From Treponemataceae bacterium (lineage in GTDB: Bacteria; Spirochaetota; Spirochaetia; Treponematales; Rectinemataceae): a DNA stretch of 64,000 nt. Position 1 is the first letter of the stretch. Every line of letters begins with the position of its first letter. Both the position numbers and the translations under genes were made by a program. The stretch spans positions 256,001 to 320,000 of the forward strand of contig CAXXVZ010000002.1 in the NCBI GenBank assembly GCA_963678065.2, given 5' to 3'. Below the pieces are notes generated by a model. It did no database searches. It was given only the letters and a program-made list of their open reading frames with translations, and was not told the DNA's origin. This document shows, in pieces, positions 1 through 64,000 of this stretch.

Positions 1-218
1 TGATCATGGATTACATCCAGAAAGGAATCGTGGACGATTCGATCTGGCAGGACGGTGTCGGGCAGGGTGAAAACGTCGTCAGGCTCGCTGTCGACGCGAT
101 CAACGGGAAGAAAGTTGCCGATTTCTATTTGCCGTACGAGGTTTGCACGAAAGACAATATCGCGCATTATTTCGAGCTCGCGAAGGTACGCAACGCCTTG
201 GCGAAGAAGTACTTCTGA
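1..218 (+). CDS. Sugar ABC transporter substrate-binding protein, C-terminal fragment (gene begins before the window)
   Basis: ORF tail ...GIVDDSIWQDGVGQGENVVRLAVDAINGKKV...LPYEVCTKDN resembles RbsB/MglB-type C-termini; directly upstream of a CUT2 ATPase and permease. Confidence 0.75.
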   Translation, partial: IMDYIQKGIVDDSIWQDGVGQGENVVRLAVDAINGKKVADFYLPYEVCTKDNIAHYFELAKVRNALAKKYF

Positions 219-285
219 TATTTTCGCCCAGTTTCCGGCCACGGCGTGACCGCAGCCGGAAACTGAGCGCGCAGAAACGAGGGGC

Positions 286-1803
286 ATGGCGATGGCAGAC
301 GACGAAGTGATCCTCGAGATGAAGCATATTGACATGCGATTCCGGGGAGTCCATGCCGTGGACGATGTATCGTTTACACTGAGGCGGGGTGAAGTGCACG
401 CGCTGGTAGGGGAAAACGGCGCGGGAAAATCGACACTGATGAAAGTGCTGGTGGGGCTCTATACGCCAAACGCCGGCGAGATAGTGTTCGAGGGCAAGTC
501 TGTGAAGTTCCGGTCTGTGGGCGACACCCGTGCGGCAGGAATCTGCATGATCTTCCAGGAGTTCAACCAAGTCAAGCATCTGACGGTGATGGAGAACATC
601 TACTTGGGCCGGGAGCCGCGGACGCGGACAGGATCTATCGATTACAAGCGGATGCTCGAGGGCGCACAGACAATCCTCGACAAGATGGGCATCGAGATAG
701 ACCCAAAAGCGTTCGTGCGGGACCTGACAGTGGCCAAGCTGCAGCTGGTCGAGATAGTCAAAGCGGTATCGTACAATGCGCGCATAATCATCATGGATGA
801 ACCTACCTCGGCGCTGAGCGACACGGAAATTCAGCTACTTTTCAAGACTGTGACTGCGCTCCGCTCGGAGGGAAAGGCGATAGTGTTCATATCGCACAAG
901 CTCGAGGAAATTTTCGGGGTGTGCAACCGGGTGACAGTCCTGCGGGATGGGAAATATGTGCATTCGGACTTGGTGAAAAACATCAGTGAAGCCGATCTCA
1001 TACGCATGATGGTAGACCGGGAAATCTCGGACATGTTTCCCAAGGTAGAGTCGAACATCGGCGATGTAGTGCTCGAAGTGAAGGGTTTGACGTGCAAAGG
1101 GGTTTTCGAGGATATCAGCTTCAACCTCAGGCGGGGCGAGATCCTCGGGCTCGCAGGGCTCATGGGCGCGGGCCGGACCGAAGTAGTCGAAGCCATAATG
1201 GGAAGCAGAAAGTTGGATCGCGGAGAAATTTATCTCGAAGGCAAAAAAATCGTAAACCGCATGCCGGGTGATGCTATCGCCCGCGGAATCATCATGGTGC
1301 CGGAGGATCGCAAAAAGCACGGCCTCGCGCTCAAGCTGAGCGTCCGGGACAACATTCTGATGTCAGCGCTCCACAAGTGCCTCAGGGGTGGTTTCATCCG
1401 CAAAAAACTGGAAAAGAAGTACTCGGATGAATATATAAGCAAGCTCGAGATTAAAACGGATACGGACCGACAAGTCTGCGCGAACCTATCGGGCGGGAAT
1501 CAGCAGAAGGTGGTCATTGCACGGGTACTGAACGCCGATCCGAGCGTCATCATTCTGGACGAACCGACCCGGGGAATAGATGTCAAAACGAAAGCGGACA
1601 TCCATAAGCTCATGTCACAGCTCGCGGTGCAGGGTAAGGCGGTGCTTATGATATCCTCGGAACTGACCGAAGTCCTGGGCATGAGCGATAGAATCGTGAT
1701 CCTGCATGAAGGCACGTTGACGGGCACGCTCGATCGGAGCCAAGCGAACTCTAACCGCATCATGCAGTATGCGGTAGGCAAGACGGAAGAAGAGGTACAC
1801 TGA
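286..1803 (+). CDS. Monosaccharide (CUT2, RbsA/MglA-type) ABC ATP-binding protein with two NBDs
   Basis: Walker A GENGAGKS, IIIMDEPT, second domain LSGGNQQKV and ILDEPTRGID; 505 aa. Confidence 0.95.
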   Translation: MAMADDEVILEMKHIDMRFRGVHAVDDVSFTLRRGEVHALVGENGAGKSTLMKVLVGLYTPNAGEIVFEGKSVKFRSVGDTRAAGICMIFQEFNQVKHLTVMENIYLGREPRTRTGSIDYKRMLEGAQTILDKMGIEIDPKAFVRDLTVAKLQLVEIVKAVSYNARIIIMDEPTSALSDTEIQLLFKTVTALRSEGKAIVFISHKLEEIFGVCNRVTVLRDGKYVHSDLVKNISEADLIRMMVDREISDMFPKVESNIGDVVLEVKGLTCKGVFEDISFNLRRGEILGLAGLMGAGRTEVVEAIMGSRKLDRGEIYLEGKKIVNRMPGDAIARGIIMVPEDRKKHGLALKLSVRDNILMSALHKCLRGGFIRKKLEKKYSDEYISKLEIKTDTDRQVCANLSGGNQQKVVIARVLNADPSVIILDEPTRGIDVKTKADIHKLMSQLAVQGKAVLMISSELTEVLGMSDRIVILHEGTLTGTLDRSQANSNRIMQYAVGKTEEEVH

Positions 1804-1804
1804 A

Positions 1805-2800
1805 ATGGAATCACTGAGCAAAACACAGACAGGCCTGCGTGCATTCAGCGCAAAGTACAAGCTGAACAATTATGGTATCCAGATCGGTTTCGTCATCATC
1901 TTCATCTACCTCTCCGTCGCCACGCCAACCTTCTTCACCTACAGCAATTTCGTCACAATACTGCGCCAGGTGGCCTGCATCGGAATCGCGACGATCGCCG
2001 TCGGCATGCTCATCATAATGAACTGCATAGACCTCTCCATAGGCTCGCTGTTTGCGCTTTGCGGCATCACGGCCGGCCTCATGGTCTCCACTGGCAAAGA
2101 GGGCCTGGGTCTGCCTACCTATGTGGGCTTCGCCCTCGGCATCCTTACCGGCGTCCTCGTCGGCTTATTCAACGGCGTCACGATCGCCAAGGGCAAGATA
2201 CCTCCTTTTATCGTCACCATGGGCTCTATGTGGATCACCAGAGGACTCGCGCTGATTCTGGCCCACGGTATGCCAGTCGGCTCCTTCCCCAACTCTTTTG
2301 TCTATCTCGGAACGGCTTCTCTCGATCAAGGCAATATGATTCCCTGGTCGGTCCTCATCTTCCTCGTAATCGCGATTGTAATGGATTTCATCATGAAGAA
2401 ACGGCCTCTCGGGCGCTACATCTACGCGACGGGGGGGAACGAGGACGCCGCCATCGCAGCGGGCATCAACACCGCGCGGATAAAGATCAAAGCCTACCTC
2501 CTCGAAGGCGGCCTGGTCGGACTGGCGGCGACGCTGCTTGCCTCGCGGCTGAAATCGGCAGCCCCGGCCCTTGGGCAGGGCTACGAGCTCGACGCAATAG
2601 CCGGAGCCATTGTCGGCGGCGCAAGCTTCTCCGGTGGTATCGGCTCGGTCTGGGGGATGGTTCTCGGCGCTGTCATTATCGGCGTCATCAACAATGGCAT
2701 GGACCTGTTAGGCGTCCAGGCCTTCTACAAGCAGATCGTCAAAGGCTCGATAATCATCCTCGCCGTCCTGCTCGACAGACGACGCACCGGCCGGGGATAA
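1805..2800 (+). CDS. Monosaccharide ABC permease (RbsC/MglC-type)
   Basis: Hydrophobic 331 aa; IDLSIGS, IPPFIVTMG, GRYIYATGGNEDAA, YELDAIAGAIVGG motifs. Confidence 0.95.
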   Translation: MESLSKTQTGLRAFSAKYKLNNYGIQIGFVIIFIYLSVATPTFFTYSNFVTILRQVACIGIATIAVGMLIIMNCIDLSIGSLFALCGITAGLMVSTGKEGLGLPTYVGFALGILTGVLVGLFNGVTIAKGKIPPFIVTMGSMWITRGLALILAHGMPVGSFPNSFVYLGTASLDQGNMIPWSVLIFLVIAIVMDFIMKKRPLGRYIYATGGNEDAAIAAGINTARIKIKAYLLEGGLVGLAATLLASRLKSAAPALGQGYELDAIAGAIVGGASFSGGIGSVWGMVLGAVIIGVINNGMDLLGVQAFYKQIVKGSIIILAVLLDRRRTGRG

Positions 2801-2817
2801 AAAAAGAAGAATCACGC

Positions 2818-2845
2818 GCTGCCTTGCAGTTTCCTGCAAGGCAGC
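2818..2845. terminator. Perfect 12-bp hairpin ending the sugar ABC operon
   Basis: GCTGCCTTGCAG-TTTC-CTGCAAGGCAGC 17 nt after the permease stop; no strong U-tract on +, A-run upstream. Confidence 0.6.
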
Positions 2846-2922
2846 ATGTATTCAGCAGCCAGGCCAGATCCCGGATGGCATCGCAGACGGCTGCGATAAT
2901 ATCAATGTAATCATCAGGGCAC

Positions 2923-2951
2923 TTTACGCTTCTGTTAAGCTATTTTATACT
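2923..2951 (+). promoter_or_regulatory. Putative sigma70 promoter of the LacI gene
   Basis: TTTACG-17 nt-TATACT. Confidence 0.55.
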
Positions 2952-2999
2952 GAAAAACCAAACTAAGGAGGGAAAGATTCCGGCCACCGGGAGGGCAGC

Positions 3000-4019
3000 G
3001 TGTCTGACAAAACAAGGCAAACAACGGGATATGTGACCATCCGCGATATTGCGGAAAAGGCCGGAGTTTCTGTCAACTGCGTCAGCAGGGCGCTCAACGA
3101 CAAAAACGATATCGGCGAAGCGACCAAGGCGCGGGTCAAAATGATAGCCGAGGAGCTCGGCTATATCCGCCACGCTGCGGCTTCGGGGCTCAGGTCCGGC
3201 GGAACAAAATCGATAGGCGTGATCGTCACCCACATCGACAACGCCTTCTTTTCGAGAATACTCCAGGGCATCAGCGACTGCGTATCCAGCAAGGGCTACA
3301 CGGTGCTCATACTGGCCTCGAACGAAGACCCGGACACCGAGGCGGGAAACATCCGCCTCCTCATGGCCTACCGCGTCTCCGGGATACTGGTCGTGCCGGC
3401 CTGCGACCTGAAGAACACCATAGATTACGGCGCGATCCAGGCGCCCCACATCGAGATCGTCCGCCACATCGCGGCGGGCCCAGGCGGATACTTCGTCTCG
3501 GACTCGCGCCGCTCCGGCGAGCTGGCGGCCGAGCGCTTTCTCGCGACGGGAAGGCAAAGATGCGCGTATCTCGGTTTCGACAAGCCTGTGTCATGCAACA
3601 GGGACCGCATGAACGGCTATGTCCAGGGGCTCAGAAAAGGGAAAATCCCCTTCGGGGCCAAGTCGGCGCGCAGCTGCGAGGCGAACACCGAGGCAGCGTT
3701 CAGGACCATGTCGAAGTGGATACAAGAGGGCTTCGATTTCGACGGCCTGTTCGTCTACAACGACGCGATGGCATTCGGAGCCATCAGGGCCATGGTCGAC
3801 GCGGGCATCCGGGTCCCCGGCGAGGTGTCGGTGATCGGACACGACGATATCGAGACCGCCGCGTCGTTCATCCCGCGGCTCACCAGCATACAGGTGCCCA
3901 AGTATCGGCTCGGCTTCGACAGCGCCGGCTCCCTTCTCGAACGCATAGAGCCGCACGCGGAAGGCTTGCTGCCCAAACATGTCGTCTACGAACCAGAGCT
4001 GATTGTCCGCGAGACCTGA
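3000..4019 (+). CDS. LacI-family transcriptional regulator
   Basis: N-terminal HTH VTIRDIAEKAGVSVNCVSRALN; C-terminal YNDAMAFG and VPGEVSVIGHDD; GTG start after GGAGGG. Confidence 0.95.
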   Translation: MSDKTRQTTGYVTIRDIAEKAGVSVNCVSRALNDKNDIGEATKARVKMIAEELGYIRHAAASGLRSGGTKSIGVIVTHIDNAFFSRILQGISDCVSSKGYTVLILASNEDPDTEAGNIRLLMAYRVSGILVVPACDLKNTIDYGAIQAPHIEIVRHIAAGPGGYFVSDSRRSGELAAERFLATGRQRCAYLGFDKPVSCNRDRMNGYVQGLRKGKIPFGAKSARSCEANTEAAFRTMSKWIQEGFDFDGLFVYNDAMAFGAIRAMVDAGIRVPGEVSVIGHDDIETAASFIPRLTSIQVPKYRLGFDSAGSLLERIEPHAEGLLPKHVVYEPELIVRET

Positions 4020-4041
4020 TCCCCGTCATGGAGTCCGGAAC

Positions 4042-4092
4042 CGGCATTCCTGCGCTTCGCGAGTCGCGTGGGATGCCGTTTCATTGTTTTTA
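4042..4092 (+). terminator. Putative intrinsic terminator after the LacI gene
   Basis: CGGCATTCC...GGGATGCCG stem followed by TTTCATTGTTTTT. Confidence 0.5.
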
Positions 4093-4145
4093 TGCGGTAA
4101 AAGCCCGAATCATTGGATATTTATTTCAATAACTGCCCCACCAGC

Positions 4146-4173
4146 TTGTATTGGTGAAAATGGTCGATATAAT
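4146..4173 (+). promoter_or_regulatory. Putative sigma70 promoter of the opp operon
   Basis: TTGTAT-16 nt-TATAAT. Confidence 0.5.
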
Positions 4174-4252
4174 CCGAAAAAGAAGCGACTCATCCTTTCA
4201 TCGGGGCAGGATCGCCCCCGGAAGCATCCGGGAATCACAAAGGGAGGTTTGT

Positions 4253-5848
4253 ATGGCAGGACAGAGAAATGTGGCGCTGCTCGCGGCGGTGGCACTGATG
4301 GCCTTCGGCGCGGTCGCGAGTCTCGCCGCGGCGCCGAAAGAGCAGAAAATCGTCTATGCCCTGGGCGGCGAAGCGGAGACGCTGGATCCGACCAAGAATG
4401 TGTATTCACGATCGTCCATCGTGCTGCAGAACCTCTTCAGGGGTCTGTACAAGATGGGAGAGGACGGCACGACGGAACCTTCCATGGCCGCCGATGTCAC
4501 CATCGACAAGACGGGGACAAAATATGTATTCAAGCTGCGGGACGCCCTCTGGTCCGACGGCAAACCCGTGACCGCCATGGATTTCGAGTACTCGTGGAAG
4601 CGCGTCCTCAACCCCGAGACCGCCTCCAAGGCGGCTTTCTACCTCTATTATCTGAAGAACGGCAAAGCCTACAACGACGGCAAGGCTAAGGCCGAAGATG
4701 TCGGCGTCAAGGCTCTGGATGCGAAGACCCTGGAAGTCACCCTCGAGAACCCGACAGCCTACTTCCTGGACCTCCTCTGCGTCACCGCCTACTACCCGGT
4801 GCGCAAAGACGTCGTCGAAACTGCTACCCCCTGGACCAAATCTCCCTCGACCTACATCTCCAACGGCCCCTTCAAGCTCACCGAGATCAAGCCGAAGGAG
4901 AAGTACGTTCTCAAGAAGAACCCCAACTACGTCGACGCCGCGAAGGTGAAGCTCGAGACGCTCGAGATCGTGTTCATAGAGGCCGCCGAGGCCGAACTCG
5001 CCGCATACATGGGCGGCTCGATCTCCGTTTCCGACAATATGAACGCCGAGTCCGTGAAGATGTTCGAGAAGACGCCCGAGTTCTACTCGGTGCCGCGGAT
5101 CGGCGTCTACTACTTCGACATCAACACCACGAAAAAGCCCTTCGACGACGCGAGGGTGCGCAAGGCCTTCGCGATCAGCTTCAACCGCGAGCAGGTCGTG
5201 CGCAACGTCCTGCAGCTCACCGAAAGACCAGCCTACGGCATGATTCCTTATGGCATTCCCTACGCCACGAAGCCGGCCAAGAATTTCCGCGACATCGTTC
5301 CGGAACCCTTCAAAGAGGATATCGCCGCCGCGAAAAAGCTGCTGGCCGATGCCGGCTACCCCGACGGCAAGGGACTGCCTCCCGTCACGATCACCGTCAT
5401 GAACAACCAGAGCAACAAGGACGCGGCGCAGGCCATGCAGGCCATGTGGAAGAAGAACCTCGGCGTCGAAGTGACCATCCAGACCTGGGAGTCCAAGGTC
5501 TACTGGGACGAGATGAGCAACGGCAACTTCCAGATAATGCGCGATGGCTGGACCGGAGACTACCCCGATCCGATGACCAACCTTGACATCTTCGAGTCCT
5601 CGCAGACCGACGACGACAACCGCTGGGTCAACAAAGAATACGACAGGCTCCTCGCGGAAAACCGCAAGATCACCGACCAGCAGAAGCGGATGGACAACTT
5701 TGCCAAAGCCGAGAAGATCCTGATGGACGAGATGCCGGTCTTCCCGCTCTACTACTACACGGATACGTTCATCGCGAAGCCCGGCGTCAAGGGCGTGACC
5801 AAGAACTTCATCGGCCACACGTTCTTCGAATATGCCTCGGTGGAGTGA
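4253..5848 (+). CDS. oppA: Oligopeptide ABC transporter substrate-binding protein
   Basis: ATG 4253 after AGGGAGG; signal peptide MAGQRNVALLAAVALMAFGAVASLA; family-5 motifs WSDGKPVTAMDFEYSWKR, NGPFKL, GWTGDYPDPMT. Confidence 0.93.
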   Translation: MAGQRNVALLAAVALMAFGAVASLAAAPKEQKIVYALGGEAETLDPTKNVYSRSSIVLQNLFRGLYKMGEDGTTEPSMAADVTIDKTGTKYVFKLRDALWSDGKPVTAMDFEYSWKRVLNPETASKAAFYLYYLKNGKAYNDGKAKAEDVGVKALDAKTLEVTLENPTAYFLDLLCVTAYYPVRKDVVETATPWTKSPSTYISNGPFKLTEIKPKEKYVLKKNPNYVDAAKVKLETLEIVFIEAAEAELAAYMGGSISVSDNMNAESVKMFEKTPEFYSVPRIGVYYFDINTTKKPFDDARVRKAFAISFNREQVVRNVLQLTERPAYGMIPYGIPYATKPAKNFRDIVPEPFKEDIAAAKKLLADAGYPDGKGLPPVTITVMNNQSNKDAAQAMQAMWKKNLGVEVTIQTWESKVYWDEMSNGNFQIMRDGWTGDYPDPMTNLDIFESSQTDDDNRWVNKEYDRLLAENRKITDQQKRMDNFAKAEKILMDEMPVFPLYYYTDTFIAKPGVKGVTKNFIGHTFFEYASVE

Positions 5849-5857
5849 TTCACATTC

Positions 5858-5893
5858 GTCCGGCCGGGCCGACAGGAGTCGGTCCGGCCGGAC
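5858..5893 (+). other. 16-bp stem-loop between oppA and oppB (likely mRNA stability or stoichiometry element)
   Basis: GTCCGGCCGGGCCGAC-AGGA-GTCGGTCCGGCCGGAC, one G.U pair, no U-tract. Confidence 0.6.
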
Positions 5894-5934
5894 TGTGCGG
5901 TGGATCCGGATTCTTGTTGCCCGGGAGGGCGTCG

Positions 5935-6861
5935 ATGCTCGCATATATCGTGAAACGCCTGTTCGCAGGACTCCTTACACTTCTCGTACTGATCACCCTC
6001 ACGTTTGCGCTGATGCACGCCATTCCCGGCGGGCCCTTCAGCCCTACCGAAGAGAAGAAAGTCCCCAAAAGCATTCTCATGAAAATCCAGGAGAAGTACG
6101 GACTCGACAAACCCCTGCCCGTCCAGTACTTCAGCTACCTCCGCAGTCTCGCGCGCGGCGACCTCGGCATCTCCTTCAAACAGGAGGACGTGACGATCAA
6201 CGAGCTGATCGAGCAGGGCTTCCCCGTATCGGCCAGGGTCGGCGCCCTCGCCGTGATTCTGTCGCTCTGTGTCGGCATACCTCTCGGCATCATCTCCGCC
6301 GTGAAGCGCGGCAAATGGATGGACTGGGCTTCCATGATCTTTGCCACGCTGGGGGTATCGATTCCGAGCTTCGTGCTCGCCGTCCTCCTCATGTTCCTTT
6401 TCTCCGTGGTCCTGCGCGTCCTGCCCGTGTACGGACTCTCTTCATGGAAACACTACATCCTGCCGGTCGCGGGTCTCTCCTTCGGGCCGATTTCCTACAT
6501 AACGCGCCTCATGCGCTCGAGTATGCTTGAGGTTATGCGGCAGGACTATATCATCACCGCGAGATCGAAAGGCGTGCGCGAGTTCTTCGTCATCACAAAA
6601 CATGCCCTGCGCAACGCCGTCATCCCCGTGGTCACTTACCTCGGGCCCCTCATCGCGGGACTCCTCACCGGCAGCTTCGTCATCGAGCGGCTGTTCACGA
6701 TTCCGGGTATCGGCCGCTACTTCGTGAGCAGCATCGGAGACCGGGATTACTCGGTTCTCCTCGGCATGACGATATTCTTCGGCGCCTTCATCATCATAGC
6801 CAACCTTGTCGTGGACATTCTCTACGCCATCATAGACCCGAGGGTGAAAATAAATGAGTGA
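5935..6861 (+). CDS. oppB: Oligopeptide ABC permease
   Basis: MLAYIVKRL start after GGGAGG; IPGGPF, YGLDKPLPVQY, TARSKGV, HALRNA, DILYAIIDPRVK. Confidence 0.93.
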   Translation: MLAYIVKRLFAGLLTLLVLITLTFALMHAIPGGPFSPTEEKKVPKSILMKIQEKYGLDKPLPVQYFSYLRSLARGDLGISFKQEDVTINELIEQGFPVSARVGALAVILSLCVGIPLGIISAVKRGKWMDWASMIFATLGVSIPSFVLAVLLMFLFSVVLRVLPVYGLSSWKHYILPVAGLSFGPISYITRLMRSSMLEVMRQDYIITARSKGVREFFVITKHALRNAVIPVVTYLGPLIAGLLTGSFVIERLFTIPGIGRYFVSSIGDRDYSVLLGMTIFFGAFIIIANLVVDILYAIIDPRVKINE

Positions 6862-7804
6862 AGCGGACAGCGCTGCCCGATTCGAACCCGCATTCGAGCC
6901 ATCGGCCGAGCTTTTCGAAGCGATCGATTCCGGCACGGAGGCTGAAGCTATCGCGAGGCCCAGCCGCAGCTACTGGCAGGATGCCTGGGCCAGGTTCCGG
7001 AAAGACCCCCTCGCCATGCTGGGGCTTTTCATCGTTGTCACGATCACGCTCTTCGCGGTGTTTTATCCGATCGTCTCGCCCTACAGCTACGACGGCCAGG
7101 ACATCGTCAACCAGAATCAGGGGCCATCGGGGGCTCACTGGTTCGGCACCGACAAATTCGGAAGGGACATCTTCGTCCGCGTATGCTACGGGGCGCGAAT
7201 CAGCCTCTCCATCGGCGTGGTCACCGCGGCGATCAACATGGTGGTCGGCGTCGTCTACGGGGGAATCTCCGGATTCTTCGGCGGCAGGCTGGACATGGTG
7301 TTGATGCGCATCGTCGACATCCTCATCGGCCTGCCCTCCCTCCTCTACATCATCCTCATCATGATGTTCCTCGGGAACACGATGCGGAGTATCCTCATCG
7401 CGCTCTGCCTCACCTACTGGATCGGAACGGCGCGCATGGTCCGCTCCCAGGTGCTCAGCCTGAAGCACCTCGATTACGCCCTCGCGGCCAAGGTACTCGG
7501 GGCATCCGATCTGAAAATCCTCTTCCGCCACCTCATCCCCAACAGCATGGGGCCCATCATCGTCACGGTAACCTTCCTCATCCCCTCGGCCATCTTCTCG
7601 GAGGCCTTCCTGAGCTTCCTGGGGATCGGCATCCAGGTACCGATGGCGAGCTGGGGCACCCTCGTGAACGAGGCTATTCCGATGCTCTTCACCAAGCCCT
7701 ACCAGATGCTCTTTCCCGCCCTGGCGATCAGCGTCACCATCTTCGCGCTCAACTTCATCGGGGACGGCCTGCGCGATGCCCTCGACCCCCGCCTGAGACG
7801 CTGA
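6854..7804 (+). CDS. oppC: Oligopeptide ABC permease
   Basis: [45 protein letters not shown]. Confidence 0.93.
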
Positions 7805-7816
7805 AGGGCCCGCGGG

Positions 7817-8818
7817 ATGAAGCTCCTCGACATCAGAAACCTGAAAACGACATTCAAGACCGACGCGGGCCTCGTGCGCGCAGTTCGGGGCGTCTCCTTC
7901 GGCATCGAGGTGGGCGAATCGGTGGGCATCGTCGGCGAGTCGGGTTCGGGCAAGAGCGTGACCATGCTCTCTCTTCTCAGGCTCCTGCCGCCCCAGGCGA
8001 GCATCGAATCGGACGGCATCATGTTCGCGGGCCGGGATCTGGCCGGGCTGAGCCACAGCGATATGCGTCCCGTCTACGGCAAGGAGATCGGCATCATCTT
8101 CCAGGACCCGATGACATCGCTCAACCCTCTTCTGACAGTGGGCAACCAGATTTCCGAGTCCCTGAAGATCCACAAGGGTCTGCGCGGGGCCGCCGCCGAA
8201 GAGAAAGTGAAGGAAATACTGAGCCTCGTGGAGATTCCCGATCCGGAGCAGCGCCTGAAGCAGTACCCTTACGAGTTCTCGGGCGGAATGCGCCAGCGGG
8301 TGATGATTGCCATCGCGATAGCCTGCGAGCCGAAGCTCCTCATCGCGGACGAGCCGACGACAGCCCTGGACGTCACCATCCAGGCGCAGATCCTCGACCT
8401 CATGCGGAACCTGAAACGGCGGCTGGATACCTCGATCATCCTCATCAGCCACGACCTGGGCGTGATCGCGGGCATGTGCTCCCGCGTCTTCGTGATGTAC
8501 GGTGGCAAGATCGCCGAAACCGGCACGGTGGACGAAATTTTCTACGATCCGCGGCACCCCTACACGTGGGGACTCCTGCGCTCGATCCCCGAGGTCGACG
8601 CGACTGTCCGCCGGAAGCTCGTGCCGATACCGGGCAGCCCCCCCGATCTTCTCGCGCCGCCGCCCGGCTGCGCCTTCGCGCCGAGGTGCGCCTGCGCCAT
8701 GAAGGTCTGCGCCCTGCACGAACCGCCCGACACGGTCCTGTCGGACACGCACAGGGCCTCCTGCTGGCTCCTCCACGCCCGGGCTCCGAAACGCGCCTGG
8801 GAAGGGGCGCGGCCATGA
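7817..8818 (+). CDS. oppD: Oligopeptide ABC ATP-binding protein
   Basis: [36 protein letters not shown]-terminal Cys cluster. Confidence 0.95.
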
Positions 8819-9777
8819 TCGAAGTGCGCAACCTGAAAAAACATTTCGAAATGCGCAAAGGCTTCTTCGGCGGGAAAACGCGGATCCTGAAAGCGGTGGA
8901 CGGCATCAGTTTTTCGATAGCCAAGGGGGAGACCTACAGCCTCGTCGGCGAGTCGGGCTGCGGCAAGACGACGGCCGCCCGCACGATCATCAGGATCTAC
9001 GATCCGACGGCGGGCAGCATCCTGTACGACGGCGCCGACATCTCGACCTTGAGCGCGAAAGAGCTTCTGCCCTGGCGCAAGAAGATGCAGATGATTTTCC
9101 AGGATCCCTATTCCTCGCTGGATCCCCGCATGACGGTGGGCGACATAGTCGGGGAGGCGCTCTCCCTGCACGGTCTCCGGAAAGGGAAGGAGGCGGGCGA
9201 GCGGGTCCGCGAACTGATCGGTCTCGTGGGGCTCAAGAGCGACCACATCAACCGCTATCCGCACGAATTTTCGGGCGGCCAGCGGCAGAGGATCGGAATC
9301 GCTCGCGCGCTCGCCGTCGAACCCGAGTTCATCATCTGCGACGAGCCGATATCGGCCCTGGACGTGTCGATCCAGGCCCAGGTCGTGAACATGCTGGAGG
9401 ATCTCCAGGAACGCTTCGGCCTGACCTACCTCTTCGTGTCGCACGATCTTTCCATGGTCAGGCACATCTCGCACCGGGTCGGGGTCATGTACCTGGGCAG
9501 CCTCGTGGAGACCGGGCCCGTCGCCGAGCTCTACACGGCGATGCGCCATCCCTACACCAAGGCGCTGCTCTCCGCGGTGCCGATAGCCGACCCCAAACGG
9601 TCCAGAGCCTCGCGGCGCATCATCCTGGGCGGCGACGTGCCCAGCCCCTTGAATCCGCCCTCGGGCTGCGCCTTCCGCACGCGATGCTCGCGCGCGATGC
9701 CGCGATGTGCGGAAGAAAAGCCCGAACTGAGGCAGATAGGCCCCGATCACTGCATGGCCTGCCATCTCGAGGGATGA
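8815..9777 (+). CDS. oppF: Oligopeptide ABC ATP-binding protein
   Basis: Real start [11 protein letters not shown] at 8815 (ATGA overlap with oppD); [36 protein letters not shown]. Confidence 0.95.
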
Positions 9778-9808
9778 ACAGCGCGAGAGTTCGGAAAAAG
9801 GAGCATCC

Positions 9809-11251
9809 ATGAGCGAAGAAGCGGTGAACGTTGCGGACCTTCCCGGCGTTCGGGAAGGCGGCGGTCAGGAAAGCAGTCACCGAGACGACGACGCGCGCTT
9901 CGCGGAACTCGCCTCGCGCGTGAAATCAGGAATGCGACGTCTGCGTGTTCCGGGTGCCGTCCTCGGCGTCTGGGCAGGCGGCCGCGGGATGACAGCGGCC
10001 TTCGGGCGGATCAGCATCGAGAATCCTTTGCGCGTCACGCCGGAGACCCTCTTCCAGATCGGCTCCATCACGAAGACCATGACGACGGCAGCCCTCCTGC
10101 GCCTCGCCGAACTCGGAAAGCTCGACATGGACAGCCCGGTACGGAACCTGATCCCCGGCTTCGCCATGTCGGACCCGGAGGTCGTCGCCCGGCTCACCCC
10201 CCGGCATCTCGTCACCCACACGGGAGGCTGGGTGGGCGACTATTTCGATGATTTCGGCAACGGGGACGACGCGCTGCGAAAAATGGTCGAATCGATCGGC
10301 TGGCTGCCGCAGGTCACGCCCCTGGGCGAACTCTGGTCCTACAACAACGCTGGCTTCAACATCGCCGGCCGCCTCGTCGAGATCGCGGCCGGAAAGCCTT
10401 ACGAGACAGCGCTGAAGGAGCTTCTCCTCGATCCGATCGGGATGGAGCGCAGCTGGTTCTACCCCGACGACACCATGATCACACATCGCTTCGTCGTCGG
10501 CCACGAGAAGAAGGGTGGCCGGCACATCGTGTCGCGCCCCTGGGCCATCGGCCGGGCGGGCAACTGCGTGGGCGGGGGCGTCTGCGCCGCGGGAGATCTC
10601 CTCGCGTGGGCCCGCTTCATGATGGCCGGCGGGCTGAATGCGCGCGGCGAACGCGTGATGGAATCCGGGACAATCGCGGAAATGATGGAGCCGCGCATCC
10701 CGGCAGGCTTCGGGAGGAAGATGGGACTGTCCTGGTTCGTGCGCGAGCCGGGCGGGATAAAGATCTGCGGCCACGGCGGGGCGACGAACGGACAGCAGGC
10801 GGCCCTGCACTTCGCGCCCGGGCGCGACTTCGCCGCAACCCTCCTGACCAACGCGGAGGCGGGCGGAATCCTCACCGATTCGCTCGCTGAATGGATCGCC
10901 GAACTCTGGTTCGGGGTCGCGGCCGAAAAGCCTGCGCCGCTGATGGGCGCGGGACCGGCGGTCCTCGACGAGTACACCGGGCGCTACGACCTTCCCATCT
11001 CGACATTCGATCTTGCCCGCCGGCCCGGCGGCTTCACGCTCCGCGATATTCCCCGCGGCGGTTTTCCGAGACCGGACAGTCCGCCGGGCGACGCTGCCCC
11101 TCCCATGAGGGCGGTGCTCTGCGAGGGCGATCGCTTCCTCGTCCTGGACGAGCCTAAAAAAGGGTCCGTGGGAGAATTTCTGCGCGACACAACCGGGGCG
11201 CTGCGCTACTGCCGCCTGGGAGGCCGCGTACACATCAAACTGCCGGCCTGA
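9809..11251 (+). CDS. Serine hydrolase of the beta-lactamase/PBP-like (AmpC-type) family; probable cytoplasmic peptidase, amidase or esterase
   Basis: SxxK (IGSITK), YxN (SYNN), HGG motif, LVTHTGG; no signal peptide. Confidence 0.88.
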   Translation: MSEEAVNVADLPGVREGGGQESSHRDDDARFAELASRVKSGMRRLRVPGAVLGVWAGGRGMTAAFGRISIENPLRVTPETLFQIGSITKTMTTAALLRLAELGKLDMDSPVRNLIPGFAMSDPEVVARLTPRHLVTHTGGWVGDYFDDFGNGDDALRKMVESIGWLPQVTPLGELWSYNNAGFNIAGRLVEIAAGKPYETALKELLLDPIGMERSWFYPDDTMITHRFVVGHEKKGGRHIVSRPWAIGRAGNCVGGGVCAAGDLLAWARFMMAGGLNARGERVMESGTIAEMMEPRIPAGFGRKMGLSWFVREPGGIKICGHGGATNGQQAALHFAPGRDFAATLLTNAEAGGILTDSLAEWIAELWFGVAAEKPAPLMGAGPAVLDEYTGRYDLPISTFDLARRPGGFTLRDIPRGGFPRPDSPPGDAAPPMRAVLCEGDRFLVLDEPKKGSVGEFLRDTTGALRYCRLGGRVHIKLPA

Positions 11252-11330
11252 AAACCGATCGGACGGTAAACCCGCCGCAGTGTTGCGGGCCTCGAACCCA
11301 GACTGAAAATCGACGAAAAACCGACGTGCC

Positions 11331-11367
11331 AGAGGGTGATTATTCGAATTTCGGATAATCACCCTCT
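11331..11367. terminator. 37-nt near-perfect inverted repeat just upstream of the trp promoter (terminator of the opp operon or protein-binding site)
   Basis: AGAGGGTGATTATTCGAA-T-TTCGGATAATCACCCTCT, 17/18 complementary. Confidence 0.5.
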
Positions 11368-11376
11368 CTGTTACTA

Positions 11377-11405
11377 TTGACAGAAACAAAGTATCCGGAT
11401 ATCGT
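11377..11405 (+). promoter_or_regulatory. Putative sigma70 promoter of the trp operon
   Basis: TTGACA-17 nt-TATCGT. Confidence 0.7.
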
Positions 11406-11416
11406 CTGCAGCTATA

Positions 11417-11434
11417 GTTTCTATTAATAGAAAC
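11417..11434. promoter_or_regulatory. Perfect 18-bp palindrome, candidate trp operator
   Basis: GTTTCTATTAATAGAAAC between the -10 box and the trpE RBS (GGAGG). Confidence 0.65.
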
Positions 11435-11448
11435 ATCATGGAGGAATC

Positions 11449-12939
11449 GTGGTACGTCCATCCAGGGTCGACTACCTTAAAACTGCGAGACCGGGCAGAG
11501 TCATCGCCGTCGTCAAGGAAATTTCAGCCGACAGGCTGACGCCGATTGACGCTTTTTACGCCCTCAAGGCCTCGTATCTTCTGGAATCGGCCGAGCGCGG
11601 CGCGGCGATCGGCCGATACTCGTTTCTCGGCGTCGAGCCTATCGCGCGGTTGACCATAGAAGGCGAGCTCTGCACGGTCGCGGAGAACGGTACAGTGCGC
11701 AGCTTTTCATCTACCGATCCTCTCCGGGCAGTCGGCGACCTGGTCCGCGCCCGGCACTACGAGGGCGAAGGCGATCTGTCCCCCTTCCCCGGCGGCGCGG
11801 TAGGCTATCTCGGCTACGACGCGGTCAGGCGCTGGGAAAGTCTTCCGCCGCCCCCGGCAGGAGAAGGTCCGGAGCTGCCAGACGCCGTCTTCATGATCAC
11901 GCGCTACACTCTCGCCTTCGACAACCTCATGCACAGCCTCAGGATCATCTGCAACATCAGGGCAGGAGAGGATCCGGATGCCGACTATGTCGAGGCGGTG
12001 AAGGGGATCGAGTCCATCGCGTGGGCCCTGGAGCAGGCCGAAGCCGAGCGCGGCCGCGAGCGGGATCTGCCCGTCTCGGGCTTCACGGCGGGTGAGCCCG
12101 TTCCGAACATGACGAGGGAAGCATTCGAGGATTCGGTCCGGCAGGCGAAGGAACTCATCGCGTCGGGCGAGGCCATCCAGGTCGTTCTCTCGCAGCGTTT
12201 CTGCTCGGAGTTCTCGGGCGATCCTTTCGCGGTCTTCCGCTCCCTTCGCTCGATCAATCCCTCGCCCTACATGTTCTACCTCGATTTCGGCGACTTCGTG
12301 CTCTTCGGGGCTTCGCCCGAGGTCATGGTCAAGGTTCAGGACGGCAGGGCGATGCTCAGGCCGATAGCCGGCACCCGGCCGCGCGGCAAAAGCCCCGAGG
12401 AAGATGCGGCGTTCAGGGCTGAACTCCTCGCCGACGAGAAGGAGAGGGCCGAACACCTCATGCTCATCGACCTCGCACGCAACGACCTCGGCAGGATTGC
12501 CGCGGCCGGCACGGTCAGTATCGACAGGATGATGGAAGTCGAGATGTACTCCCATGTGATGCACATCGTTTCGGAAATTTCCGCCAGACTCGGACCCGGC
12601 GTCGACGTCTTCGACGTGATCCGGGCGACTTTTCCCGCGGGAACGGTCTCCGGAGCGCCCAAGATCCGCGCCATGGAGATCATCAACGCGCTGGAGCCCT
12701 CCAGAAGGGGATCCTACGCGGGCCTCGTCGGGTATTTCAGCTACCGCGGAGGTTTCGACTCCTGCATCGCGATCCGCTCGGCCGTCGCGAAGGACGGAAA
12801 AATCTACAACCAGTCAGGGGCGGGGATCGTCTACGACTCGGTCCCGGAAAAAGAGTACGAGGAGACGCTGAACAAGGCCAGGGCCATATTCGCCGCGCTC
12901 GAGCGGGCTGCCGGCCGGCCTATCGGAGGCAGAGTATGA
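11449..12939 (+). CDS. trpE: Anthranilate synthase component I
   Basis: YLLES and NPSPYM feedback motifs, GASPE, RPIAGTRPRG, KERAEHLMLIDLARND, FPAGTVSGAPKIRAM. Confidence 0.96.
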   Translation: MVRPSRVDYLKTARPGRVIAVVKEISADRLTPIDAFYALKASYLLESAERGAAIGRYSFLGVEPIARLTIEGELCTVAENGTVRSFSSTDPLRAVGDLVRARHYEGEGDLSPFPGGAVGYLGYDAVRRWESLPPPPAGEGPELPDAVFMITRYTLAFDNLMHSLRIICNIRAGEDPDADYVEAVKGIESIAWALEQAEAERGRERDLPVSGFTAGEPVPNMTREAFEDSVRQAKELIASGEAIQVVLSQRFCSEFSGDPFAVFRSLRSINPSPYMFYLDFGDFVLFGASPEVMVKVQDGRAMLRPIAGTRPRGKSPEEDAAFRAELLADEKERAEHLMLIDLARNDLGRIAAAGTVSIDRMMEVEMYSHVMHIVSEISARLGPGVDVFDVIRATFPAGTVSGAPKIRAMEIINALEPSRRGSYAGLVGYFSYRGGFDSCIAIRSAVAKDGKIYNQSGAGIVYDSVPEKEYEETLNKARAIFAALERAAGRPIGGRV

Positions 12940-14537
12940 TCCTGCTCATCGACAACTACGATTCCTTCACCTGGAACCTCGCGCAGGGTTTCATGATGCT
13001 CGGCGAAGAGGTGAAGGTCGTCCGCAACGACAAGATCGACTGCGCACAGGCCGAAGCCCTCGATTTCGACCAACTCGTCATCTCGCCCGGCCCGGGCAGT
13101 CCGGAAAAAGCGGGGCGCTCGGTGGAACTCATCCGGCATTTCGCGGGAAAGAAGCCCATCCTGGGCGTCTGCCTCGGTCACCAGGCGATCGGAGCGGCCT
13201 TCGGGGCGAAAATCGTCCGGGCGGCGCGCATCATGCACGGAAAGACCGACCTCGCCTCGCACGACGGGACAGGAGTCTTCGCGGATCTGCCCAACCCCCT
13301 GCGGGTCGTGCGCTACCACTCCCTGTGCATCGACAGGACGACGGTCCCGGAAGGCTTCGAGGTCACGGCGCGGGCTTCGGACGGCGAGATCATGGGCATC
13401 AGGAACCGCTCCCTCCGCATCGAGGGACTGCAGTTCCACCCCGAATCGGTCGGAACGGAGGAGGGGCAGAGAATCCTGCGCAATTTCCTCTCGGGCGTGA
13501 AGGAAAGACCTTCCTTTAAGGCCATGCTGAAACGGCTGACCGCCCGCGAGTCCCTGTCGGGCGAGGAAGCGGCGAGTCTCATGGACCAGATAGCCGAGGG
13601 CCTCGTCACGCCGGCACAGGTCGGGGCCTTCCTCGCGGCGATCACCCTGAAAGGCCCGACGGTCGCGGAGATCGCGGGCTTCGCTGCCTCCCTGCGGGAC
13701 AAAGCCCTGCGCCTGCCGCTTCCGGAAGGGCTCTCCCTCACCGACACCTGCGGGACGGGCGGGGATTCCTCGGGCACCTTCAACATTTCGACGACAGCGT
13801 CTTTCGTCGCCGCGGGAGCCGGCGTGAAGATGGCGAAGCACGGCAACCGCTCGATCACCTCCCGCTCGGGCTCCGCAGATGTCCTCGAGGCCCTCGGCGT
13901 TCCCATCGACCTGAAGCCGGCCGAGGCCGTGCGCGCCATCGAGACGACAGGCATGGCCTTCCTCTTTGCGCCGGCCTACCACCCCGCCTTCCGCGGAATC
14001 ATGGGACCGCGCCGCGAAGTCGGCTTCAGGACCGTGTTCAACATGATCGGCCCCATGCTCAATCCCGCCCGCGCCGCCTCCCAGGTCATGGGTGTCTACG
14101 CCCCCGAACTCACCGAGACTGCAGCCTCCGTCCTGGCGGCGCTCGGGGTCCATCGCGCGCTCGTGGTTCACGGCCTCGACGGGGTCGACGAGATCAGCCT
14201 CGCGGCGAAGACCAAGGTGACGGAGCTCCGGGACGGATGGACCCGCTCATGGATCCTCGACCCGGCCGAATATGGCTTCGCGCAGTGCGAGGCCGGGGAC
14301 CTCAAGGGAGGGGACGCGACGGAGAACGCGAAAATCACCGAGCGAGTGCTCTCAGGGGAGGCCGGTCCGAAGCGCGACGTCGTCGTCCTGAACGCTGCCG
14401 CCGCGATCCTCGTGGCCGGGCTCGCTCCCGATTTCGGCGCGGCAATCTCGTCGGCCCGGGCATCGATCGATTCAGGCCGCGCCGCGGAGGTTCTCGCCAG
14501 GCTGCGCGCGTTCAGCGGGCCCCGGGAGGGCAGATGA
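12936..14537 (+). CDS. trpGD: Fused anthranilate synthase component II (TrpG) and anthranilate phosphoribosyltransferase (TrpD)
   Basis: IDNYDSFT, SPGPG, GVCLGHQ, QFHPES, then DTCGTGGD, FNIST, AKHGNRSITSRSGSAD, HGLDGVDE. Confidence 0.96.
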   Translation: MILLIDNYDSFTWNLAQGFMMLGEEVKVVRNDKIDCAQAEALDFDQLVISPGPGSPEKAGRSVELIRHFAGKKPILGVCLGHQAIGAAFGAKIVRAARIMHGKTDLASHDGTGVFADLPNPLRVVRYHSLCIDRTTVPEGFEVTARASDGEIMGIRNRSLRIEGLQFHPESVGTEEGQRILRNFLSGVKERPSFKAMLKRLTARESLSGEEAASLMDQIAEGLVTPAQVGAFLAAITLKGPTVAEIAGFAASLRDKALRLPLPEGLSLTDTCGTGGDSSGTFNISTTASFVAAGAGVKMAKHGNRSITSRSGSADVLEALGVPIDLKPAEAVRAIETTGMAFLFAPAYHPAFRGIMGPRREVGFRTVFNMIGPMLNPARAASQVMGVYAPELTETAASVLAALGVHRALVVHGLDGVDEISLAAKTKVTELRDGWTRSWILDPAEYGFAQCEAGDLKGGDATENAKITERVLSGEAGPKRDVVVLNAAAAILVAGLAPDFGAAISSARASIDSGRAAEVLARLRAFSGPREGR

Positions 14538-15454
14538 CGGACATCCTGGAACGCATTGTCGAGGCAAGAAAGGTCGACATCGCGGCCGACAAGAGCGAAC
14601 GCCCTCTATCCTCGCTGCAGAGGGTCTCGCGGAAGCCGCTGGCAGCCTTCATGCCCCAATCTCCTTCCCGGCCGGAGCCGGAGCCGGAGTCGAGCCAGGG
14701 ACTGCGGCCGACGCTGCGGCCGCTCGTCATAGCGGAATGCAAGCGGGCCTCTCCTTCACGGGGAATGATGAAGGCTGACTACGATCCCGCGGCACTCGCG
14801 ACAGCCTACGCGAAGGGGGGCGCGGGCATGGTATCCGTCATCACCGAGCCGCGATTTTTTCTCGGCTCGGCCTCCCATCTCGAGGCGGTGAGAGAGGCTG
14901 TGTCCCTCCCCATCCTCCGCAAGGATTTCATCGTCGACCCGTACCAGATCGAAGAGGCCTGGGCCATCGGCGCCGACGCCATCCTCCTCATAGCGGCCAT
15001 TCTTGACTCAGGCGCGCTCCGGGAGCTCGCAGACTGCGCCCATGAACGCTCACTCTCGGTGCTCGTCGAAATCCACGGCGAAGACGAGATCGAAAAGGCA
15101 GTCGCCTGCGGCCCCGACGCCATAGGCGTCAACATGCGGAACCTGAGGGATTTTTCCGTCGATGGGACGCGCGCCCGGGACCTACTCGTCAGGGCCGAGT
15201 TCGCCAGAGCGGAGTTCGCCCGGGCAAAGCCGGGAACGCTTCCCAAGGACATCGTCGCCGTCGCTGAGTCGGGCCTGAAGACGGCCGCGGACGCGGTCGG
15301 CCTCTACCGTCAGGGATTCGGCGCCTTCCTCATTGGCGAAGCCTTCGTGACGGCGGCTGAGCCCGAGCGGGAGGTGAGATCCTTTGTCGACGCGCTGACC
15401 GAGGCCGGACGGGATATGCGGATGCGCGTTTCTTCCCGAGGGGAGGAAGCGTGA
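14534..15454 (+). CDS. trpC: Indole-3-glycerol-phosphate synthase
   Basis: Start MTDILERIV at 14534; IAECKRASPSRG, SVITEPRFFLG, LRKDFIVD, GVNMRNL, VAESG. Confidence 0.95.
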   Translation: MTDILERIVEARKVDIAADKSERPLSSLQRVSRKPLAAFMPQSPSRPEPEPESSQGLRPTLRPLVIAECKRASPSRGMMKADYDPAALATAYAKGGAGMVSVITEPRFFLGSASHLEAVREAVSLPILRKDFIVDPYQIEEAWAIGADAILLIAAILDSGALRELADCAHERSLSVLVEIHGEDEIEKAVACGPDAIGVNMRNLRDFSVDGTRARDLLVRAEFARAEFARAKPGTLPKDIVAVAESGLKTAADAVGLYRQGFGAFLIGEAFVTAAEPEREVRSFVDALTEAGRDMRMRVSSRGEEA

Positions 15455-16182
15455 GACCGAGCGTCAAGATCTGCGGCCTGACGAACTATGAGGACGCTGC
15501 CTGCGCCCTCGGACTCGGAGCCGACCTCATCGGATTCATCTTCGCCCCTTCGATCCGGCAGATCCCGCCTTGCGAGGCAGCGGTCATCGTCTCCCGGCTC
15601 AAGTCCGCCGGATTGCTCGGGCAGGCGAAGACAGTCGCTGTTTTCGTCAACGAGTCTCCGGAGAGGATGGCGGCTATTCTCCGCGAGACAGGCATCGATC
15701 TCGCCCAGATCCATGGAGACGAGAGCCCGCAAGACTGTGCGGCGTTCGATTTCCCCTGGTATCGCGCCCTCCGGATCTCCGCGAACAGAGCGGGCGACGC
15801 CGTCACCGCGTCGGTGCAGGGTCGGGATGCCGGTACGAGCGTCGACCTGGATACCGGAATCAGGCGCTACACCTGCTCCCGCCTGCTCTTCGACGCGGCC
15901 GTGCCGGGGATGTACGGAGGCAGCGGTACCACGATGGACAAAGAACGCGCGCGGGCCGCCATCGCCTCTGCCCGGAAAGCCGGCAAAGAAGTCTTCGTCG
16001 CGGGAGGGATCAGGCCGGAAAATGTCGCAAAGATCGTGCGCGACCTCGGGCCCGACGGGATCGATGTGGGGTCGGGAGTGGAAGAGCGGCCGGGCAAAAA
16101 GTCGGAAGAGAAGCTCGCCGCCCTGTTCCGGGAGCTCGACGCGCCTCGCGGAATGGAAAGGGAGGATGCATCCGATGTTTGA
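15451..16182 (+). CDS. trpF: Phosphoribosylanthranilate isomerase
   Basis: VKICGLT, GFIFAPSIR, VAVFVNE, QIHGDE, GGSG, VAGGIRPENV, IDVGSGVE. Confidence 0.95.
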   Translation: MRPSVKICGLTNYEDAACALGLGADLIGFIFAPSIRQIPPCEAAVIVSRLKSAGLLGQAKTVAVFVNESPERMAAILRETGIDLAQIHGDESPQDCAAFDFPWYRALRISANRAGDAVTASVQGRDAGTSVDLDTGIRRYTCSRLLFDAAVPGMYGGSGTTMDKERARAAIASARKAGKEVFVAGGIRPENVAKIVRDLGPDGIDVGSGVEERPGKKSEEKLAALFRELDAPRGMEREDASDV

Positions 16183-17605
16183 AAAAGACGAACAGACGGG
16201 AAGGACGATGCCCGGGGCCGCTTTGTGCGGCGAAGCGGGCCCAGGCCCGATCGGCTGCGACCGGGCGGACCCGCGCCAGAGCGACGGCAATCGACCGGAC
16301 CCAGCCGGGATCGGCCAAGGCCGGCGCGAGGAGCGGTACTTCGGGCAGTTCGGCGGCCGCTACATCCCCGAAGTGCTCCGCCCCGCCTTCGAGGAACTGG
16401 AGGCCGCCTACTCCGCCGCCCGGATCGATCCCGCCTTCCAGAGCGAGTTTGAGAGGCTCTGCGCCGACTACATCGGCCGCCCGACTCCGCTCTACTTCGC
16501 CGAAAACCTGAGCCGCGAGTTCGGCGGCCGGAAAATTTACCTCAAGCTCGAAGGTCTCGCCCACACCGGGGCCCACAAGATCAACAACGCCCTCGGTCAG
16601 GCGCTTATCGCGAAGCGGATGGGCAAAACGCGCGTCATCGCCGAGACCGGGGCCGGGCAGCACGGTCTCGCTACCGCGGCCGTCTGCGCGAAACTCGGCC
16701 TCGAGTGCGAGGTCTTCATGGGTGAAGTCGACATGGCGCGCCAGCATCCCAACGTTTTCGGCATGCGCATGTACGGCGCGAAGGTGACGCCGGTCACCGA
16801 GGGCGGCCGGACCCTCACGGACGCAGTCAACGCCGCCCTCAAAAACTGGACCGAACGCATCGACGACACCCACTACCTTCTCGGCTCGGCCCTGGGTCCC
16901 TACCCCTACCCGACTATGGTCAGGGATTTCCAGAGCGTCATCGGAAGGGAAACCAGGCGCCAGATCATCGAGCGGGAGGGACGGCTCCCCGACGTCATTT
17001 TCGCCTGTGTCGGCGGCGGCTCCAATTCCATCGGAATGTTCAGCGCCTTTCTGGAAGACTCAGTCAGGCTCGTCGGCGTCGAGGCCGGCGGCCTCGGGAT
17101 AGCGTCGGGCGCGCACGCGGTGCGCATGGGCAGGACGGGCAAAGTCGGCGTCGTCCAGGCATACAAATCCATCTTCCTCCAGGATGACAACGGTTCGCTG
17201 AAGCCCACCCATTCGGTGAGCGCGGGGCTCGACTACGCGGGAATCGGTCCGGAACTCGCCCATCTCGGAACGACGGGCCGCATCGAGTTCACGAGCGCGA
17301 CCGACGACGAAGTCCTCGCCGCCCTGGCTCTCGCGGCCCGCAAAGAGGGCATCATGGCCGCGCTGGAATCCTCCCACGCCCTCGCCGGAGCCTTCCGCGC
17401 CATGCCGGAGCTGGCCAGAGACGCGATCGTCGTCGTCAACATCTCCGGCAGGGGGGACAAAGACATCTTCATCACCGCTCCCCGTTTCGACCGCGACGAC
17501 TGGCTCGCCTTCCTCGAAAACGAAGCTGCGCGAATCAGAGATTCCGCGGCGCGAAACAGGGGTTCGGAGCCACAATGCAAGGAGACCGACGATGACCGGA
17601 ATTGA
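16175..17605 (+). CDS. trpB: Tryptophan synthase beta chain (start approximate, N-terminal extension)
   Basis: YFGQFGGRYIPE, GRPTPL, HTGAHKINN (PLP Lys), AETGAGQHG, CVGGGSN, SAGLDY, NISGRGDKD; ATG 16175 after GGGAGG. Confidence 0.95.
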   Translation: MFEKDEQTGRTMPGAALCGEAGPGPIGCDRADPRQSDGNRPDPAGIGQGRREERYFGQFGGRYIPEVLRPAFEELEAAYSAARIDPAFQSEFERLCADYIGRPTPLYFAENLSREFGGRKIYLKLEGLAHTGAHKINNALGQALIAKRMGKTRVIAETGAGQHGLATAAVCAKLGLECEVFMGEVDMARQHPNVFGMRMYGAKVTPVTEGGRTLTDAVNAALKNWTERIDDTHYLLGSALGPYPYPTMVRDFQSVIGRETRRQIIEREGRLPDVIFACVGGGSNSIGMFSAFLEDSVRLVGVEAGGLGIASGAHAVRMGRTGKVGVVQAYKSIFLQDDNGSLKPTHSVSAGLDYAGIGPELAHLGTTGRIEFTSATDDEVLAALALAARKEGIMAALESSHALAGAFRAMPELARDAIVVVNISGRGDKDIFITAPRFDRDDWLAFLENEAARIRDSAARNRGSEPQCKETDDDRN

Positions 17606-18434
17606 GCGAATCCGCGCGGCGTTCGAAAAAAACACGCGCCGCCACCCTTCGGAGTCCCAACGTGGCCCCGAGTCCCGGCGCCTCCCCAGCCTCATGACTC
17701 ACGCCGTCTGCGGTTACCCCGATCTCGCGACCTCAGAGCGGCTCATGCGCGCCATGACCGATGCCGGGAGCGACATCATCGAAGCCCAGATCCCCTTCAG
17801 CGACCCATCCGCGGACGGGCCGGCCATCGTCGCGGCCAACCACGGAGCTCTGGCATCGGGCGCTACGACGGCTTCCTGTCTCGACATGCTCGCCCGGCTC
17901 CGCGACCGGACGGGAAAACCCATCATCGTCATGAGCTACCTGAACCCTCTCCTGGCCTTCGGCATCGAGAGACTCGCCGGATACATGGTCCGGAACGGGC
18001 TCGACGGTGTCATTGTGCCCGACTGTCCGGAGGATGAACCCGAGTACAGGCTGCCGGAAATCATGGCCGACTCGGGCCTCGCCTTCGTGCCCCTCATCGC
18101 CCCTTCCACAGGCGCCGTGAGGGCTCGCGAGCTTGCCGCACGGAGCTCCTCACCGTTCATCTACGCCGTGATGCGCCTCGGAGTGACGGGACGGGCGACA
18201 CAGATCACCGGTGAGGCGCGAGAGAGGCTCGCCGCCCTCCGCGATGCGACCGGCCGCCGCGTGGCCGCCGGGTTCGGGCTCGGAGAGAGAGCCCAAATGG
18301 AAGCTCTCGCGGGATACGCCGACTGCGCGATAGTCGGGAGCGCCGCCCTCGCCGTCTTCAACCGGGCGCGCGGGGCCGGGCAGGATGGAGTCGGCGCCGT
18401 CGGGGATTTCGTCAGGAAGCTCAGGGGCTGGTGA
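17592..18434 (+). CDS. trpA: Tryptophan synthase alpha chain
   Basis: IEAQIPFSDPSADGP, MSYLNP, LIAPST, GVTG, AGFG, IVGSA. Confidence 0.95.
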   Translation: MTGIERIRAAFEKNTRRHPSESQRGPESRRLPSLMTHAVCGYPDLATSERLMRAMTDAGSDIIEAQIPFSDPSADGPAIVAANHGALASGATTASCLDMLARLRDRTGKPIIVMSYLNPLLAFGIERLAGYMVRNGLDGVIVPDCPEDEPEYRLPEIMADSGLAFVPLIAPSTGAVRARELAARSSSPFIYAVMRLGVTGRATQITGEARERLAALRDATGRRVAAGFGLGERAQMEALAGYADCAIVGSAALAVFNRARGAGQDGVGAVGDFVRKLRGW

Positions 18435-18644
18435 GCCTGTTTGCCGATGGGCCGGTGGTCCGGCGAGGGCGACGAAAGCCCCGACACGCTTCTGCGTCCG
18501 AAGATAGCCCGCTCGATTTCCACGCCTTCCTCATGTTGTGCATATACACATAAATCAGCAAAATAACAGTGTACTTGCATATTTTTTACAATAACTATTG
18601 ACAATTCATACATTCCATATGAAAACTGGCACTCAAGGAAAACC

Positions 18645-19094
18645 ATGAGCTACAAACTCGACAACTACGACATCGAAATCATCCGCAATCTGTGGAACGG
18701 ACGCACTCCCTACCAGGAAATAGCCAAGACCGTAGGCCTCACGACGAATACGGTGCGCAACCGGGTCAACAGAATGATAGAGAGCGGTGCGCTGCAGATC
18801 ATCAGCCTCGTGAATCCGACCGCCCTCGAAAACCATCAGGCCGCATATATAGGTTTCAAGATTCTGCCGCAGAAGATGACGGCGGCGCTGAACGCGATCT
18901 CGTCGCTGAAAGGCGTGGTGGGAGCCTCCTCCGTCAGCGGGAGGTTCGACATCATGGCCGTCGTCATGTTCAACGAGGAGCATTCCTACCAGCGTTTTCT
19001 GGAAGAAGAGCTGAAGAAAGTGGATGGCCTTCTGAGCTCGGAAACCTTTTTCGCGATCGGGGGAGACACCTTCCAGTTGCGCTATGTCCTGTAG
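18645..19094 (+). CDS. Lrp/AsnC-family transcriptional regulator
   Basis: LDNYDIEIIRNL...RTPYQEIAKTVGLTTNTVRNRVNRM HTH; VSGRFDI in the RAM domain; AT-rich upstream region with TTGACA at 18598. Confidence 0.92.
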   Translation: MSYKLDNYDIEIIRNLWNGRTPYQEIAKTVGLTTNTVRNRVNRMIESGALQIISLVNPTALENHQAAYIGFKILPQKMTAALNAISSLKGVVGASSVSGRFDIMAVVMFNEEHSYQRFLEEELKKVDGLLSSETFFAIGGDTFQLRYVL

Positions 19095-19139
19095 GGTTTT
19101 CAGCCAAATCCTGTAGATACATCAAGAAAAGGAGCTGTC

Positions 19140-20228
19140 ATGCGCTACTTGAACGAGGACGATATCGAGAAAATCGCCATGGGCGCGGCGGTGCTCGGTT
19201 CCGGCGGCGGAGGCGATCCCTACGTCGGAAAACTGATGGCCAAACAGGCCATCCGGAAGCACGGACCGGTGCGCCTGATCGACGCGGACGATGTGCCCGA
19301 CGGCGAACTGGTCATTCCCTCCGCCATGATGGGTGCACCAGCCGTCATGCTGGAAAAACTGCCCAACGGGGCCGAACCGGAAATGGCCTTCCGCGCGCTC
19401 GAGAAATTCCTCGGCAGGAAGGCCTTCGCGGTCATATCCATAGAAGCGGGAGGCCTGAACTCCTGTATCCCCATCTACACGGCGGCCTGCCTCGGCCTTC
19501 CGCTCGTGGACGGCGACGGCATGGGCCGCGCCTTCCCCGAACTGCCCATGGTTTCGTTCAGCATAGGGGGCGTTTCCTCCACTCCCATGGTCGTGTGCGA
19601 TGAAAAGGGCAACAAGCTGATAATCGAAACCGTGACCAACCAATGGAGCGAAATACTCTCGCGAACGGCGACCGTGGCTATGGGGCTCTCCTCCATGCTC
19701 GGCATCTACAGCATGGACGGTTCCACGCTCAAACGACTGGCTGTGCGCGGAACCATGACGCTCGCACAGAGGATAGGCGAAAAGATCCTGGAGGCGGGGC
19801 GATCCCGGATCAGCGCGGTGGAAGGCATCCTGGAAATATCGAAGGGTTTCAGATTGTTCGAGGGCAAGATATCCGATGTGCGCCGCGACCTGACGAGCGG
19901 TTTCATCCGCGGGACGGTGAGCTTCGAAGGCCTCGAAGCGGACAAAGGCTCCGTTTTCGAACTCGATTTCCAGAACGAGAACCTCGTGGGCAGGCGCGAC
20001 GGCGTGGCCGCGGCCATGACGCCCGACCTCATCACGGTCCTGGACCAGGAACGCGGTCTGCCGATCACGACCGAGCACCTGAAATACGGCCGCCGCTGCG
20101 TCGTCGTGGGCATGCCCTGCAACCCGATCTGGCGCACCGAAGCCGGTCTCAGGCAGGTGGGTCCGCGTTATTTCAAGTATGACCTGGACTATCTGCCTAT
20201 CGAGAAGCTTGCCGGAGGTGCGCGATGA
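19140..20228 (+). CDS. DUF917 family protein
   Basis: GAAVLGSGGGGDP, MMGAP, IEAGGLN, VDGDGMGRAFPEL, FQNENL, PDLI motifs. Confidence 0.88.
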   Translation: MRYLNEDDIEKIAMGAAVLGSGGGGDPYVGKLMAKQAIRKHGPVRLIDADDVPDGELVIPSAMMGAPAVMLEKLPNGAEPEMAFRALEKFLGRKAFAVISIEAGGLNSCIPIYTAACLGLPLVDGDGMGRAFPELPMVSFSIGGVSSTPMVVCDEKGNKLIIETVTNQWSEILSRTATVAMGLSSMLGIYSMDGSTLKRLAVRGTMTLAQRIGEKILEAGRSRISAVEGILEISKGFRLFEGKISDVRRDLTSGFIRGTVSFEGLEADKGSVFELDFQNENLVGRRDGVAAAMTPDLITVLDQERGLPITTEHLKYGRRCVVVGMPCNPIWRTEAGLRQVGPRYFKYDLDYLPIEKLAGGAR

Positions 20229-21784
20229 ACTACAGACTCGGTATCGATGTCGGCGGAACCAACACGGATGCCGTAATCCTGGACGGGAACAACAGAGTTG
20301 TGGCGAAGGCGAAAGTCGCGACCAGTCCCGACGTGTTGTCGGGCATCGATGCGGCGGTAGTGCGGGTGCTTTCGGTTTCGGAGATCTCCCCGGAATCCGT
20401 CACGGATGCCATGCTCGGCACCACCCATGCGACCAATGCCATCATAGAGCGCAAAGGACTTTCGCGGGTATCCGTCATCCGGCTTTCCGGACCTTCCGGA
20501 TTTTCCATTCCGCCCTTCGTGGAATGGCCGGAAGACCTGCTCAGGACAATAGGCGGGACATACGCGATCGTGAAGGGCGGCTACGAATACACGGGCGTCG
20601 CCATCGCGGAGCCCGACAGGGATGAAATCCGCAGGGCACTGGAAGCCGCCGGGCGCTCCGGCGCCGAAGCCCTGGCCGTCTCGTCGGCCTTCGCTCCGGT
20701 AAACCATGGCCACGAACTTCTGGTCGCCGAGTTGGCGCAGGAAATTCTGGGGAAGGATTTTCCGGTAACCCTGTCCCACGAGATAGGCAGCATAGGCCTG
20801 ATCGAGCGGGAAAATGCCGCCATCCTGAACGCGGCCATCCGGAAACTCGCCGGGAAGGCCTACGGGAGCTTCAGGAATGCCCTGGGCAAGCACGGCATCA
20901 GCGCCGATCTCTTCATAACCCAGAATGACGGCACCCTCATGTCGGTGGAATACGCCATGCGCTACCCGGTGCTCACGGTCGCCTCCGGTCCCACCAACTC
21001 TCTGCGCGGCGCAGCCTACCTTTCAGGAATCTCTGACGGAATCGTGGTGGACGTGGGTGGCACCACGACTGATGTCGGAGTCCTGAGCAAGGGGTTCCCC
21101 CGCGAGTCGAGCGCGGCGGCAGATGTCGGCGGCGTGCGCACCAATTTCCGCATGCCGGATCTCATCTCGATCGGGCTGGGAGGAGGCTCTCTGGTACATC
21201 TTGAGTCCACGCCCATCACTGTCGGTCCCCGGTCCGTGGGATATCGCATCGGCTCCGAGGCTCTCGTCTTCGGCGGTTCGACGCTGACAGCGAGCGACAT
21301 CGCCGTCGCGGCGGGACTCGCGGACATGGGAGACAGCTCCCTCGCGGCGGGCATCGACAAGAGACAGGCGGCCGCCGCGGCGGCGGTCATGAAACGCATG
21401 ACGGAAAACCTGATCGACACAATGAAAACCTCCTCCGCGGGAGTGCCGGTGATCCTGGTAGGCGGCGGCAGCGTGCTCCTGCCCGACTCCCTCGCGGGAG
21501 CGAGCCAGGTCCTTCGTCCCGCGAATTTCGATGTCGCCAACGCGATCGGGGCGGCGATAGCCCAGGTCTCCGGCACTGTCGACGGCGTCTTCGATGTGGC
21601 CGGCAAGGGCCGGGACAGGGTGATGGAAGAGGTCAAGGAGAGGGCAGTCGCGGAAGCCGTCCGGGCGGGCGCGGATGAAGGGACAGTGGGCATAGTCGAG
21701 ATCGAAGAGATTCCCCTGGCCTACCTGCCCTCCAGCGCGGTCAGATTCCGGGTAAAAGCCGTGGGAGACCTGAGAAAACGATAA
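20225..21784 (+). CDS. Hydantoinase/oxoprolinase family protein (HyuA-like, short DUF917-associated type)
   Basis: GIDVGGTNTDAV, GTTHATNA, ERENAAILNA, SGPTNSLRGA, DVGGTTTD, IGLGGGS. Confidence 0.9.
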   Translation: MNYRLGIDVGGTNTDAVILDGNNRVVAKAKVATSPDVLSGIDAAVVRVLSVSEISPESVTDAMLGTTHATNAIIERKGLSRVSVIRLSGPSGFSIPPFVEWPEDLLRTIGGTYAIVKGGYEYTGVAIAEPDRDEIRRALEAAGRSGAEALAVSSAFAPVNHGHELLVAELAQEILGKDFPVTLSHEIGSIGLIERENAAILNAAIRKLAGKAYGSFRNALGKHGISADLFITQNDGTLMSVEYAMRYPVLTVASGPTNSLRGAAYLSGISDGIVVDVGGTTTDVGVLSKGFPRESSAAADVGGVRTNFRMPDLISIGLGGGSLVHLESTPITVGPRSVGYRIGSEALVFGGSTLTASDIAVAAGLADMGDSSLAAGIDKRQAAAAAAVMKRMTENLIDTMKTSSAGVPVILVGGGSVLLPDSLAGASQVLRPANFDVANAIGAAIAQVSGTVDGVFDVAGKGRDRVMEEVKERAVAEAVRAGADEGTVGIVEIEEIPLAYLPSSAVRFRVKAVGDLRKR

Positions 21785-21845
21785 TCGATCCGAATGACAC
21801 GCGACCCTGGCAGCCGCGTGACTCGAAAGGGAGGAGGAGCGGATA

Positions 21846-23171
21846 ATGACAGAGAAGATGGGTCGAAAAACCGAATTGACGGAAGACTACGGCGCCAAAC
21901 CGGTGCCCCTGGCCGAAGGCAAAGGCTGGTTCGGAATAGGCATGGTCTACTGGGGAAGCGCCATGTGCCTGCCGGTTTTCTTTATCTCCGGGCTGATCGC
22001 GGGGCCCCTGCCCCTTGGAACTTCGATCGCGATCTATGTCACTGCGGGCGTCGTCCTCGGCATTGTCTCCATCCTGACCGGAATACTCGGAGCGGGAACC
22101 CGACTGTCCACAGGACTCACCGCACGCTTCACCTTCGGGAAGATCGGCGCGAACATTCTCCAGATCCTGCTTTTCTTCGCCCTCTGGGGCTGGTTCGGCG
22201 TACAGCTCGGCTTCATGGTCTCGGGCTTCGGCGACGGCGGCCTCATGCTGGTGCTCGGAACGGGAATCCCCGCCTGGGTCTACACCCTCCTGGGCGGCTT
22301 CCTCATCACCCTGACAGCCATTGTCGGCTACAAAGCCATTGAAAAGCTCAGCGTCCTCGCGATGCCTCTCATCATCGTGATGCTTGTCGCGACGATAATC
22401 CGCGAGTATAGCGCCCCGATAGCGGCTCCGGCCGCCGCCGCGGGAGCCGCCATGCCCTTCGGCGCCGCCGTCTCCCTCCTCATCGGCTCTTTCATAATCG
22501 GCGCGACCATCACTCCCGATGTGACACGCTACGCGAAGGGCAAACCGGCCGCAGGCTGGGGCCTCTTCTTCGGCATGGTCATCGGCTTCCCCGTCATTCT
22601 CAGCCTCGGGGCCATCATGATAAAGGGCTCGGGCGGCGAGTTCGACTTCTCGAAGATAATGCTGAAGGGCGGATCGCCCATCTGGGCCATAATGGCCGTT
22701 CTGACCATCGTACTCGCCTCCTGGACAACGAACGACGTCAACCTGTACTCGGGCGCTCTCTCGGTCAACGCACTCTTCCCCAAACTCAGCAAGGTCACGA
22801 TCACGGCGATCTCGGGCACGGCCGGAACCGTCCTCGCGCTCCTCGGCATCAACACCGCGGCAGGGTTTCAGTCCTTCCTCAATGTCATCGCCATCCTGAT
22901 CCCATCCGCGGCCTCGGTCATGATCGTCGACTATTTCCTGTTCAGAGGTGAGCTCAACGGCGGTTACAAACCGGAAAAAGTCGAGTCGATGCCCCCGGTC
23001 AGGGTTCTGCCCATGCTCGCCTGGGCAGTCGGGGCGGCATTCGGCTTTGTCGTCCAATACGCCAAAATCACCTTCACGACAGTGACTGCCCTCGATACCA
23101 TCATCGTGAGCGCGATCTTCTATATAGCCGCGATGCTCGCGACCAGAAACAGGATACGGCCCGGAATTTGA
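21846..23171 (+). CDS. NCS1 / cytosine permease (CodB-like) transporter
   Basis: About 12 hydrophobic segments; GWFGVQ, PDVTRYAK, WTTNDVNLYS. Confidence 0.88.
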   Translation: MTEKMGRKTELTEDYGAKPVPLAEGKGWFGIGMVYWGSAMCLPVFFISGLIAGPLPLGTSIAIYVTAGVVLGIVSILTGILGAGTRLSTGLTARFTFGKIGANILQILLFFALWGWFGVQLGFMVSGFGDGGLMLVLGTGIPAWVYTLLGGFLITLTAIVGYKAIEKLSVLAMPLIIVMLVATIIREYSAPIAAPAAAAGAAMPFGAAVSLLIGSFIIGATITPDVTRYAKGKPAAGWGLFFGMVIGFPVILSLGAIMIKGSGGEFDFSKIMLKGGSPIWAIMAVLTIVLASWTTNDVNLYSGALSVNALFPKLSKVTITAISGTAGTVLALLGINTAAGFQSFLNVIAILIPSAASVMIVDYFLFRGELNGGYKPEKVESMPPVRVLPMLAWAVGAAFGFVVQYAKITFTTVTALDTIIVSAIFYIAAMLATRNRIRPGI

Positions 23172-23180
23172 ACCCTGTCA

Positions 23181-23220
23181 GGCCGCGGCCGGAATCCGGA
23201 GGCTGCGGCCCTTTTCTCTC
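23181..23220 (+). terminator. Intrinsic terminator at the convergent junction
   Basis: GGCCGCGGCC...GGCTGCGGCC followed by CTTTTCTCTC. Confidence 0.55.
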
Positions 23221-23263
23221 CCCGACCCGTGCGACACGACCGCTTTCAGCATCAGGGCGGCAT

Positions 23264-24880
23264 TCAGGAACGAGCTTCCAAAGTTCTCACCGGGATCGAG
23301 AAAAAGAAAGTCGCTCCTTCTCCCACGCGCCCCTCGGCGCGCACGGAGCCCCCGTGCCGGTGCACGATTCTCTGCACAGTGGCGAGTCCCACGCCGGTTC
23401 CCGGATACTCCGTGGCGCTGTGGAGGCGCTGGAAGACGCCGAAGAGTTTGTCGGCATAGGCTGGGTCGAATCCGGCGCCCGAATCCTTCACGGAGTACCG
23501 GCATTCCCCACCCTCCACTTTGCCTCTGATCTCGATGCTCCGGACCGCCGACCTCATCGAATACTTGAAGGCGTTGGATATCAGGTTGTACCAGACCTGC
23601 CGGAGGAGGGTCGCATCGCCCCATGCATCGGGGAGGGAGACGACAGATATTTTAAACGTACCGCGCGTTTCCTCGGTCTCCGCCTCGGCGAGGACGGCGC
23701 CGACCATCGCATACATGTCGACGTTCTCGTACGCCAGGGATGCCTTCCCCACGCGGGACAGATTCAGGAGGCTGGCTATCAGCCCCTCCATCTTGAGAGT
23801 GTTGGCCCTGATTCTTTCCACAAGCCTCTTTCCATCCTCGTCGAGCTTGTCTCCGTGGTTTTCGATCAGGAAATGGGAATACCCGTCGATGGCGCGCAGG
23901 GGAGCCCGGAGATCGTGCGATACCGAATAGGAGAAAGACTCGAGTTCCTTGTTGGCCTTCTCCGCCTCCTCCGTCAGCCGCTGCAACTCGTCGCGCTGTC
24001 GTGTCAGCGCGAGCGTGTGCTTCCCGACCTGGAAACGGAGGGTGACTATGAAGATGAGGGCGACGATGCCCACGAGCACGAGGAAAAACAGAAGGATAAG
24101 CACCCACAGCGGCAGAGCTTGTGATTCGGGCGCTTCAAGGTATCGCCTCTTGAGCTGCTGCAGCGTTCCGGGCGAGCGGTCCTTGATCTCCCGGAGGCCG
24201 AGGTCGATTCCGTCGAGCAGCTGCGCGTTCGTTCCGGTCTTGACGGCGAAACCGTAGGCCCTCGGCGAAAAGACGATGTGGGTGTCGGTGTAGCTGCCGT
24301 TCTTCATGAGAAAGACGAGAAGGTGAGAAGGAAGGACGATGCCATCAGCCTTTTTCGCGACGAAGGATTTGATCTGGCTGTCGGCGCCGTCGCTGTAGAT
24401 GGGGATCACCGTCGTGTTGGCCGCGCGGACGAACTGGAGGAATTCGTTCGTCTCGTTCCTGCCCCGGACGAGGGCGATGGTCCTGCCCTGAAGGCTTTCA
24501 ATGCCCGCGTAGGCGACGCCGGATTGAAGGAGGAGAGAGCCCCATGTCGCGATGACGCTCTCCCTGTTGTAATCGAAGAGCCTGTCTCCGGTAAAATCCC
24601 TGCCGACGAAGCCGAGGAGGTCGATTTCCCCCGAGTCGAGCATGGTGACGCATCTGTCCCAGGGGGCGTCGATATACTCGAGCGTCCAGCCCTGCTTCGC
24701 GGCTATCATTTCCTGAAGTTCGTAAAAATACCCGCTCCGTCTTCCGTTTTTATCATAGTCGTAAATTCCGGGGATCACCGGGAAGCCGACCCGCACGACA
24801 CGGCCTCCGGCCCAGAGGGGGCCCGCGAGAATCAGCAGAAAAAGCCAGCCCAGATTGGCGTTATGGCTTTTTAAGCGCAT
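23264..24880 (-). CDS. Sensor histidine kinase with periplasmic-binding-protein type sensor domain
   Basis: Probable start MRLKSHN at 24880; N-terminal hydrophobic segment, PBP-like domain, one TM, H-box FSYSVSHDLRAPL, N-box NLISNAFKY, G-boxes DSGAGFD and GTGVGLA. Confidence 0.9.
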   Translation of the reverse strand: MRLKSHNANLGWLFLLILAGPLWAGGRVVRVGFPVIPGIYDYDKNGRRSGYFYELQEMIAAKQGWTLEYIDAPWDRCVTMLDSGEIDLLGFVGRDFTGDRLFDYNRESVIATWGSLLLQSGVAYAGIESLQGRTIALVRGRNETNEFLQFVRAANTTVIPIYSDGADSQIKSFVAKKADGIVLPSHLLVFLMKNGSYTDTHIVFSPRAYGFAVKTGTNAQLLDGIDLGLREIKDRSPGTLQQLKRRYLEAPESQALPLWVLILLFFLVLVGIVALIFIVTLRFQVGKHTLALTRQRDELQRLTEEAEKANKELESFSYSVSHDLRAPLRAIDGYSHFLIENHGDKLDEDGKRLVERIRANTLKMEGLIASLLNLSRVGKASLAYENVDMYAMVGAVLAEAETEETRGTFKISVVSLPDAWGDATLLRQVWYNLISNAFKYSMRSAVRSIEIRGKVEGGECRYSVKDSGAGFDPAYADKLFGVFQRLHSATEYPGTGVGLATVQRIVHRHGGSVRAEGRVGEGATFFFSIPVRTLEARS

Positions 24881-26426
24881 TCGGCCTGCTTTTCCACGCG
24901 TCGTTCCATATTTTCTCCATCTTGCGCGAGCCTTTCTTCTCGAGGTTCGCGGCATACTCCTTCCAGCCCCTGTCGATGTCCGAGCTCCCCGTGATGAAAG
25001 CCCTGATCATGCCGCTCACGTAGTTCGTCAGCTCCGCGCCGAAAACCCGGATCGTGTCCAGGTCGTCCGCCGAAAGGGTCAGGGTCGGCGACAGCTTTTC
25101 CGTCACCTTCCTCGCCAGCACCTTGTTGAGAAAATCCGCTATCTCCGGCGGCTTCTTCGCGTCTTCGAAATCGGGAACCTCGCAGAGATCGAACACGACA
25201 CTGAGACCAAAATCCCTGCCGATCTCTCCTTTCGCGTCCGGGTGGGTGAAGCTCCTGATCGAGGGCAGGAATTCCTTCTTTCCGCCCGAAACCGAGTATG
25301 TCGTGCCTTCCACGCCCCAGACGGAAAGGCTGCGCCCCTCCTCGGAATAATAGATCCAGTCGAGGAATTCGATGAGTCTGCGGAAATACGGCTCGCGGAT
25401 GACCCTCACGGGAATCGCCGTTCCTTTCCGGAAACGGGCCACGCCCGGCAGGGCCTGGATTCCGACCGTGCTCCTCGGAACCATGAGGGGAGCCCATGTC
25501 CCTCCGGGAAATCCGTTCCCCGCGAGCTGTTTGTTCCAATTGTCGAATCCCGACGAGATCCATGTGACCGTCACGAAGGTGCTGCCGTCCACCAGCTTCC
25601 TGTAGAACAGCTCAGGCTCCTGCGTGAAAATGTCGGGATCGAGAAGTCCGGCCTTGTAACACCGGGCGAGGAAGCGGAACATCTCCTGCCAATTCTTTGT
25701 GCCGGGGGCGTAGATCCAGGAATCCATCTTCGGATCGTAGAGCCTGTCGCCGTTCCAGCCCGCGGGAATCCCGAAGCCGGAACCCATCATCGCGAAGAGG
25801 TGAGCGCCTCCCCAGCATGCGCTGATCGGCCTCGACTCCGGATACTTCTCCTTGAGGAAGATCAGGGCCTTGAAGAGTTCATCGTAGGTCGCGGGAGCGG
25901 GAATCCCGTACCGGTCGAAGAGATCCTTCCGGTAAATCCACTGCTGCACCTGGATTTCCCGCTGGAATCCGGGAAGCACATAATACTTGCCGTTCTCGTC
26001 CCTGAGCTTGTCGACTTCCTCTTCGAGACCGTTGTCGCGGATGTAGCGGGTATAGTTGGGCATGAGGTATTCGTAGTCGCTGATGGGGAGGAGGAGTCCC
26101 GAAGCGGCGAAGGACACTACCGGCTCGGGCCAGACCTTGAGGACTATGTCCGGAATGTTTCCCGAGCCAAGCACCTCGGGAAGGGTTTTGCCATATGTGG
26201 AGTCCGGAACGGCTCTGACCGAAAAGTGTACGTTCTTGCGCCTTTCGATTTCTTTCAGTATGAGCCAATCGGGTTTAAAACCGATCCCTTCCTTTTCATT
26301 GAGCAGCACAGAGAAGGAGATCGGCTCCGGCAGCTTTGCGCCGGAGGGCTGAGCCGAAACCGGAAGCGCCGGCAGAAGGAAACAGAGGAAAACAAAGAGG
26401 CCCGGCAGGATTCTTTTCGCGGCCAC
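24861..26426 (-). CDS. Extracellular solute-binding protein (carbohydrate CUT1 / LplA-like), orphan
   Basis: GTG start at 26426 after GAGGAGG; signal peptide; SGNIPDIV, WIYRKDLFDRYGIPAPATYDEL, WGVEGTTY. Confidence 0.85.
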   Translation of the reverse strand: MAAKRILPGLFVFLCFLLPALPVSAQPSGAKLPEPISFSVLLNEKEGIGFKPDWLILKEIERRKNVHFSVRAVPDSTYGKTLPEVLGSGNIPDIVLKVWPEPVVSFAASGLLLPISDYEYLMPNYTRYIRDNGLEEEVDKLRDENGKYYVLPGFQREIQVQQWIYRKDLFDRYGIPAPATYDELFKALIFLKEKYPESRPISACWGGAHLFAMMGSGFGIPAGWNGDRLYDPKMDSWIYAPGTKNWQEMFRFLARCYKAGLLDPDIFTQEPELFYRKLVDGSTFVTVTWISSGFDNWNKQLAGNGFPGGTWAPLMVPRSTVGIQALPGVARFRKGTAIPVRVIREPYFRRLIEFLDWIYYSEEGRSLSVWGVEGTTYSVSGGKKEFLPSIRSFTHPDAKGEIGRDFGLSVVFDLCEVPDFEDAKKPPEIADFLNKVLARKVTEKLSPTLTLSADDLDTIRVFGAELTNYVSGMIRAFITGSSDIDRGWKEYAANLEKKGSRKMEKIWNDAWKSRPNALKKP

Positions 26427-26490
26427 GATCGCCTCCTCGCATTCGGGTATACGAATCGACGACACACAGAACCGACCGATTCAGCCACTA

Positions 26491-26518
26491 AGTATAGTGC
26501 ACACTCATCGCAATGCAA
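26491..26518 (-). promoter_or_regulatory. Putative promoter of the SBP-kinase pair
   Basis: Minus strand TTGCAT-16 nt-TATACT. Confidence 0.45.
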
Positions 26519-26625
26519 GCGACCTGTTCTTCGGTTAGTTTCTGCATCAGGCAAGGCGGCGAGGCCGCTCGTGCGTTTCAGGAATGTCCGCATGTTTTCC
26601 TGCCACGTGTGGCGCGCTTTTTCCA

Positions 26626-26691
26626 TTGACAGCAGCCGGAAGCGGATCGATACTATAGTTCGATTCAGATTATATCGAAGTAGAACTATAT
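26626..26691 (+). promoter_or_regulatory. Promoter (TTGACA) plus 38-bp operator, copy 1
   Basis: TTGACA at 26626; TATAGTTCGATTCAGATTATATCGAAGTAGAACTATAT at 26654-26691, 31/38 identical to copy 2. Confidence 0.75.
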
Positions 26692-26718
26692 CATTCATCG
26701 CGATCGGGGAGGCAAGAG

Positions 26719-29010
26719 ATGCCCGCCACATCCGTCCCGGACAAGGGTCTCGATCAGGGAAGCGGGACCCATCGTCTCGCACCCCGACAGAGGTTCCGCC
26801 GACTCCTCCTGGACATGCACATCCCCGACTGGGACGAGGCTTTTCTGTCGGCCTTCGATCCTGAAGCCATGGCGTCCACGTGGTCCGCAGCCGGAGTCGA
26901 ATCGGTGATGTTGTACTGCCTCTCCCATGTCGGCCTCGCGTACTGGCCGAGCGGGGTCGGGCCCGTGCACGGCGCTCTCGGGAAGAGAGATCTCGTCGGA
27001 GAGTCGGTCGCCGCCTGCAAAAGGCTGGGCCTGGAAACCTTCGCGTACTACAGCGCCATTTTCAACAACAGGGCATGGATCGACCATCCTGACTGGCGGA
27101 TCGTTCCGAGCGCCCCTGTCGCGAAAGGCTCCTTCATGGGCAAGCGCTACGGCCACCTCTGCCCGAACAACGCGGAGTACCGGCGTTTCGCGCTCGCCCA
27201 GGTCGACGAGCTTGCGGGAAACTACCCCTTCGACGGGTTCTTTTTCGACATGACCTTCTGGCCCGCGATCTGCCTCTGCCCGAGCTGCCGCGAACGATTC
27301 CGCTCCGAGGCAGGGCAGGAAATACCCGAAACCGTGGATTGGTTTTCGCAAGCCTGGTGCCAGTTCCAGTCCGCGCGGGAGAGGTGGATGAGCGAATTCG
27401 CCCTTCTCCTCTCGGCCGAGGTCAAAAAGATCAGGCCAAAGATGCCTGTCTACCACAACTCGGCGGTATTGCTGTTCAACTGGAGCCGTGGTCTCGACTT
27501 CGACCATGCGGGCGCGAGCGATTTCCTGGGCGGAGATTTCTACGGCGACGAACTCGAGCAGCAGATGACGAGCCGCTTCATGAACGGTCTCTCGAAGAGC
27601 CGGCCGGTGGAATTCATGACGAGCCGCACCCTGCACCTCCAGGACCACGCGCAATCCAAGTCTCGAACCCGGATAGAAATGCAATCCCTGGCCGCGCTGG
27701 GTTCCGGCGCGGCGATCCGCTTCATCGACGCGGTCGATCCCATCGGTACAGTCAATCCCGGGGCGTACAGGCAGCTTGGCGACATATTTTCCTCTCTGGC
27801 GCCCCTGGAACAGTTCATCGGCGGCGACCCTGTCGAGGATATCGCCGTCTATCTGAGCGACCGCTCCAAAATGAGCTTCGAAGAAAACGGCCACTCCATC
27901 GGCGACCCGGGACTCCGATCGGGCTTTATGCCGCATCTGGATGCCGCGCGGGGAGCCGTCAGAGCGCTGCAGCGCGCCCACCTCCCTTTCGGGATCGTGA
28001 CGCGCAAAGCGCTGTCCCGACTCGGCGACTATCGCGCGCTCATCCTGCCTGACGTCCTGCGGATGGACGAGGAAGAGATGGCGGCCGTGCGGGCATATGT
28101 CCTCGGCGGGGGGCGGCTGTATGCCAGTCGCTTCACCTCCTTGACGATGACCGACGGACGGCGTCTTGAAAACTTCGGCCTCGCCGACCTTTTCGGCTGC
28201 GAGGTCGATGGCGGCGCTGCCGGCGCCAGCGGATTCTCCGATGCCGTCGGCTTGACCAGTGCGGCGGGCTTCTCCGGAGTAACCGACCAGTGCCCCAGTC
28301 TTCCCGGGAGCATAGCCTACATCGAAGCGAAGGACCCGGAGCTGTCGGGCGCCATTTCGCCGCAACTCCTCCTGAGCCAGCCCCTCACCCGGAACGGGGC
28401 CCCGGGCCTCATCGCGCTGCATCCGGTCGGAGGGCGCGCGCCGGCTGACGGAGAGCACGCATCGGCTGACGGAGGGGGGCGGACCCGCGTGCTCGCGACC
28501 CTGAAGCTGCCCTACGCCTGGCCGGATGAGGGCTCTGTCGAGGATCGACGCTGGGCGAGCATCCACAGCTCCCCTCCCTGGACCGATACCGGCCTTCCGG
28601 TCGTCGTCGAGCACGAAGCCGGCCGCGGAAGGGTCATCTACTCCGCCGCCGACATCGAGACCGTCGACCATTGGGCCCACGAGTGGTTTTTCCTGGCCCT
28701 TGTCCGGCGTCTTCTCGGCGACGAGACCTCCTTCGGGACGGATGCCCATCCCTGCGTCTGGATGAATGTCTTCCGCCAGCCGGAAAAACGGCGCTACGAG
28801 ATTTTCTTCCTGAATTATCAGGTTCATGAACCTGTCATTCCGCTCGTCGACATTTCTTTCCGCCTCCGCCTCCCTGCGGGCCTGCGCGCGCTGTCCCTCG
28901 TCTCGGCTCCCGAAATGGAAGCGGTCGAATTCAGCTGTTCCGATTCCGGCACAGTCAGCGCCCGCCTCGACAAACTCGACCTGTACCGGATTCTCCTTCT
29001 CGAATACTGA
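26719..29010 (+). CDS. Glycoside hydrolase, GHL6 / GH151-like TIM barrel with beta-galactosidase trimerisation domain
   Basis: RRLLLDMHIPDW, HLCPNN, YPFDGFFFDM, CLCPSC, FLGGDFYG, VEFMTSR, YRALILPD...YVLGGGRL. Confidence 0.7.
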   Translation: MPATSVPDKGLDQGSGTHRLAPRQRFRRLLLDMHIPDWDEAFLSAFDPEAMASTWSAAGVESVMLYCLSHVGLAYWPSGVGPVHGALGKRDLVGESVAACKRLGLETFAYYSAIFNNRAWIDHPDWRIVPSAPVAKGSFMGKRYGHLCPNNAEYRRFALAQVDELAGNYPFDGFFFDMTFWPAICLCPSCRERFRSEAGQEIPETVDWFSQAWCQFQSARERWMSEFALLLSAEVKKIRPKMPVYHNSAVLLFNWSRGLDFDHAGASDFLGGDFYGDELEQQMTSRFMNGLSKSRPVEFMTSRTLHLQDHAQSKSRTRIEMQSLAALGSGAAIRFIDAVDPIGTVNPGAYRQLGDIFSSLAPLEQFIGGDPVEDIAVYLSDRSKMSFEENGHSIGDPGLRSGFMPHLDAARGAVRALQRAHLPFGIVTRKALSRLGDYRALILPDVLRMDEEEMAAVRAYVLGGGRLYASRFTSLTMTDGRRLENFGLADLFGCEVDGGAAGASGFSDAVGLTSAAGFSGVTDQCPSLPGSIAYIEAKDPELSGAISPQLLLSQPLTRNGAPGLIALHPVGGRAPADGEHASADGGGRTRVLATLKLPYAWPDEGSVEDRRWASIHSSPPWTDTGLPVVVEHEAGRGRVIYSAADIETVDHWAHEWFFLALVRRLLGDETSFGTDAHPCVWMNVFRQPEKRRYEIFFLNYQVHEPVIPLVDISFRLRLPAGLRALSLVSAPEMEAVEFSCSDSGTVSARLDKLDLYRILLLEY

Positions 29011-29059
29011 TTCCCGAATACTGTGAAGCGGGAAATCGGCATGGATCGCATTTTTTTCC

Positions 29060-29125
29060 TTGACAGGTGGCGATTCATGGTTCAGTATACAGTTCGATAC
29101 AGAAATTATCGATGTCGAACTATAT
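29060..29125 (+). promoter_or_regulatory. Promoter (TTGACA) plus 38-bp operator, copy 2, upstream of marR
   Basis: TTGACA at 29060; TACAGTTCGATACAGAAATTATCGATGTCGAACTATAT at 29088-29125, same 28-nt offset from -35 as copy 1. Confidence 0.75.
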
Positions 29126-29141
29126 TCGTGACGAGGTATCG

Positions 29142-29711
29142 ATGAAAACAGATGGCGATGTCTTGCAGCGCTACACCGAAGGACAGAGGTTCCTGTTCCT
29201 CGCCGAACAGTGCCTCAACCTGACCAAGAAGGCCCTCGACCCTATCCTGCGCGAGTATGGCCTGAACCATTCGCAGTACCTGATCCTGATGATCCTGAAT
29301 TACGCCGACACGACGGGGCAGCAGGTGATAAGCACCGAACTGTCCTATCTTCTCGGTCGGGAAAAACACACCATCACACCCCTCGTGGAGAGTCTGGTGA
29401 AGGCCGGCTGCATCGAGAGAGGCCGCGATCCGGACGACAGGCGGATCATATCGCTGACCCTCACACCGAAAGGGAAAGACCTGATCAGGAACGTGCAGCC
29501 CCTCACTATTCCGACCATAGCCGACATTCCCCTGGGCACACAGGAAGAGACGGCCACCCTGTTCAGAATCCTGGAAATTTTCCGGAGGACGTACGCGAAA
29601 AGGTCGGGACAGGACCCGGATCTGTACAGCGGGGCCTTCAACCGCCTGTTGGTCGAAGGGGAGCGCAAGCTGCTCGAGGGCGCGGAAACAGCGGCCCGGG
29701 AAGAAGGGTGA
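29142..29711 (+). CDS. MarR-family transcriptional regulator
   Basis: ATG 29142 after GAGG; YGLNHSQYLIL, LVKAGCIERGRDPDDRRIISLTLTPKG winged helix. Confidence 0.92.
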   Translation: MKTDGDVLQRYTEGQRFLFLAEQCLNLTKKALDPILREYGLNHSQYLILMILNYADTTGQQVISTELSYLLGREKHTITPLVESLVKAGCIERGRDPDDRRIISLTLTPKGKDLIRNVQPLTIPTIADIPLGTQEETATLFRILEIFRRTYAKRSGQDPDLYSGAFNRLLVEGERKLLEGAETAAREEG

Positions 29712-29716
29712 CGGAC

Positions 29717-30544
29717 ATGCCCAAAATCCTGCTCGGAAACGATGAATTCTACTATGAACAGACAGGACGCGGCGAACCTGTCGTCTTTATTTCCGGAATG
29801 GGAGGCGACCACTCCGACTGGAGATGGCAGCTGCCTTCCCATTCGCGTCACTTCCGCTGTCTTTGCTTCGACAACCGCGGAATCGGCGAAAGCGCCGGGG
29901 CCGCCGCCGGCCTCGGTTCCGGATCGTACACTCTGGAACTGCTCGCGAAAGACGTGGCGCGCCTCATGGACGCGCTTGGCCTGGAAAAGGCTCACATCGT
30001 GGGAGCGTCCATGGGCGGAGCCATCGCGCAGCGCTTTGCCCTGGACCATCCCGGAAGGCTCTTGAGCCTCTCCCTGCATTCGACCCTCGGCCGGGTGAGC
30101 TCACTGACGAGGCTCAAATTCGACACGCAGCTCTACCTTCTCCAGAAGCTGGAAGTCGTCGACGTCCTCATGAGTCTCGCGCCCATGATCTGGGCGGAAC
30201 GCACGCTCTCCGAACGCCGCCACATCATCGAGGCTTTCCGTTCGGCGAGAAGGGAAAAGGGGCTGCCAGTCGGCAAGGAAGTGTATCGCCTCCAGGCGCA
30301 GGCCCTTCTGAGGGCCGACTTTTTCCCGCGGCTCGGGGAAATACGGGTGCCTGTCCTGGTCACGGCGGGGGCGGAAGACGGTCTCATCCCGGCGCATGAA
30401 TCCCGCCTCATCCACAAGGCCATCCCCGGTTCCGAGTATCACCTTTTCGCGGGCTGCGGACACGCATCGACCATGGAGAATTCGCGGGGCTTCAACGCGG
30501 TCTCGCTGAAATTCCTGAAAAAACACGGAGGGCAAACGAGATGA
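29717..30544 (+). CDS. Alpha/beta-fold hydrolase (esterase or lactonase-like)
   Basis: Start MPKILLG at 29717; FDNRGIGES, nucleophile elbow GASMGG, GAEDGLIP (Asp), GCGH (His). Confidence 0.92.
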   Translation: MPKILLGNDEFYYEQTGRGEPVVFISGMGGDHSDWRWQLPSHSRHFRCLCFDNRGIGESAGAAAGLGSGSYTLELLAKDVARLMDALGLEKAHIVGASMGGAIAQRFALDHPGRLLSLSLHSTLGRVSSLTRLKFDTQLYLLQKLEVVDVLMSLAPMIWAERTLSERRHIIEAFRSARREKGLPVGKEVYRLQAQALLRADFFPRLGEIRVPVLVTAGAEDGLIPAHESRLIHKAIPGSEYHLFAGCGHASTMENSRGFNAVSLKFLKKHGGQTR

Positions 30545-31407
30545 TCTTTTCTCTGCTGATCGACGGCCTGTCCGTCGGCTCGGTGTACGCGCTGGTCGCC
30601 GTGGGCCTCGTCATGCTCGCCCAATCGACTGGAACGCTGAACTTCGCCCACGGCGATTTCATGATGTTCAGCACCTTTGTCGCGTATGCCCTTCTCGTGC
30701 AGCTACGCCTGCCCTTCACCGTGGCCCTCATCGGCGCGATGTGCTGCGCGGCCCTCATCGGCCTCGCTGTCGAGAGGCTGATCATCCGCAAACTCATCGG
30801 CGGTCCGATGGCCGCGTCCATCATGGCGACCCTCGGGATCGCCTACATCCTCCAGGGCGTGGCGAAGAACATCTGGTCGGACGATATCTTCCGCTTCCCC
30901 GAGTTCTTCCCCGGCGATTTCATCAAGATAGGCAGCGCCAGGATCTCGCCCCAGAGTCTCGGGGTCATCGTGTCGACGATTGTCGTGATCTCGATCCTCT
31001 ACCTCTTTCTCAACAGGACCAAGGCTGGCACGGCCCTGCGCGCGCTCACGCAGAACCGCCAGGCGGCCACCCTCATGGGGGTCCGGGTGACACGCATGTA
31101 CGCCCTCTCCTGGGCCCTCGGCGGTGTGCTCGCCGCACTCGCGGGCATCCTTCTCGCGCCCGCCCTCTTCCTCTCCACGGGCATGGGCGGAATCACCTTC
31201 ACGGGAATCATCGCGGCCATCATCGGCGGTTTCGGAAACATCTACGGGGCGATAATCGGCGGCTACATCCTGGGCGTGTTCTCCTCCATCCTGCCGCTCT
31301 TCATCCCGACCGAACTCCAGGGCATCATCCCCTTCGTCCTCCTCATGCTCGTGCTGTTCATCAAACCTACGGGAATAATCGGCAAGCGCACGGTGAAGAA
31401 GGTATAA
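30541..31407 (+). CDS. livH: Branched-chain amino acid-type (HAAT) ABC permease
   Basis: GSVYALVAVGL, LNFAHG, GTALRALTQNRQAATLMGV, IIGGFGN. Confidence 0.88.
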   Translation: MIFSLLIDGLSVGSVYALVAVGLVMLAQSTGTLNFAHGDFMMFSTFVAYALLVQLRLPFTVALIGAMCCAALIGLAVERLIIRKLIGGPMAASIMATLGIAYILQGVAKNIWSDDIFRFPEFFPGDFIKIGSARISPQSLGVIVSTIVVISILYLFLNRTKAGTALRALTQNRQAATLMGVRVTRMYALSWALGGVLAALAGILLAPALFLSTGMGGITFTGIIAAIIGGFGNIYGAIIGGYILGVFSSILPLFIPTELQGIIPFVLLMLVLFIKPTGIIGKRTVKKV

Positions 31408-31408
31408 T

Positions 31409-32419
31409 ATGGAAAACAAAAACAGAAAGCTGTCGCGCTTCATCCTGCCGCTCGGCCTGATCGCCCTGTATTTCGCGAGTCCTTTCTTCCTTTCCGAGTA
31501 CTGGCGCTACCTCCTGCTGATCATGTCCGTCATGGTCATCGTCGTGCAGGGTCTGAACGTCATGATCGGCTTCGCCGGGCTCTTCTCCTTCGGTCAGCCC
31601 GGTTTTATGGTTTTCGGCGCCTATTTCGGAGCGATACTGGCCACGAAACTCCCCTGGCTTCCCTTCCCGGTCGTCATGATCGCGGTCGGCTGCGCCTCCG
31701 CCCTTCTCGGGGTCCTGATAGGTTTCCCCTGTCTCCGGCTCCAGGGTTTTTACCTGGCCATGGCCACCTTCGGCTTCACCTCCGCGGTCTACCAGCTCAT
31801 CAATTACCTGAAGCCACTGACAGGCGGGAACGAGGGCATGTACGCTCCCGCGCCGGCTATCGCGGGCATCCGCCTCGGGTCCACGCAGTGTGTCCTCCTG
31901 ATCGCCGCGGTCTGTGTCGTGCTCGTGCAGTTCATCGTGCGGGAGATCGACCACTCGAGGACGGGCAGGGCCTGGAAGGCCATCCGCGACGACGAAATCG
32001 CCGCTTCCTCGATGGGGATCAACCTCCGCAAGGAAAAGCTGAAGGCTTTCGCCTTCGGGGCCGCCCTGGCGGGGGTCTCGGGCCTCCTGTACTCGTACGC
32101 GATAAAATACCTTGAAGTCAGCTATTTTAGCCTCATGGGGCTCTCGTTCTTCCTCATGATGGTGGTCGGAGGCATCGGCAAGGTCTACGGGCCCCTGTTC
32201 GGAAGCATTTTCCTGACCCTGCTTCCCCAGGTACTCGGAGGGAAGTTCAGCCAGCAGATGAATCTGGTGTACGGCTTCGTCCTCGTCTTTTTCATACTTC
32301 TCGCTCCTGAGGGCTTCTACGGGATCTGGCGCCGCATCAGGAAGGCCCTCCGCGCCGGAAGGGGTTCGAAGGATGAAGTCGGGCCTGAAACCCGGCGCAG
32401 AGAAGGAGGCGCGGCGTGA
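31409..32419 (+). CDS. livM: HAAT ABC permease
   Basis: GLNVMIGFAGLFSFG, LRLQGFYLAMAT, GRAWKAIRDDEIAA. Confidence 0.88.
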   Translation: MENKNRKLSRFILPLGLIALYFASPFFLSEYWRYLLLIMSVMVIVVQGLNVMIGFAGLFSFGQPGFMVFGAYFGAILATKLPWLPFPVVMIAVGCASALLGVLIGFPCLRLQGFYLAMATFGFTSAVYQLINYLKPLTGGNEGMYAPAPAIAGIRLGSTQCVLLIAAVCVVLVQFIVREIDHSRTGRAWKAIRDDEIAASSMGINLRKEKLKAFAFGAALAGVSGLLYSYAIKYLEVSYFSLMGLSFFLMMVVGGIGKVYGPLFGSIFLTLLPQVLGGKFSQQMNLVYGFVLVFFILLAPEGFYGIWRRIRKALRAGRGSKDEVGPETRRREGGAA

Positions 32420-33207
32420 ACAGCGTGAAAGCGAATGCCGTCCTCGGCATCGAGGGGGTGTCGATCAGTTTCGGCGGCATCCAGGCCGTGGCAGAGCTGA
32501 ATCTCGAAGTGCATGAGGGCGAGATCTTTTCCCTGATCGGCCCGAACGGAGCCGGGAAGACGACAGTCTTCAACATGATCAGCGGCTTCTACAAGCCCGA
32601 CAAGGGAGCGATACGCTTCGGGGGCCGCGAGCTCGTGAGCCTCAAGCCGCACGAGATAGCCGCGCTCGGCGTCGGGCGCACCTTCCAGAATCTGGAGTTG
32701 TTCTCCAAGATGAGCGTCCTCGAAAACCTGCTCATCGCCGAGCACCTGTTCACGCGGACCAATTTCTGGGGAGAGATTGCCGGTACTCCCCATGTGAAGC
32801 GCGAAGAAAAACGCATAGAGGCGGAGGCCTTGGCGATCCTGCGCTTCCTCGACCTCGAAGATACCGCCTCGTCGCCGATCTCGGAGTTTCCGTACCCGGT
32901 ACAGAAACGCATCGAACTCGCCCGCGCCCTCGCCCTGCGCCCCCGCCTGCTTCTGCTGGACGAACCGGCCGGCGGTCTGAACCGTGTGGAGACCACCGAG
33001 CTCGCGGGCATCATAAAACGCATCCGCGACGAGCGGGGGCTCACCATCCTTCTCGTCGAGCACGACATGTCGATGGTGATGAGCATCTCCGACAGGATCG
33101 TCGTCGTCGACCACGGCAGAAAAATAGCGGAAGGCAGGCCGGAAGCCATACAGAAAGACCCGAAGGTCATCGAGGCCTATCTCGGCAAGGGGGAGATCGA
33201 TGCTTGA
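32416..33207 (+). CDS. livG: HAAT ABC ATP-binding protein
   Basis: FGGIQAV, GPNGAGKT, RTFQN, LLDEPAGGLN, VEHDM, VIEAYLG. Confidence 0.92.
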   Translation: MNSVKANAVLGIEGVSISFGGIQAVAELNLEVHEGEIFSLIGPNGAGKTTVFNMISGFYKPDKGAIRFGGRELVSLKPHEIAALGVGRTFQNLELFSKMSVLENLLIAEHLFTRTNFWGEIAGTPHVKREEKRIEAEALAILRFLDLEDTASSPISEFPYPVQKRIELARALALRPRLLLLDEPAGGLNRVETTELAGIIKRIRDERGLTILLVEHDMSMVMSISDRIVVVDHGRKIAEGRPEAIQKDPKVIEAYLGKGEIDA

Positions 33208-33910
33208 GCTGAAGGAGGTATCCTGCTCGTACGGGAAAGTGCGGGCGCTGCGCGATTTCTCCCTGAAGATCGAAGAGGGTTCCATCGTGTCCATTCTGGG
33301 CGCGAATGGCGCGGGCAAATCGACCTGCCTCAGGGCGATCTCGCGCCTCGCAAAGCTTCAGTCCGGCCGCATTCTGTTTCAGGGCAAAGATATCACAGGC
33401 CTCGGGCCCTCAGAGGTCGTCCGGCTGGGACTCATCCAGGTTCCGGAAGGAAGAATGCTTTTCCCGCAACTCAACGTGGAAGAGAACCTGAACATGGGCG
33501 CGTATTGCAGGAAGGACCGGGAAGGCATCAGGAAGGACAAGGAAAAGATGTTCGGGTATTTCCCCATCCTGGAGCAGAGGCGGCGCCAGACAGCCGCGAC
33601 CCTGAGCGGCGGCGAGCAGCAGATGCTGGCCATAGCCCGGGGCCTCATGGCGAGGCCGAAGATTCTCCTCCTCGACGAGCCTTCGCTGGGCCTCGCGCCG
33701 GTGATCGTGGAGAACATATTCTCCTTCCTGCGCGAGCTGAAGAAGGCGGGCACGACGATTCTCCTCGTCGAACAGAACGCCGCGATGGCGCTGCGCATCG
33801 CGGACTCAGGCTATGTCCTCGAAACGGGCAGTCTGGCCATGTCGGGGCCGGCCTCCGAACTCCTGAAAGACAAAAAAGTGAGAGAATCATATCTCGGAAT
33901 CGGATCGTGA
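33200..33910 (+). CDS. livF: HAAT ABC ATP-binding protein
   Basis: GANGAGKS, VPEGRMLF, LSGGEQQMLA, LDEPSLGLAP, VEQNA. Confidence 0.92.
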   Translation: MLELKEVSCSYGKVRALRDFSLKIEEGSIVSILGANGAGKSTCLRAISRLAKLQSGRILFQGKDITGLGPSEVVRLGLIQVPEGRMLFPQLNVEENLNMGAYCRKDREGIRKDKEKMFGYFPILEQRRRQTAATLSGGEQQMLAIARGLMARPKILLLDEPSLGLAPVIVENIFSFLRELKKAGTTILLVEQNAAMALRIADSGYVLETGSLAMSGPASELLKDKKVRESYLGIGS

Positions 33911-33965
33911 ACGTGGACGGGGGCCGTCGGCTCCCATGACACATACTGTGTTTACGGAGGAAATC

Positions 33966-35177
33966 ATGAGAAAAGGATTCGTGTGCGCGCTCGCGCTGTT
34001 TGTGGTTCTGGCGACGGCCTCGGTCTTCGCCGCGGGGAGCCCGGCGACGCCGGGCGTGACGGATGACAAAATCGTCATCGGTTACACCATGCCGATGTCG
34101 GGCGGGCTGGGGTACATGGGAAGTCAGACGGCCTACGCCACCGAGACCATCTTCGACAAGTACAACGCCCAGGGTGGAATCTACGGGCGGAAACTCGTTC
34201 TCGTGAAATACGACAGCGGAATGGACGCCGGCCAGGCCCTCGCGAATTACCGCAAGCTCATTCTCGAGGACAAGGTCTTCGCGGTTCTCTTCGGTTTCGG
34301 CTCCTTCGTCCGCCCCGCCTACTCCTTCTTCGAAGAGCAGAAAGTGCCCTGGCTCTTCCCCTGGGCCCCGCCCGAGGACGTGATGTTCCCGGCGCGCAAG
34401 TATCTGTTCAGCCTCTTCCCGACGACCGCCTCCCAGATGAAGGTCGAGGCAAACTGGATCGTCGACCAGAACAAGTGGAAGCGGCTCGCCTGCATCTACG
34501 GCGATTCGGCCTCGGGCAAGACCGGCCTCGACATGCTGAAGGAAATCCTCAAGGATTCTCCCGTCAAACTCGTCGCCGCCGAAGCCATCCCCAATGACGC
34601 GACTAGCGCCGCGGTCCAGGTGGCCAAGATAAGCCAGACCAATCCCGACATGGTGCTCATGATCGGCATGGTCCACCAGCCCGCCGCCGTGATCATCAAG
34701 GAGATCAAGAAAGTCGGACTCAAGACCGACATGATGGTGGCGATGTCCCTGATAGGGCCGACCATCCCGAAACTGCTCGAGGGAACCAATCTCGATGGGC
34801 TCTACGGAGCATGGTGGGGCGCGATCCAGTATCCGAACAGTCAGGCGACCGAGACCAAGCAGATGAAAGATCTCCGGATGCTCCTCATGAAGGCCCATCC
34901 CGAGATTTACAACGACTCGAATGTGGGTGGCAATGTCGAGCACGGCCTCAGCGTGGAAGTCTTCATCGAAGCCCTCAGAAGGGCCGGGAAGGATCTGACG
35001 CGGGAAGGCCTGATCAAGGCTCTCGAAACCATGAAAGCCTACGACACGGGCAAGGGGAATTTTGCGACCTTCTCCCCGACGCGGCGCGAGGGTATCGCGG
35101 GCGGCTTCGTGATCCAGATCCAGAAAGGCGACTGGGTACCGGTCAGCAAGTGGATCGATGTCGATGTAGGTCAATAA
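33966..35177 (+). CDS. HAAT-type (LivK-like) substrate-binding protein, substrate unknown
   Basis: ATG 33966 after GGAGG; signal peptide ending VFA; PGVTDDKIVIG, GGIYGRKL, AGKDLTREGLIKALE. Confidence 0.88.
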   Translation: MRKGFVCALALFVVLATASVFAAGSPATPGVTDDKIVIGYTMPMSGGLGYMGSQTAYATETIFDKYNAQGGIYGRKLVLVKYDSGMDAGQALANYRKLILEDKVFAVLFGFGSFVRPAYSFFEEQKVPWLFPWAPPEDVMFPARKYLFSLFPTTASQMKVEANWIVDQNKWKRLACIYGDSASGKTGLDMLKEILKDSPVKLVAAEAIPNDATSAAVQVAKISQTNPDMVLMIGMVHQPAAVIIKEIKKVGLKTDMMVAMSLIGPTIPKLLEGTNLDGLYGAWWGAIQYPNSQATETKQMKDLRMLLMKAHPEIYNDSNVGGNVEHGLSVEVFIEALRRAGKDLTREGLIKALETMKAYDTGKGNFATFSPTRREGIAGGFVIQIQKGDWVPVSKWIDVDVGQ

Positions 35178-35207
35178 CCCGGATAGTCTGGATGGACTGA
35201 TGTGTGG

Positions 35208-35232
35208 CGGGGGCGCAAAAGCCCCCGTTTTC
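35208..35232 (+). terminator. Terminator-like hairpin after the SBP gene
   Basis: CGGGGGC-GCAAAA-GCCCCCG-TTTT. Confidence 0.6.
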
Positions 35233-35288
35233 ACGCTCAAGGGACGACAGGTCCCGCCCTGAGGCAGGACGGGGAAAGGAGCTGACAG

Positions 35289-36383
35289 ATGCGAAAGGGA
35301 AATCCCTACCTCGGCGGTGGCCGGTACATTCAGAACAAAGGCGCCAGCACGCTGTTGGGCTCGGAGCTGAAGCGCCTCGGCGCGACGAGGGCCTTCATAC
35401 TCGGAGGGCACACGGCCCTTTCGATCGCGCTCGGCCGCATCGAACCCGGCCTGAATGAAGAGTCGATCGCGTACTCGGTCGAGGAATTCGCCGGCCACTG
35501 CACAATCGAAAAATGCGGCTCGCTCCGCGGGAAGGCCGCGGCCTTCGGCGCCGACATGATTGTCGGCATAGGCGGCGGCAAAGCCCTTGATACGGCCAAA
35601 ATGGTCGCCAACGGCATGAATCTCGGAGTGGTCACCATCCCGACATCGGCGGCCACCTGCGCGGCCTTCGCCGTCCTCAGCGTGATCTACGCCGCGAACG
35701 GCGATGTGCAGTACATCGCCTTCCTCGATCGCGAGGTACAGTGTGTCCTCGTCGATACCGACATCATGGTCTCCCATTGCCCTGCCAGAATGCTCGCCTC
35801 CGGAATCGCGGATGCGGTCGCGAAATATCCCGAGATCGCTTTCAGCATGGATTATTCCACGGATTGGGAGAAGTCGGTTCTCCCCTCGGCGGCGCTCACC
35901 CTTTCGAAATTCACCTGGGATCTCTTCGAAAAAACAGGGGCCAAAGCCATCGCCGACGTACGGAGTATGAAGCATTCCGCCGAAGTGGAGGATGTGCTGT
36001 GCACCAGCGTGGCTCTGACCGGGACCGTCTCCTCGCTCATCAGCGGAGGCCGGCAGCTGGCCGTCGCGCACACCTTCTACGACGGCGTCTGCAAGCATTT
36101 CAAGGCGCAGCAGAAACGTTTTCTCCACGGCGAAATCGTCTCCGCCGGCATACTCCTCCAGCTTCATGTCAACCGCGCGGAGCCGGAACAGATCGATCGG
36201 ACGAGAACCTTCCTGCGCTCGCTGGGAACGCCGGTCTCGCTTTTCGATCTCGGCATCGAACCGAGTCCCGGGAATATCGACCCCATTTTCACCTACATCC
36301 GGGACACGATGAATCTCGGGGAGGACTGGATGAACGGGCGGCTGCGCTCCGGGCTGGAAGGGATACTCGCGCGCCGGGACTGA
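35289..36383 (+). CDS. Glycerol dehydrogenase-like metal-dependent oxidoreductase (GldA/HcxA family)
   Basis: GIGGGKALDTAK, PTSAATCA, GIADAVAK, AVAH, LHGEIV (Asp/His/His metal ligands). Confidence 0.88.
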   Translation: MRKGNPYLGGGRYIQNKGASTLLGSELKRLGATRAFILGGHTALSIALGRIEPGLNEESIAYSVEEFAGHCTIEKCGSLRGKAAAFGADMIVGIGGGKALDTAKMVANGMNLGVVTIPTSAATCAAFAVLSVIYAANGDVQYIAFLDREVQCVLVDTDIMVSHCPARMLASGIADAVAKYPEIAFSMDYSTDWEKSVLPSAALTLSKFTWDLFEKTGAKAIADVRSMKHSAEVEDVLCTSVALTGTVSSLISGGRQLAVAHTFYDGVCKHFKAQQKRFLHGEIVSAGILLQLHVNRAEPEQIDRTRTFLRSLGTPVSLFDLGIEPSPGNIDPIFTYIRDTMNLGEDWMNGRLRSGLEGILARRD

Positions 36384-36458
36384 GGGGTCGGGACTGATGG
36401 GCCGGGACTGAGGGGTCGGGACTGATGGGCCGGGACTGAAGGGCCGAGACTGAGAGTT
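36375..36458 (+). repeat. Tandem repeat, six 14-nt units CGGGACTGAnGGGy, overlapping the dehydrogenase stop codon
   Basis: cgggactgaggggt / cgggactgatgggc / cgggactgaggggt / cgggactgatgggc / cgggactgaagggc / cgagactgagagtt. Confidence 0.95.
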
Positions 36459-36504
36459 CCGGCTGCGCGGCCATGCGAACGCGATCTTTCCACGGAGGAC
36501 AAAC

Positions 36505-38967
36505 ATGCAAGCAGAAAGGCCCTTGCGGAAGGCCCGCTGGATATGGGTCGGGAAAACGATGCCGGAATCGGCCGGCCCCATCATCCGCCCCGCTTCCCCA
36601 TCGCCTGAAGATGTCAATCGCTACGCATATTTCCGCCTCGCCTTCGATCTCGATTCCCGAGCGATGCCCGCGACCGCCGTGATCCGCCTATCCGCCGACG
36701 GGCGCTACAAGCTCCGGGTCAACGGGAAACCGGCCTCCTCGGGGCCCCGGAGATCCACGGCTCTCATGAAGGAGGCGGACCGCGTCGACATCGCGTCCCT
36801 GCTGAGGCCGGGACGGAATGTCCTGGCGGCCCTGGTCCATACCTACGGCCGCGACACATCCTGGTACCAGATTCCCTTGCCGGACCAAAGAGCGCTGTTC
36901 GGCATCGGCGGATTTTTCTGCGAGGGGAGGATATGCGCGGATGATTCCTCCGGGAGGCTGAGCCACGGGGCCGTTCCGGAACCAATCCACCTCGACACAG
37001 GTCCGGAGTGGCGGTGCATGATGGCGACCGCCTGGGACCGCGAATCCCCCTTCCTCGGGATGGGTTTTCCGGAATGGTACGACGCGCGCGCCGAACCTTC
37101 GGGCTGGGATCTCCCTTCTTTCGACGATTCGGCCTGGGGCAGGCCGGTCGAACTCGTCGTGTCGGACCGGGGAAATGGTGCCGACCACGAACCCTTCCCC
37201 AACCTCGTGGATTCTTCGCCCTGCGTGGATCCGGTGCGGACGACAGTTTCGCTTCCGGAAGTGCTGGAAGTCCGCGGCGACGGGGAGCCGTGCCCCGTCG
37301 CTCTGCCCTGGCGCGCGTCCCCAGGACATCACCGGCTGATCGCGAGGTTTTGCGAATACTCGCTCGGATGCCTGGGCTTCGATATCGAACAGGCGGGAGA
37401 GCCGACCGGGGGCGGGAGTCGACTCTCCATCGCGACGGGAGAGCGCCTCGACGGGAACCGGCTCCACATACCGCCGGACATCGGCGGCATCGCGAACCGG
37501 GTCGACCATCGCTATGTGACAGGCGGGGGCAGACGCGAGTTCACTCTCTTCGAACCGACAGGCATGAAATATGCCCAGATCGAGGTTGAGGCCGGGAACG
37601 CTCCCCTGACACTTCACGGGCTCAGGCTCGTTGGGGAAACGAGGCCGGACCGGGGAGGATTCTTCGAGTGCTCCGATCCCGGACTGAACGCCATCTGGAA
37701 GGCCGGCTCCCGCACCGTGGCGCTGTGCACCATGGACACTATCGTCGATTGTCCCGGCAGGGAGCAGCGCGCCTGGCTGGGCGACGGGTATGTGAGCATC
37801 CTCGTCGGTCTGGTATCGCACGGACGCACGGAGGCCATGGCCAAATTCCTTTCCGATGCCGCGGCGGGGCAGCGCGGCGATGGCATGATCTGCGCGACTT
37901 CCTGCTGCGACCTCGCGGCCGACGGGACCGTGTATTGTCCCGATTTTGCGCTGCTCTGGCTTCTCTCCTGCGCGGAATACCACCGCTACACGGGCGACCG
38001 GGATCTGATTCTGCATCTTTTCCCGCAGATGGCGCGGCTTCTCCGGTGGTTCCTCCGTTATGTCGACGAAAGGAATCTGCTCGTCGACGTTCCCGGCTGG
38101 GTCTTCATCGAATGGGCGGGCGAATTGGAGAGAAAAGGAAGCCTTCTGGTTTTGAACGCGCTTTTCGCGGCCTCTCTCGACGCGGTGCGTGGCATGCTTC
38201 CCACGCTTTTCGACGGACTGCTGCCGGAAGCGAGGGGCCTGTCCGACAGAATCCGCGCGGCGATCGAACTCGATTTCTGGGACGAGGGTCGACAAGCCTA
38301 CAGGGATTCGCCGCGGCTGGAATCCCCGATCAGCCAGCAGGCGAATGCGGTGGCGCTCTGTTTCGGCGCGGCGCCCGACGAGAGGAGCGAAAGGGCCCTT
38401 TGCTCGATTCTGGATCAGGGCCGGGTCACTCTGACGAAAGCCTGGCGATGGGATGTCGACCGTCCCTTCGATCCCCGCAAGGGTGTCGTCATGGCGCAGC
38501 CGTTCTACGCGCGCTTCCTCCATCAGGCCCTGATGCTCCGCGGGCGCGCGGACGACCTGCTCGCGTCGATCCGGCGCTGGCTTCCCATGCTGGAAGACGG
38601 CGACACCTTCCGCGAATCCTGGCAACTGACCGCGGCGACGAGCATGTGCCACGGCTTCTCGTCCACTCCGACCTACGACCTTTCCACCTGTATTCTGGGG
38701 CTCTCGCCTGCCGTGCCGGGATTTTCGCGGGCCAGGCTGAAACCTTCGCTGTCTCCGGGCATCGCCTGGGCGAAAGGGGCCATTCCGACGCCTTTCGGGC
38801 TTCTGTGCGCCTCGTGGAGCACCGCGGACGAGGGCTGTTTCGATTGTACGGTCGATGTTCCCCGCGGGATAAGCCTCGAGGTCGAGGTGGACGGATTTGC
38901 TTCCGGGGATATCGTCGTGCGTGGGCCGGAAGTCCGCTCTTTCAGATTGCTGCGGTCCGGAGCCTAA
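36505..38967 (+). CDS. Alpha-L-rhamnosidase-like glycoside hydrolase (GH78)
   Basis: ARWIW, SADGRYKLRVNG, LRPGRNVLA, FECSDPGLNAIW, VDCPGREQRAWLGD, TFRESW, SMCHGFS, GAIPTPFG. Confidence 0.85.
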   Translation: MQAERPLRKARWIWVGKTMPESAGPIIRPASPSPEDVNRYAYFRLAFDLDSRAMPATAVIRLSADGRYKLRVNGKPASSGPRRSTALMKEADRVDIASLLRPGRNVLAALVHTYGRDTSWYQIPLPDQRALFGIGGFFCEGRICADDSSGRLSHGAVPEPIHLDTGPEWRCMMATAWDRESPFLGMGFPEWYDARAEPSGWDLPSFDDSAWGRPVELVVSDRGNGADHEPFPNLVDSSPCVDPVRTTVSLPEVLEVRGDGEPCPVALPWRASPGHHRLIARFCEYSLGCLGFDIEQAGEPTGGGSRLSIATGERLDGNRLHIPPDIGGIANRVDHRYVTGGGRREFTLFEPTGMKYAQIEVEAGNAPLTLHGLRLVGETRPDRGGFFECSDPGLNAIWKAGSRTVALCTMDTIVDCPGREQRAWLGDGYVSILVGLVSHGRTEAMAKFLSDAAAGQRGDGMICATSCCDLAADGTVYCPDFALLWLLSCAEYHRYTGDRDLILHLFPQMARLLRWFLRYVDERNLLVDVPGWVFIEWAGELERKGSLLVLNALFAASLDAVRGMLPTLFDGLLPEARGLSDRIRAAIELDFWDEGRQAYRDSPRLESPISQQANAVALCFGAAPDERSERALCSILDQGRVTLTKAWRWDVDRPFDPRKGVVMAQPFYARFLHQALMLRGRADDLLASIRRWLPMLEDGDTFRESWQLTAATSMCHGFSSTPTYDLSTCILGLSPAVPGFSRARLKPSLSPGIAWAKGAIPTPFGLLCASWSTADEGCFDCTVDVPRGISLEVEVDGFASGDIVVRGPEVRSFRLLRSGA

Positions 38968-39989
38968 GACGACAGGCTTCCGAAAAACCGCAGGAAATTC
39001 AGGCCGGCGATCCCGGCGATCTCGGGTTCGGAAAAGCCCCGCTCCGAAAGGGCGCGGATTATCTTCGGAGAGTCGAAAAGGTTCTCGTAGCCAGCCATAT
39101 TTCCGGGCACGCCGTTAATATCGCTGCCGATCGCGAGATGTTCGGGACCCACGAGCCCGGCGCAGTGGGCCGCGTACCCGGCAAAAGTACCGAGATCGGG
39201 CACGCCCTTTCCTCCGCTGAAAAAGGGCCAGAGGCCGATGAGTCCTCCAGCCTGGGCGATTTCGCGCATGAGATCGTCACAGAGGTAGCGCGGGAAGTCC
39301 TGAAGGGAGCGCGGTCCGGTGTGGCTGCAGATCATGGGCGCGGTCGAGGCCGCCAGGGCGCCGGCGATGGTCTCGTCGTCCGCGTGGGCGAGATCGATGA
39401 TCAGGCCGAGCTTGTTGGCCCGCGCGATTACGGACCTGCCGAAATCCGACAGCCCCGTCCTCTCGGATTCCGGCACGATCTTCCCTCCCCAGCCGAAGGA
39501 AATCGAGCCGATCCGGTTCTTCGAGTAGTGGACGAGGCCGAGAAGCCTGACCCCGAGCCCGAAGACGAGGTCGAGCCGGTCTATATCCTCTCCGAGGAAA
39601 TCCCCGCCCTCGATGCCGGGGAGAAAAGACGAAACGCCCGCGGCCGCTGCGCCCTCCAGCCCGGCGGGATCGGAGACGACGATTCCCTTCGCCGCGGCCG
39701 CGGCTTTTTTGGCGGCTTCGAGCTGCCGCAACACGTTCCTGTAGGGGTCGACCTTTATCGGGAGAAAGGAATTCGGATCGCCCAGAACACAGAGGACGAA
39801 GCCGCTGACGCCGGTCGCCGGCAGATCGGCCAGAGCGACATCCGCGGGGATCGAATTTCCGGGTATGAGGCGCATGGCCTTCGGCAGGAGACCTTCGCGG
39901 TGTCCATGCACGTCGAAATAGAAGCCGACGGGAGGAGGAGCCGGCGGCAACTGCAAGCCCAATTCCTGTATGCGCTGTTCGATATCCAT
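38964..39989 (-). CDS. Membrane-dipeptidase family (M19) amidohydrolase with a Rid-like N-terminal segment
   Basis: Start MDIEQR at 39989; DVHGH, GIEGG, GVRLLGLVH, GLSDFGRSVI, IDLAH, SHTG, HLAIGSDING. Confidence 0.85.
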   Translation of the reverse strand: MDIEQRIQELGLQLPPAPPPVGFYFDVHGHREGLLPKAMRLIPGNSIPADVALADLPATGVSGFVLCVLGDPNSFLPIKVDPYRNVLRQLEAAKKAAAAAKGIVVSDPAGLEGAAAAGVSSFLPGIEGGDFLGEDIDRLDLVFGLGVRLLGLVHYSKNRIGSISFGWGGKIVPESERTGLSDFGRSVIARANKLGLIIDLAHADDETIAGALAASTAPMICSHTGPRSLQDFPRYLCDDLMREIAQAGGLIGLWPFFSGGKGVPDLGTFAGYAAHCAGLVGPEHLAIGSDINGVPGNMAGYENLFDSPKIIRALSERGFSEPEIAGIAGLNFLRFFGSLSS

Positions 39990-39995
39990 GGGCGG

Positions 39996-40024
39996 ATTGT
40001 AGCCGGGTGGATCGCGGAGCTCAA
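39996..40024 (-). promoter_or_regulatory. Putative promoter giving a leaderless dipeptidase mRNA
   Basis: Minus strand TTGAGC-17 nt-TACAAT-CCGCCC-ATG; no Shine-Dalgarno. Confidence 0.6.
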
Positions 40025-40084
40025 GGCGCCGCGGGCGCGCATGCGCCGCCATCGATTCCGGGATCGATATGGCCGACGATACGC

Positions 40085-41065
40085 TCAGACGGCGAGGATA
40101 GCCGCCGCCTGGATCGACGAAAACAGCCCCCTCCCAGGCCGCCAGCCTCCGAGGTACTTCCCCCCGCCAGGCGAGAAAACCAGGAGCTGCTCCCCCTTGT
40201 CGCCTTGATCCGGCCCGTGGCCTTGCCAGTTGACGACGAGGAGATTTCCACCCGGAAGCTCGCAAAAGTCGCAATAGAAGAAGGGCCGCGTCTCTTCCGG
40301 CGAGCGGATGCTCCGGATATGGCGCCCTTCGGAATCGAAGACCTGGAGTTCCGCCTGGTAGCCCGAGGCGACGAAGAACTCGCCGGGAGCCGATCCCCCG
40401 GAGATCGATTTTACAGCCTTCCACGCGTGGGGCTCCGCGAGGGTTGTGGAAATCTCGAATCGAGAGAGTACCTTACCTGACAGGTCGACTTCGAGGACGA
40501 AGCGGTTGGACGTCAGCATCAGAGCCAGCGTGCCGGATGACGGGTGACGCGCGAGGCGGACGAGCCTCACATACTCATATCCGGGGACGCGGAGCGTCCG
40601 GGCGACGGAGCCGTCTTTGTCGACGAAACGCAGGACGATGGCCGGTTCCGCGGGCCCGCCCCCGCCCCCTCCCGAATCTCCCGCTCTGGCCTCCTTATAG
40701 CTGCATTCTTCGGGATCACCCGCTTCTGCGCCATGTTCTATGGCTTCGGCGTCATGTTCTATGGAAGAGAGCAGCGTGATCCCGCCTTCGAGGCGGCAGG
40801 CCGTCATGGTTCCGGGAAAGCCGGTCTCCGCGCGCAGAAGCCCGCCTGTCCGCGCGTCGCGCTCCTCGTAGCCCGATCCGGTTCCGATCACGATCGCGCC
40901 GGCTTCGTCGACCTGGAGATCCCGCCCGGGAGGGACGGGCACGCTCCAGAGTGCGCGGAAGTTCTCCTCCGGAACGACCCGGTGGAGCATGCCGAGCCCT
41001 TCGTCCCGCAGGATGAGGTGCATTCCTCGGAGACTTTGGACAATTTCCGCCATGCCCGGCATCAT
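40085..41065 (-). CDS. Hypothetical protein, probable beta-propeller
   Basis: 326-aa ORF co-oriented downstream of GH88; repeated strand-turn motifs VDKDGSV, VDLSGKV, FDSEGRH, FSPGGGK. Confidence 0.6.
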   Translation of the reverse strand: MMPGMAEIVQSLRGMHLILRDEGLGMLHRVVPEENFRALWSVPVPPGRDLQVDEAGAIVIGTGSGYEERDARTGGLLRAETGFPGTMTACRLEGGITLLSSIEHDAEAIEHGAEAGDPEECSYKEARAGDSGGGGGGPAEPAIVLRFVDKDGSVARTLRVPGYEYVRLVRLARHPSSGTLALMLTSNRFVLEVDLSGKVLSRFEISTTLAEPHAWKAVKSISGGSAPGEFFVASGYQAELQVFDSEGRHIRSIRSPEETRPFFYCDFCELPGGNLLVVNWQGHGPDQGDKGEQLLVFSPGGGKYLGGWRPGRGLFSSIQAAAILAV

Positions 41066-41144
41066 ATCGCGGCCCGCCTCGCGCGAGCGATTCTCGTCTT
41101 CGTCGCTGTCATGCCGGAGCCCCCTTCAGCCCTTCGCGCCGCGC

Positions 41145-42329
41145 TCACCAGAACAGTTCCTTCCGGCCGCACAGGCGCAGGACAGCTTCGACGAAGTAGT
41201 AGTCGCCGTAGATGATGGGCCTGTCGTTCGGCATGTCGTTCCCGTCGCGGTGGTAGGCGTGGCTTCCGTGCAGGAGGAGCCCCTGCTCGTCCAGGCCCCA
41301 GGCTCCGCAGTCGCGATCCAGGGCTTTCAGCATTTTGATGGCGGCGCCGCGGTAGAGGCCCTTTCCCAGTTCGGGCACGCTGTCCGCGATTTCGAGGAGG
41401 CCGGCCGCGGCGATGGCGCCGGCAGTGCTGTCCTTGGCGGTCGACTCCGCGGGGGCGCGGAAATCGATGTGCGGAACCCAGTCGTCGCAGACGTTGGCTA
41501 TGAAATAGTGGGCGACCCGCTTGGCGGCGTCGAGGATGGCGGGGTCGCCCGTGTGCCGATGGCTCAGCGCGAAGCCGTAGAGTCCCCAGGCCTGGCCCCG
41601 CGACCAGGAAGAGCCGACGCCGTAGCCCTGGCCGCCTATTGTCTCGACAACCTCGCCCGTCTCCGGGTCGAAGTTCACGATGTGGTTCATCGAGCCGTCG
41701 GGTCTCTGGATGGCCCTCATGGCCGTGGCGACGTGCTCCCGCGCGACATTCGCGAAGCGCTCGTCCGCCGCCTCTTTCGAGGCCCAGTACAGTATGGGCA
41801 GGTTCATGAGACAGTCGACGATGGCCCAGCCGGTCTTGTCGTCGTTCCAGGCGCGGATGAACTTCCCTTTCACGTTGTACCTCGACGCGAGGAGACTCGC
41901 CGCCGTCATGGCGCGCCTGCGCGAGCGCTCGTTCCCGGTGAGCTTGTACGAGGCCACGCTCGTGAGCGTCCACATGAAGCCGACATCGTGGTGGAGCCCG
42001 TCGTAGTTGTACAGGGCCTCGTCCATCTGGTTTTCGCAGGACTCGGCGATGGCGCGGAAGGATTCCGTGCCCGTTTCGCGGTACATGAGCCACATGAGCC
42101 CCGACCAGAAAGAGTTGGTCCACCAGGAGATCGGGTTCTCCCTGTGCCAGCCTTTGTATTTTCCACCCTCCGACACGAAGGGAAAGCTGTCCCCGATCTC
42201 GGGCGCCGTCGCGCCGAGCTTGTTCACGATCCTGCCGCGCAGGTCGTCGAGCCAGAGCCTGTTTTCATGTGAAAGCTCCATGGTCCCTGAAAATTCAGCG
42301 GTCTTTGAAGGTTCGGTAGTCATCGGCAT
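41145..42329 (-). CDS. Unsaturated glucuronyl hydrolase (GH88)
   Basis: WTNSFWSG, LHHDVGF, FIRAW, IVDCLMN, WSRGQAW, DSTAGAIAA, IYGDYYFVEA; RBS AGGAGG. Confidence 0.9.
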   Translation of the reverse strand: MPMTTEPSKTAEFSGTMELSHENRLWLDDLRGRIVNKLGATAPEIGDSFPFVSEGGKYKGWHRENPISWWTNSFWSGLMWLMYRETGTESFRAIAESCENQMDEALYNYDGLHHDVGFMWTLTSVASYKLTGNERSRRRAMTAASLLASRYNVKGKFIRAWNDDKTGWAIVDCLMNLPILYWASKEAADERFANVAREHVATAMRAIQRPDGSMNHIVNFDPETGEVVETIGGQGYGVGSSWSRGQAWGLYGFALSHRHTGDPAILDAAKRVAHYFIANVCDDWVPHIDFRAPAESTAKDSTAGAIAAAGLLEIADSVPELGKGLYRGAAIKMLKALDRDCGAWGLDEQGLLLHGSHAYHRDGNDMPNDRPIIYGDYYFVEAVLRLCGRKELFW

Positions 42330-42362
42330 TTCATTCCTCCTGTATCGAAACGATCTGACGCT

Positions 42363-43592
42363 TCACGGGATATTCCTTTTTATTTCGGCGCGGTATTCAG
42401 CGGGATTCCTGCCGAAATGCCTGCGGAAAAGCTCACTGAAACGCCGCGCGTCGCCGAGGCCGACGGCCTCGGCAATCTCGCCGCCCGTCATCCCTGTCGT
42501 GAGAAGGAGCTTCCTCCCCGCCTCGACGCGCACGCGTGCGAGATAATCCTTGAAATTGACGCCCGTCCTCTTCTTGAAAAGCGCGCTGAAATAGTAGGGA
42601 TTCATGCAGGCGACATCGGCGGCGACGTTGAGCGACACCGGCTCCGCATAGTGCTCGTTGATGTACGCGATGACGCGGCCGACGCTCGCCGATTCCGCTC
42701 CTCTGGACTCCACGGATTCCGCTCCGCTTCCGAAGGCGGCTCCGAGGGCGGATTCGCAGCTCCCCCTGATGCCCGAAACAGTGCTGACAGTGCTGCCGCG
42801 GACAGCTCCGATGGCGATGCGGAGTTCCGCCATCGAGCCGCCCGAAGCCAGTTCCGCCACGCCCGCGGGGTCTTCCTCCGGCCCGTGTCCGATCACGAGG
42901 AGGATGATCCCTTCCCGCTCGGCCGAAACCATCTTTTCCTTCGATCCGGAAAAGCGCCTGAAGAAATTCAGGGCGGCGAAATGGACGAGCCTTTTGCCGG
43001 GCGGAGGATTCTGGCCATTTTCCGCCCCGGAAACCCTCTCAACAAAAGCGAAGGCCGTGTAATAGGGCCATTCCCGCAGGGGAAGGAGATCGGAGTAATC
43101 ATCCTCGGGCCTGGGTTCGGGGACGGAACCGGCGATGGGATCCGCCGCGGCAGCGGCTTGTGGTCCGTGCCGCCCCTGATCCGCCTGGACTTCGCGGGAC
43201 AGAGGTGACCTCTCGCGCCCCGCAAGCTGGGCAGCCCTGGCGAGCGCGCGTTTGAGATCCTCGACATGGATGGGCTTCAAAAGGTAATCGACCGCGCCGT
43301 AAGCCACGGCATCCCGCGCAAACGAGAAGTCGCGGTGGCCGCTCAGGAAAATCACCTTCACGGGAAGACCCGAAACACAGACGAGCTTGAGTATCTCCAC
43401 GCCTGACATGCCCGGCATGCAGATGTCGGAGACGAGGATGTCGGGCTTGAGCTCCACGAGGAGACGGGCCGTCGCCTGCCCCTCCGATGCCTCGCCGACG
43501 ATGGTGTATCCAAGCTCCTCCCAGGGGATGATTTTTTTCAGGCCCCTGACGATGAAGGGCTCGTCGTCGGCTATGAGGACCCTATACGGCAT
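42363..43592 (-). CDS. Response regulator, REC plus AraC HTH (YesN-like)
   Basis: VLIADDE, SDICMPGMSG, DYLLKP; C-terminal YINEHY, MNPYYFSALFKK, FRRHFGRNPAEYR. Confidence 0.93.
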   Translation of the reverse strand: MPYRVLIADDEPFIVRGLKKIIPWEELGYTIVGEASEGQATARLLVELKPDILVSDICMPGMSGVEILKLVCVSGLPVKVIFLSGHRDFSFARDAVAYGAVDYLLKPIHVEDLKRALARAAQLAGRERSPLSREVQADQGRHGPQAAAAADPIAGSVPEPRPEDDYSDLLPLREWPYYTAFAFVERVSGAENGQNPPPGKRLVHFAALNFFRRFSGSKEKMVSAEREGIILLVIGHGPEEDPAGVAELASGGSMAELRIAIGAVRGSTVSTVSGIRGSCESALGAAFGSGAESVESRGAESASVGRVIAYINEHYAEPVSLNVAADVACMNPYYFSALFKKRTGVNFKDYLARVRVEAGRKLLLTTGMTGGEIAEAVGLGDARRFSELFRRHFGRNPAEYRAEIKRNIP

Positions 43593-45408
43593 CGGGGACC
43601 TCCGGTTCCGCCCGCGACCCGAGCGGAATGATGGCGCGCACGACTGTCCCCATACCCTGGGCTGTCTCTATGTCGAGGCCGGCCTTCTGCCCGTACCGCA
43701 GCTTGAGCCGGAAATGCACCCCGCTCAATCCGAGAAAGCGCGCGCTGGCAGTCTGCGCGACCTCTGCCGGCCGCGCATCCTGGACCGTCCCGGCCGTGCT
43801 CTGCCCGAGCGCCTTCTGTATCTCGGCCAGCTTTTCCGGACTCATGCCGACGCCATCGTCGTAGACGCAGATCTCCAGCCTGGCATCCGAATCGCGACCT
43901 TCGATGCGCGCGGTGACCCGCACCGTCCCCTTCCACTGCCGGGGACCGAGGCCGTGGAGCATGGCATTCTCCACGAGGGGCTGGAGGGTGAGCTTGGGCA
44001 CCTGCACGGAGCGGAGTGCCTCGGGGACGTCCATCTCGAGGGCGAATCCGCCATCCTTGCGCAGGGACAGAAGCCTGTAATAGTCGGCAGCCATGCCGAG
44101 CTCGCGATCGAGGCTCACCTCGTCGAAATCTTCCTCGAGAAGGTAGCGGAGCTGGGAGGACAGGGCTCGTATCATCTCGGCCGCCGTCTCGTCGCGGGCG
44201 TCGATGGCCGCCATCCTGATCACCTCGAGGGTGTTCGCGAGGAAGTGCGGCTTGAGACGCGATCGCAGCGCATCGAGCTCGGCCTCCCGCCTTCCGATGC
44301 GCGCGACGAATTCCCGGTCGATGTAGTCCTTGAGCTCGGCGCTCATCGTGTTGAACGAGCGGGAGAGAACGCCGAACTCGTCGTCCTGTCCCGCAGGGAG
44401 TCTCTGGCTGAAATCGCCCGACTCGACCTTCTTGAAGGCGCGCAGAATTCCCGAGAGCGGTCTCGAGAACATGCGTGAAAACAGAATGGCGAAGACCACG
44501 ATGGCGAGGGCACAGAAGACCGTGCCCGCGATCAGGTAGGGCAGGAGGCCGGCCGAATGAGCGGTGAGGTCGCGCTTGGAAACCCGGATCGAGAGGATCC
44601 AGTCCCTCATTTCCAGCGGGCGCGAAAGCTCGTAGAAGTCTGTCGCCTTTTTCCCGCCCGCCGCGGTCCCGGCGAAGAGCGCCCCGTTCCGGTCGACGAG
44701 GCTGTAGGAACCCTGGATGCCCAGGTCGAGCCCCGTGAGGCTCCTTCCGAACACGGCCGGATCGACATCGACGAGAATGATCGCGGGCGTGATCTCGCCA
44801 TCCCTCGAAGGAAGCGTCGAGAGGTCGTAATAATTCCGCGCAAAGGTGACGACGGAGGAGCCCGATTTCGCGTAGGCGCTGTCAGGGCGTGGCGGAACGA
44901 CGACGAGCTTCTTGCCCGAAGCGCGGATTCTCTCGAACCAGGGAAGGCTCCTGTAGTCGAAGCCGACGCGCAGCTCCTTGTTCCTTCTGGTTACCTGAAA
45001 AACTTTACCGTCATCTTCCACGAGGGTGGCCGCCTGAATCCATGGATCGGAATACAGGATGGCTTCCAGACAGCCTTCTATCTTGGACGCGACCGCGAGG
45101 CTGTCGGCCCTCGTTCCGGGACCGATAAAATCCGCGAGCCCGTTCGCGGTGCCCGTGCGGTAGGAATAGACGAGCTGGGTTACTTCGTCGTAGCCGCGCG
45201 CTATCGAGTCGACAGTCCCCGCGTGGTACTCGAGGAGGCGCTCGAAGTTGGCCATGGAAAAGCGCGCGAGGTTTTCCTGGAAGGCCAGGAACATGCCCAC
45301 GGAGAAGACCGCGAAGGGGATGAAGTCGAGGGCGAGGAGGGCTATCGCGAATTTCGCGAAAATGCCCGGACGGCGCGGCCTGAACCGCTTTTCGCCTCTG
45401 TGTGACAT
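43582..45408 (-). CDS. Sensor histidine kinase (YesM-like, HAMP plus His_kinase)
   Basis: Two TMs, HAMP DEFGVLSRSFNTM, LKPHFLANTLE, LQPLVENAMLHG, DDGVG. Confidence 0.93.
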   Translation of the reverse strand: MSHRGEKRFRPRRPGIFAKFAIALLALDFIPFAVFSVGMFLAFQENLARFSMANFERLLEYHAGTVDSIARGYDEVTQLVYSYRTGTANGLADFIGPGTRADSLAVASKIEGCLEAILYSDPWIQAATLVEDDGKVFQVTRRNKELRVGFDYRSLPWFERIRASGKKLVVVPPRPDSAYAKSGSSVVTFARNYYDLSTLPSRDGEITPAIILVDVDPAVFGRSLTGLDLGIQGSYSLVDRNGALFAGTAAGGKKATDFYELSRPLEMRDWILSIRVSKRDLTAHSAGLLPYLIAGTVFCALAIVVFAILFSRMFSRPLSGILRAFKKVESGDFSQRLPAGQDDEFGVLSRSFNTMSAELKDYIDREFVARIGRREAELDALRSRLKPHFLANTLEVIRMAAIDARDETAAEMIRALSSQLRYLLEEDFDEVSLDRELGMAADYYRLLSLRKDGGFALEMDVPEALRSVQVPKLTLQPLVENAMLHGLGPRQWKGTVRVTARIEGRDSDARLEICVYDDGVGMSPEKLAEIQKALGQSTAGTVQDARPAEVAQTASARFLGLSGVHFRLKLRYGQKAGLDIETAQGMGTVVRAIIPLGSRAEPEVPDAV

Positions 45409-45471
45409 GCTCCGTCCCGCTCCTTGCGTTCCCGCGTTTTCGCTTTTCGCGCTGTGTCCGGTGCGCAGGCC

Positions 45472-45540
45472 TCAACCTTTGGCCGCGCCGCGAAGGATTA
45501 ACCCTTGACTGACCTTCGGGGCTTAGCCCTTGGCCGCGCC
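45472..45540 (-). repeat. Degenerate triplication of the permease 3' end
   Basis: Minus strand ggcgcggccaagggctaa / aggtcagtcaagggttaa / ggcgcggccaaaggttga at 25-26 nt period. Confidence 0.5.
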
Positions 45541-46365
45541 GGCGGTGATTCCCTTCACGAAGTACTTCTGCAGGCTCAAGAATACCACGAGCACGGGAAT
45601 CATTGCACAGACCGTGCCGGCGAAGACGACGTCCCAGCGCGACGCGAACTGGTCGACGAAGGAGAATATCTCGACATTGATGGTCTTGGCCCGGTCCGAT
45701 GGCAGGACGAGCAGCGGCATGAGGAAATCGTTCCAGATTCCCATTCCGTTCAGCACGACGAGGCTGGCGGTGCAGGGCGCGAGGAGGGGAAACACGATGG
45801 ACCAGTAGGTCCGGAAGGGACTCGCGCCGTCGATGTAGGCCGATTCCTCGATCTCCCTCGGAACTCCCTTGATGAAGCTCGTGTACAAAAGGACGCCGAA
45901 GCAGGAGGCGCCCGAAATGTAGACGACGATGGGTCCGGCCATTGTTCCGAAGAGCCCGAAGACCTTCAGCTGCTTGAAGAGCGGAATCATGTAGACCTGG
46001 AAGGGAACCATCATGCCCGCGATGAAGAGGATGTAGAGGATCGAAGTCAGCTTCGATTTGTGCCGCTCGATGCCGTAGGCGGCCATCGGGACGAAAAAGA
46101 CGATGAGGATTTCGGAGACGATGGTGAGGAAGGCCGAATTGAGGACGGCTGCGGGGAATTTCGTTTTCTGGAAGAGGTAGGCGAAGTTGTTGAGGCGCAG
46201 TGCCTGAGGCATGGCGATGGGGTCGCGCAGTATTTCTCCGTTGGTCTTGAGCGCCGAAATGATGCTGAGGAAGATGGGGAAGAATGAGATGGCGGCGAGT
46301 ATGGCCGCGATACATGCGAGAAACCACGCCGCGCGGCGTTTGCGGCGGAACGACAGGCTTTTCAC
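45523..46365 (-). CDS. Carbohydrate ABC permease (CUT1, MalG-like)
   Basis: GTG start 46365 overlapping the upstream stop; EIEESAYIDGA, WNDFLMPL, LQKYFVKGITAGAAKG. Confidence 0.92.
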   Translation of the reverse strand: MKSLSFRRKRRAAWFLACIAAILAAISFFPIFLSIISALKTNGEILRDPIAMPQALRLNNFAYLFQKTKFPAAVLNSAFLTIVSEILIVFFVPMAAYGIERHKSKLTSILYILFIAGMMVPFQVYMIPLFKQLKVFGLFGTMAGPIVVYISGASCFGVLLYTSFIKGVPREIEESAYIDGASPFRTYWSIVFPLLAPCTASLVVLNGMGIWNDFLMPLLVLPSDRAKTINVEIFSFVDQFASRWDVVFAGTVCAMIPVLVVFLSLQKYFVKGITAGAAKG

Positions 46366-47231
46366 AGCTGCACCTCCCGCTTCCTGAGGAAGGTGACCTG
46401 GAAGACCGAGATTACGAGTATGACGGCGAAGAGCACGAGGGCCAGGGCCGTCCCGTACCCCTGTCTGCCCTCGCCGAAGGCGACGCGGTAGATGATGTAG
46501 GTGACCGTCTCGGAAGTGAAGCCGGGACCTCCGTCCGTCATGACGGCTATCTGGTCGAAGACTTTCATCCCGTTCACGAGGGCGAGAGTGAGGTTGACGG
46601 TCATCGCGCCCGCGATGAGGGGGAAGATGACGCTCGAGAATTGCCGCAGTCGCCCCGCCCCGTCGATGCGCGCCGCCTCCATGAGTTCCTGGGGCACTCC
46701 CTGGAGCGCGGCGAGGTAGATGACCATGTAGTATCCCGCCCCCTGCCAGATAATCGTGAGGATAATCGCGGGAACCGTGAAGCGCGGGTTGCCGAGCCAG
46801 TCCGTTTTCAGCGCCGCGAGGCCCAGTTTCTGAAGCACAGCGTTGATGACGCCGAAGTTGTAGTTGTACATGATCGACCATATGAATCCGACCACGATGC
46901 CGCTCAGAAGGACAGGCAGGTAGAATATGGTCCGGAAAATATTCTTGCTCTCTCCGAGGTTGTCGACGATGAGGGCGAGGACGAGGGCGAGTCCGTTCCA
47001 TCCGATCGTCAGGGAGAGCGCTATCATGAGCGTGTTCCCGAGCGCGTGGCCGAATCGCTGGCTCGAGAGTATTTCGCGGAAATTGGCGAGCCCGATGAAG
47101 GGCATGACGGGATTGACCCCATCCCAGGACGTCAGGCTGAACCACACCGAACTCGCGATCGGCGCGAGGACGAAGCCCGCGTACAGGATGAAGGCCGGGG
47201 CGATGAAGGCCAGGGCCGTCGTCTTTTTCAT
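46362..47231 (-). CDS. Carbohydrate ABC permease (CUT1, MalF-like)
   Basis: FIGLANF, YLAALQGVPQELMEAARIDGA, MTDGGPG. Confidence 0.92.
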   Translation of the reverse strand: MKKTTALAFIAPAFILYAGFVLAPIASSVWFSLTSWDGVNPVMPFIGLANFREILSSQRFGHALGNTLMIALSLTIGWNGLALVLALIVDNLGESKNIFRTIFYLPVLLSGIVVGFIWSIMYNYNFGVINAVLQKLGLAALKTDWLGNPRFTVPAIILTIIWQGAGYYMVIYLAALQGVPQELMEAARIDGAGRLRQFSSVIFPLIAGAMTVNLTLALVNGMKVFDQIAVMTDGGPGFTSETVTYIIYRVAFGEGRQGYGTALALVLFAVILVISVFQVTFLRKREVQL

Positions 47232-47253
47232 TCTCTCCCCCCGACGCGCTGCC

Positions 47254-48525
47254 TTACTTCGGAATTCCGACCCCGGTCACGGGGTTGAAGGACTTGGCTT
47301 CGAGATCCCACTCGGCGTCGAGCCGCTTAAGCCCTTCGTCGAGACTCCCTCCGATGAGGAGTTCAGCAGCCGTCTTGTAGGCGAAGTTGCGGAAGGCGGG
47401 AGGCAGCTCGTTCAGGCTCACCTTGTTGTTCCACATGAGCTGTTTGGAAGGAACCTTTCCGTATACCGAGAGAACCTTTTCGAGCACGGGCGCGGCCTTG
47501 TAGTTGATCTCTTCGACCGTGGAGGGAATGGCGCTCATCGCGGAGGCGAACTTGACATAGTTGTCTTTCCTGAAGAAGAACTTGATGAAATCGACGCAGG
47601 CCTTGAGCCTGACCGGGTCCTTGGCGGCCTCGGCCGAGATCGCCCAACCCTGGGCAGTGGAGCCGCCGAAGAGATTCAGCTTGCCGTCGAGGGAAGGAAG
47701 CGGGAACCATCCGAGTTCGAAGGAGGGATCGGCGTCCTTGATCTGCTGGAACATCCAGGTGCCGGAGAAGAGCATGGCGGCCTTCCCGCTCACGAGGATG
47801 GATGCTGTCTGATTGTCGGCCGTGGAGAGGAAGCCAGGGTCGACATAGCCTGCGCGGAAAAGGTCGACGAAGGCCTGCATGCCGCGGCGGGGCTCGGCGT
47901 CCGTCCACTTCACCTTGCCTCGGTAGCGGTCGGCGATCCAGTTGGGATTCTTCGCGGTGACTTCGTCGAAGAAATACTTGCTCCAGAGGAAGCCGAGGTG
48001 CCAGATATCCTTGCCGCCCACGACCATCGGGGAGACGCTCTTCGCCTTGATCTTGTCGCAGAGTTCGGTGAACTCCTTGTAGGTCTTGGGCTCGGAGAGC
48101 TTGTTGTCGCGGAAGAATTTCGCGTTGTACATCATGCCGAGCGGAGCCTGAGCCATAAGGGAGACCGTGTAGACCTTGCCGTCGAACTGTACGGGATTTT
48201 CGACGAGGTCGACGACTTCCGCGGGCAGGACGGCGAGCTTCCCGGCGCGCACGTACATAGGCGTGTCGCGCATCTCGATCAGGTCGGGGAATTCGCCCAC
48301 CGCGTCTTTGACCTTGATGAAATCGAGGTAGGGGCCGGAGGGAGAGGGATATTCCGTCACCTTCACGCCGGGATTCGCCTTCATGAAGGCGGCCACGGAA
48401 TTGGAGATCAGTTCCTTGGCGAGCGGATCTCCGCCCGCGTAGATCATGGAAATCTTGATCTGCGCCGACGCGATGCCGGCCGCCATCGCGAGGGCTAGCG
48501 CTGCCATCACCAGTTTCTTCGACAT
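47254..48525 (-). CDS. Carbohydrate ABC substrate-binding protein
   Basis: Signal peptide MSKKLVMAALALAMAAGIASA; GEFPDL, MMYNAKFF, PKTYKEF, GKAAMLFSGTW. Confidence 0.92.
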   Translation of the reverse strand: MSKKLVMAALALAMAAGIASAQIKISMIYAGGDPLAKELISNSVAAFMKANPGVKVTEYPSPSGPYLDFIKVKDAVGEFPDLIEMRDTPMYVRAGKLAVLPAEVVDLVENPVQFDGKVYTVSLMAQAPLGMMYNAKFFRDNKLSEPKTYKEFTELCDKIKAKSVSPMVVGGKDIWHLGFLWSKYFFDEVTAKNPNWIADRYRGKVKWTDAEPRRGMQAFVDLFRAGYVDPGFLSTADNQTASILVSGKAAMLFSGTWMFQQIKDADPSFELGWFPLPSLDGKLNLFGGSTAQGWAISAEAAKDPVRLKACVDFIKFFFRKDNYVKFASAMSAIPSTVEEINYKAAPVLEKVLSVYGKVPSKQLMWNNKVSLNELPPAFRNFAYKTAAELLIGGSLDEGLKRLDAEWDLEAKSFNPVTGVGIPK

Positions 48526-48644
48526 AGGGACCCCCTGTTATCATTCACGCGCTTCTCTCCCCGTGGATGTCCGGACTCGCCCGGCGGGGAAGAATGCGCA
48601 TTCTCTGCAGCATCATGGTGGGGGCGAATTCCCGAATCCGCAAT

Positions 48645-48683
48645 GCGGCCTTTTTAGTGACTTGCTGCCTGATTTTTAAGCAC
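48645..48683 (-). promoter_or_regulatory. Direct repeat (22-nt period), candidate binding site of the AraC-type response regulator
   Basis: gcggccTTTTTAgtgAC and gcctgaTTTTTAagcAC upstream of a minus-strand CATGAT -10 with a poor -35. Confidence 0.35.
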
Positions 48684-48845
48684 GTGCCCCCTGTCGGCCA
48701 GAATCGGGGATGCCACTCCTTGCGCCCTTTCCGGACGGAATGAATACTGCGTGGGCAGGCGGCAGACCTGAAAGCGGCGCGGGCCCGGCGACCGCCTGTC
48801 GGCCCATCACGACTCACAGCAACAGGCCGCGGCAGGGAGAGCGAA

Positions 48846-51086
48846 ATGACGGACGCGAAGAACGACGAACCCTTCATCAACATCTGGTTCGGCAATTTCT
48901 ACGAGCCGGCCTACAGCGACAGGAGCTTCGTGGACCACGCCCTCGACGAGATACGGGAACTCGGCTTCAACAATGTCATGCTGGACTCGAAATCCTGGGA
49001 AGACTTCTTCGCGCGCTACGATGGCGCCCAGGCGAGCCCCTATGTGCACATGCAGGAATACATGATGGAAGCGATGCGTTCGCGTTCGCTGTCGCATAAC
49101 TTCCTCGCCATCTACCTCAACGGGGACAACCTCTATCCCCACATCCGTTTCAGCCCTCCCGTCTACGGCGAATCCGTGACAGCCGCCGACGGAAGCGACG
49201 GGCGCTGGTACAAATACTGGTCACCGAAAGCCCGCGACCTGATGATCTCCCACGTGGCCGGCCTCTTGCGTCTTTATCGCGACAATCACTCCGAATTGAA
49301 AGTCGACGGCCGCATCCGCCTTCCCCTGTGCAGCATGTGGGACCCCATCGTCGCCCCGAGCTTCGACGACGAAGGCATCGCGCGCTACCGGTCCTGGCTG
49401 GCCGCGGAGTACGGCCGCGACATCGGGCGGCTCAACGGTGCCTACGGGAGCGAGTTCGCCGGATTCGACGAGCTCGCTCCCGCCGATTACTGGTACCCGC
49501 TCAAGTACGGCGCGGCCACCCTGTTCACCAAAGACGATGTCGATGCCCTTTCGCCGGCCTTCCGGATCTGGACCGACAACATGAAGTGGAGGTTATTCGA
49601 ACTCGCAGACTATTTCGCCGCCATGAAAACCCGTTTCGCGGCCCTGGACTCCGGACTCTGGCTGAGTCCGAACATCAGCCAGTGGAACATCTTCCTCAAC
49701 ATCAACGGCTCGCGGCTTCCCGGAGTCTCCTTCGGCGACCTCTGGGACACGGCCAACCGCGGCATCGATCCCTTCGTCCTTTGCGACACTGTGGACAACT
49801 GCACGTTCACGGTCGTGCCTGTCAGTCCGCAGGGAGACGCCGACGCTTACGTCGCGGCCTGCCAGGCCGCCATGATACGGAGCATGAACCGCGGCAGGGA
49901 TTTCACGGTCGGCATCTTCTTCGGCCGCTTCCTGTACAACGACATCTACCGTTGCGTCAGCCCCGCCGAGACGGTCGCGAGCGTCGTCGCCTCGGGCGCG
50001 TCCGGCTACTTCGTCTACGGCTACGGCGGCATGGACGACGGCGGCATCATGCACAGGATGGACCCGGCCTTCAAGGAATCGATCCGTGCGGGAAATGCCT
50101 GGGCGAAGGAAGTCATCCCCCTTCTCGGCGCGAAAAAATCGGATGGCATCGCCATCCTCTACCCCTCGGCCATGGCACTCCTCGAACCTCTCGGCGTAGA
50201 GGGCAATGAGGAGAGGAGGCTGGATTTTCTCGGCTCGTACCGCTCGGCGTGCGACTCAGGCTTCCATCCCGACATCCTCTCGATAGAACAGATCGCCGAA
50301 GGCGGGCTCGAGGGCTACTCGACTCTCGTCATCCCCGCCGACGACTGCTACGCCGCACGGCCGGTTCCCGAAGCCGAGCGGAGGCTCGACGAATGGGTCC
50401 GCGCAGGTGGCACTCTCATCCACGGCCCGCGCGACCGCCTTGTCAAAAACGCCTTCGGGATCGAGGGGCGCCGGATGGAAAAGGATTGCATGCTCTACCA
50501 CGAAAAAGCGCTCGTGCAGGGCAGCGATTTCGAGTCTTTCTCTGAAGGGGAGGCTGTGGCCACGTGGATCGGAAGCGGTGGAATCTGCGTCGCGCGCCAC
50601 GGCAGAGGCGCCGGCCGGATCTACTCCTTCGGATTCAGATACGGCTACTCATATATCGCCCGCATCGCGCCCCACGTCCCGCAGGAACAGGGGAACCAGG
50701 AGTTGTACCCTGTCGCCTACCTGTCGCGCGATCCGTTCAGGGACATCCTCGCCGCGGACTTTGCCGATCGAGCTGGGGATATCGGCCCGAATGCCGGTCG
50801 CAGCCCCTGCCGGGGAGTCAAGGACATCGAGTTCGCCGCCTTCGAAAACGGGCTCGTCATTGTAAATCATTCGTCCTACCCGTACAGACTGGATGATCCG
50901 GCACGCGTCGACGCGGCCACAACCGCCGTCGCTGCTGGGGGCGGAGCGGCGGGCACAAATCCGGACATGGGCGCGCTCAGGTCTGGGGCTGGACAGCGGC
51001 ATTTCCAGATACCGGCGGGCAATGACATCCTCATGCCCCATTCGGCGGTGTTCATCGGAAGGCGCGGGAATCTACGGCCTGTCTAG
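48846..51086 (+). CDS. GH42-like TIM-barrel protein with trimerisation domain, non-canonical active site
   Basis: LDEIRELGFNNV, YRSWLAAEYGRDIGRLNGAYGSEFAGFDE, IAILYP, YSTLVIP...WVRAGGTLI. Confidence 0.6.
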   Translation: MTDAKNDEPFINIWFGNFYEPAYSDRSFVDHALDEIRELGFNNVMLDSKSWEDFFARYDGAQASPYVHMQEYMMEAMRSRSLSHNFLAIYLNGDNLYPHIRFSPPVYGESVTAADGSDGRWYKYWSPKARDLMISHVAGLLRLYRDNHSELKVDGRIRLPLCSMWDPIVAPSFDDEGIARYRSWLAAEYGRDIGRLNGAYGSEFAGFDELAPADYWYPLKYGAATLFTKDDVDALSPAFRIWTDNMKWRLFELADYFAAMKTRFAALDSGLWLSPNISQWNIFLNINGSRLPGVSFGDLWDTANRGIDPFVLCDTVDNCTFTVVPVSPQGDADAYVAACQAAMIRSMNRGRDFTVGIFFGRFLYNDIYRCVSPAETVASVVASGASGYFVYGYGGMDDGGIMHRMDPAFKESIRAGNAWAKEVIPLLGAKKSDGIAILYPSAMALLEPLGVEGNEERRLDFLGSYRSACDSGFHPDILSIEQIAEGGLEGYSTLVIPADDCYAARPVPEAERRLDEWVRAGGTLIHGPRDRLVKNAFGIEGRRMEKDCMLYHEKALVQGSDFESFSEGEAVATWIGSGGICVARHGRGAGRIYSFGFRYGYSYIARIAPHVPQEQGNQELYPVAYLSRDPFRDILAADFADRAGDIGPNAGRSPCRGVKDIEFAAFENGLVIVNHSSYPYRLDDPARVDAATTAVAAGGGAAGTNPDMGALRSGAGQRHFQIPAGNDILMPHSAVFIGRRGNLRPV

Positions 51087-51316
51087 ACCATGAAAGCCGA
51101 CGGTCATAAGCCGCATCGACATCCACATCATGTCTTTGACAAATTGCCCGCGGCAAAAGCTCCGGAAAAAATTCGACTGTCGCTGTATCGTCTCGACCTG
51201 TCGGACCATTGAACGCTTCCCGGAGGGGTGGGTGTATTGCTTGCTTTGGGCTGTACGGGATGGCCCTGTCTCGCTGGCACCAAGTACTTCAGTCGACGCA
51301 ATACCCGCACAACCTG

Positions 51317-51715
51317 TCAGTACGCACATCCGGAGACGAGGATCACGTTGCCGCAGTGAATGCCAAAGTCGCCGGTGCGAATGACAGCGAATGACTTCTT
51401 CATCTCCGCGTGGAACTGCGGCCCCTGTACGAACTCAATGGGGATACCGTCCAGCAGTTTTTCGAGCTTCAAAAGCGTTTCCGGCGCACGCTCATGGATT
51501 TCGGTAGTGATGATCGCCCGTTCGACGCAGAACTCTGCGAGGACACCTTCGAGTACTTGCGCGTTTGTCGGAACATTCGGGATAAACGAAAGATCGACTA
51601 GTTCGACGTCATCCGGAATTCCAAAACCGGAATCGACAATCGCCACGTATTTCCTGTGGCCCGCACTCGCCAGCGCCCGCTTCAACTGCGGATTGAGAAT
51701 TCCGCCTCTTATCAT
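51317..51715 (-). CDS. RbsD/FucU-family pyranase or mutarotase
   Basis: GILNPQL...AGHRKYVAIVDSGFGIP, VDLS, AVIRTGD, NVILVSG; conserved N-terminal His. Confidence 0.88.
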   Translation of the reverse strand: MIRGGILNPQLKRALASAGHRKYVAIVDSGFGIPDDVELVDLSFIPNVPTNAQVLEGVLAEFCVERAIITTEIHERAPETLLKLEKLLDGIPIEFVQGPQFHAEMKKSFAVIRTGDFGIHCGNVILVSGCAY

Positions 51716-51763
51716 GCCATCCCTCCGAAACTCGAAATCATTTGTTGCGCTTTTATTGAAGAA

Positions 51764-52735
51764 TCAATACGCCTCTTTCCACATGTATCGTCTCTTTGAC
51801 ATAGGGTGGTTTCTGATCTCAGCCATTATTGAAACCACATAACGCTCGACCGGAATCATCACTACGGGATTGAAAAATTCGACTACCGCATCGCTTATGG
51901 CGTTCAGACCCAAGTCCCTCGCGTCAATTACGGTTACCTTGGACGCGTGCTTCTTGAGGAACGCAAGACAGCGTTCGTCGAGAGGTCGCGTACGTCCTTC
52001 ACTCATAAAGAGTATTATCGGCAAGTTCCTGTCGGTGGTCTCGAATGGTCCGTGAAAATACTCGCCGGTATGAATGACTACGGCATGCTTCCATTGCATT
52101 TCCATAAAGTGGCATGCGGCCATAGTATAGGCAGTGCCGAAATTCGATCCGCTTGCCATCACATAGAATATTTCTTCATCCTTGTACTTTTCCGCAAATT
52201 CTTTTCCGATCGGCAAGATATACTTTTTAGCTTTGGAGACGATCAGGTCGATTTTTTCGAATGCTTCCATCGCTTCAGGGTATTCGCTGTATCCCTCGAA
52301 TTGTTCCAGGATCTCGAATCCCAGACGAAGCGATATCGCCTGATTTGCCTGACTATAAACCTGATCGTCGCCGTTGGAATACACTACGACATACCGGGCA
52401 TTTGCGGCCATTGGCGTATCCGGCCGCCCTGTCATCGCTATCGTCAATGCGCCTCTTGAATTGGCGACTTTGACCGCCTCTACGGTCTCACGAGTTCCTT
52501 GCAAGGAACACAGGATGCATATACACCGTTCATCCAATGCATCAGGTGCCGCATGAACGAACTCATTGCTTGTGTATAACCCTACACCAAAGGATTTTGC
52601 CTTGCTCGCGAGGAGGTATTTCCCTGGATAAATGGCCGCCAAGGATCCGCCACAACTGATGAAATACACGGCTTTAAGCCCGCCGGCAGCAGTTATCCTC
52701 GTCTTGATATCTGCGATGATGTTCTTCACGTCCAT
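51764..52735 (-). CDS. frlB: Fructosamine-6-phosphate deglycase (SIS domain, FrlB-like)
   Basis: VYFISCGGS, YTSNEF, GTRETV, CHFMEMQW, HTGEYFHGPFE, GRTRPLDER, HPMSKRRYMWK; ATG 52735 after AAGGAG. Confidence 0.88.
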   Translation of the reverse strand: MDVKNIIADIKTRITAAGGLKAVYFISCGGSLAAIYPGKYLLASKAKSFGVGLYTSNEFVHAAPDALDERCICILCSLQGTRETVEAVKVANSRGALTIAMTGRPDTPMAANARYVVVYSNGDDQVYSQANQAISLRLGFEILEQFEGYSEYPEAMEAFEKIDLIVSKAKKYILPIGKEFAEKYKDEEIFYVMASGSNFGTAYTMAACHFMEMQWKHAVVIHTGEYFHGPFETTDRNLPIILFMSEGRTRPLDERCLAFLKKHASKVTVIDARDLGLNAISDAVVEFFNPVVMIPVERYVVSIMAEIRNHPMSKRRYMWKEAY

Positions 52736-52756
52736 GACCAAGCTCCTTCCTCCAGG

Positions 52757-52784
52757 GTGTCCCGCCCGGGTCCGGGCGGGACAC
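52757..52784. other. Perfect GC-rich hairpin between the SBP gene and frlB
   Basis: GTGTCCCGCCCGG-GT-CCGGGCGGGACAC. Confidence 0.6.
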
Positions 52785-52799
52785 TGATTCGCTGTCTGT

Positions 52800-54374
52800 T
52801 TACTTGCTTACGACGACATCTTCGAGTGTAATTCCCGAAATGAACGTCAGGATGCCATCGAGATTCTTGAAATTGCTGACCTTATTGCTGCGAGCAAAGC
52901 ACTGCTCTCTGTAATTAATGTAGACAAATGGAGACAGATCGAGAGCTCTGAGTCTGAACTTGTCGTATATGGCAGCGCGTTTGGCCGGATCGAATGTCCG
53001 CCTGCCTTCAGCGAGCAGCTTTTCGATCTCATCGTCCTGGAACCATGCGGAGCTGTTGAGCCGGGGCTCGCCGCCAGCAAAGTAATTCGCGCACCAATCC
53101 ATGTCGACAATATTTCCTGTCGTACCGGTGATCAGGAAGTCGTATTGCCCTTTATTGGTCCTGTCGATGCGGGTGGCCCAATCCGGCAGTTCAACCTCGA
53201 CGGTTATGCCGATCTTCTTGAGACTGTCCTGGATCACAAGAGCGGTTTGCTTGTGCATCTCGTAGGTTGCGGTCGAGAGCATTTTGACCTTGAAACCGTT
53301 GGGGAAACCGGCCTCGGCGAGAAGCGCTTTGGCCTTCGCAAGATCGTACGAGAAGTACTTGTCGTACTTGCCATCGTAGCCGTTCTGCCCCAAGCGCGTC
53401 GGGAATCCGAAGATCTGGGTTCCTCTGCCCATAAATGCCGTATCGATGACAGCCTGCCTGTCGACTGCGTAGGCTACAGCTTTTCTGATTCTTGAATCAG
53501 CAAAGATGCTTCCTTTCTGGCAATTGAACTGGATCATCATGAACGGCGCTTCGGAAATATCGACTATAATTCCTTTTTCTTTCTGGAAGTTGATTACTTC
53601 CTTTGAAGGCACGTAATCAATAAGATCGACTTCCCCGGACCTGAGCGCATTTGCTCTCGTTGTATCATCGGTATAGAAAACGAACCGCAGTGTCTTTGTT
53701 GCCGGCTTATTCGGTTTATAGAATCCATTGACCGCGGTGAGCACGATCTCGCGGCCCTTTTCCCACTTTGTGAACTTATAGGGACCGCTTCCCATGGGGT
53801 TGGCATCGAGATCATTGTTGTGGGATTGGGTCCAGGCTTTTGAAACGATGGCGCTCTCAGGCAAGGCAAGATAATCGATAAAGGGAGCGACCGGCGCTTT
53901 CAGGATGATCTTGACGACCTTTGCCGATACCACTTCGCAACGATCGACGAGGGTTCTGAAATCAGCGCCGAACGTTGCTTTTGTCTTGGTATCCATGATC
54001 CGTTCGATCGAGAACTTTACATCTTCGGCAGTTACCGTTGTACCGTCGTGGAATGTCGCATTCGGTTTTATTTTGAATGTAAAGGTCAGGCCATCGTTTG
54101 ATACTGTATATGATTCCGCAACCTCGTACCCGATTTTCCCGTCGGCCTCGTAGCTGACAAGGCCACGATATACATTCTGCTTGATGATCCGGGTAGCTTG
54201 ACCTGACTGCATATGGGGATCCATGGTTGCAGGTTCCAGGCTAAGACCCATTCTGAGTTCATCCACCAAGCCGCTCGATGCGGCTGTGGCGCCTCCCGCT
54301 GCTCCGACCGCCAGCGTGCTTGCCAGCAACAGCGCGACTACGAAGCACGACTTGAAAAGCTTCAAACGCTTCAT
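52800..54374 (-). CDS. Opp/Dpp-family (family 5) substrate-binding protein
   Basis: Signal peptide; EPATMDP, FHDGTTVTAEDVKFS, GSGPYKF, RIRKAVAYAVDR, YDLAKAKALLAEAG. Confidence 0.92.
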   Translation of the reverse strand: MKRLKLFKSCFVVALLLASTLAVGAAGGATAASSGLVDELRMGLSLEPATMDPHMQSGQATRIIKQNVYRGLVSYEADGKIGYEVAESYTVSNDGLTFTFKIKPNATFHDGTTVTAEDVKFSIERIMDTKTKATFGADFRTLVDRCEVVSAKVVKIILKAPVAPFIDYLALPESAIVSKAWTQSHNNDLDANPMGSGPYKFTKWEKGREIVLTAVNGFYKPNKPATKTLRFVFYTDDTTRANALRSGEVDLIDYVPSKEVINFQKEKGIIVDISEAPFMMIQFNCQKGSIFADSRIRKAVAYAVDRQAVIDTAFMGRGTQIFGFPTRLGQNGYDGKYDKYFSYDLAKAKALLAEAGFPNGFKVKMLSTATYEMHKQTALVIQDSLKKIGITVEVELPDWATRIDRTNKGQYDFLITGTTGNIVDMDWCANYFAGGEPRLNSSAWFQDDEIEKLLAEGRRTFDPAKRAAIYDKFRLRALDLSPFVYINYREQCFARSNKVSNFKNLDGILTFISGITLEDVVVSK

Positions 54375-54462
54375 ACACTTCCTCCTTCACCCACCGCACG
54401 ATATCCGTCTGCCTCCAAGGTGGTTCGCAACGAAGCGACTCCCCGAAGACATAAATCCCCTG

Positions 54463-55299
54463 TCAAAAACCATCCTTGAGCTTAGGATCAAGAACGTCAC
54501 GAAGCGCGTCACCTAAAAGGTTCGTTGCAAGGATCATCAGACTGAGAAGAAGCGCGGGCCAGACCATATACATGATGTTCACGGACAGATAGTTTTTGGC
54601 GTCTCCGATCATTTGTCCCCACGAAGGATCCGGAGGTTGAACTCCCAAACCAAGGAAGCTCAAACCTGATTCCAGAAGAATCGCATTTGCGATGGTCAGA
54701 CTTATTTGAATCATGATCGGCGAAAAGATATTGGGGATGATCGACTTTGCCATCACCCGAAGGGAACTGGATCCGATGGATATGTCGCTTTCGACGAATT
54801 CCAGTTTTTTGATTTGAAGCGTTGCCGCAAATGACAATCTGGCGAAGTGCGGCGTATAAAGGATACCCACAGCGATCGTCAGGTTTTTTATGCCGGCTCC
54901 CCACAAGCCTACCACCATCATTGCGAGGAGTATCGGAGGAAAACACAGTATGATCTCCACCGCCCGCATGAGCGCGTTTCCGACGCGGCCGCCTACATAT
55001 GCGCCCGTCACACCGATGATCGTCCCGGAGATCAAGGCAATGATGGTTCCCACGATTGCGACAGTGATGGAAGGGCGTATTCCCACGATCAACCGACTGG
55101 CTATGCTTCGGCCAAATTCATCGGTGCCAAGCGGGTAGCTTGCCGACATTGGCTTGAGAATTTCCTTCGTATTCATCGCGCGGGGATCATGTCTGATGAA
55201 CGATGGCCCGAATATCGCGATGAACGCGAGGGGGATCAGTATCGCGAGACTTACTACGAATTTCGAGTTGTGAGCGCACCTTTTGAGTGTATCCATCAT
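54463..55299 (-). CDS. Opp/Dpp-family permease (C-type)
   Basis: LGTDEFGR, ESGLSFLGLGVQPPDPSWG, NLLGDALRDVLDPK. Confidence 0.92.
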   Translation of the reverse strand: MMDTLKRCAHNSKFVVSLAILIPLAFIAIFGPSFIRHDPRAMNTKEILKPMSASYPLGTDEFGRSIASRLIVGIRPSITVAIVGTIIALISGTIIGVTGAYVGGRVGNALMRAVEIILCFPPILLAMMVVGLWGAGIKNLTIAVGILYTPHFARLSFAATLQIKKLEFVESDISIGSSSLRVMAKSIIPNIFSPIMIQISLTIANAILLESGLSFLGLGVQPPDPSWGQMIGDAKNYLSVNIMYMVWPALLLSLMILATNLLGDALRDVLDPKLKDGF

Positions 55300-56252
55300 C
55301 CCACCTCCGCTCTCGCCCGTGGATCCACTACGCCATACAAAACATCAACGAGGAGATTGGCGAGGATGAACAGGGATGACATTACGAGGAGACAGCCTTG
55401 AATCAGGGGATAGTCTCTATGGTTTATTGCCTTGACCAAAAGCGTCGCCAAACCAGGCCAATTGAATACGTATTCGCACAGTACTGTGCCGCCGATCAGG
55501 TTCCCGAGTTGGAGCCCTATGATTGTGATCACCGGGATGATCGCATTCCGGATTACGTGTCGCCTGATGACAACCCGTTCCGGCAACCCCTTGGCCCTCA
55601 GCGCGCGCACCGAATCGCGCGACAGCGCCTCGAGCATGGATGACCGGGTCATACGCATGATTGAAGCCGCGAGACCTAGAGCCAATGTACTGGCAGGAAG
55701 TACCAGCTTCAGAATGTGCTTCAAGGGATTTTGTGAAAAATCGGTATAGCCGCTGGATGGCAGAATCTTCAGCTTCAGGGCGAATGCGACAACAAGCAGA
55801 TATCCCAGGACATAGACAGGAATTGAATTTCCTACAGAGGCGGCTACAGTCAGGGCCATATCAGACAATTTGCCTCGTTTCAACGCTGCCCAGATGCCAA
55901 ATGGTATTCCAATGAAGCAGGCAAGAATCAGTGAGGATATCGCGAGTTCCAAAGTCCTCGGCAACCTCGAAGCTATCGATACGCTGACACGCTCGCGCTC
56001 GCTGTACGATTTCCCCAAGTCGCCGCGCGACAAATGTAAAAGCCAATTGCCATATTGGACGAGCACAGGCTTGTCCAGACCGAGTTCTGCCCGCAACTCC
56101 GCGACTACGGCCGGATCAGGCGCGGTGTCGGTGCCGAGCATCATGAGAACAGGATCGCCGGGCATCATCAAGTCGGCGAAGAAGACTATCGTCATGACGA
56201 CTATGACTTGTACTAAAGCCATGGACAAACGTCTTGCCAAAAAACGAATCAT
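55296..56252 (-). CDS. Opp/Dpp-family permease (B-type)
   Basis: Start MIRFLARR at 56252; MPGDP, LGLDKPVLVQY, RAKGL, HVIRNA, RDYPLIQG. Confidence 0.92.
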   Translation of the reverse strand: MIRFLARRLSMALVQVIVVMTIVFFADLMMPGDPVLMMLGTDTAPDPAVVAELRAELGLDKPVLVQYGNWLLHLSRGDLGKSYSERERVSVSIASRLPRTLELAISSLILACFIGIPFGIWAALKRGKLSDMALTVAASVGNSIPVYVLGYLLVVAFALKLKILPSSGYTDFSQNPLKHILKLVLPASTLALGLAASIMRMTRSSMLEALSRDSVRALRAKGLPERVVIRRHVIRNAIIPVITIIGLQLGNLIGGTVLCEYVFNWPGLATLLVKAINHRDYPLIQGCLLVMSSLFILANLLVDVLYGVVDPRARAEVG

Positions 56253-57235
56253 GGTTTTGCCCCCTCCGACCTTGCCAGGTGACACGCTACTGAATGCTCA
56301 CTCGACAGATACGAGACGACGGGCGGTTCCTTGCTGCAAATTCCCATTGCATACCTGCAACGCGGGTGGAATCTGCACCCTCGAGGCGGATCGACAGGGC
56401 TCGGAACCTCGCCCTGCAGAATTATTCTCTCTGGTTTTGCGGCAATCTCTATGTTTGGCATCGCCGACAGCAGTGCCTGAGTATACGGGTGGCTTGCACT
56501 TGAGTAGAGTTTATCGGCCCGGGCCATTTCGATGATCTGACCGAGATACATTACCGCAATCCGATCGGACATGAATTTTACGACAGACAGGTTGTGAGAG
56601 ATGAAAATATACGTCAATTGAAATTCAGCCTGGATGTCTTTGAGCAGATTCAGAATCTGCGCCTGAATAGACACGTCGAGCGCGGAAACCGGCTCATCGC
56701 AAACGATAAGTTTCGGATTCATCGCTATCGCGCGAGCTATTCCTATACGCTGTCGCTGCCCTCCGGAGAACTCGTGCGGGTACCTGTGCACATAATCCTT
56801 GCTCAATCCGACGAGATCCATAAGACGAAGCACTTCACGCTCCAGGCCGGCTTCAGGCCGGATCCCATGAACCCTGAACGGATCGGCGATTATATCCATG
56901 ACAGTTTGACGAGGATTCAGTGAATCGAATGGCTTCTGGAATACCATGCGCATCTGGGCACGCTGTTCGCGCAGTTTATGGCCTTTCAGTATCCGTAAAT
57001 CGCGGTTTTCAAACAGGATTTCGCCTTCGTCGGGCTCGATGAGTCTGAGCACGATTCTGGCCAGCGTGCTTTTGCCGCAACCGGATTCTCCGACCAATCC
57101 GAATGTCTCGCCTTTCATCACTGAAAATCCGACTCCATCTATGGCATGAACGAAAGCCCTGGATGAGCCGAAGAGCCCTCTTCGCACCGGGAAGTATTTT
57201 TTCAGGCTTCGTGTTTCCAGAAGGACTTCAGCCAA
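56249..57235 (-). CDS. Opp/Dpp-family ATP-binding protein (F-type)
   Basis: [43 protein letters not shown]. Confidence 0.94.
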   Translation of the reverse strand: MAEVLLETRSLKKYFPVRRGLFGSSRAFVHAIDGVGFSVMKGETFGLVGESGCGKSTLARIVLRLIEPDEGEILFENRDLRILKGHKLREQRAQMRMVFQKPFDSLNPRQTVMDIIADPFRVHGIRPEAGLEREVLRLMDLVGLSKDYVHRYPHEFSGGQRQRIGIARAIAMNPKLIVCDEPVSALDVSIQAQILNLLKDIQAEFQLTYIFISHNLSVVKFMSDRIAVMYLGQIIEMARADKLYSSASHPYTQALLSAMPNIEIAAKPERIILQGEVPSPVDPPRGCRFHPRCRYAMGICSKEPPVVSYLSSEHSVACHLARSEGAKP

Positions 57236-58229
57236 TTCGGGCCCCCTCTTTTATTACCGAAGCCGCTTTCCAGCATTTGACCCGATGCCCGCCGGCAAAC
57301 TCGACCATGGCGGGTTCGGTCTCGAAGCAGACATGGTCCGCCATATGACAACGAGTGCAGAACCTGCAACCTTTGGGCATGGATTTGATATCCGGAACCG
57401 TTCCGACGATACTGTGCAAGCGTGATTCATTCGCATCGATTTTCGGTATCGAGTGCATGAGACCAATCGTATAGGGATGGATGGCGTTTTTAAAAATTGT
57501 CTTTGCAGGCGCCTCCTCCATCAGTTTTCCCGCGTACATCACAAGGATCCTGTCGGCTATCTCCGCGACGACGCCCAGGTCGTGCGTGATTATCACTATG
57601 CCCATTCCATATTCGTCGCGGATATTTCGCAGGAGATCGAGTATCTGTGCCTGCACCGTGACATCGAGAGCCGTAGTCGGTTCGTCAGCGATAAGAAGCT
57701 TGGGGTTGCATGCCAGGGCTATCGCGATCATCACACGCTGGCACATGCCGCCCGAGAGTTCGAACGGATATGAATTGAATACGCGCTCCGGGCTCGCAAT
57801 CCCGACCGATCGAAGAAGATTCAGCGCGCGTTCCCTGGCAATTCGGTTACCAATTCTTTCGTGAACCTGTATTGCCTCTACAATTTGATAGCCAGCCGTG
57901 AACAGCTGATCGAGAGACATCATAGGATCCTGGAAGATCATCGAAATGTCTTTCCCGCGAAGGCTGTACATCTCCTGTTCGTTGAGTGCCAGCACATCGC
58001 GGCCTTCGAACCGGATCGAACTCCCAGGCACAATGCGAGCCTGATTCGGCAATAACCGTATGATCGACAATGATGCCATCGTCTTTCCGCTGCCGCTTTC
58101 GCCGACAATCCCCACTGTCTCGCCCCGGTCGACTTCAAAGCTGAGGCCCTCGACGGCAGAAAATGACTGATGCTTCTTGCCGAACGCCATAGTGAGGTTT
58201 TCGACCGAGAGCAGCGGGGATGCATGCAT
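57228..58229 (-). CDS. Opp/Dpp-family ATP-binding protein (D-type)
   Basis: [39 protein letters not shown]; start 58229 (ATG) or 58232 (GTG). Confidence 0.94.
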   Translation of the reverse strand: MHASPLLSVENLTMAFGKKHQSFSAVEGLSFEVDRGETVGIVGESGSGKTMASLSIIRLLPNQARIVPGSSIRFEGRDVLALNEQEMYSLRGKDISMIFQDPMMSLDQLFTAGYQIVEAIQVHERIGNRIARERALNLLRSVGIASPERVFNSYPFELSGGMCQRVMIAIALACNPKLLIADEPTTALDVTVQAQILDLLRNIRDEYGMGIVIITHDLGVVAEIADRILVMYAGKLMEEAPAKTIFKNAIHPYTIGLMHSIPKIDANESRLHSIVGTVPDIKSMPKGCRFCTRCHMADHVCFETEPAMVEFAGGHRVKCWKAASVIKEGARIG

Positions 58230-59980
58230 CACCGAACTCTCTCCCTGAGCCTCGCGGTTTCCGGTTTGTTGACAATCAATGAATCATCAGCACCTTCCAG
58301 AACCACGCCATACGACTCAGTCGCTTTTTCTCTGGACACTTTCCCGTCAATGACATCGGACAGCACGGCTTCAGCCGATCGTTCGAATGGAATGCCATAT
58401 CCGCCCGATCCTGGCGTCAGGACACTCACGATGTCCCCTTTGTTGAGGAGTATGTCAGTGCATTTTGAAGGGAGACGATCTACCGATCCGCTCACGCGAC
58501 GCAGCGTGTACTGCCCACCATAGCCGCATTCCCCGCCATCGAGACCCCAAGGAGGAATAATCTGCCTGTCACCCAAACCGGTATAGGAGACTTTGTCCAT
58601 AAGGGCCTCGAAATCGCGCTGGATGCCAAGTCCGCCGCGATACTTTCCCGGGCCGCCGCTATCGGGGCGAAGTGCGTATTGTCTGATGAGCACCAAGGGG
58701 AATTCCATTTCCAACGCTTCTATCGGAAGATTCGAAGTGTTCGTCATATGGACCTGAACGCCGCTCAAACCGTCTTTGTGCCTGCTCGCGCCGGAGCCGC
58801 CCGCGATCGTCTCTAGGTATACGTAGAAGCGATCTTTGTCGTGAGGATCGGAGGCGCTGAAGATGGCCGATGTCACCGAACTGTTGCAGCATGCGATGGC
58901 GCGTTCCGGCACCGCTGGAGCCAGTGCTCCGAATATCACATCTGCCACACGCTGGCATGTATCGATCCTTTCTCCTACCGGAGCCGGATTTTGCGCATTG
59001 ATGATGAGTCCCGGCTCGGCAATCACATTGAATGCGCGGTAGATGCCGGCATTGGAAGGTATGTCCGGATCGATCAGCGCCTTCAAGGAATAGAACACAG
59101 TAGCCAGGAGACCATTATAGGTTACGTTGATCGGACCAGGTACCTGACGATGCGTACCGGCGAAGTTGAGTTCCATCGTATCGTCGAGGATGGTGATCTT
59201 TACGGAGATGGGGATGGGATCAGGACAGGCCGCGCCCGCGTCGTCCATATAATCGACGAATACATACTCGCCCTTTTTGATCTTCGAGATACCGGCGCGA
59301 AGCCTCCGCTCCGCATAATCCTGCAGCTCGTACATGCTGTCGATCAGGGTCGATCCGTAACGCCGGTATGCTTCGGCGAGGCGCCTGAGTCCCACGCGGT
59401 TGGACGCGATCTGCGCTTGAAGATCCCCGAAACGCTCCTTCGGAAGACGGCTGTTGACCATGAGAAAACCAAGAATGTCCTCATTCAACTCGCCTTTTTC
59501 GCATATGCGAACGAGAGGAATCTTGATTCCTTCCTGATAGATGCTGACAGCATCGCCGGACGTCGACCCCGGGACTTTTCCTCCGACATCGCTGTGATGT
59601 GCGAGATTGGCGACCCATCCTATAAGTTCATCGCCGTCAAATGCCGGCGCCACGACAGTGATGTCGGGCAAATGCGTTCCGCCGCCGTTGTAGGGATCGT
59701 TTCCCATGAACATATCGCCAGGTTTTATTGCCTGGAGAGGATGTTTCTTGTAGACTTCCTTGACTATTCCAAGCAGGGAACCGAGATGCATCGCCACATG
59801 CTCTGCCTGGGAGACCATATTCCCTTCGGGATCAAATATCGCCGTGGAGATATCGCGACGTTCTTTTATATTGGTCGAGTAGGCACTCTTTATGAGCGCG
59901 ACACCCATCTCTTCGGCTACTGAAAGCAGCAAATTGCCGATGATCTCGACGGTTACGGCATCGATCTTTCCTTTCGTCAT
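58229..59980 (-). CDS. hyuB: Hydantoinase B / 5-oxoprolinase-type subunit
   Basis: AEEMG...YSTNIKERRD, HVAMHLGS, NDPYNGGGTHLPD, HHSDVGG, HMTNTSN, DSGGPGKYRGG, TPGSGGYG. Confidence 0.92.
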   Translation of the reverse strand: MTKGKIDAVTVEIIGNLLLSVAEEMGVALIKSAYSTNIKERRDISTAIFDPEGNMVSQAEHVAMHLGSLLGIVKEVYKKHPLQAIKPGDMFMGNDPYNGGGTHLPDITVVAPAFDGDELIGWVANLAHHSDVGGKVPGSTSGDAVSIYQEGIKIPLVRICEKGELNEDILGFLMVNSRLPKERFGDLQAQIASNRVGLRRLAEAYRRYGSTLIDSMYELQDYAERRLRAGISKIKKGEYVFVDYMDDAGAACPDPIPISVKITILDDTMELNFAGTHRQVPGPINVTYNGLLATVFYSLKALIDPDIPSNAGIYRAFNVIAEPGLIINAQNPAPVGERIDTCQRVADVIFGALAPAVPERAIACCNSSVTSAIFSASDPHDKDRFYVYLETIAGGSGASRHKDGLSGVQVHMTNTSNLPIEALEMEFPLVLIRQYALRPDSGGPGKYRGGLGIQRDFEALMDKVSYTGLGDRQIIPPWGLDGGECGYGGQYTLRRVSGSVDRLPSKCTDILLNKGDIVSVLTPGSGGYGIPFERSAEAVLSDVIDGKVSREKATESYGVVLEGADDSLIVNKPETARLRERVR

Positions 59981-62040
59981 TTCCTGCCTCCAACGTTAGA
60001 GACGATCAAGTTATCGAATCCGTCCGTATATGCCTTCCAGCCGGGAGGAATGACGGACGTCGAGTCCATCTGCTCGATGATTGCCGGCCCTTCTATCGTG
60101 CAACCCGGCTCGATATCTTCCCTTTGATACACCACGGTAGGCCGATATGCTTTCTCGCCTTCGAAGCGAACATTTCGTGTTTCCAGCGGCTTGGGTGGCA
60201 GCGCATCGGGCCGGATCGAGCGGGCGGCAAGTTCCGGTTTCACGATGATGCCGATGGCGCTCAGGCGATAATTCACCATCTGCACGCGCATATTCTTGTT
60301 ATGGTAGCCGTATGAACGGTTGTGTTCGTCGTGGAATTTCCCGATCATCGCGGCCATCGCCGATTCATCGAAATCCCTGTCTACATCGATTGCTATCTCA
60401 TAGTTTTGCCGTTCATAGCGGCACTCAACGGCACAGGTGTAGCGCCTGTCTTTCCGTTTGACGTTCTGCTTGTCGAGCATCGCGTCGCCTTCTTCGAGAA
60501 GACTTGCGATAATGGCCTTGACCTTGCCAAGATTTTCCCGATTGGCGATCAGGACGTTGGAACGGCTTACGTCGAACTTCGTATCGGCCATGAGCAGACC
60601 GAGCGAACAGAGTGTACCCGGAGCCGGAGGAATGAGAACCTTGGAGATGCCCATCTCTTCGGCAACCTCGCACGCATGGAGCGGGCCGGCTCCTCCGAAC
60701 GCCATAAGCGTAAATTCCCGCACATCGTAGCCGCGCTCGACAGAGACCATACGGATAGCGCGTATCATGTTCGAGTTTACGACCGATACCACACCTGCCG
60801 CGGCGTCCTGAATGCTCAATGCCGACTTGCTGCAGATCCTCGTTTCCAATGCTTTCTCCGCAAGCTGTATATCGACATCCATACGGCCGCCGAGAATCTT
60901 TGTCCTGTTGAGCTTGCCAAGCACGATATTTGCGTCCGATACGGTAGGTTCTACGCCACCGCGCATGTAGCATGCCGGCCCTGGCGTGGCGCCCGCGCTC
61001 CGTGGTCCGACCTTCAAGGCTCCGCCATCATCGATGGATGCAATAGATCCGCCGCCCGCGCCGACTGTGATGACATCCAGCATCGGTATGCGGGCTGGAT
61101 AGCCCTCAACCAGGCGCTCATTCGAAACCTGCATTTTGCCGTTCTCGATGAGGCTGATATCGGCACTCGTGCCACCCATATCGAATGATATCACTTTGTC
61201 CATCCCGCACCGGCTTCCGATATATGCCGCGCCTACGACGCCGGCGCTTGGACCGGAAACTGCCGTTTTGATCGGACAATCGACTGTCTCGCCGATCGAT
61301 ATGACCGATCCGTTCGATTGCGTCACATATGGAGCTACGCTGATTCCCGCTTTTTTGATTGATTGCTCGAAATTATGGACATACTTTGCCATCACAGGGC
61401 CAAGATAGGCATTCAACACTGTTGTACTCATCCTGGAGTACTCGCGGAATTCAGGCACCAGCGCGCTAGAGATTGTCACATACGCTTCCGGAAATTCCTT
61501 GTCGATGATGCTTTTTATTTTTTTCTCGTGATCGGGGTTTATGAATGAGAAAAGCGTGCACACGGCTATTGCTTCCGCCCCGCGCTTTTTCAAGTGAGAG
61601 ACAGCTTTCAGGACACTTTCATCATCCAGGGGCTCTCGCACGGAACCGTCGCAAAGAATGCGCTCATCGACTTCGCATTTGAGGTCGGCCGCGACCAGGC
61701 TTTCCGGCTTATCCTTGAGCAGATCGTATAATGAAGGCCGTTTTTGCCAGCCTATCTCCATGAGGTCTTTGAAACCTCTCGTGGTGACCAGCCCGAGCCT
61801 TGCTCCTTTTTTTTCTATCAAAGCGTTTGTAGCGACGGTAGTGCCATGTGCCAGGTATTCAACATCGAGCGGATCTATTTTCTCTTCTTCGAGAATGTGC
61901 AGTATTCCGCTGACGATCGATTTGGAAGGATCCTGTGGCGTCGAACTCTGCTTATAGTTGAACAATCGTCCTGTTTTGGTATTGAACACAGAGAAATCCG
62001 TGAAAGTACCACCCACATCGACACCAATCATAAAACCCAT
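59977..62040 (-). CDS. hyuA: Hydantoinase A / 5-oxoprolinase-type ATP-binding subunit
   Basis: GVDVGGTFTD, HGTTVATNA, REYSRMSTTVLNAY, SGPSAGV, DMGGTSAD, GAGGGSIA, GPRSAGATPGPACY, FGGAGPLHA. Confidence 0.92.
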   Translation of the reverse strand: MGFMIGVDVGGTFTDFSVFNTKTGRLFNYKQSSTPQDPSKSIVSGILHILEEEKIDPLDVEYLAHGTTVATNALIEKKGARLGLVTTRGFKDLMEIGWQKRPSLYDLLKDKPESLVAADLKCEVDERILCDGSVREPLDDESVLKAVSHLKKRGAEAIAVCTLFSFINPDHEKKIKSIIDKEFPEAYVTISSALVPEFREYSRMSTTVLNAYLGPVMAKYVHNFEQSIKKAGISVAPYVTQSNGSVISIGETVDCPIKTAVSGPSAGVVGAAYIGSRCGMDKVISFDMGGTSADISLIENGKMQVSNERLVEGYPARIPMLDVITVGAGGGSIASIDDGGALKVGPRSAGATPGPACYMRGGVEPTVSDANIVLGKLNRTKILGGRMDVDIQLAEKALETRICSKSALSIQDAAAGVVSVVNSNMIRAIRMVSVERGYDVREFTLMAFGGAGPLHACEVAEEMGISKVLIPPAPGTLCSLGLLMADTKFDVSRSNVLIANRENLGKVKAIIASLLEEGDAMLDKQNVKRKDRRYTCAVECRYERQNYEIAIDVDRDFDESAMAAMIGKFHDEHNRSYGYHNKNMRVQMVNYRLSAIGIIVKPELAARSIRPDALPPKPLETRNVRFEGEKAYRPTVVYQREDIEPGCTIEGPAIIEQMDSTSVIPPGWKAYTDGFDNLIVSNVGGRK

Positions 62041-62109
62041 CTGACTACCCCTTCAATCCGAACAAGGTCTGCTTCAATGGCCTGCGTATAGTGACATTCG
62101 CCACCAACG

Positions 62110-62991
62110 CTATGTGTGATCCGAACCGAAACGCGTGCCATAGCCGAATGCGCCGTGCTCCATACAGGTTTTTGCGGCCATTGCCGCGCCGTTTTCAAGC
62201 GATTCCCTCACCAAGCGGTTATATTTCTCTGAGCCAGTTTCCAGTTCGCCAGCGAAAGCCTTTTTGCCTCTCATGAGGGAGACGAGAAATCCCGCAGCGA
62301 ATGAATCTCCCGCGCCTAGCGTATCCACCGCTTTGACCTGATACGCTTCCTGCCGGAAAATCGCATGCCCATCGAATAACAATGAGCCGCGCTGCCCCAT
62401 TGTAGCGATTATTATTCCGCAGCCCTCACGGTGCAGCCTTCTGCACGCGTCGATCACATGGTCGGCGGCAACATCGCCGCATGAAATGAATCCAAACGAC
62501 ACGTTCGGGGATACTTCTCTGCTTCGAGCGGGGTCTTTCCATGAATTGGAAAAGTCGTAAGAGACAGGAACCTTCAACGATGCAACCAGCCCCAACTGAG
62601 TGTCGAAATGGCCATTGTTGCTCGTATGCACGAGATCGAAATTCTTTATATATGCACAGTCAGCGGAAGTCAGACGGATGGGGTGATCTTTCGCGACGCC
62701 GCCTTTGTTGCTTTGTACAAATATGCGCTCACCATCGACAATATCGACCATCGCGTAGCCGTTCTCACCTTCGTAGTGCCTGCAGTGTGAGCGATCTATT
62801 TCGATAGCATCAAGCACCGAGAGTACGTGCGCCGCGATTTCATCGGTACCGAACACGCCCATATAGGCAGCCGGAACGCCCAATTGCTTTGCGAATACCG
62901 CAACATTGAGCGCCTGCCCGCCAGGATACATGTATCCCGAATTCAAGTACTTATCGCAGACGTTGTCTCCGATACCGATTACGCCAAGCAA
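62110..62991 (-). CDS. frlD: PfkB-family fructosamine kinase (FrlD-like)
   Basis: IGDNVCDKY...YPGGQALNVAV, GENGYA, DGERIF...SNKGG, SYDFS, VDTLGAGDSFAAGF. Confidence 0.88.
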   Translation of the reverse strand: MLGVIGIGDNVCDKYLNSGYMYPGGQALNVAVFAKQLGVPAAYMGVFGTDEIAAHVLSVLDAIEIDRSHCRHYEGENGYAMVDIVDGERIFVQSNKGGVAKDHPIRLTSADCAYIKNFDLVHTSNNGHFDTQLGLVASLKVPVSYDFSNSWKDPARSREVSPNVSFGFISCGDVAADHVIDACRRLHREGCGIIIATMGQRGSLLFDGHAIFRQEAYQVKAVDTLGAGDSFAAGFLVSLMRGKKAFAGELETGSEKYNRLVRESLENGAAMAAKTCMEHGAFGYGTRFGSDHT

Positions 62992-63035
62992 AGTGCCCCC
63001 TGACGAATAAACGAGCCGTATTCACATTCATCACA

Positions 63036-63087
63036 GTCGTCTTATGACTGTATAAGTTATCATAGAACGTATTATTCCAGTTGTCAA
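63036..63087 (-). promoter_or_regulatory. sigma70 promoter of the frlD operon with two 13-bp operator boxes
   Basis: Minus strand TTGACA(63087-82)-17 nt-TATGAT(63064-59); boxes GTCGTCTTATGAC (63036-48) and GTTATCATAGAAC (63056-68). Confidence 0.75.
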
Positions 63088-63112
63088 TCTTTTTTTTGCT
63101 CAGATTGATAGG

Positions 63113-63835
63113 CTAAAACACAAACTTATACCTGTCTCCCCGTATGAATTGGAGAGAGAGATGCACCGGACGGCTGGCGTCGTCGTATACGATCCCTTTG
63201 AGCCTGAAAAGAGGGGAGTTTGGCCGAATGTTCAGTTGAGATGCGATGGCGAAAGTAGCCAGCGATAGCTCAAGAGTCTTTTTGGCGCTGGAAAGCCTGA
63301 CCCCATGCTCCTTGAGCACCTCGTAAAGAGATTTAGTCTCCAAGTCAGACTGCATGAGATACGAGAAAGGTTTATAAGAGAAATAATTATTCTCAAGAAG
63401 AAGCAGATCGCCATCCGCGTACCGAAGACGCTGGATATGAATCACGTGATCGCCTGGTTCAATGAGCAGCTCTCGGCGTTCGCTTTCGTCTGGTTCCCTG
63501 ATCTCGCGTTTTATGACCTTGCTTCCAGGCCGCATCCCATTGTATGCGCATGCGGTCGAGAAACTGACGAATTCGATTATCTTTCGCTCCAGTTTCGGTT
63601 TTTCGACAAATGTTCCTTTGCCCTGGTGCTTTTCGAGCACCCCTTCCTTAACCAGCTCGGTGATGGCTTTCCGAACGGTGATGCGGCTTATTTTGTACTT
63701 TTCACTCAACTCGCTTTCAGATGGAATACAGGTACCATACCCGTATTCACCGGATTCAACTGCTGCGGCCAAGACTTCCTTCAGCTGTTGATAGAGTGGA
63801 GTCACGATGTTTTGATCAAGAATTTGCTGAGGCAT
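63113..63835 (-). CDS. GntR/HutC-family regulator with UTRA domain (FrlR-like)
   Basis: PLYQQL, IPSESELSEKYKISRITVRKAITELVKEG...QGKGTFV; UTRA RLRYADG, SLYEVL, RGDRYKF. Confidence 0.93.
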   Translation of the reverse strand: MPQQILDQNIVTPLYQQLKEVLAAAVESGEYGYGTCIPSESELSEKYKISRITVRKAITELVKEGVLEKHQGKGTFVEKPKLERKIIEFVSFSTACAYNGMRPGSKVIKREIREPDESERRELLIEPGDHVIHIQRLRYADGDLLLLENNYFSYKPFSYLMQSDLETKSLYEVLKEHGVRLSSAKKTLELSLATFAIASQLNIRPNSPLFRLKGIVYDDASRPVHLSLQFIRGDRYKFVF

Positions 63836-63855
63836 TCATATCTCCTGCCTGGAAT

Positions 63856-63897
63856 GTTATAATATGTCATAATACGATGCGATCGGCATTTTGCCAA
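63856..63897 (-). promoter_or_regulatory. sigma70 promoter of the GntR gene with two overlapping operator boxes
   Basis: Minus strand TTGGCA(63897-92)-17 nt-TATTAT(63874-69); boxes GTTATAATATGTC (63856-68) and GTCATAATACGAT (63866-78). Confidence 0.7.
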
Positions 63898-64000
63898 GCA
63901 TAATAGTATTCCTTAATGACCACTAGATGCTGGACACGGAAGGCGCTCCGCCTGACGAATATCTGTCAAACTGCGATCGCTCGAGCCTTAAAAACGCGCT

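Follow-up and report, generated by a model that had tools for sequence, protein, structure and literature searches.

Gene Content and Genomic Setting

The window (the whole stretch of 64,000 nucleotides analyzed here, from a Treponemataceae bacterium) contains 11 co-oriented minus-strand open reading frames at positions 51317–63835, in which the catalytic motifs are intact (Table 1). Their Pfam domains are GntR with UTRA, PfkB, Hydantoinase_A, Hydantoinase_B, two ABC ATPases with oligo_HPY, two BPD_transp_1, SBP_bac_5, SIS, and RbsD_FucU. From gntR to rbsD the intergenic gaps measure 121, 69, -4, -4, -8, -37, -4, 88, 58, and 48 bp, and the several overlapping frames agree with the earlier note, which had described a single, tightly coupled unit in the order gntR-frlD-hyuA-hyuB-oppDFBCA-frlB-rbsD. 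The G + C content at third codon positions is 0.55–0.65 in the 11 operon genes versus 0.81–0.84 in three flanking genes, which marks the operon as an island of alien codon composition. All 30 bins of the region 48000–64000 were covered by contigs of an independent groundwater run, so that the operon is not an assembly artifact; in a single RNA run, short contigs, partly of other origin, covered 5 of the 30 bins. Runs in which the host occurs come from groundwater, sludge, and biofilm.

Table 1. Genes and candidate regulatory elements of the operon, in the order of transcription.
Feature	Position	Strand	Basis
Sigma-70-like promoter candidate for gntR	63869..63897	-	10/12 consensus matches; pattern match only
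Candidate GntR operator GT-N6-AC	63866..63875	.	Overlaps gntR -10 box
GntR/UTRA repressor (HutC-type, FrlR-like), 240 aa	63113..63835	-	Pfam GntR + UTRA; best NCBIfam match PRK11402, under cut-off
Candidate auxiliary operator within gntR	63508..63517	.	Match to common 10-mer
Sigma-70-like promoter candidate for frlD and downstream genes	63059..63087	-	11/12 matches, best of region
Candidate operator immediately downstream of frlD -10 box	63039..63048	.	Match to common 10-mer
FrlD-like PfkB ketosamine 6-kinase, 293 aa	62110..62991	-	NCBIfam fructoselysine 6-kinase E 6e-52, next family E 4e-19; DxxGAGD at 223
HyuA, ATP-binding subunit of predicted ATP-dependent lactamase, 687 aa	59977..62040	-	Pfam; two DxGGT and GxxPGP
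HyuB, predicted metal-binding hydrolytic subunit, 583 aa	58229..59980	-	Asp-His-Asp-His metal site
ABC ATPase, OppD type	57228..58232	-	Pfam
ABC ATPase, OppF type	56249..57235	-	Pfam
ABC permease, OppB type	55296..56285	-	Pfam; 56% to aga and pTiChry5 permeases alike
ABC permease, OppC type	54463..55299	-	Pfam; 49–52% to aga and pTiChry5 permeases
AgaA-like family-5 solute-binding protein, 524 aa	52800..54374	-	Best PDB match AgaA 6HLX
FraB/FrlB-type ketosamine-6-phosphate deglycase (SIS), 325 aa	51764..52741	-	PDB matches; E214 and H230
Divergent RbsD/FucU-family pyranose-furanose isomerase, accessory, 132 aa	51317..51715	-	NCBIfam 90.8 vs. cut-off 93

The regulator contains the wHTH and UTRA domains of a GntR-family protein, and candidate GT-N6-AC sites were found post hoc. 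FrlR of E. coli is described as binding GT(N)6AC (bioRxiv 2020.01.13.904318). A common operator 10-mer, which was itself drawn from the sites it matches here, occurred 3 times in the window versus 0.15 expected and 11 times in the genome, with 3 of these post hoc matches within 840 bp at this locus. A looser operator pattern was not enriched over the whole window (4 vs. 3.06 expected). Most relatives showed no conservation of the candidate sites when judged by the pattern of those sites. The GntR/UTRA protein might bind GT-N6-AC sites as a repressor and be relieved by a phosphorylated intermediate. Sigma-70-like sites numbered 12 compared with a shuffle mean of 12.4, and neither terminator nor promoter counts exceeded those of shuffled sequence. 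With an 11/12 sigma-70-like match in the gap separating gntR from frlD and a 10/12 match ahead of gntR, separate transcription of gntR is possible, and the catabolic unit may start with frlD.

Enzymes of Ketosamine Breakdown

The best NCBIfam matches of the kinase and the SIS protein were fructoselysine 6-kinase (score 177, below the E. coli equivalog cut-off of 247) and fructoselysine-6-phosphate deglycase (105, below the cut-off of 430), respectively. No solved relative of FrlD was found at E 1e-12. The best PDB matches of the deglycase were FraB (9OTJ, 281 bits) and a B. subtilis protein (3EUA, 275 bits), whereas the fructose-lysine deglycase FrlB (8GLR) scored 99 bits. Its residues E214 and H230, located 16 residues apart, align with E214/H230 of FraB in the SIS fold. 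Judged by sequence, the deglycase is thus of the alpha-amino FraB type and closer to deglycases of alpha-glycated amino acids than to those of epsilon-glycated lysine. The RbsD-like protein retains H20 and D28 of B. subtilis RbsD but has G98, H102, and H120 in place of H98, K102, and Y120, the ribose-binding residues of D-ribose pyranase. With these changed positions and a score under the family cut-off, it does not classify as a D-ribose pyranase.

Lactamase and Binding Protein

HyuA carries the ATP motifs and HyuB the metal site of the ATP-dependent lactamases (HyuAB, CapAB, oxoprolinase), with D43/H103/D106/H128 of HyuB aligning with D41/H99/D102/H124 of CapB; the NCBIfam scores against CapAB were 600 and 304, below the cut-off of 1000. 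HyuA is 64–73% identical to clostridial copies, 44% to AgaF, and 42% to HyuA of the chrysopine Ti plasmid pTiChry5, and HyuB is 45% identical to AgaG and 40% to its pTiChry5 counterpart. A phylogeny of HyuA and HyuB had been proposed earlier; calculated for HyuB, the tree placed the window clade as sister to a group holding AgaG and the pTiChry5 protein (joint support 0.997). The subunits of the 5-oxoprolinase PxpABC (LamB/YcsF, CT_A_B) are absent from the operon but present elsewhere in the genome, where pxpA and pxpC are adjacent, and pxpA was found in three of four clostridial genomes tested. As free 5-oxoproline would thus already be served by a PxpABC-type enzyme, another substrate of HyuAB is favored.

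In the PDB search the binding protein matched AgaA (6HLX) with E 9e-141 and 473 bits, the next match reaching 197 bits. Its identity is 46% with AgaA, likewise 46% with its pTiChry5 counterpart, and 28% with MoaA. Five residues (R62, M279, Y371, R402, R489) are invariant in 24 AgaA-like sequences, many of them near-identical, and absent from MoaA and four control binders. By sequence clade and shared residues, which set it well apart from MoaA and peptide binders, the protein is of the AgaA type. AgaA is the receptor of agropinic acid, a sugar–pyroglutamate lactam, and MoaA is its open-chain counterpart. The 44–56% identity of binder, permeases, and HyuAB to aga proteins would also fit catabolism of agropinic acid, a lactam whose sugar part is a reduced mannityl group. 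This is very improbable, however, since no match to an AgaE-like oxidoreductase was found in the operon or any clade locus, the mannityl group lacks the C2 ketone that FrlD/FrlB chemistry needs, and the host stems from the environments named above.

Conservation across Relatives

The deglycase gene is located near hyuB in 29 of the 40 tips of the window HyuB clade, and in 25 of the 40 the kinase gene is present too, compared with 0 of 20 outside controls; the metagenome loci were the best 80 of 531 matches, and as the query had been derived from Frl-linked genes, the proportion of linked loci is inflated. The neighborhood comparison suggested earlier thus revealed clade-specific co-conservation of frlB, frlD, hyuA, and hyuB. 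Gene orders and transporter types vary among the linked loci, and a Priestia plasmid copy uses an MFS transporter. Although the alien codon composition would suit an acquired island on which unrelated catabolic genes have come together by chance, this explanation is hardly credible: the reading frames overlap, the set is conserved in differing orders across Clostridia, Bacilli, and Rhizobiaceae, and the clade linkage refutes it.

The kinase is broken or missing in some relatives (L003, L053). Eleven of the 40 tips lack the deglycase. Seven of them, all on contigs other than very short ones, lack the kinase as well, and most have TRAP transporters and other sugar enzymes, indicating that the substrate context varies within the HyuAB clade. 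When 301 genomes from one clostridial family were searched with the binder as anchor, the center genome alone was returned. An M24 peptidase at locus L068 was discarded as an AgcA-like lactonase, the match being unspecific with only 24% identity.

An AgaA-like binder occurs in only 13 of the 40 tips, the others having sugar ABC, TRAP, MFS, or unrelated Opp systems, and three clade loci contain an additional M20 amidohydrolase. Glutamine adducts readily cyclize. These observations would be compatible with an ordinary fructosyl-glutamine/glutamate operon that imports open-chain Amadori compounds, with HyuAB merely repairing the lactam or free pyroglutamate formed inside the cell; we consider this improbable in view of the greater identity of the binder to AgaA than to MoaA and the occurrence of PxpA and PxpC here and of pxpA in the clostridial genomes.

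Near relatives of HyuAB adjoin FrlC-like 3-epimerases, xylulokinase-like FGGY kinases, and BtpA proteins, and one clostridial genome has two clade-type HyuAB copies in different contexts. Together with the additional RbsD-like gene in the window, this could point to another cyclized ketosamine (the C3-epimeric psicosyl compound, an adduct of pyroglutamate with a pentose, or a lactam formed from a different amino acid), with N-fructosyl-pyroglutamate as side substrate at most. Such a substrate seems unlikely, as the window operon lacks an epimerase and has a hexose-type FrlD/FraB pair, RbsD-like genes are present in only 2 of the 40 tips with binding positions changed, and the likeness to AgaA points to a pyroglutamate ring. 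With this distribution rbsD, which the earlier note had included in the pathway, is not a core gene.

Proposed Pathway and Significance

The gene identities, motifs, relatedness, and co-conservation are established, and from them we infer the substrate and every reaction. N-(1-deoxy-D-fructos-1-yl)-5-oxo-L-proline (fructosyl-pyroglutamate, DFOP), a ring-closed browning product of plants and foods that arises as the lactam of fructosyl-glutamine or fructosyl-glutamate, would probably be taken up by the AgaA-like ABC importer, opened by HyuAB at the expense of ATP to fructosyl-glutamate, phosphorylated at C6 by FrlD before or after ring opening, and split by the FraB-type deglycase into glucose-6-phosphate and glutamate. 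The RbsD-like protein could conceivably accelerate conversion of the pyranose to the furanose form, in which the C6 hydroxyl is free. This substrate and route, proposed in the earlier note, gain independent support from the AgaA-like binder, the alpha-type deglycase, the clade co-conservation, the separate oxoprolinase, and the chrysopine Ti operon described below.

More speculatively, and with rather less confidence, the HyuAB clade may constitute a dedicated, unnamed Amadori-lactamase family, with one branch acting on DFOP via FrlD/FraB, a second FrlC/FGGY/BtpA branch, and the Ti aga and chrysopine systems as offshoots. If so, the clade would let gut, soil, and sediment bacteria use cyclized Maillard products, the second branch (FrlC-like epimerase, xylulokinase-like FGGY kinase, BtpA/SgcQ) would represent an unrecognized pair of kinase and deglycase acting on pentose or epimeric adducts, and the BtpA family would gain a function.

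Bacteria of gut and soil have the same gene set, and so does a plasmid of crown-gall agrobacteria. If the DFOP pathway is correct, Amadori catabolism of gut Clostridia would extend beyond fructose-lysine and fructose-asparagine, genes would be assigned to the opine phenotype of chrysopine agrobacteria, and an ATP-dependent lactamase would be shown to work on an N-glycated ring. The operon offers a four-protein system for in vitro work, and cultured carriers exist.

Comparison with Known Systems

Plasmid pTiChry5 (NZ_KX388536.1, 59719–70511) carries hyuA, hyuB, a SIS deglycase, a fructoselysine 6-kinase, a peptide-type ABC importer, and an AgaA-like binder in one unit, as does Neorhizobium (with counterparts in N. 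galegae). The gene set is identical to that of the window operon, but the pTiChry5 operon differs in gene order, has LysR/LacI neighbors in place of GntR and a fused ATPase, and lacks rbsD. Its proteins are 28–56% identical to those of the window, the deglycase (28%) belonging to another branch. Since the proteins are this distant and the pTiChry5 HyuB falls outside the window clade, the two operons may have been assembled separately. As pTiChry5 also bears a separate mocDE-like pair, the pair within the hyuAB operon points to a second Amadori substrate. Chrysopine tumors contain deoxyfructosyl-5-oxoproline, DFOP being an opine of the chrysopine family, and its coincidence with this gene set supports the proposed substrate and weakens the claim of novelty. 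Shao et al., in their 2018 work on pTiChry5, may already have assigned the hyuAB operon to DFOP.

Among the literature matches listed, which covered few subscription journals, frlB, fraB, or mocD together with a hydantoinase or oxoprolinase in one bacterial locus was not found, and neither was the term dfop; N-fructosyl pyroglutamate is named in 46 papers, those listed being mostly on plant and food metabolomics. The literature searches also returned no gene-level route for this compound and no enzyme test of the hyuAB-SIS-kinase-ABC gene set. The statement that no locus combining FrlD/FrlB with HyuAB had been described is nevertheless weakened, as pTiChry5, a plasmid sequenced in full, has this combination in its Amadori-opine region. 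One paper (PMC6733357) proposes that hydantoinase A/B genes of Ti plasmids open lactam opines, which together with the pTiChry5 operon weakens the designation as a new pathway.

Octopine Ti plasmids have a SIS and fructoselysine-kinase pair (mocDE) in an operon other than agaEFG. Their aga region, with the genes agaDBCA and agaEFG, resembles the window in its AgaA-like importer and AgaF/AgaG-like ATP-dependent lactamase (44–56%). In the aga system, however, the substrate is the reduced mannityl form and the open-chain product is cleaved by an FAD oxidoreductase, kinase and deglycase being absent from the operon; the window operon lacks this AgaE partner of AgaFG. The Salmonella fra system shares the kinase, a FraB deglycase with E214/H230, and an extra amide-hydrolyzing step. 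There, FraE is a periplasmic, ATP-independent asparaginase acting on the side-chain amide, whereas the lactamase predicted in the window is cytoplasmic and ATP-dependent, consists of two subunits, and is accompanied by an ABC importer. B. subtilis frlBONMD and E. coli frlABCD/frlR have FrlD, FrlB, and a GntR/UTRA repressor with a GT-N6-AC operator in common with the window, but they lack a lactamase, and their transporters are of the sugar-type ABC or the APC kind. Epsilon-lysine adducts are preferred by the E. coli enzymes, whose family cut-offs the window proteins do not reach. CapAB and the eukaryote-type 5-oxoprolinases belong to one fold family with HyuAB and have its ATP motifs and its Asp-His-Asp-His metal site, but the lactams on which they are known to act are small and carry no sugar at the ring nitrogen.

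Organization and origin of the operon

The eleven-gene order proposed in an earlier, sequence-only note (gntR-frlD-hyuA-hyuB-oppD-oppF-oppB-oppC-oppA-frlB-rbsD, with oppA coding for a binding protein and frlB for a SIS deglycase) was recovered as eleven ORFs on one strand (see table), and Pfam and NCBIfam matches to the eleven proteins agreed with the domains it had named. The six genes from hyuA through oppC overlap each other by 4-37 bp, and the remaining intergenic gaps measure 48-121 bp. Of the promoter-like sites, the best (11 of 12 matches) falls in the gntR-frlD gap; another is located ahead of gntR. A candidate GT-N6-AC site is located on or beside each of them, with a third copy within gntR; GT(N)6AC is the E. 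coli FrlR binding sequence according to bioRxiv 2020.01.13.904318. The genome has 11 matches to the 10-mer shared by the candidate operators, and three of them fall within these 840 bp; the pattern was picked after the sites were seen.

One independent DNA run covered all 30 bins of the operon region. The G + C content at third codon positions is 0.55-0.65 in the operon genes versus 0.81-0.84 in three flanking genes. HyuB matches occurred in 16 of 301 sampled genomes of the host phylum, with only the host above 46% identity; clostridial copies reach up to 69-76%. Judged from sequence, horizontal gain is the likely origin of the operon.

Co-conservation of hyuAB with deglycase and kinase genes

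A genome scan yielded nine hyuAB loci, six close (all labelled Clostridia) and three distant. Deglycase and kinase matches adjoin hyuAB in the six close loci, in several gene orders, the kinase being in pieces at one (L003) and truncated by the contig end at another (L008); the three distant loci contain neither gene. On a Priestia filamentosa plasmid the order is MFS-SIS-hyuA-hyuB-PfkB-GntR. Carriers available in culture whose loci are intact include Neorhizobium galegae HAMBI 540, Priestia filamentosa Hbe603 and Clostridium transplantifaecale. The metagenome scan comprised the best 80 of 531 relatives; its query came from linked genes, and the sample leans towards linked loci.

For the HyuB tree, a 95% identity threshold left 108 of the 145 proteins of at least 450 aa from all loci. 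The HyuB of the window falls within a clade of 40 tips, itself counted, with a support of 1.0. A SIS gene lies within 9 kb in 29 of these tips, and the neighbourhood search proposed in the earlier note, for frlB and frlD beside hyuAB, was positive in 25 that have both SIS and kinase genes; these counts carry no test statistic because related tips are not independent. An AgaA-like binder (AgaA being the agropinic-acid binder of Ti plasmids) is found in 13 of the 40, and all three components in 12. The 11 tips lacking SIS include three on very short contigs, one with the kinase only, and seven with neither gene; TRAP genes occur in six of these seven, and FGGY kinases, BtpA or epimerase-like barrels in five of those six. 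Outside the clade the SIS/kinase pair is restricted to two rhizobial tips among 68, whose flanks mostly span 1.5 kb, and it was absent from all 20 high-scoring outside-clade loci re-examined at 12-20 kb. The catalytic Glu and His are present in 50 of 50 linked SIS proteins. That the genes are clustered by chance we consider extremely improbable. The system is rare, as a strong HyuB score was obtained only for the centre genome in a sample of 401 genomes, and the binder likewise only there in a sample of 301.

Variant loci and neighbouring features are listed in the table. The FGGY kinase of L078 has a xylulokinase as top match, and the xylose-isomerase-like barrels of L159 and L102 have fructoselysine 3-epimerase. 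Possibly, FGGY together with BtpA/epimerase genes represents an alternative kinase-deglycase pair, and the loci with an M20 amidohydrolase may hint at glycated peptides as input.

Features of the window and of related loci (L-numbers)
Locus	Coordinates	Strand	Feature
Window	43582-48525		Sugar ABC operon and two-component system
Window	48846-51086	+	746-aa ORF, divergent from the preceding feature; no match in Pfam and NCBIfam searches
Window	51088-51225		Between rbsD and the 746-aa ORF, 136 bp are absent from a related strain of a groundwater run
Window	51317-63835	-	Eleven-gene operon
L003	2712-3035		C. symbiosum ATCC 14940; frlD only fragments, as at two similar loci (L047, L048)
L050, L052, L053			hyuAB-frlB retained, frlD missing
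L004; L045; L071	6071-7846; 5201-7020; 4252-6073		Non-AgaA Opp system, then M20 amidohydrolase and 115-aa ORF, immediately upstream of frlD/hyuAB
L073; L078; L159; L107	331-9626; 2423-11752; 10054-19980; 532-11731		Close HyuAB relatives with TRAP transporter and FGGY kinase, without frlB/frlD; accompanied by BtpA/SgcQ protein (L073, L078, L159) and/or xylose-isomerase-like barrels
L087; L106; L114	11804-13089; 13238-14544; 3964-5302		Recurrent Amidohydro_2 and UPF0047 (YjbQ) pair near hyuAB with SIS or PfkB genes
L106	297-3469		Group II intron reverse-transcriptase pieces immediately upstream of hyuA
L158 (G000 C3)	9338-10297		Second SIS paralogue (30%) between ABC permease and Gfo/Idh/MocA oxidoreductase; ROK genes nearby, no FrlD-like kinase within 20 kb
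L161	9815-13318		Agrobacterium vitis F2/5 plasmid; orphan AgaA (86%), IS elements inside and flanking, hyuAB absent

Enzymes and binding protein

A PDB search placed the SIS protein nearest to Salmonella FraB (9OTJ) at 281 bits and to the B. subtilis homologue 3EUA at 275 bits; the fructose-lysine enzyme 8GLR was remote, with 99 bits. The identities of these entries were taken from PMC12359202 and PMC10285752. It retains E214 and H230. The B. subtilis kinase/deglycase pair prefers alpha-glycated amino acids (PMC12632257). The top NCBIfam family of the kinase is fructoselysine 6-kinase, with a score below the cut-off. The RbsD-like protein retains H20 and D28, and three other positions, which we take to be ribose contacts, are changed. 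The DxGGT motif occurs twice in HyuA, which also carries GxxPGP, and HyuB contains a metal tetrad matching that of caprolactamase, where it is essential (PMC8453981).

Among the 54 PDB sequences matching the binding protein encoded at 52800-54374 at a threshold of E 1e-20, AgaA stands apart with 473 bits versus 197 for the next. The ligand of AgaA is agropinic acid, a mannityl-pyroglutamate lactam; that agropinic acid is also the substrate of the present operon is very improbable. The binding protein is 46% identical to AgaA and 28% to MoaA, these Ti-plasmid genes being named by position. Residues R62, M279, Y371, R402, and R489 do not vary among 24 AgaA-like rows; MoaA and four unrelated family-5 binders lack them. 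Named relatives among the 120 of 218 matches listed belong to Clostridium, Tepidanaerobacter, Paenibacillus, Neobacillus, Bacillus, and Aggregatilinea.

Proposed pathway

Deglycase chemistry passes via an enaminol and a Schiff base (PMC10285752). This route is not expected to work with an amide nitrogen, and on this chemical argument, already made in the earlier note, a lactam ring would have to open before deglycation. The most economical reading of the gene content, which we regard as probable, is that N-(1-deoxy-D-fructos-1-yl)-5-oxo-L-proline (DFOP), the lactam of fructosyl-Gln/Glu, would be imported, opened with ATP to fructosyl-glutamate, phosphorylated at C6, and deglycated to glucose-6-phosphate and glutamate. 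Free 5-oxoproline is unlikely to be the main target, since pxpA and pxpC lie adjacent to each other elsewhere in the host genome. Repair of a lactam arising inside the cell, as opposed to use of an imported one, is improbable. The clade itself provides a counterpoint to DFOP, as it comprises many transporter types and, in part, other sugar enzymes; another cyclic ketosamine as substrate, although not probable, retains some weight.

Comparison with Ti plasmids and known systems

No description of the pathway was found in the main article texts searched, and the available portions of PMC8262997, PMC10410297, PMC3163468, PMC4070556, PMC6341043, and PMC6546132 do not describe the operon. On plasmids the binder matched 53 records at E 1e-90, all of Rhizobiaceae. 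On the Ti plasmid pTiChry5 (NZ_KX388536.1) the match is the last gene of an operon at 59.7-70.5 kb, ordered hyuA-hyuB-SIS-fructoselysine 6-kinase-ABC ATPase-permease-permease-binder. The earlier claim that no described locus joins FrlD/FrlB with HyuAB is weakened by the presence of the whole set on this plasmid. Close matches to the pTiChry5 SIS protein occur in 10 records, 6 from Agrobacterium and 4 from Neorhizobium, and all three Neorhizobium loci examined contain the full gene set. The pTiChry5 operon is distant from that of the window and may be convergent.

Work of 1995 by Chilton and by Vaudequin-Dransart reportedly found DFOP in chrysopine tumours, and the plasmid is said to confer its use. 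Deoxyfructosyl-glutamine is present in these tumours as well (PMC4231840), and pTiChry5 is of the chrysopine type (PMC8087989, PMC6733357). This plasmid also has a separate mocDE-like pair; its second SIS/kinase pair, which goes with a lactamase and an importer of AgaA type, is in keeping with the lactam opine. Ti-plasmid hydantoinase A/B proteins have already been proposed to open lactam opines, namely succinamopine lactams (PMC6733357). All components come from known families, and a described Amadori-opine region holds the complete set; what appears to be new is the spread beyond agrobacteria, to Clostridia and Bacilli of gut and environmental origin, together with the sister loci carrying FGGY, BtpA, and epimerase genes.
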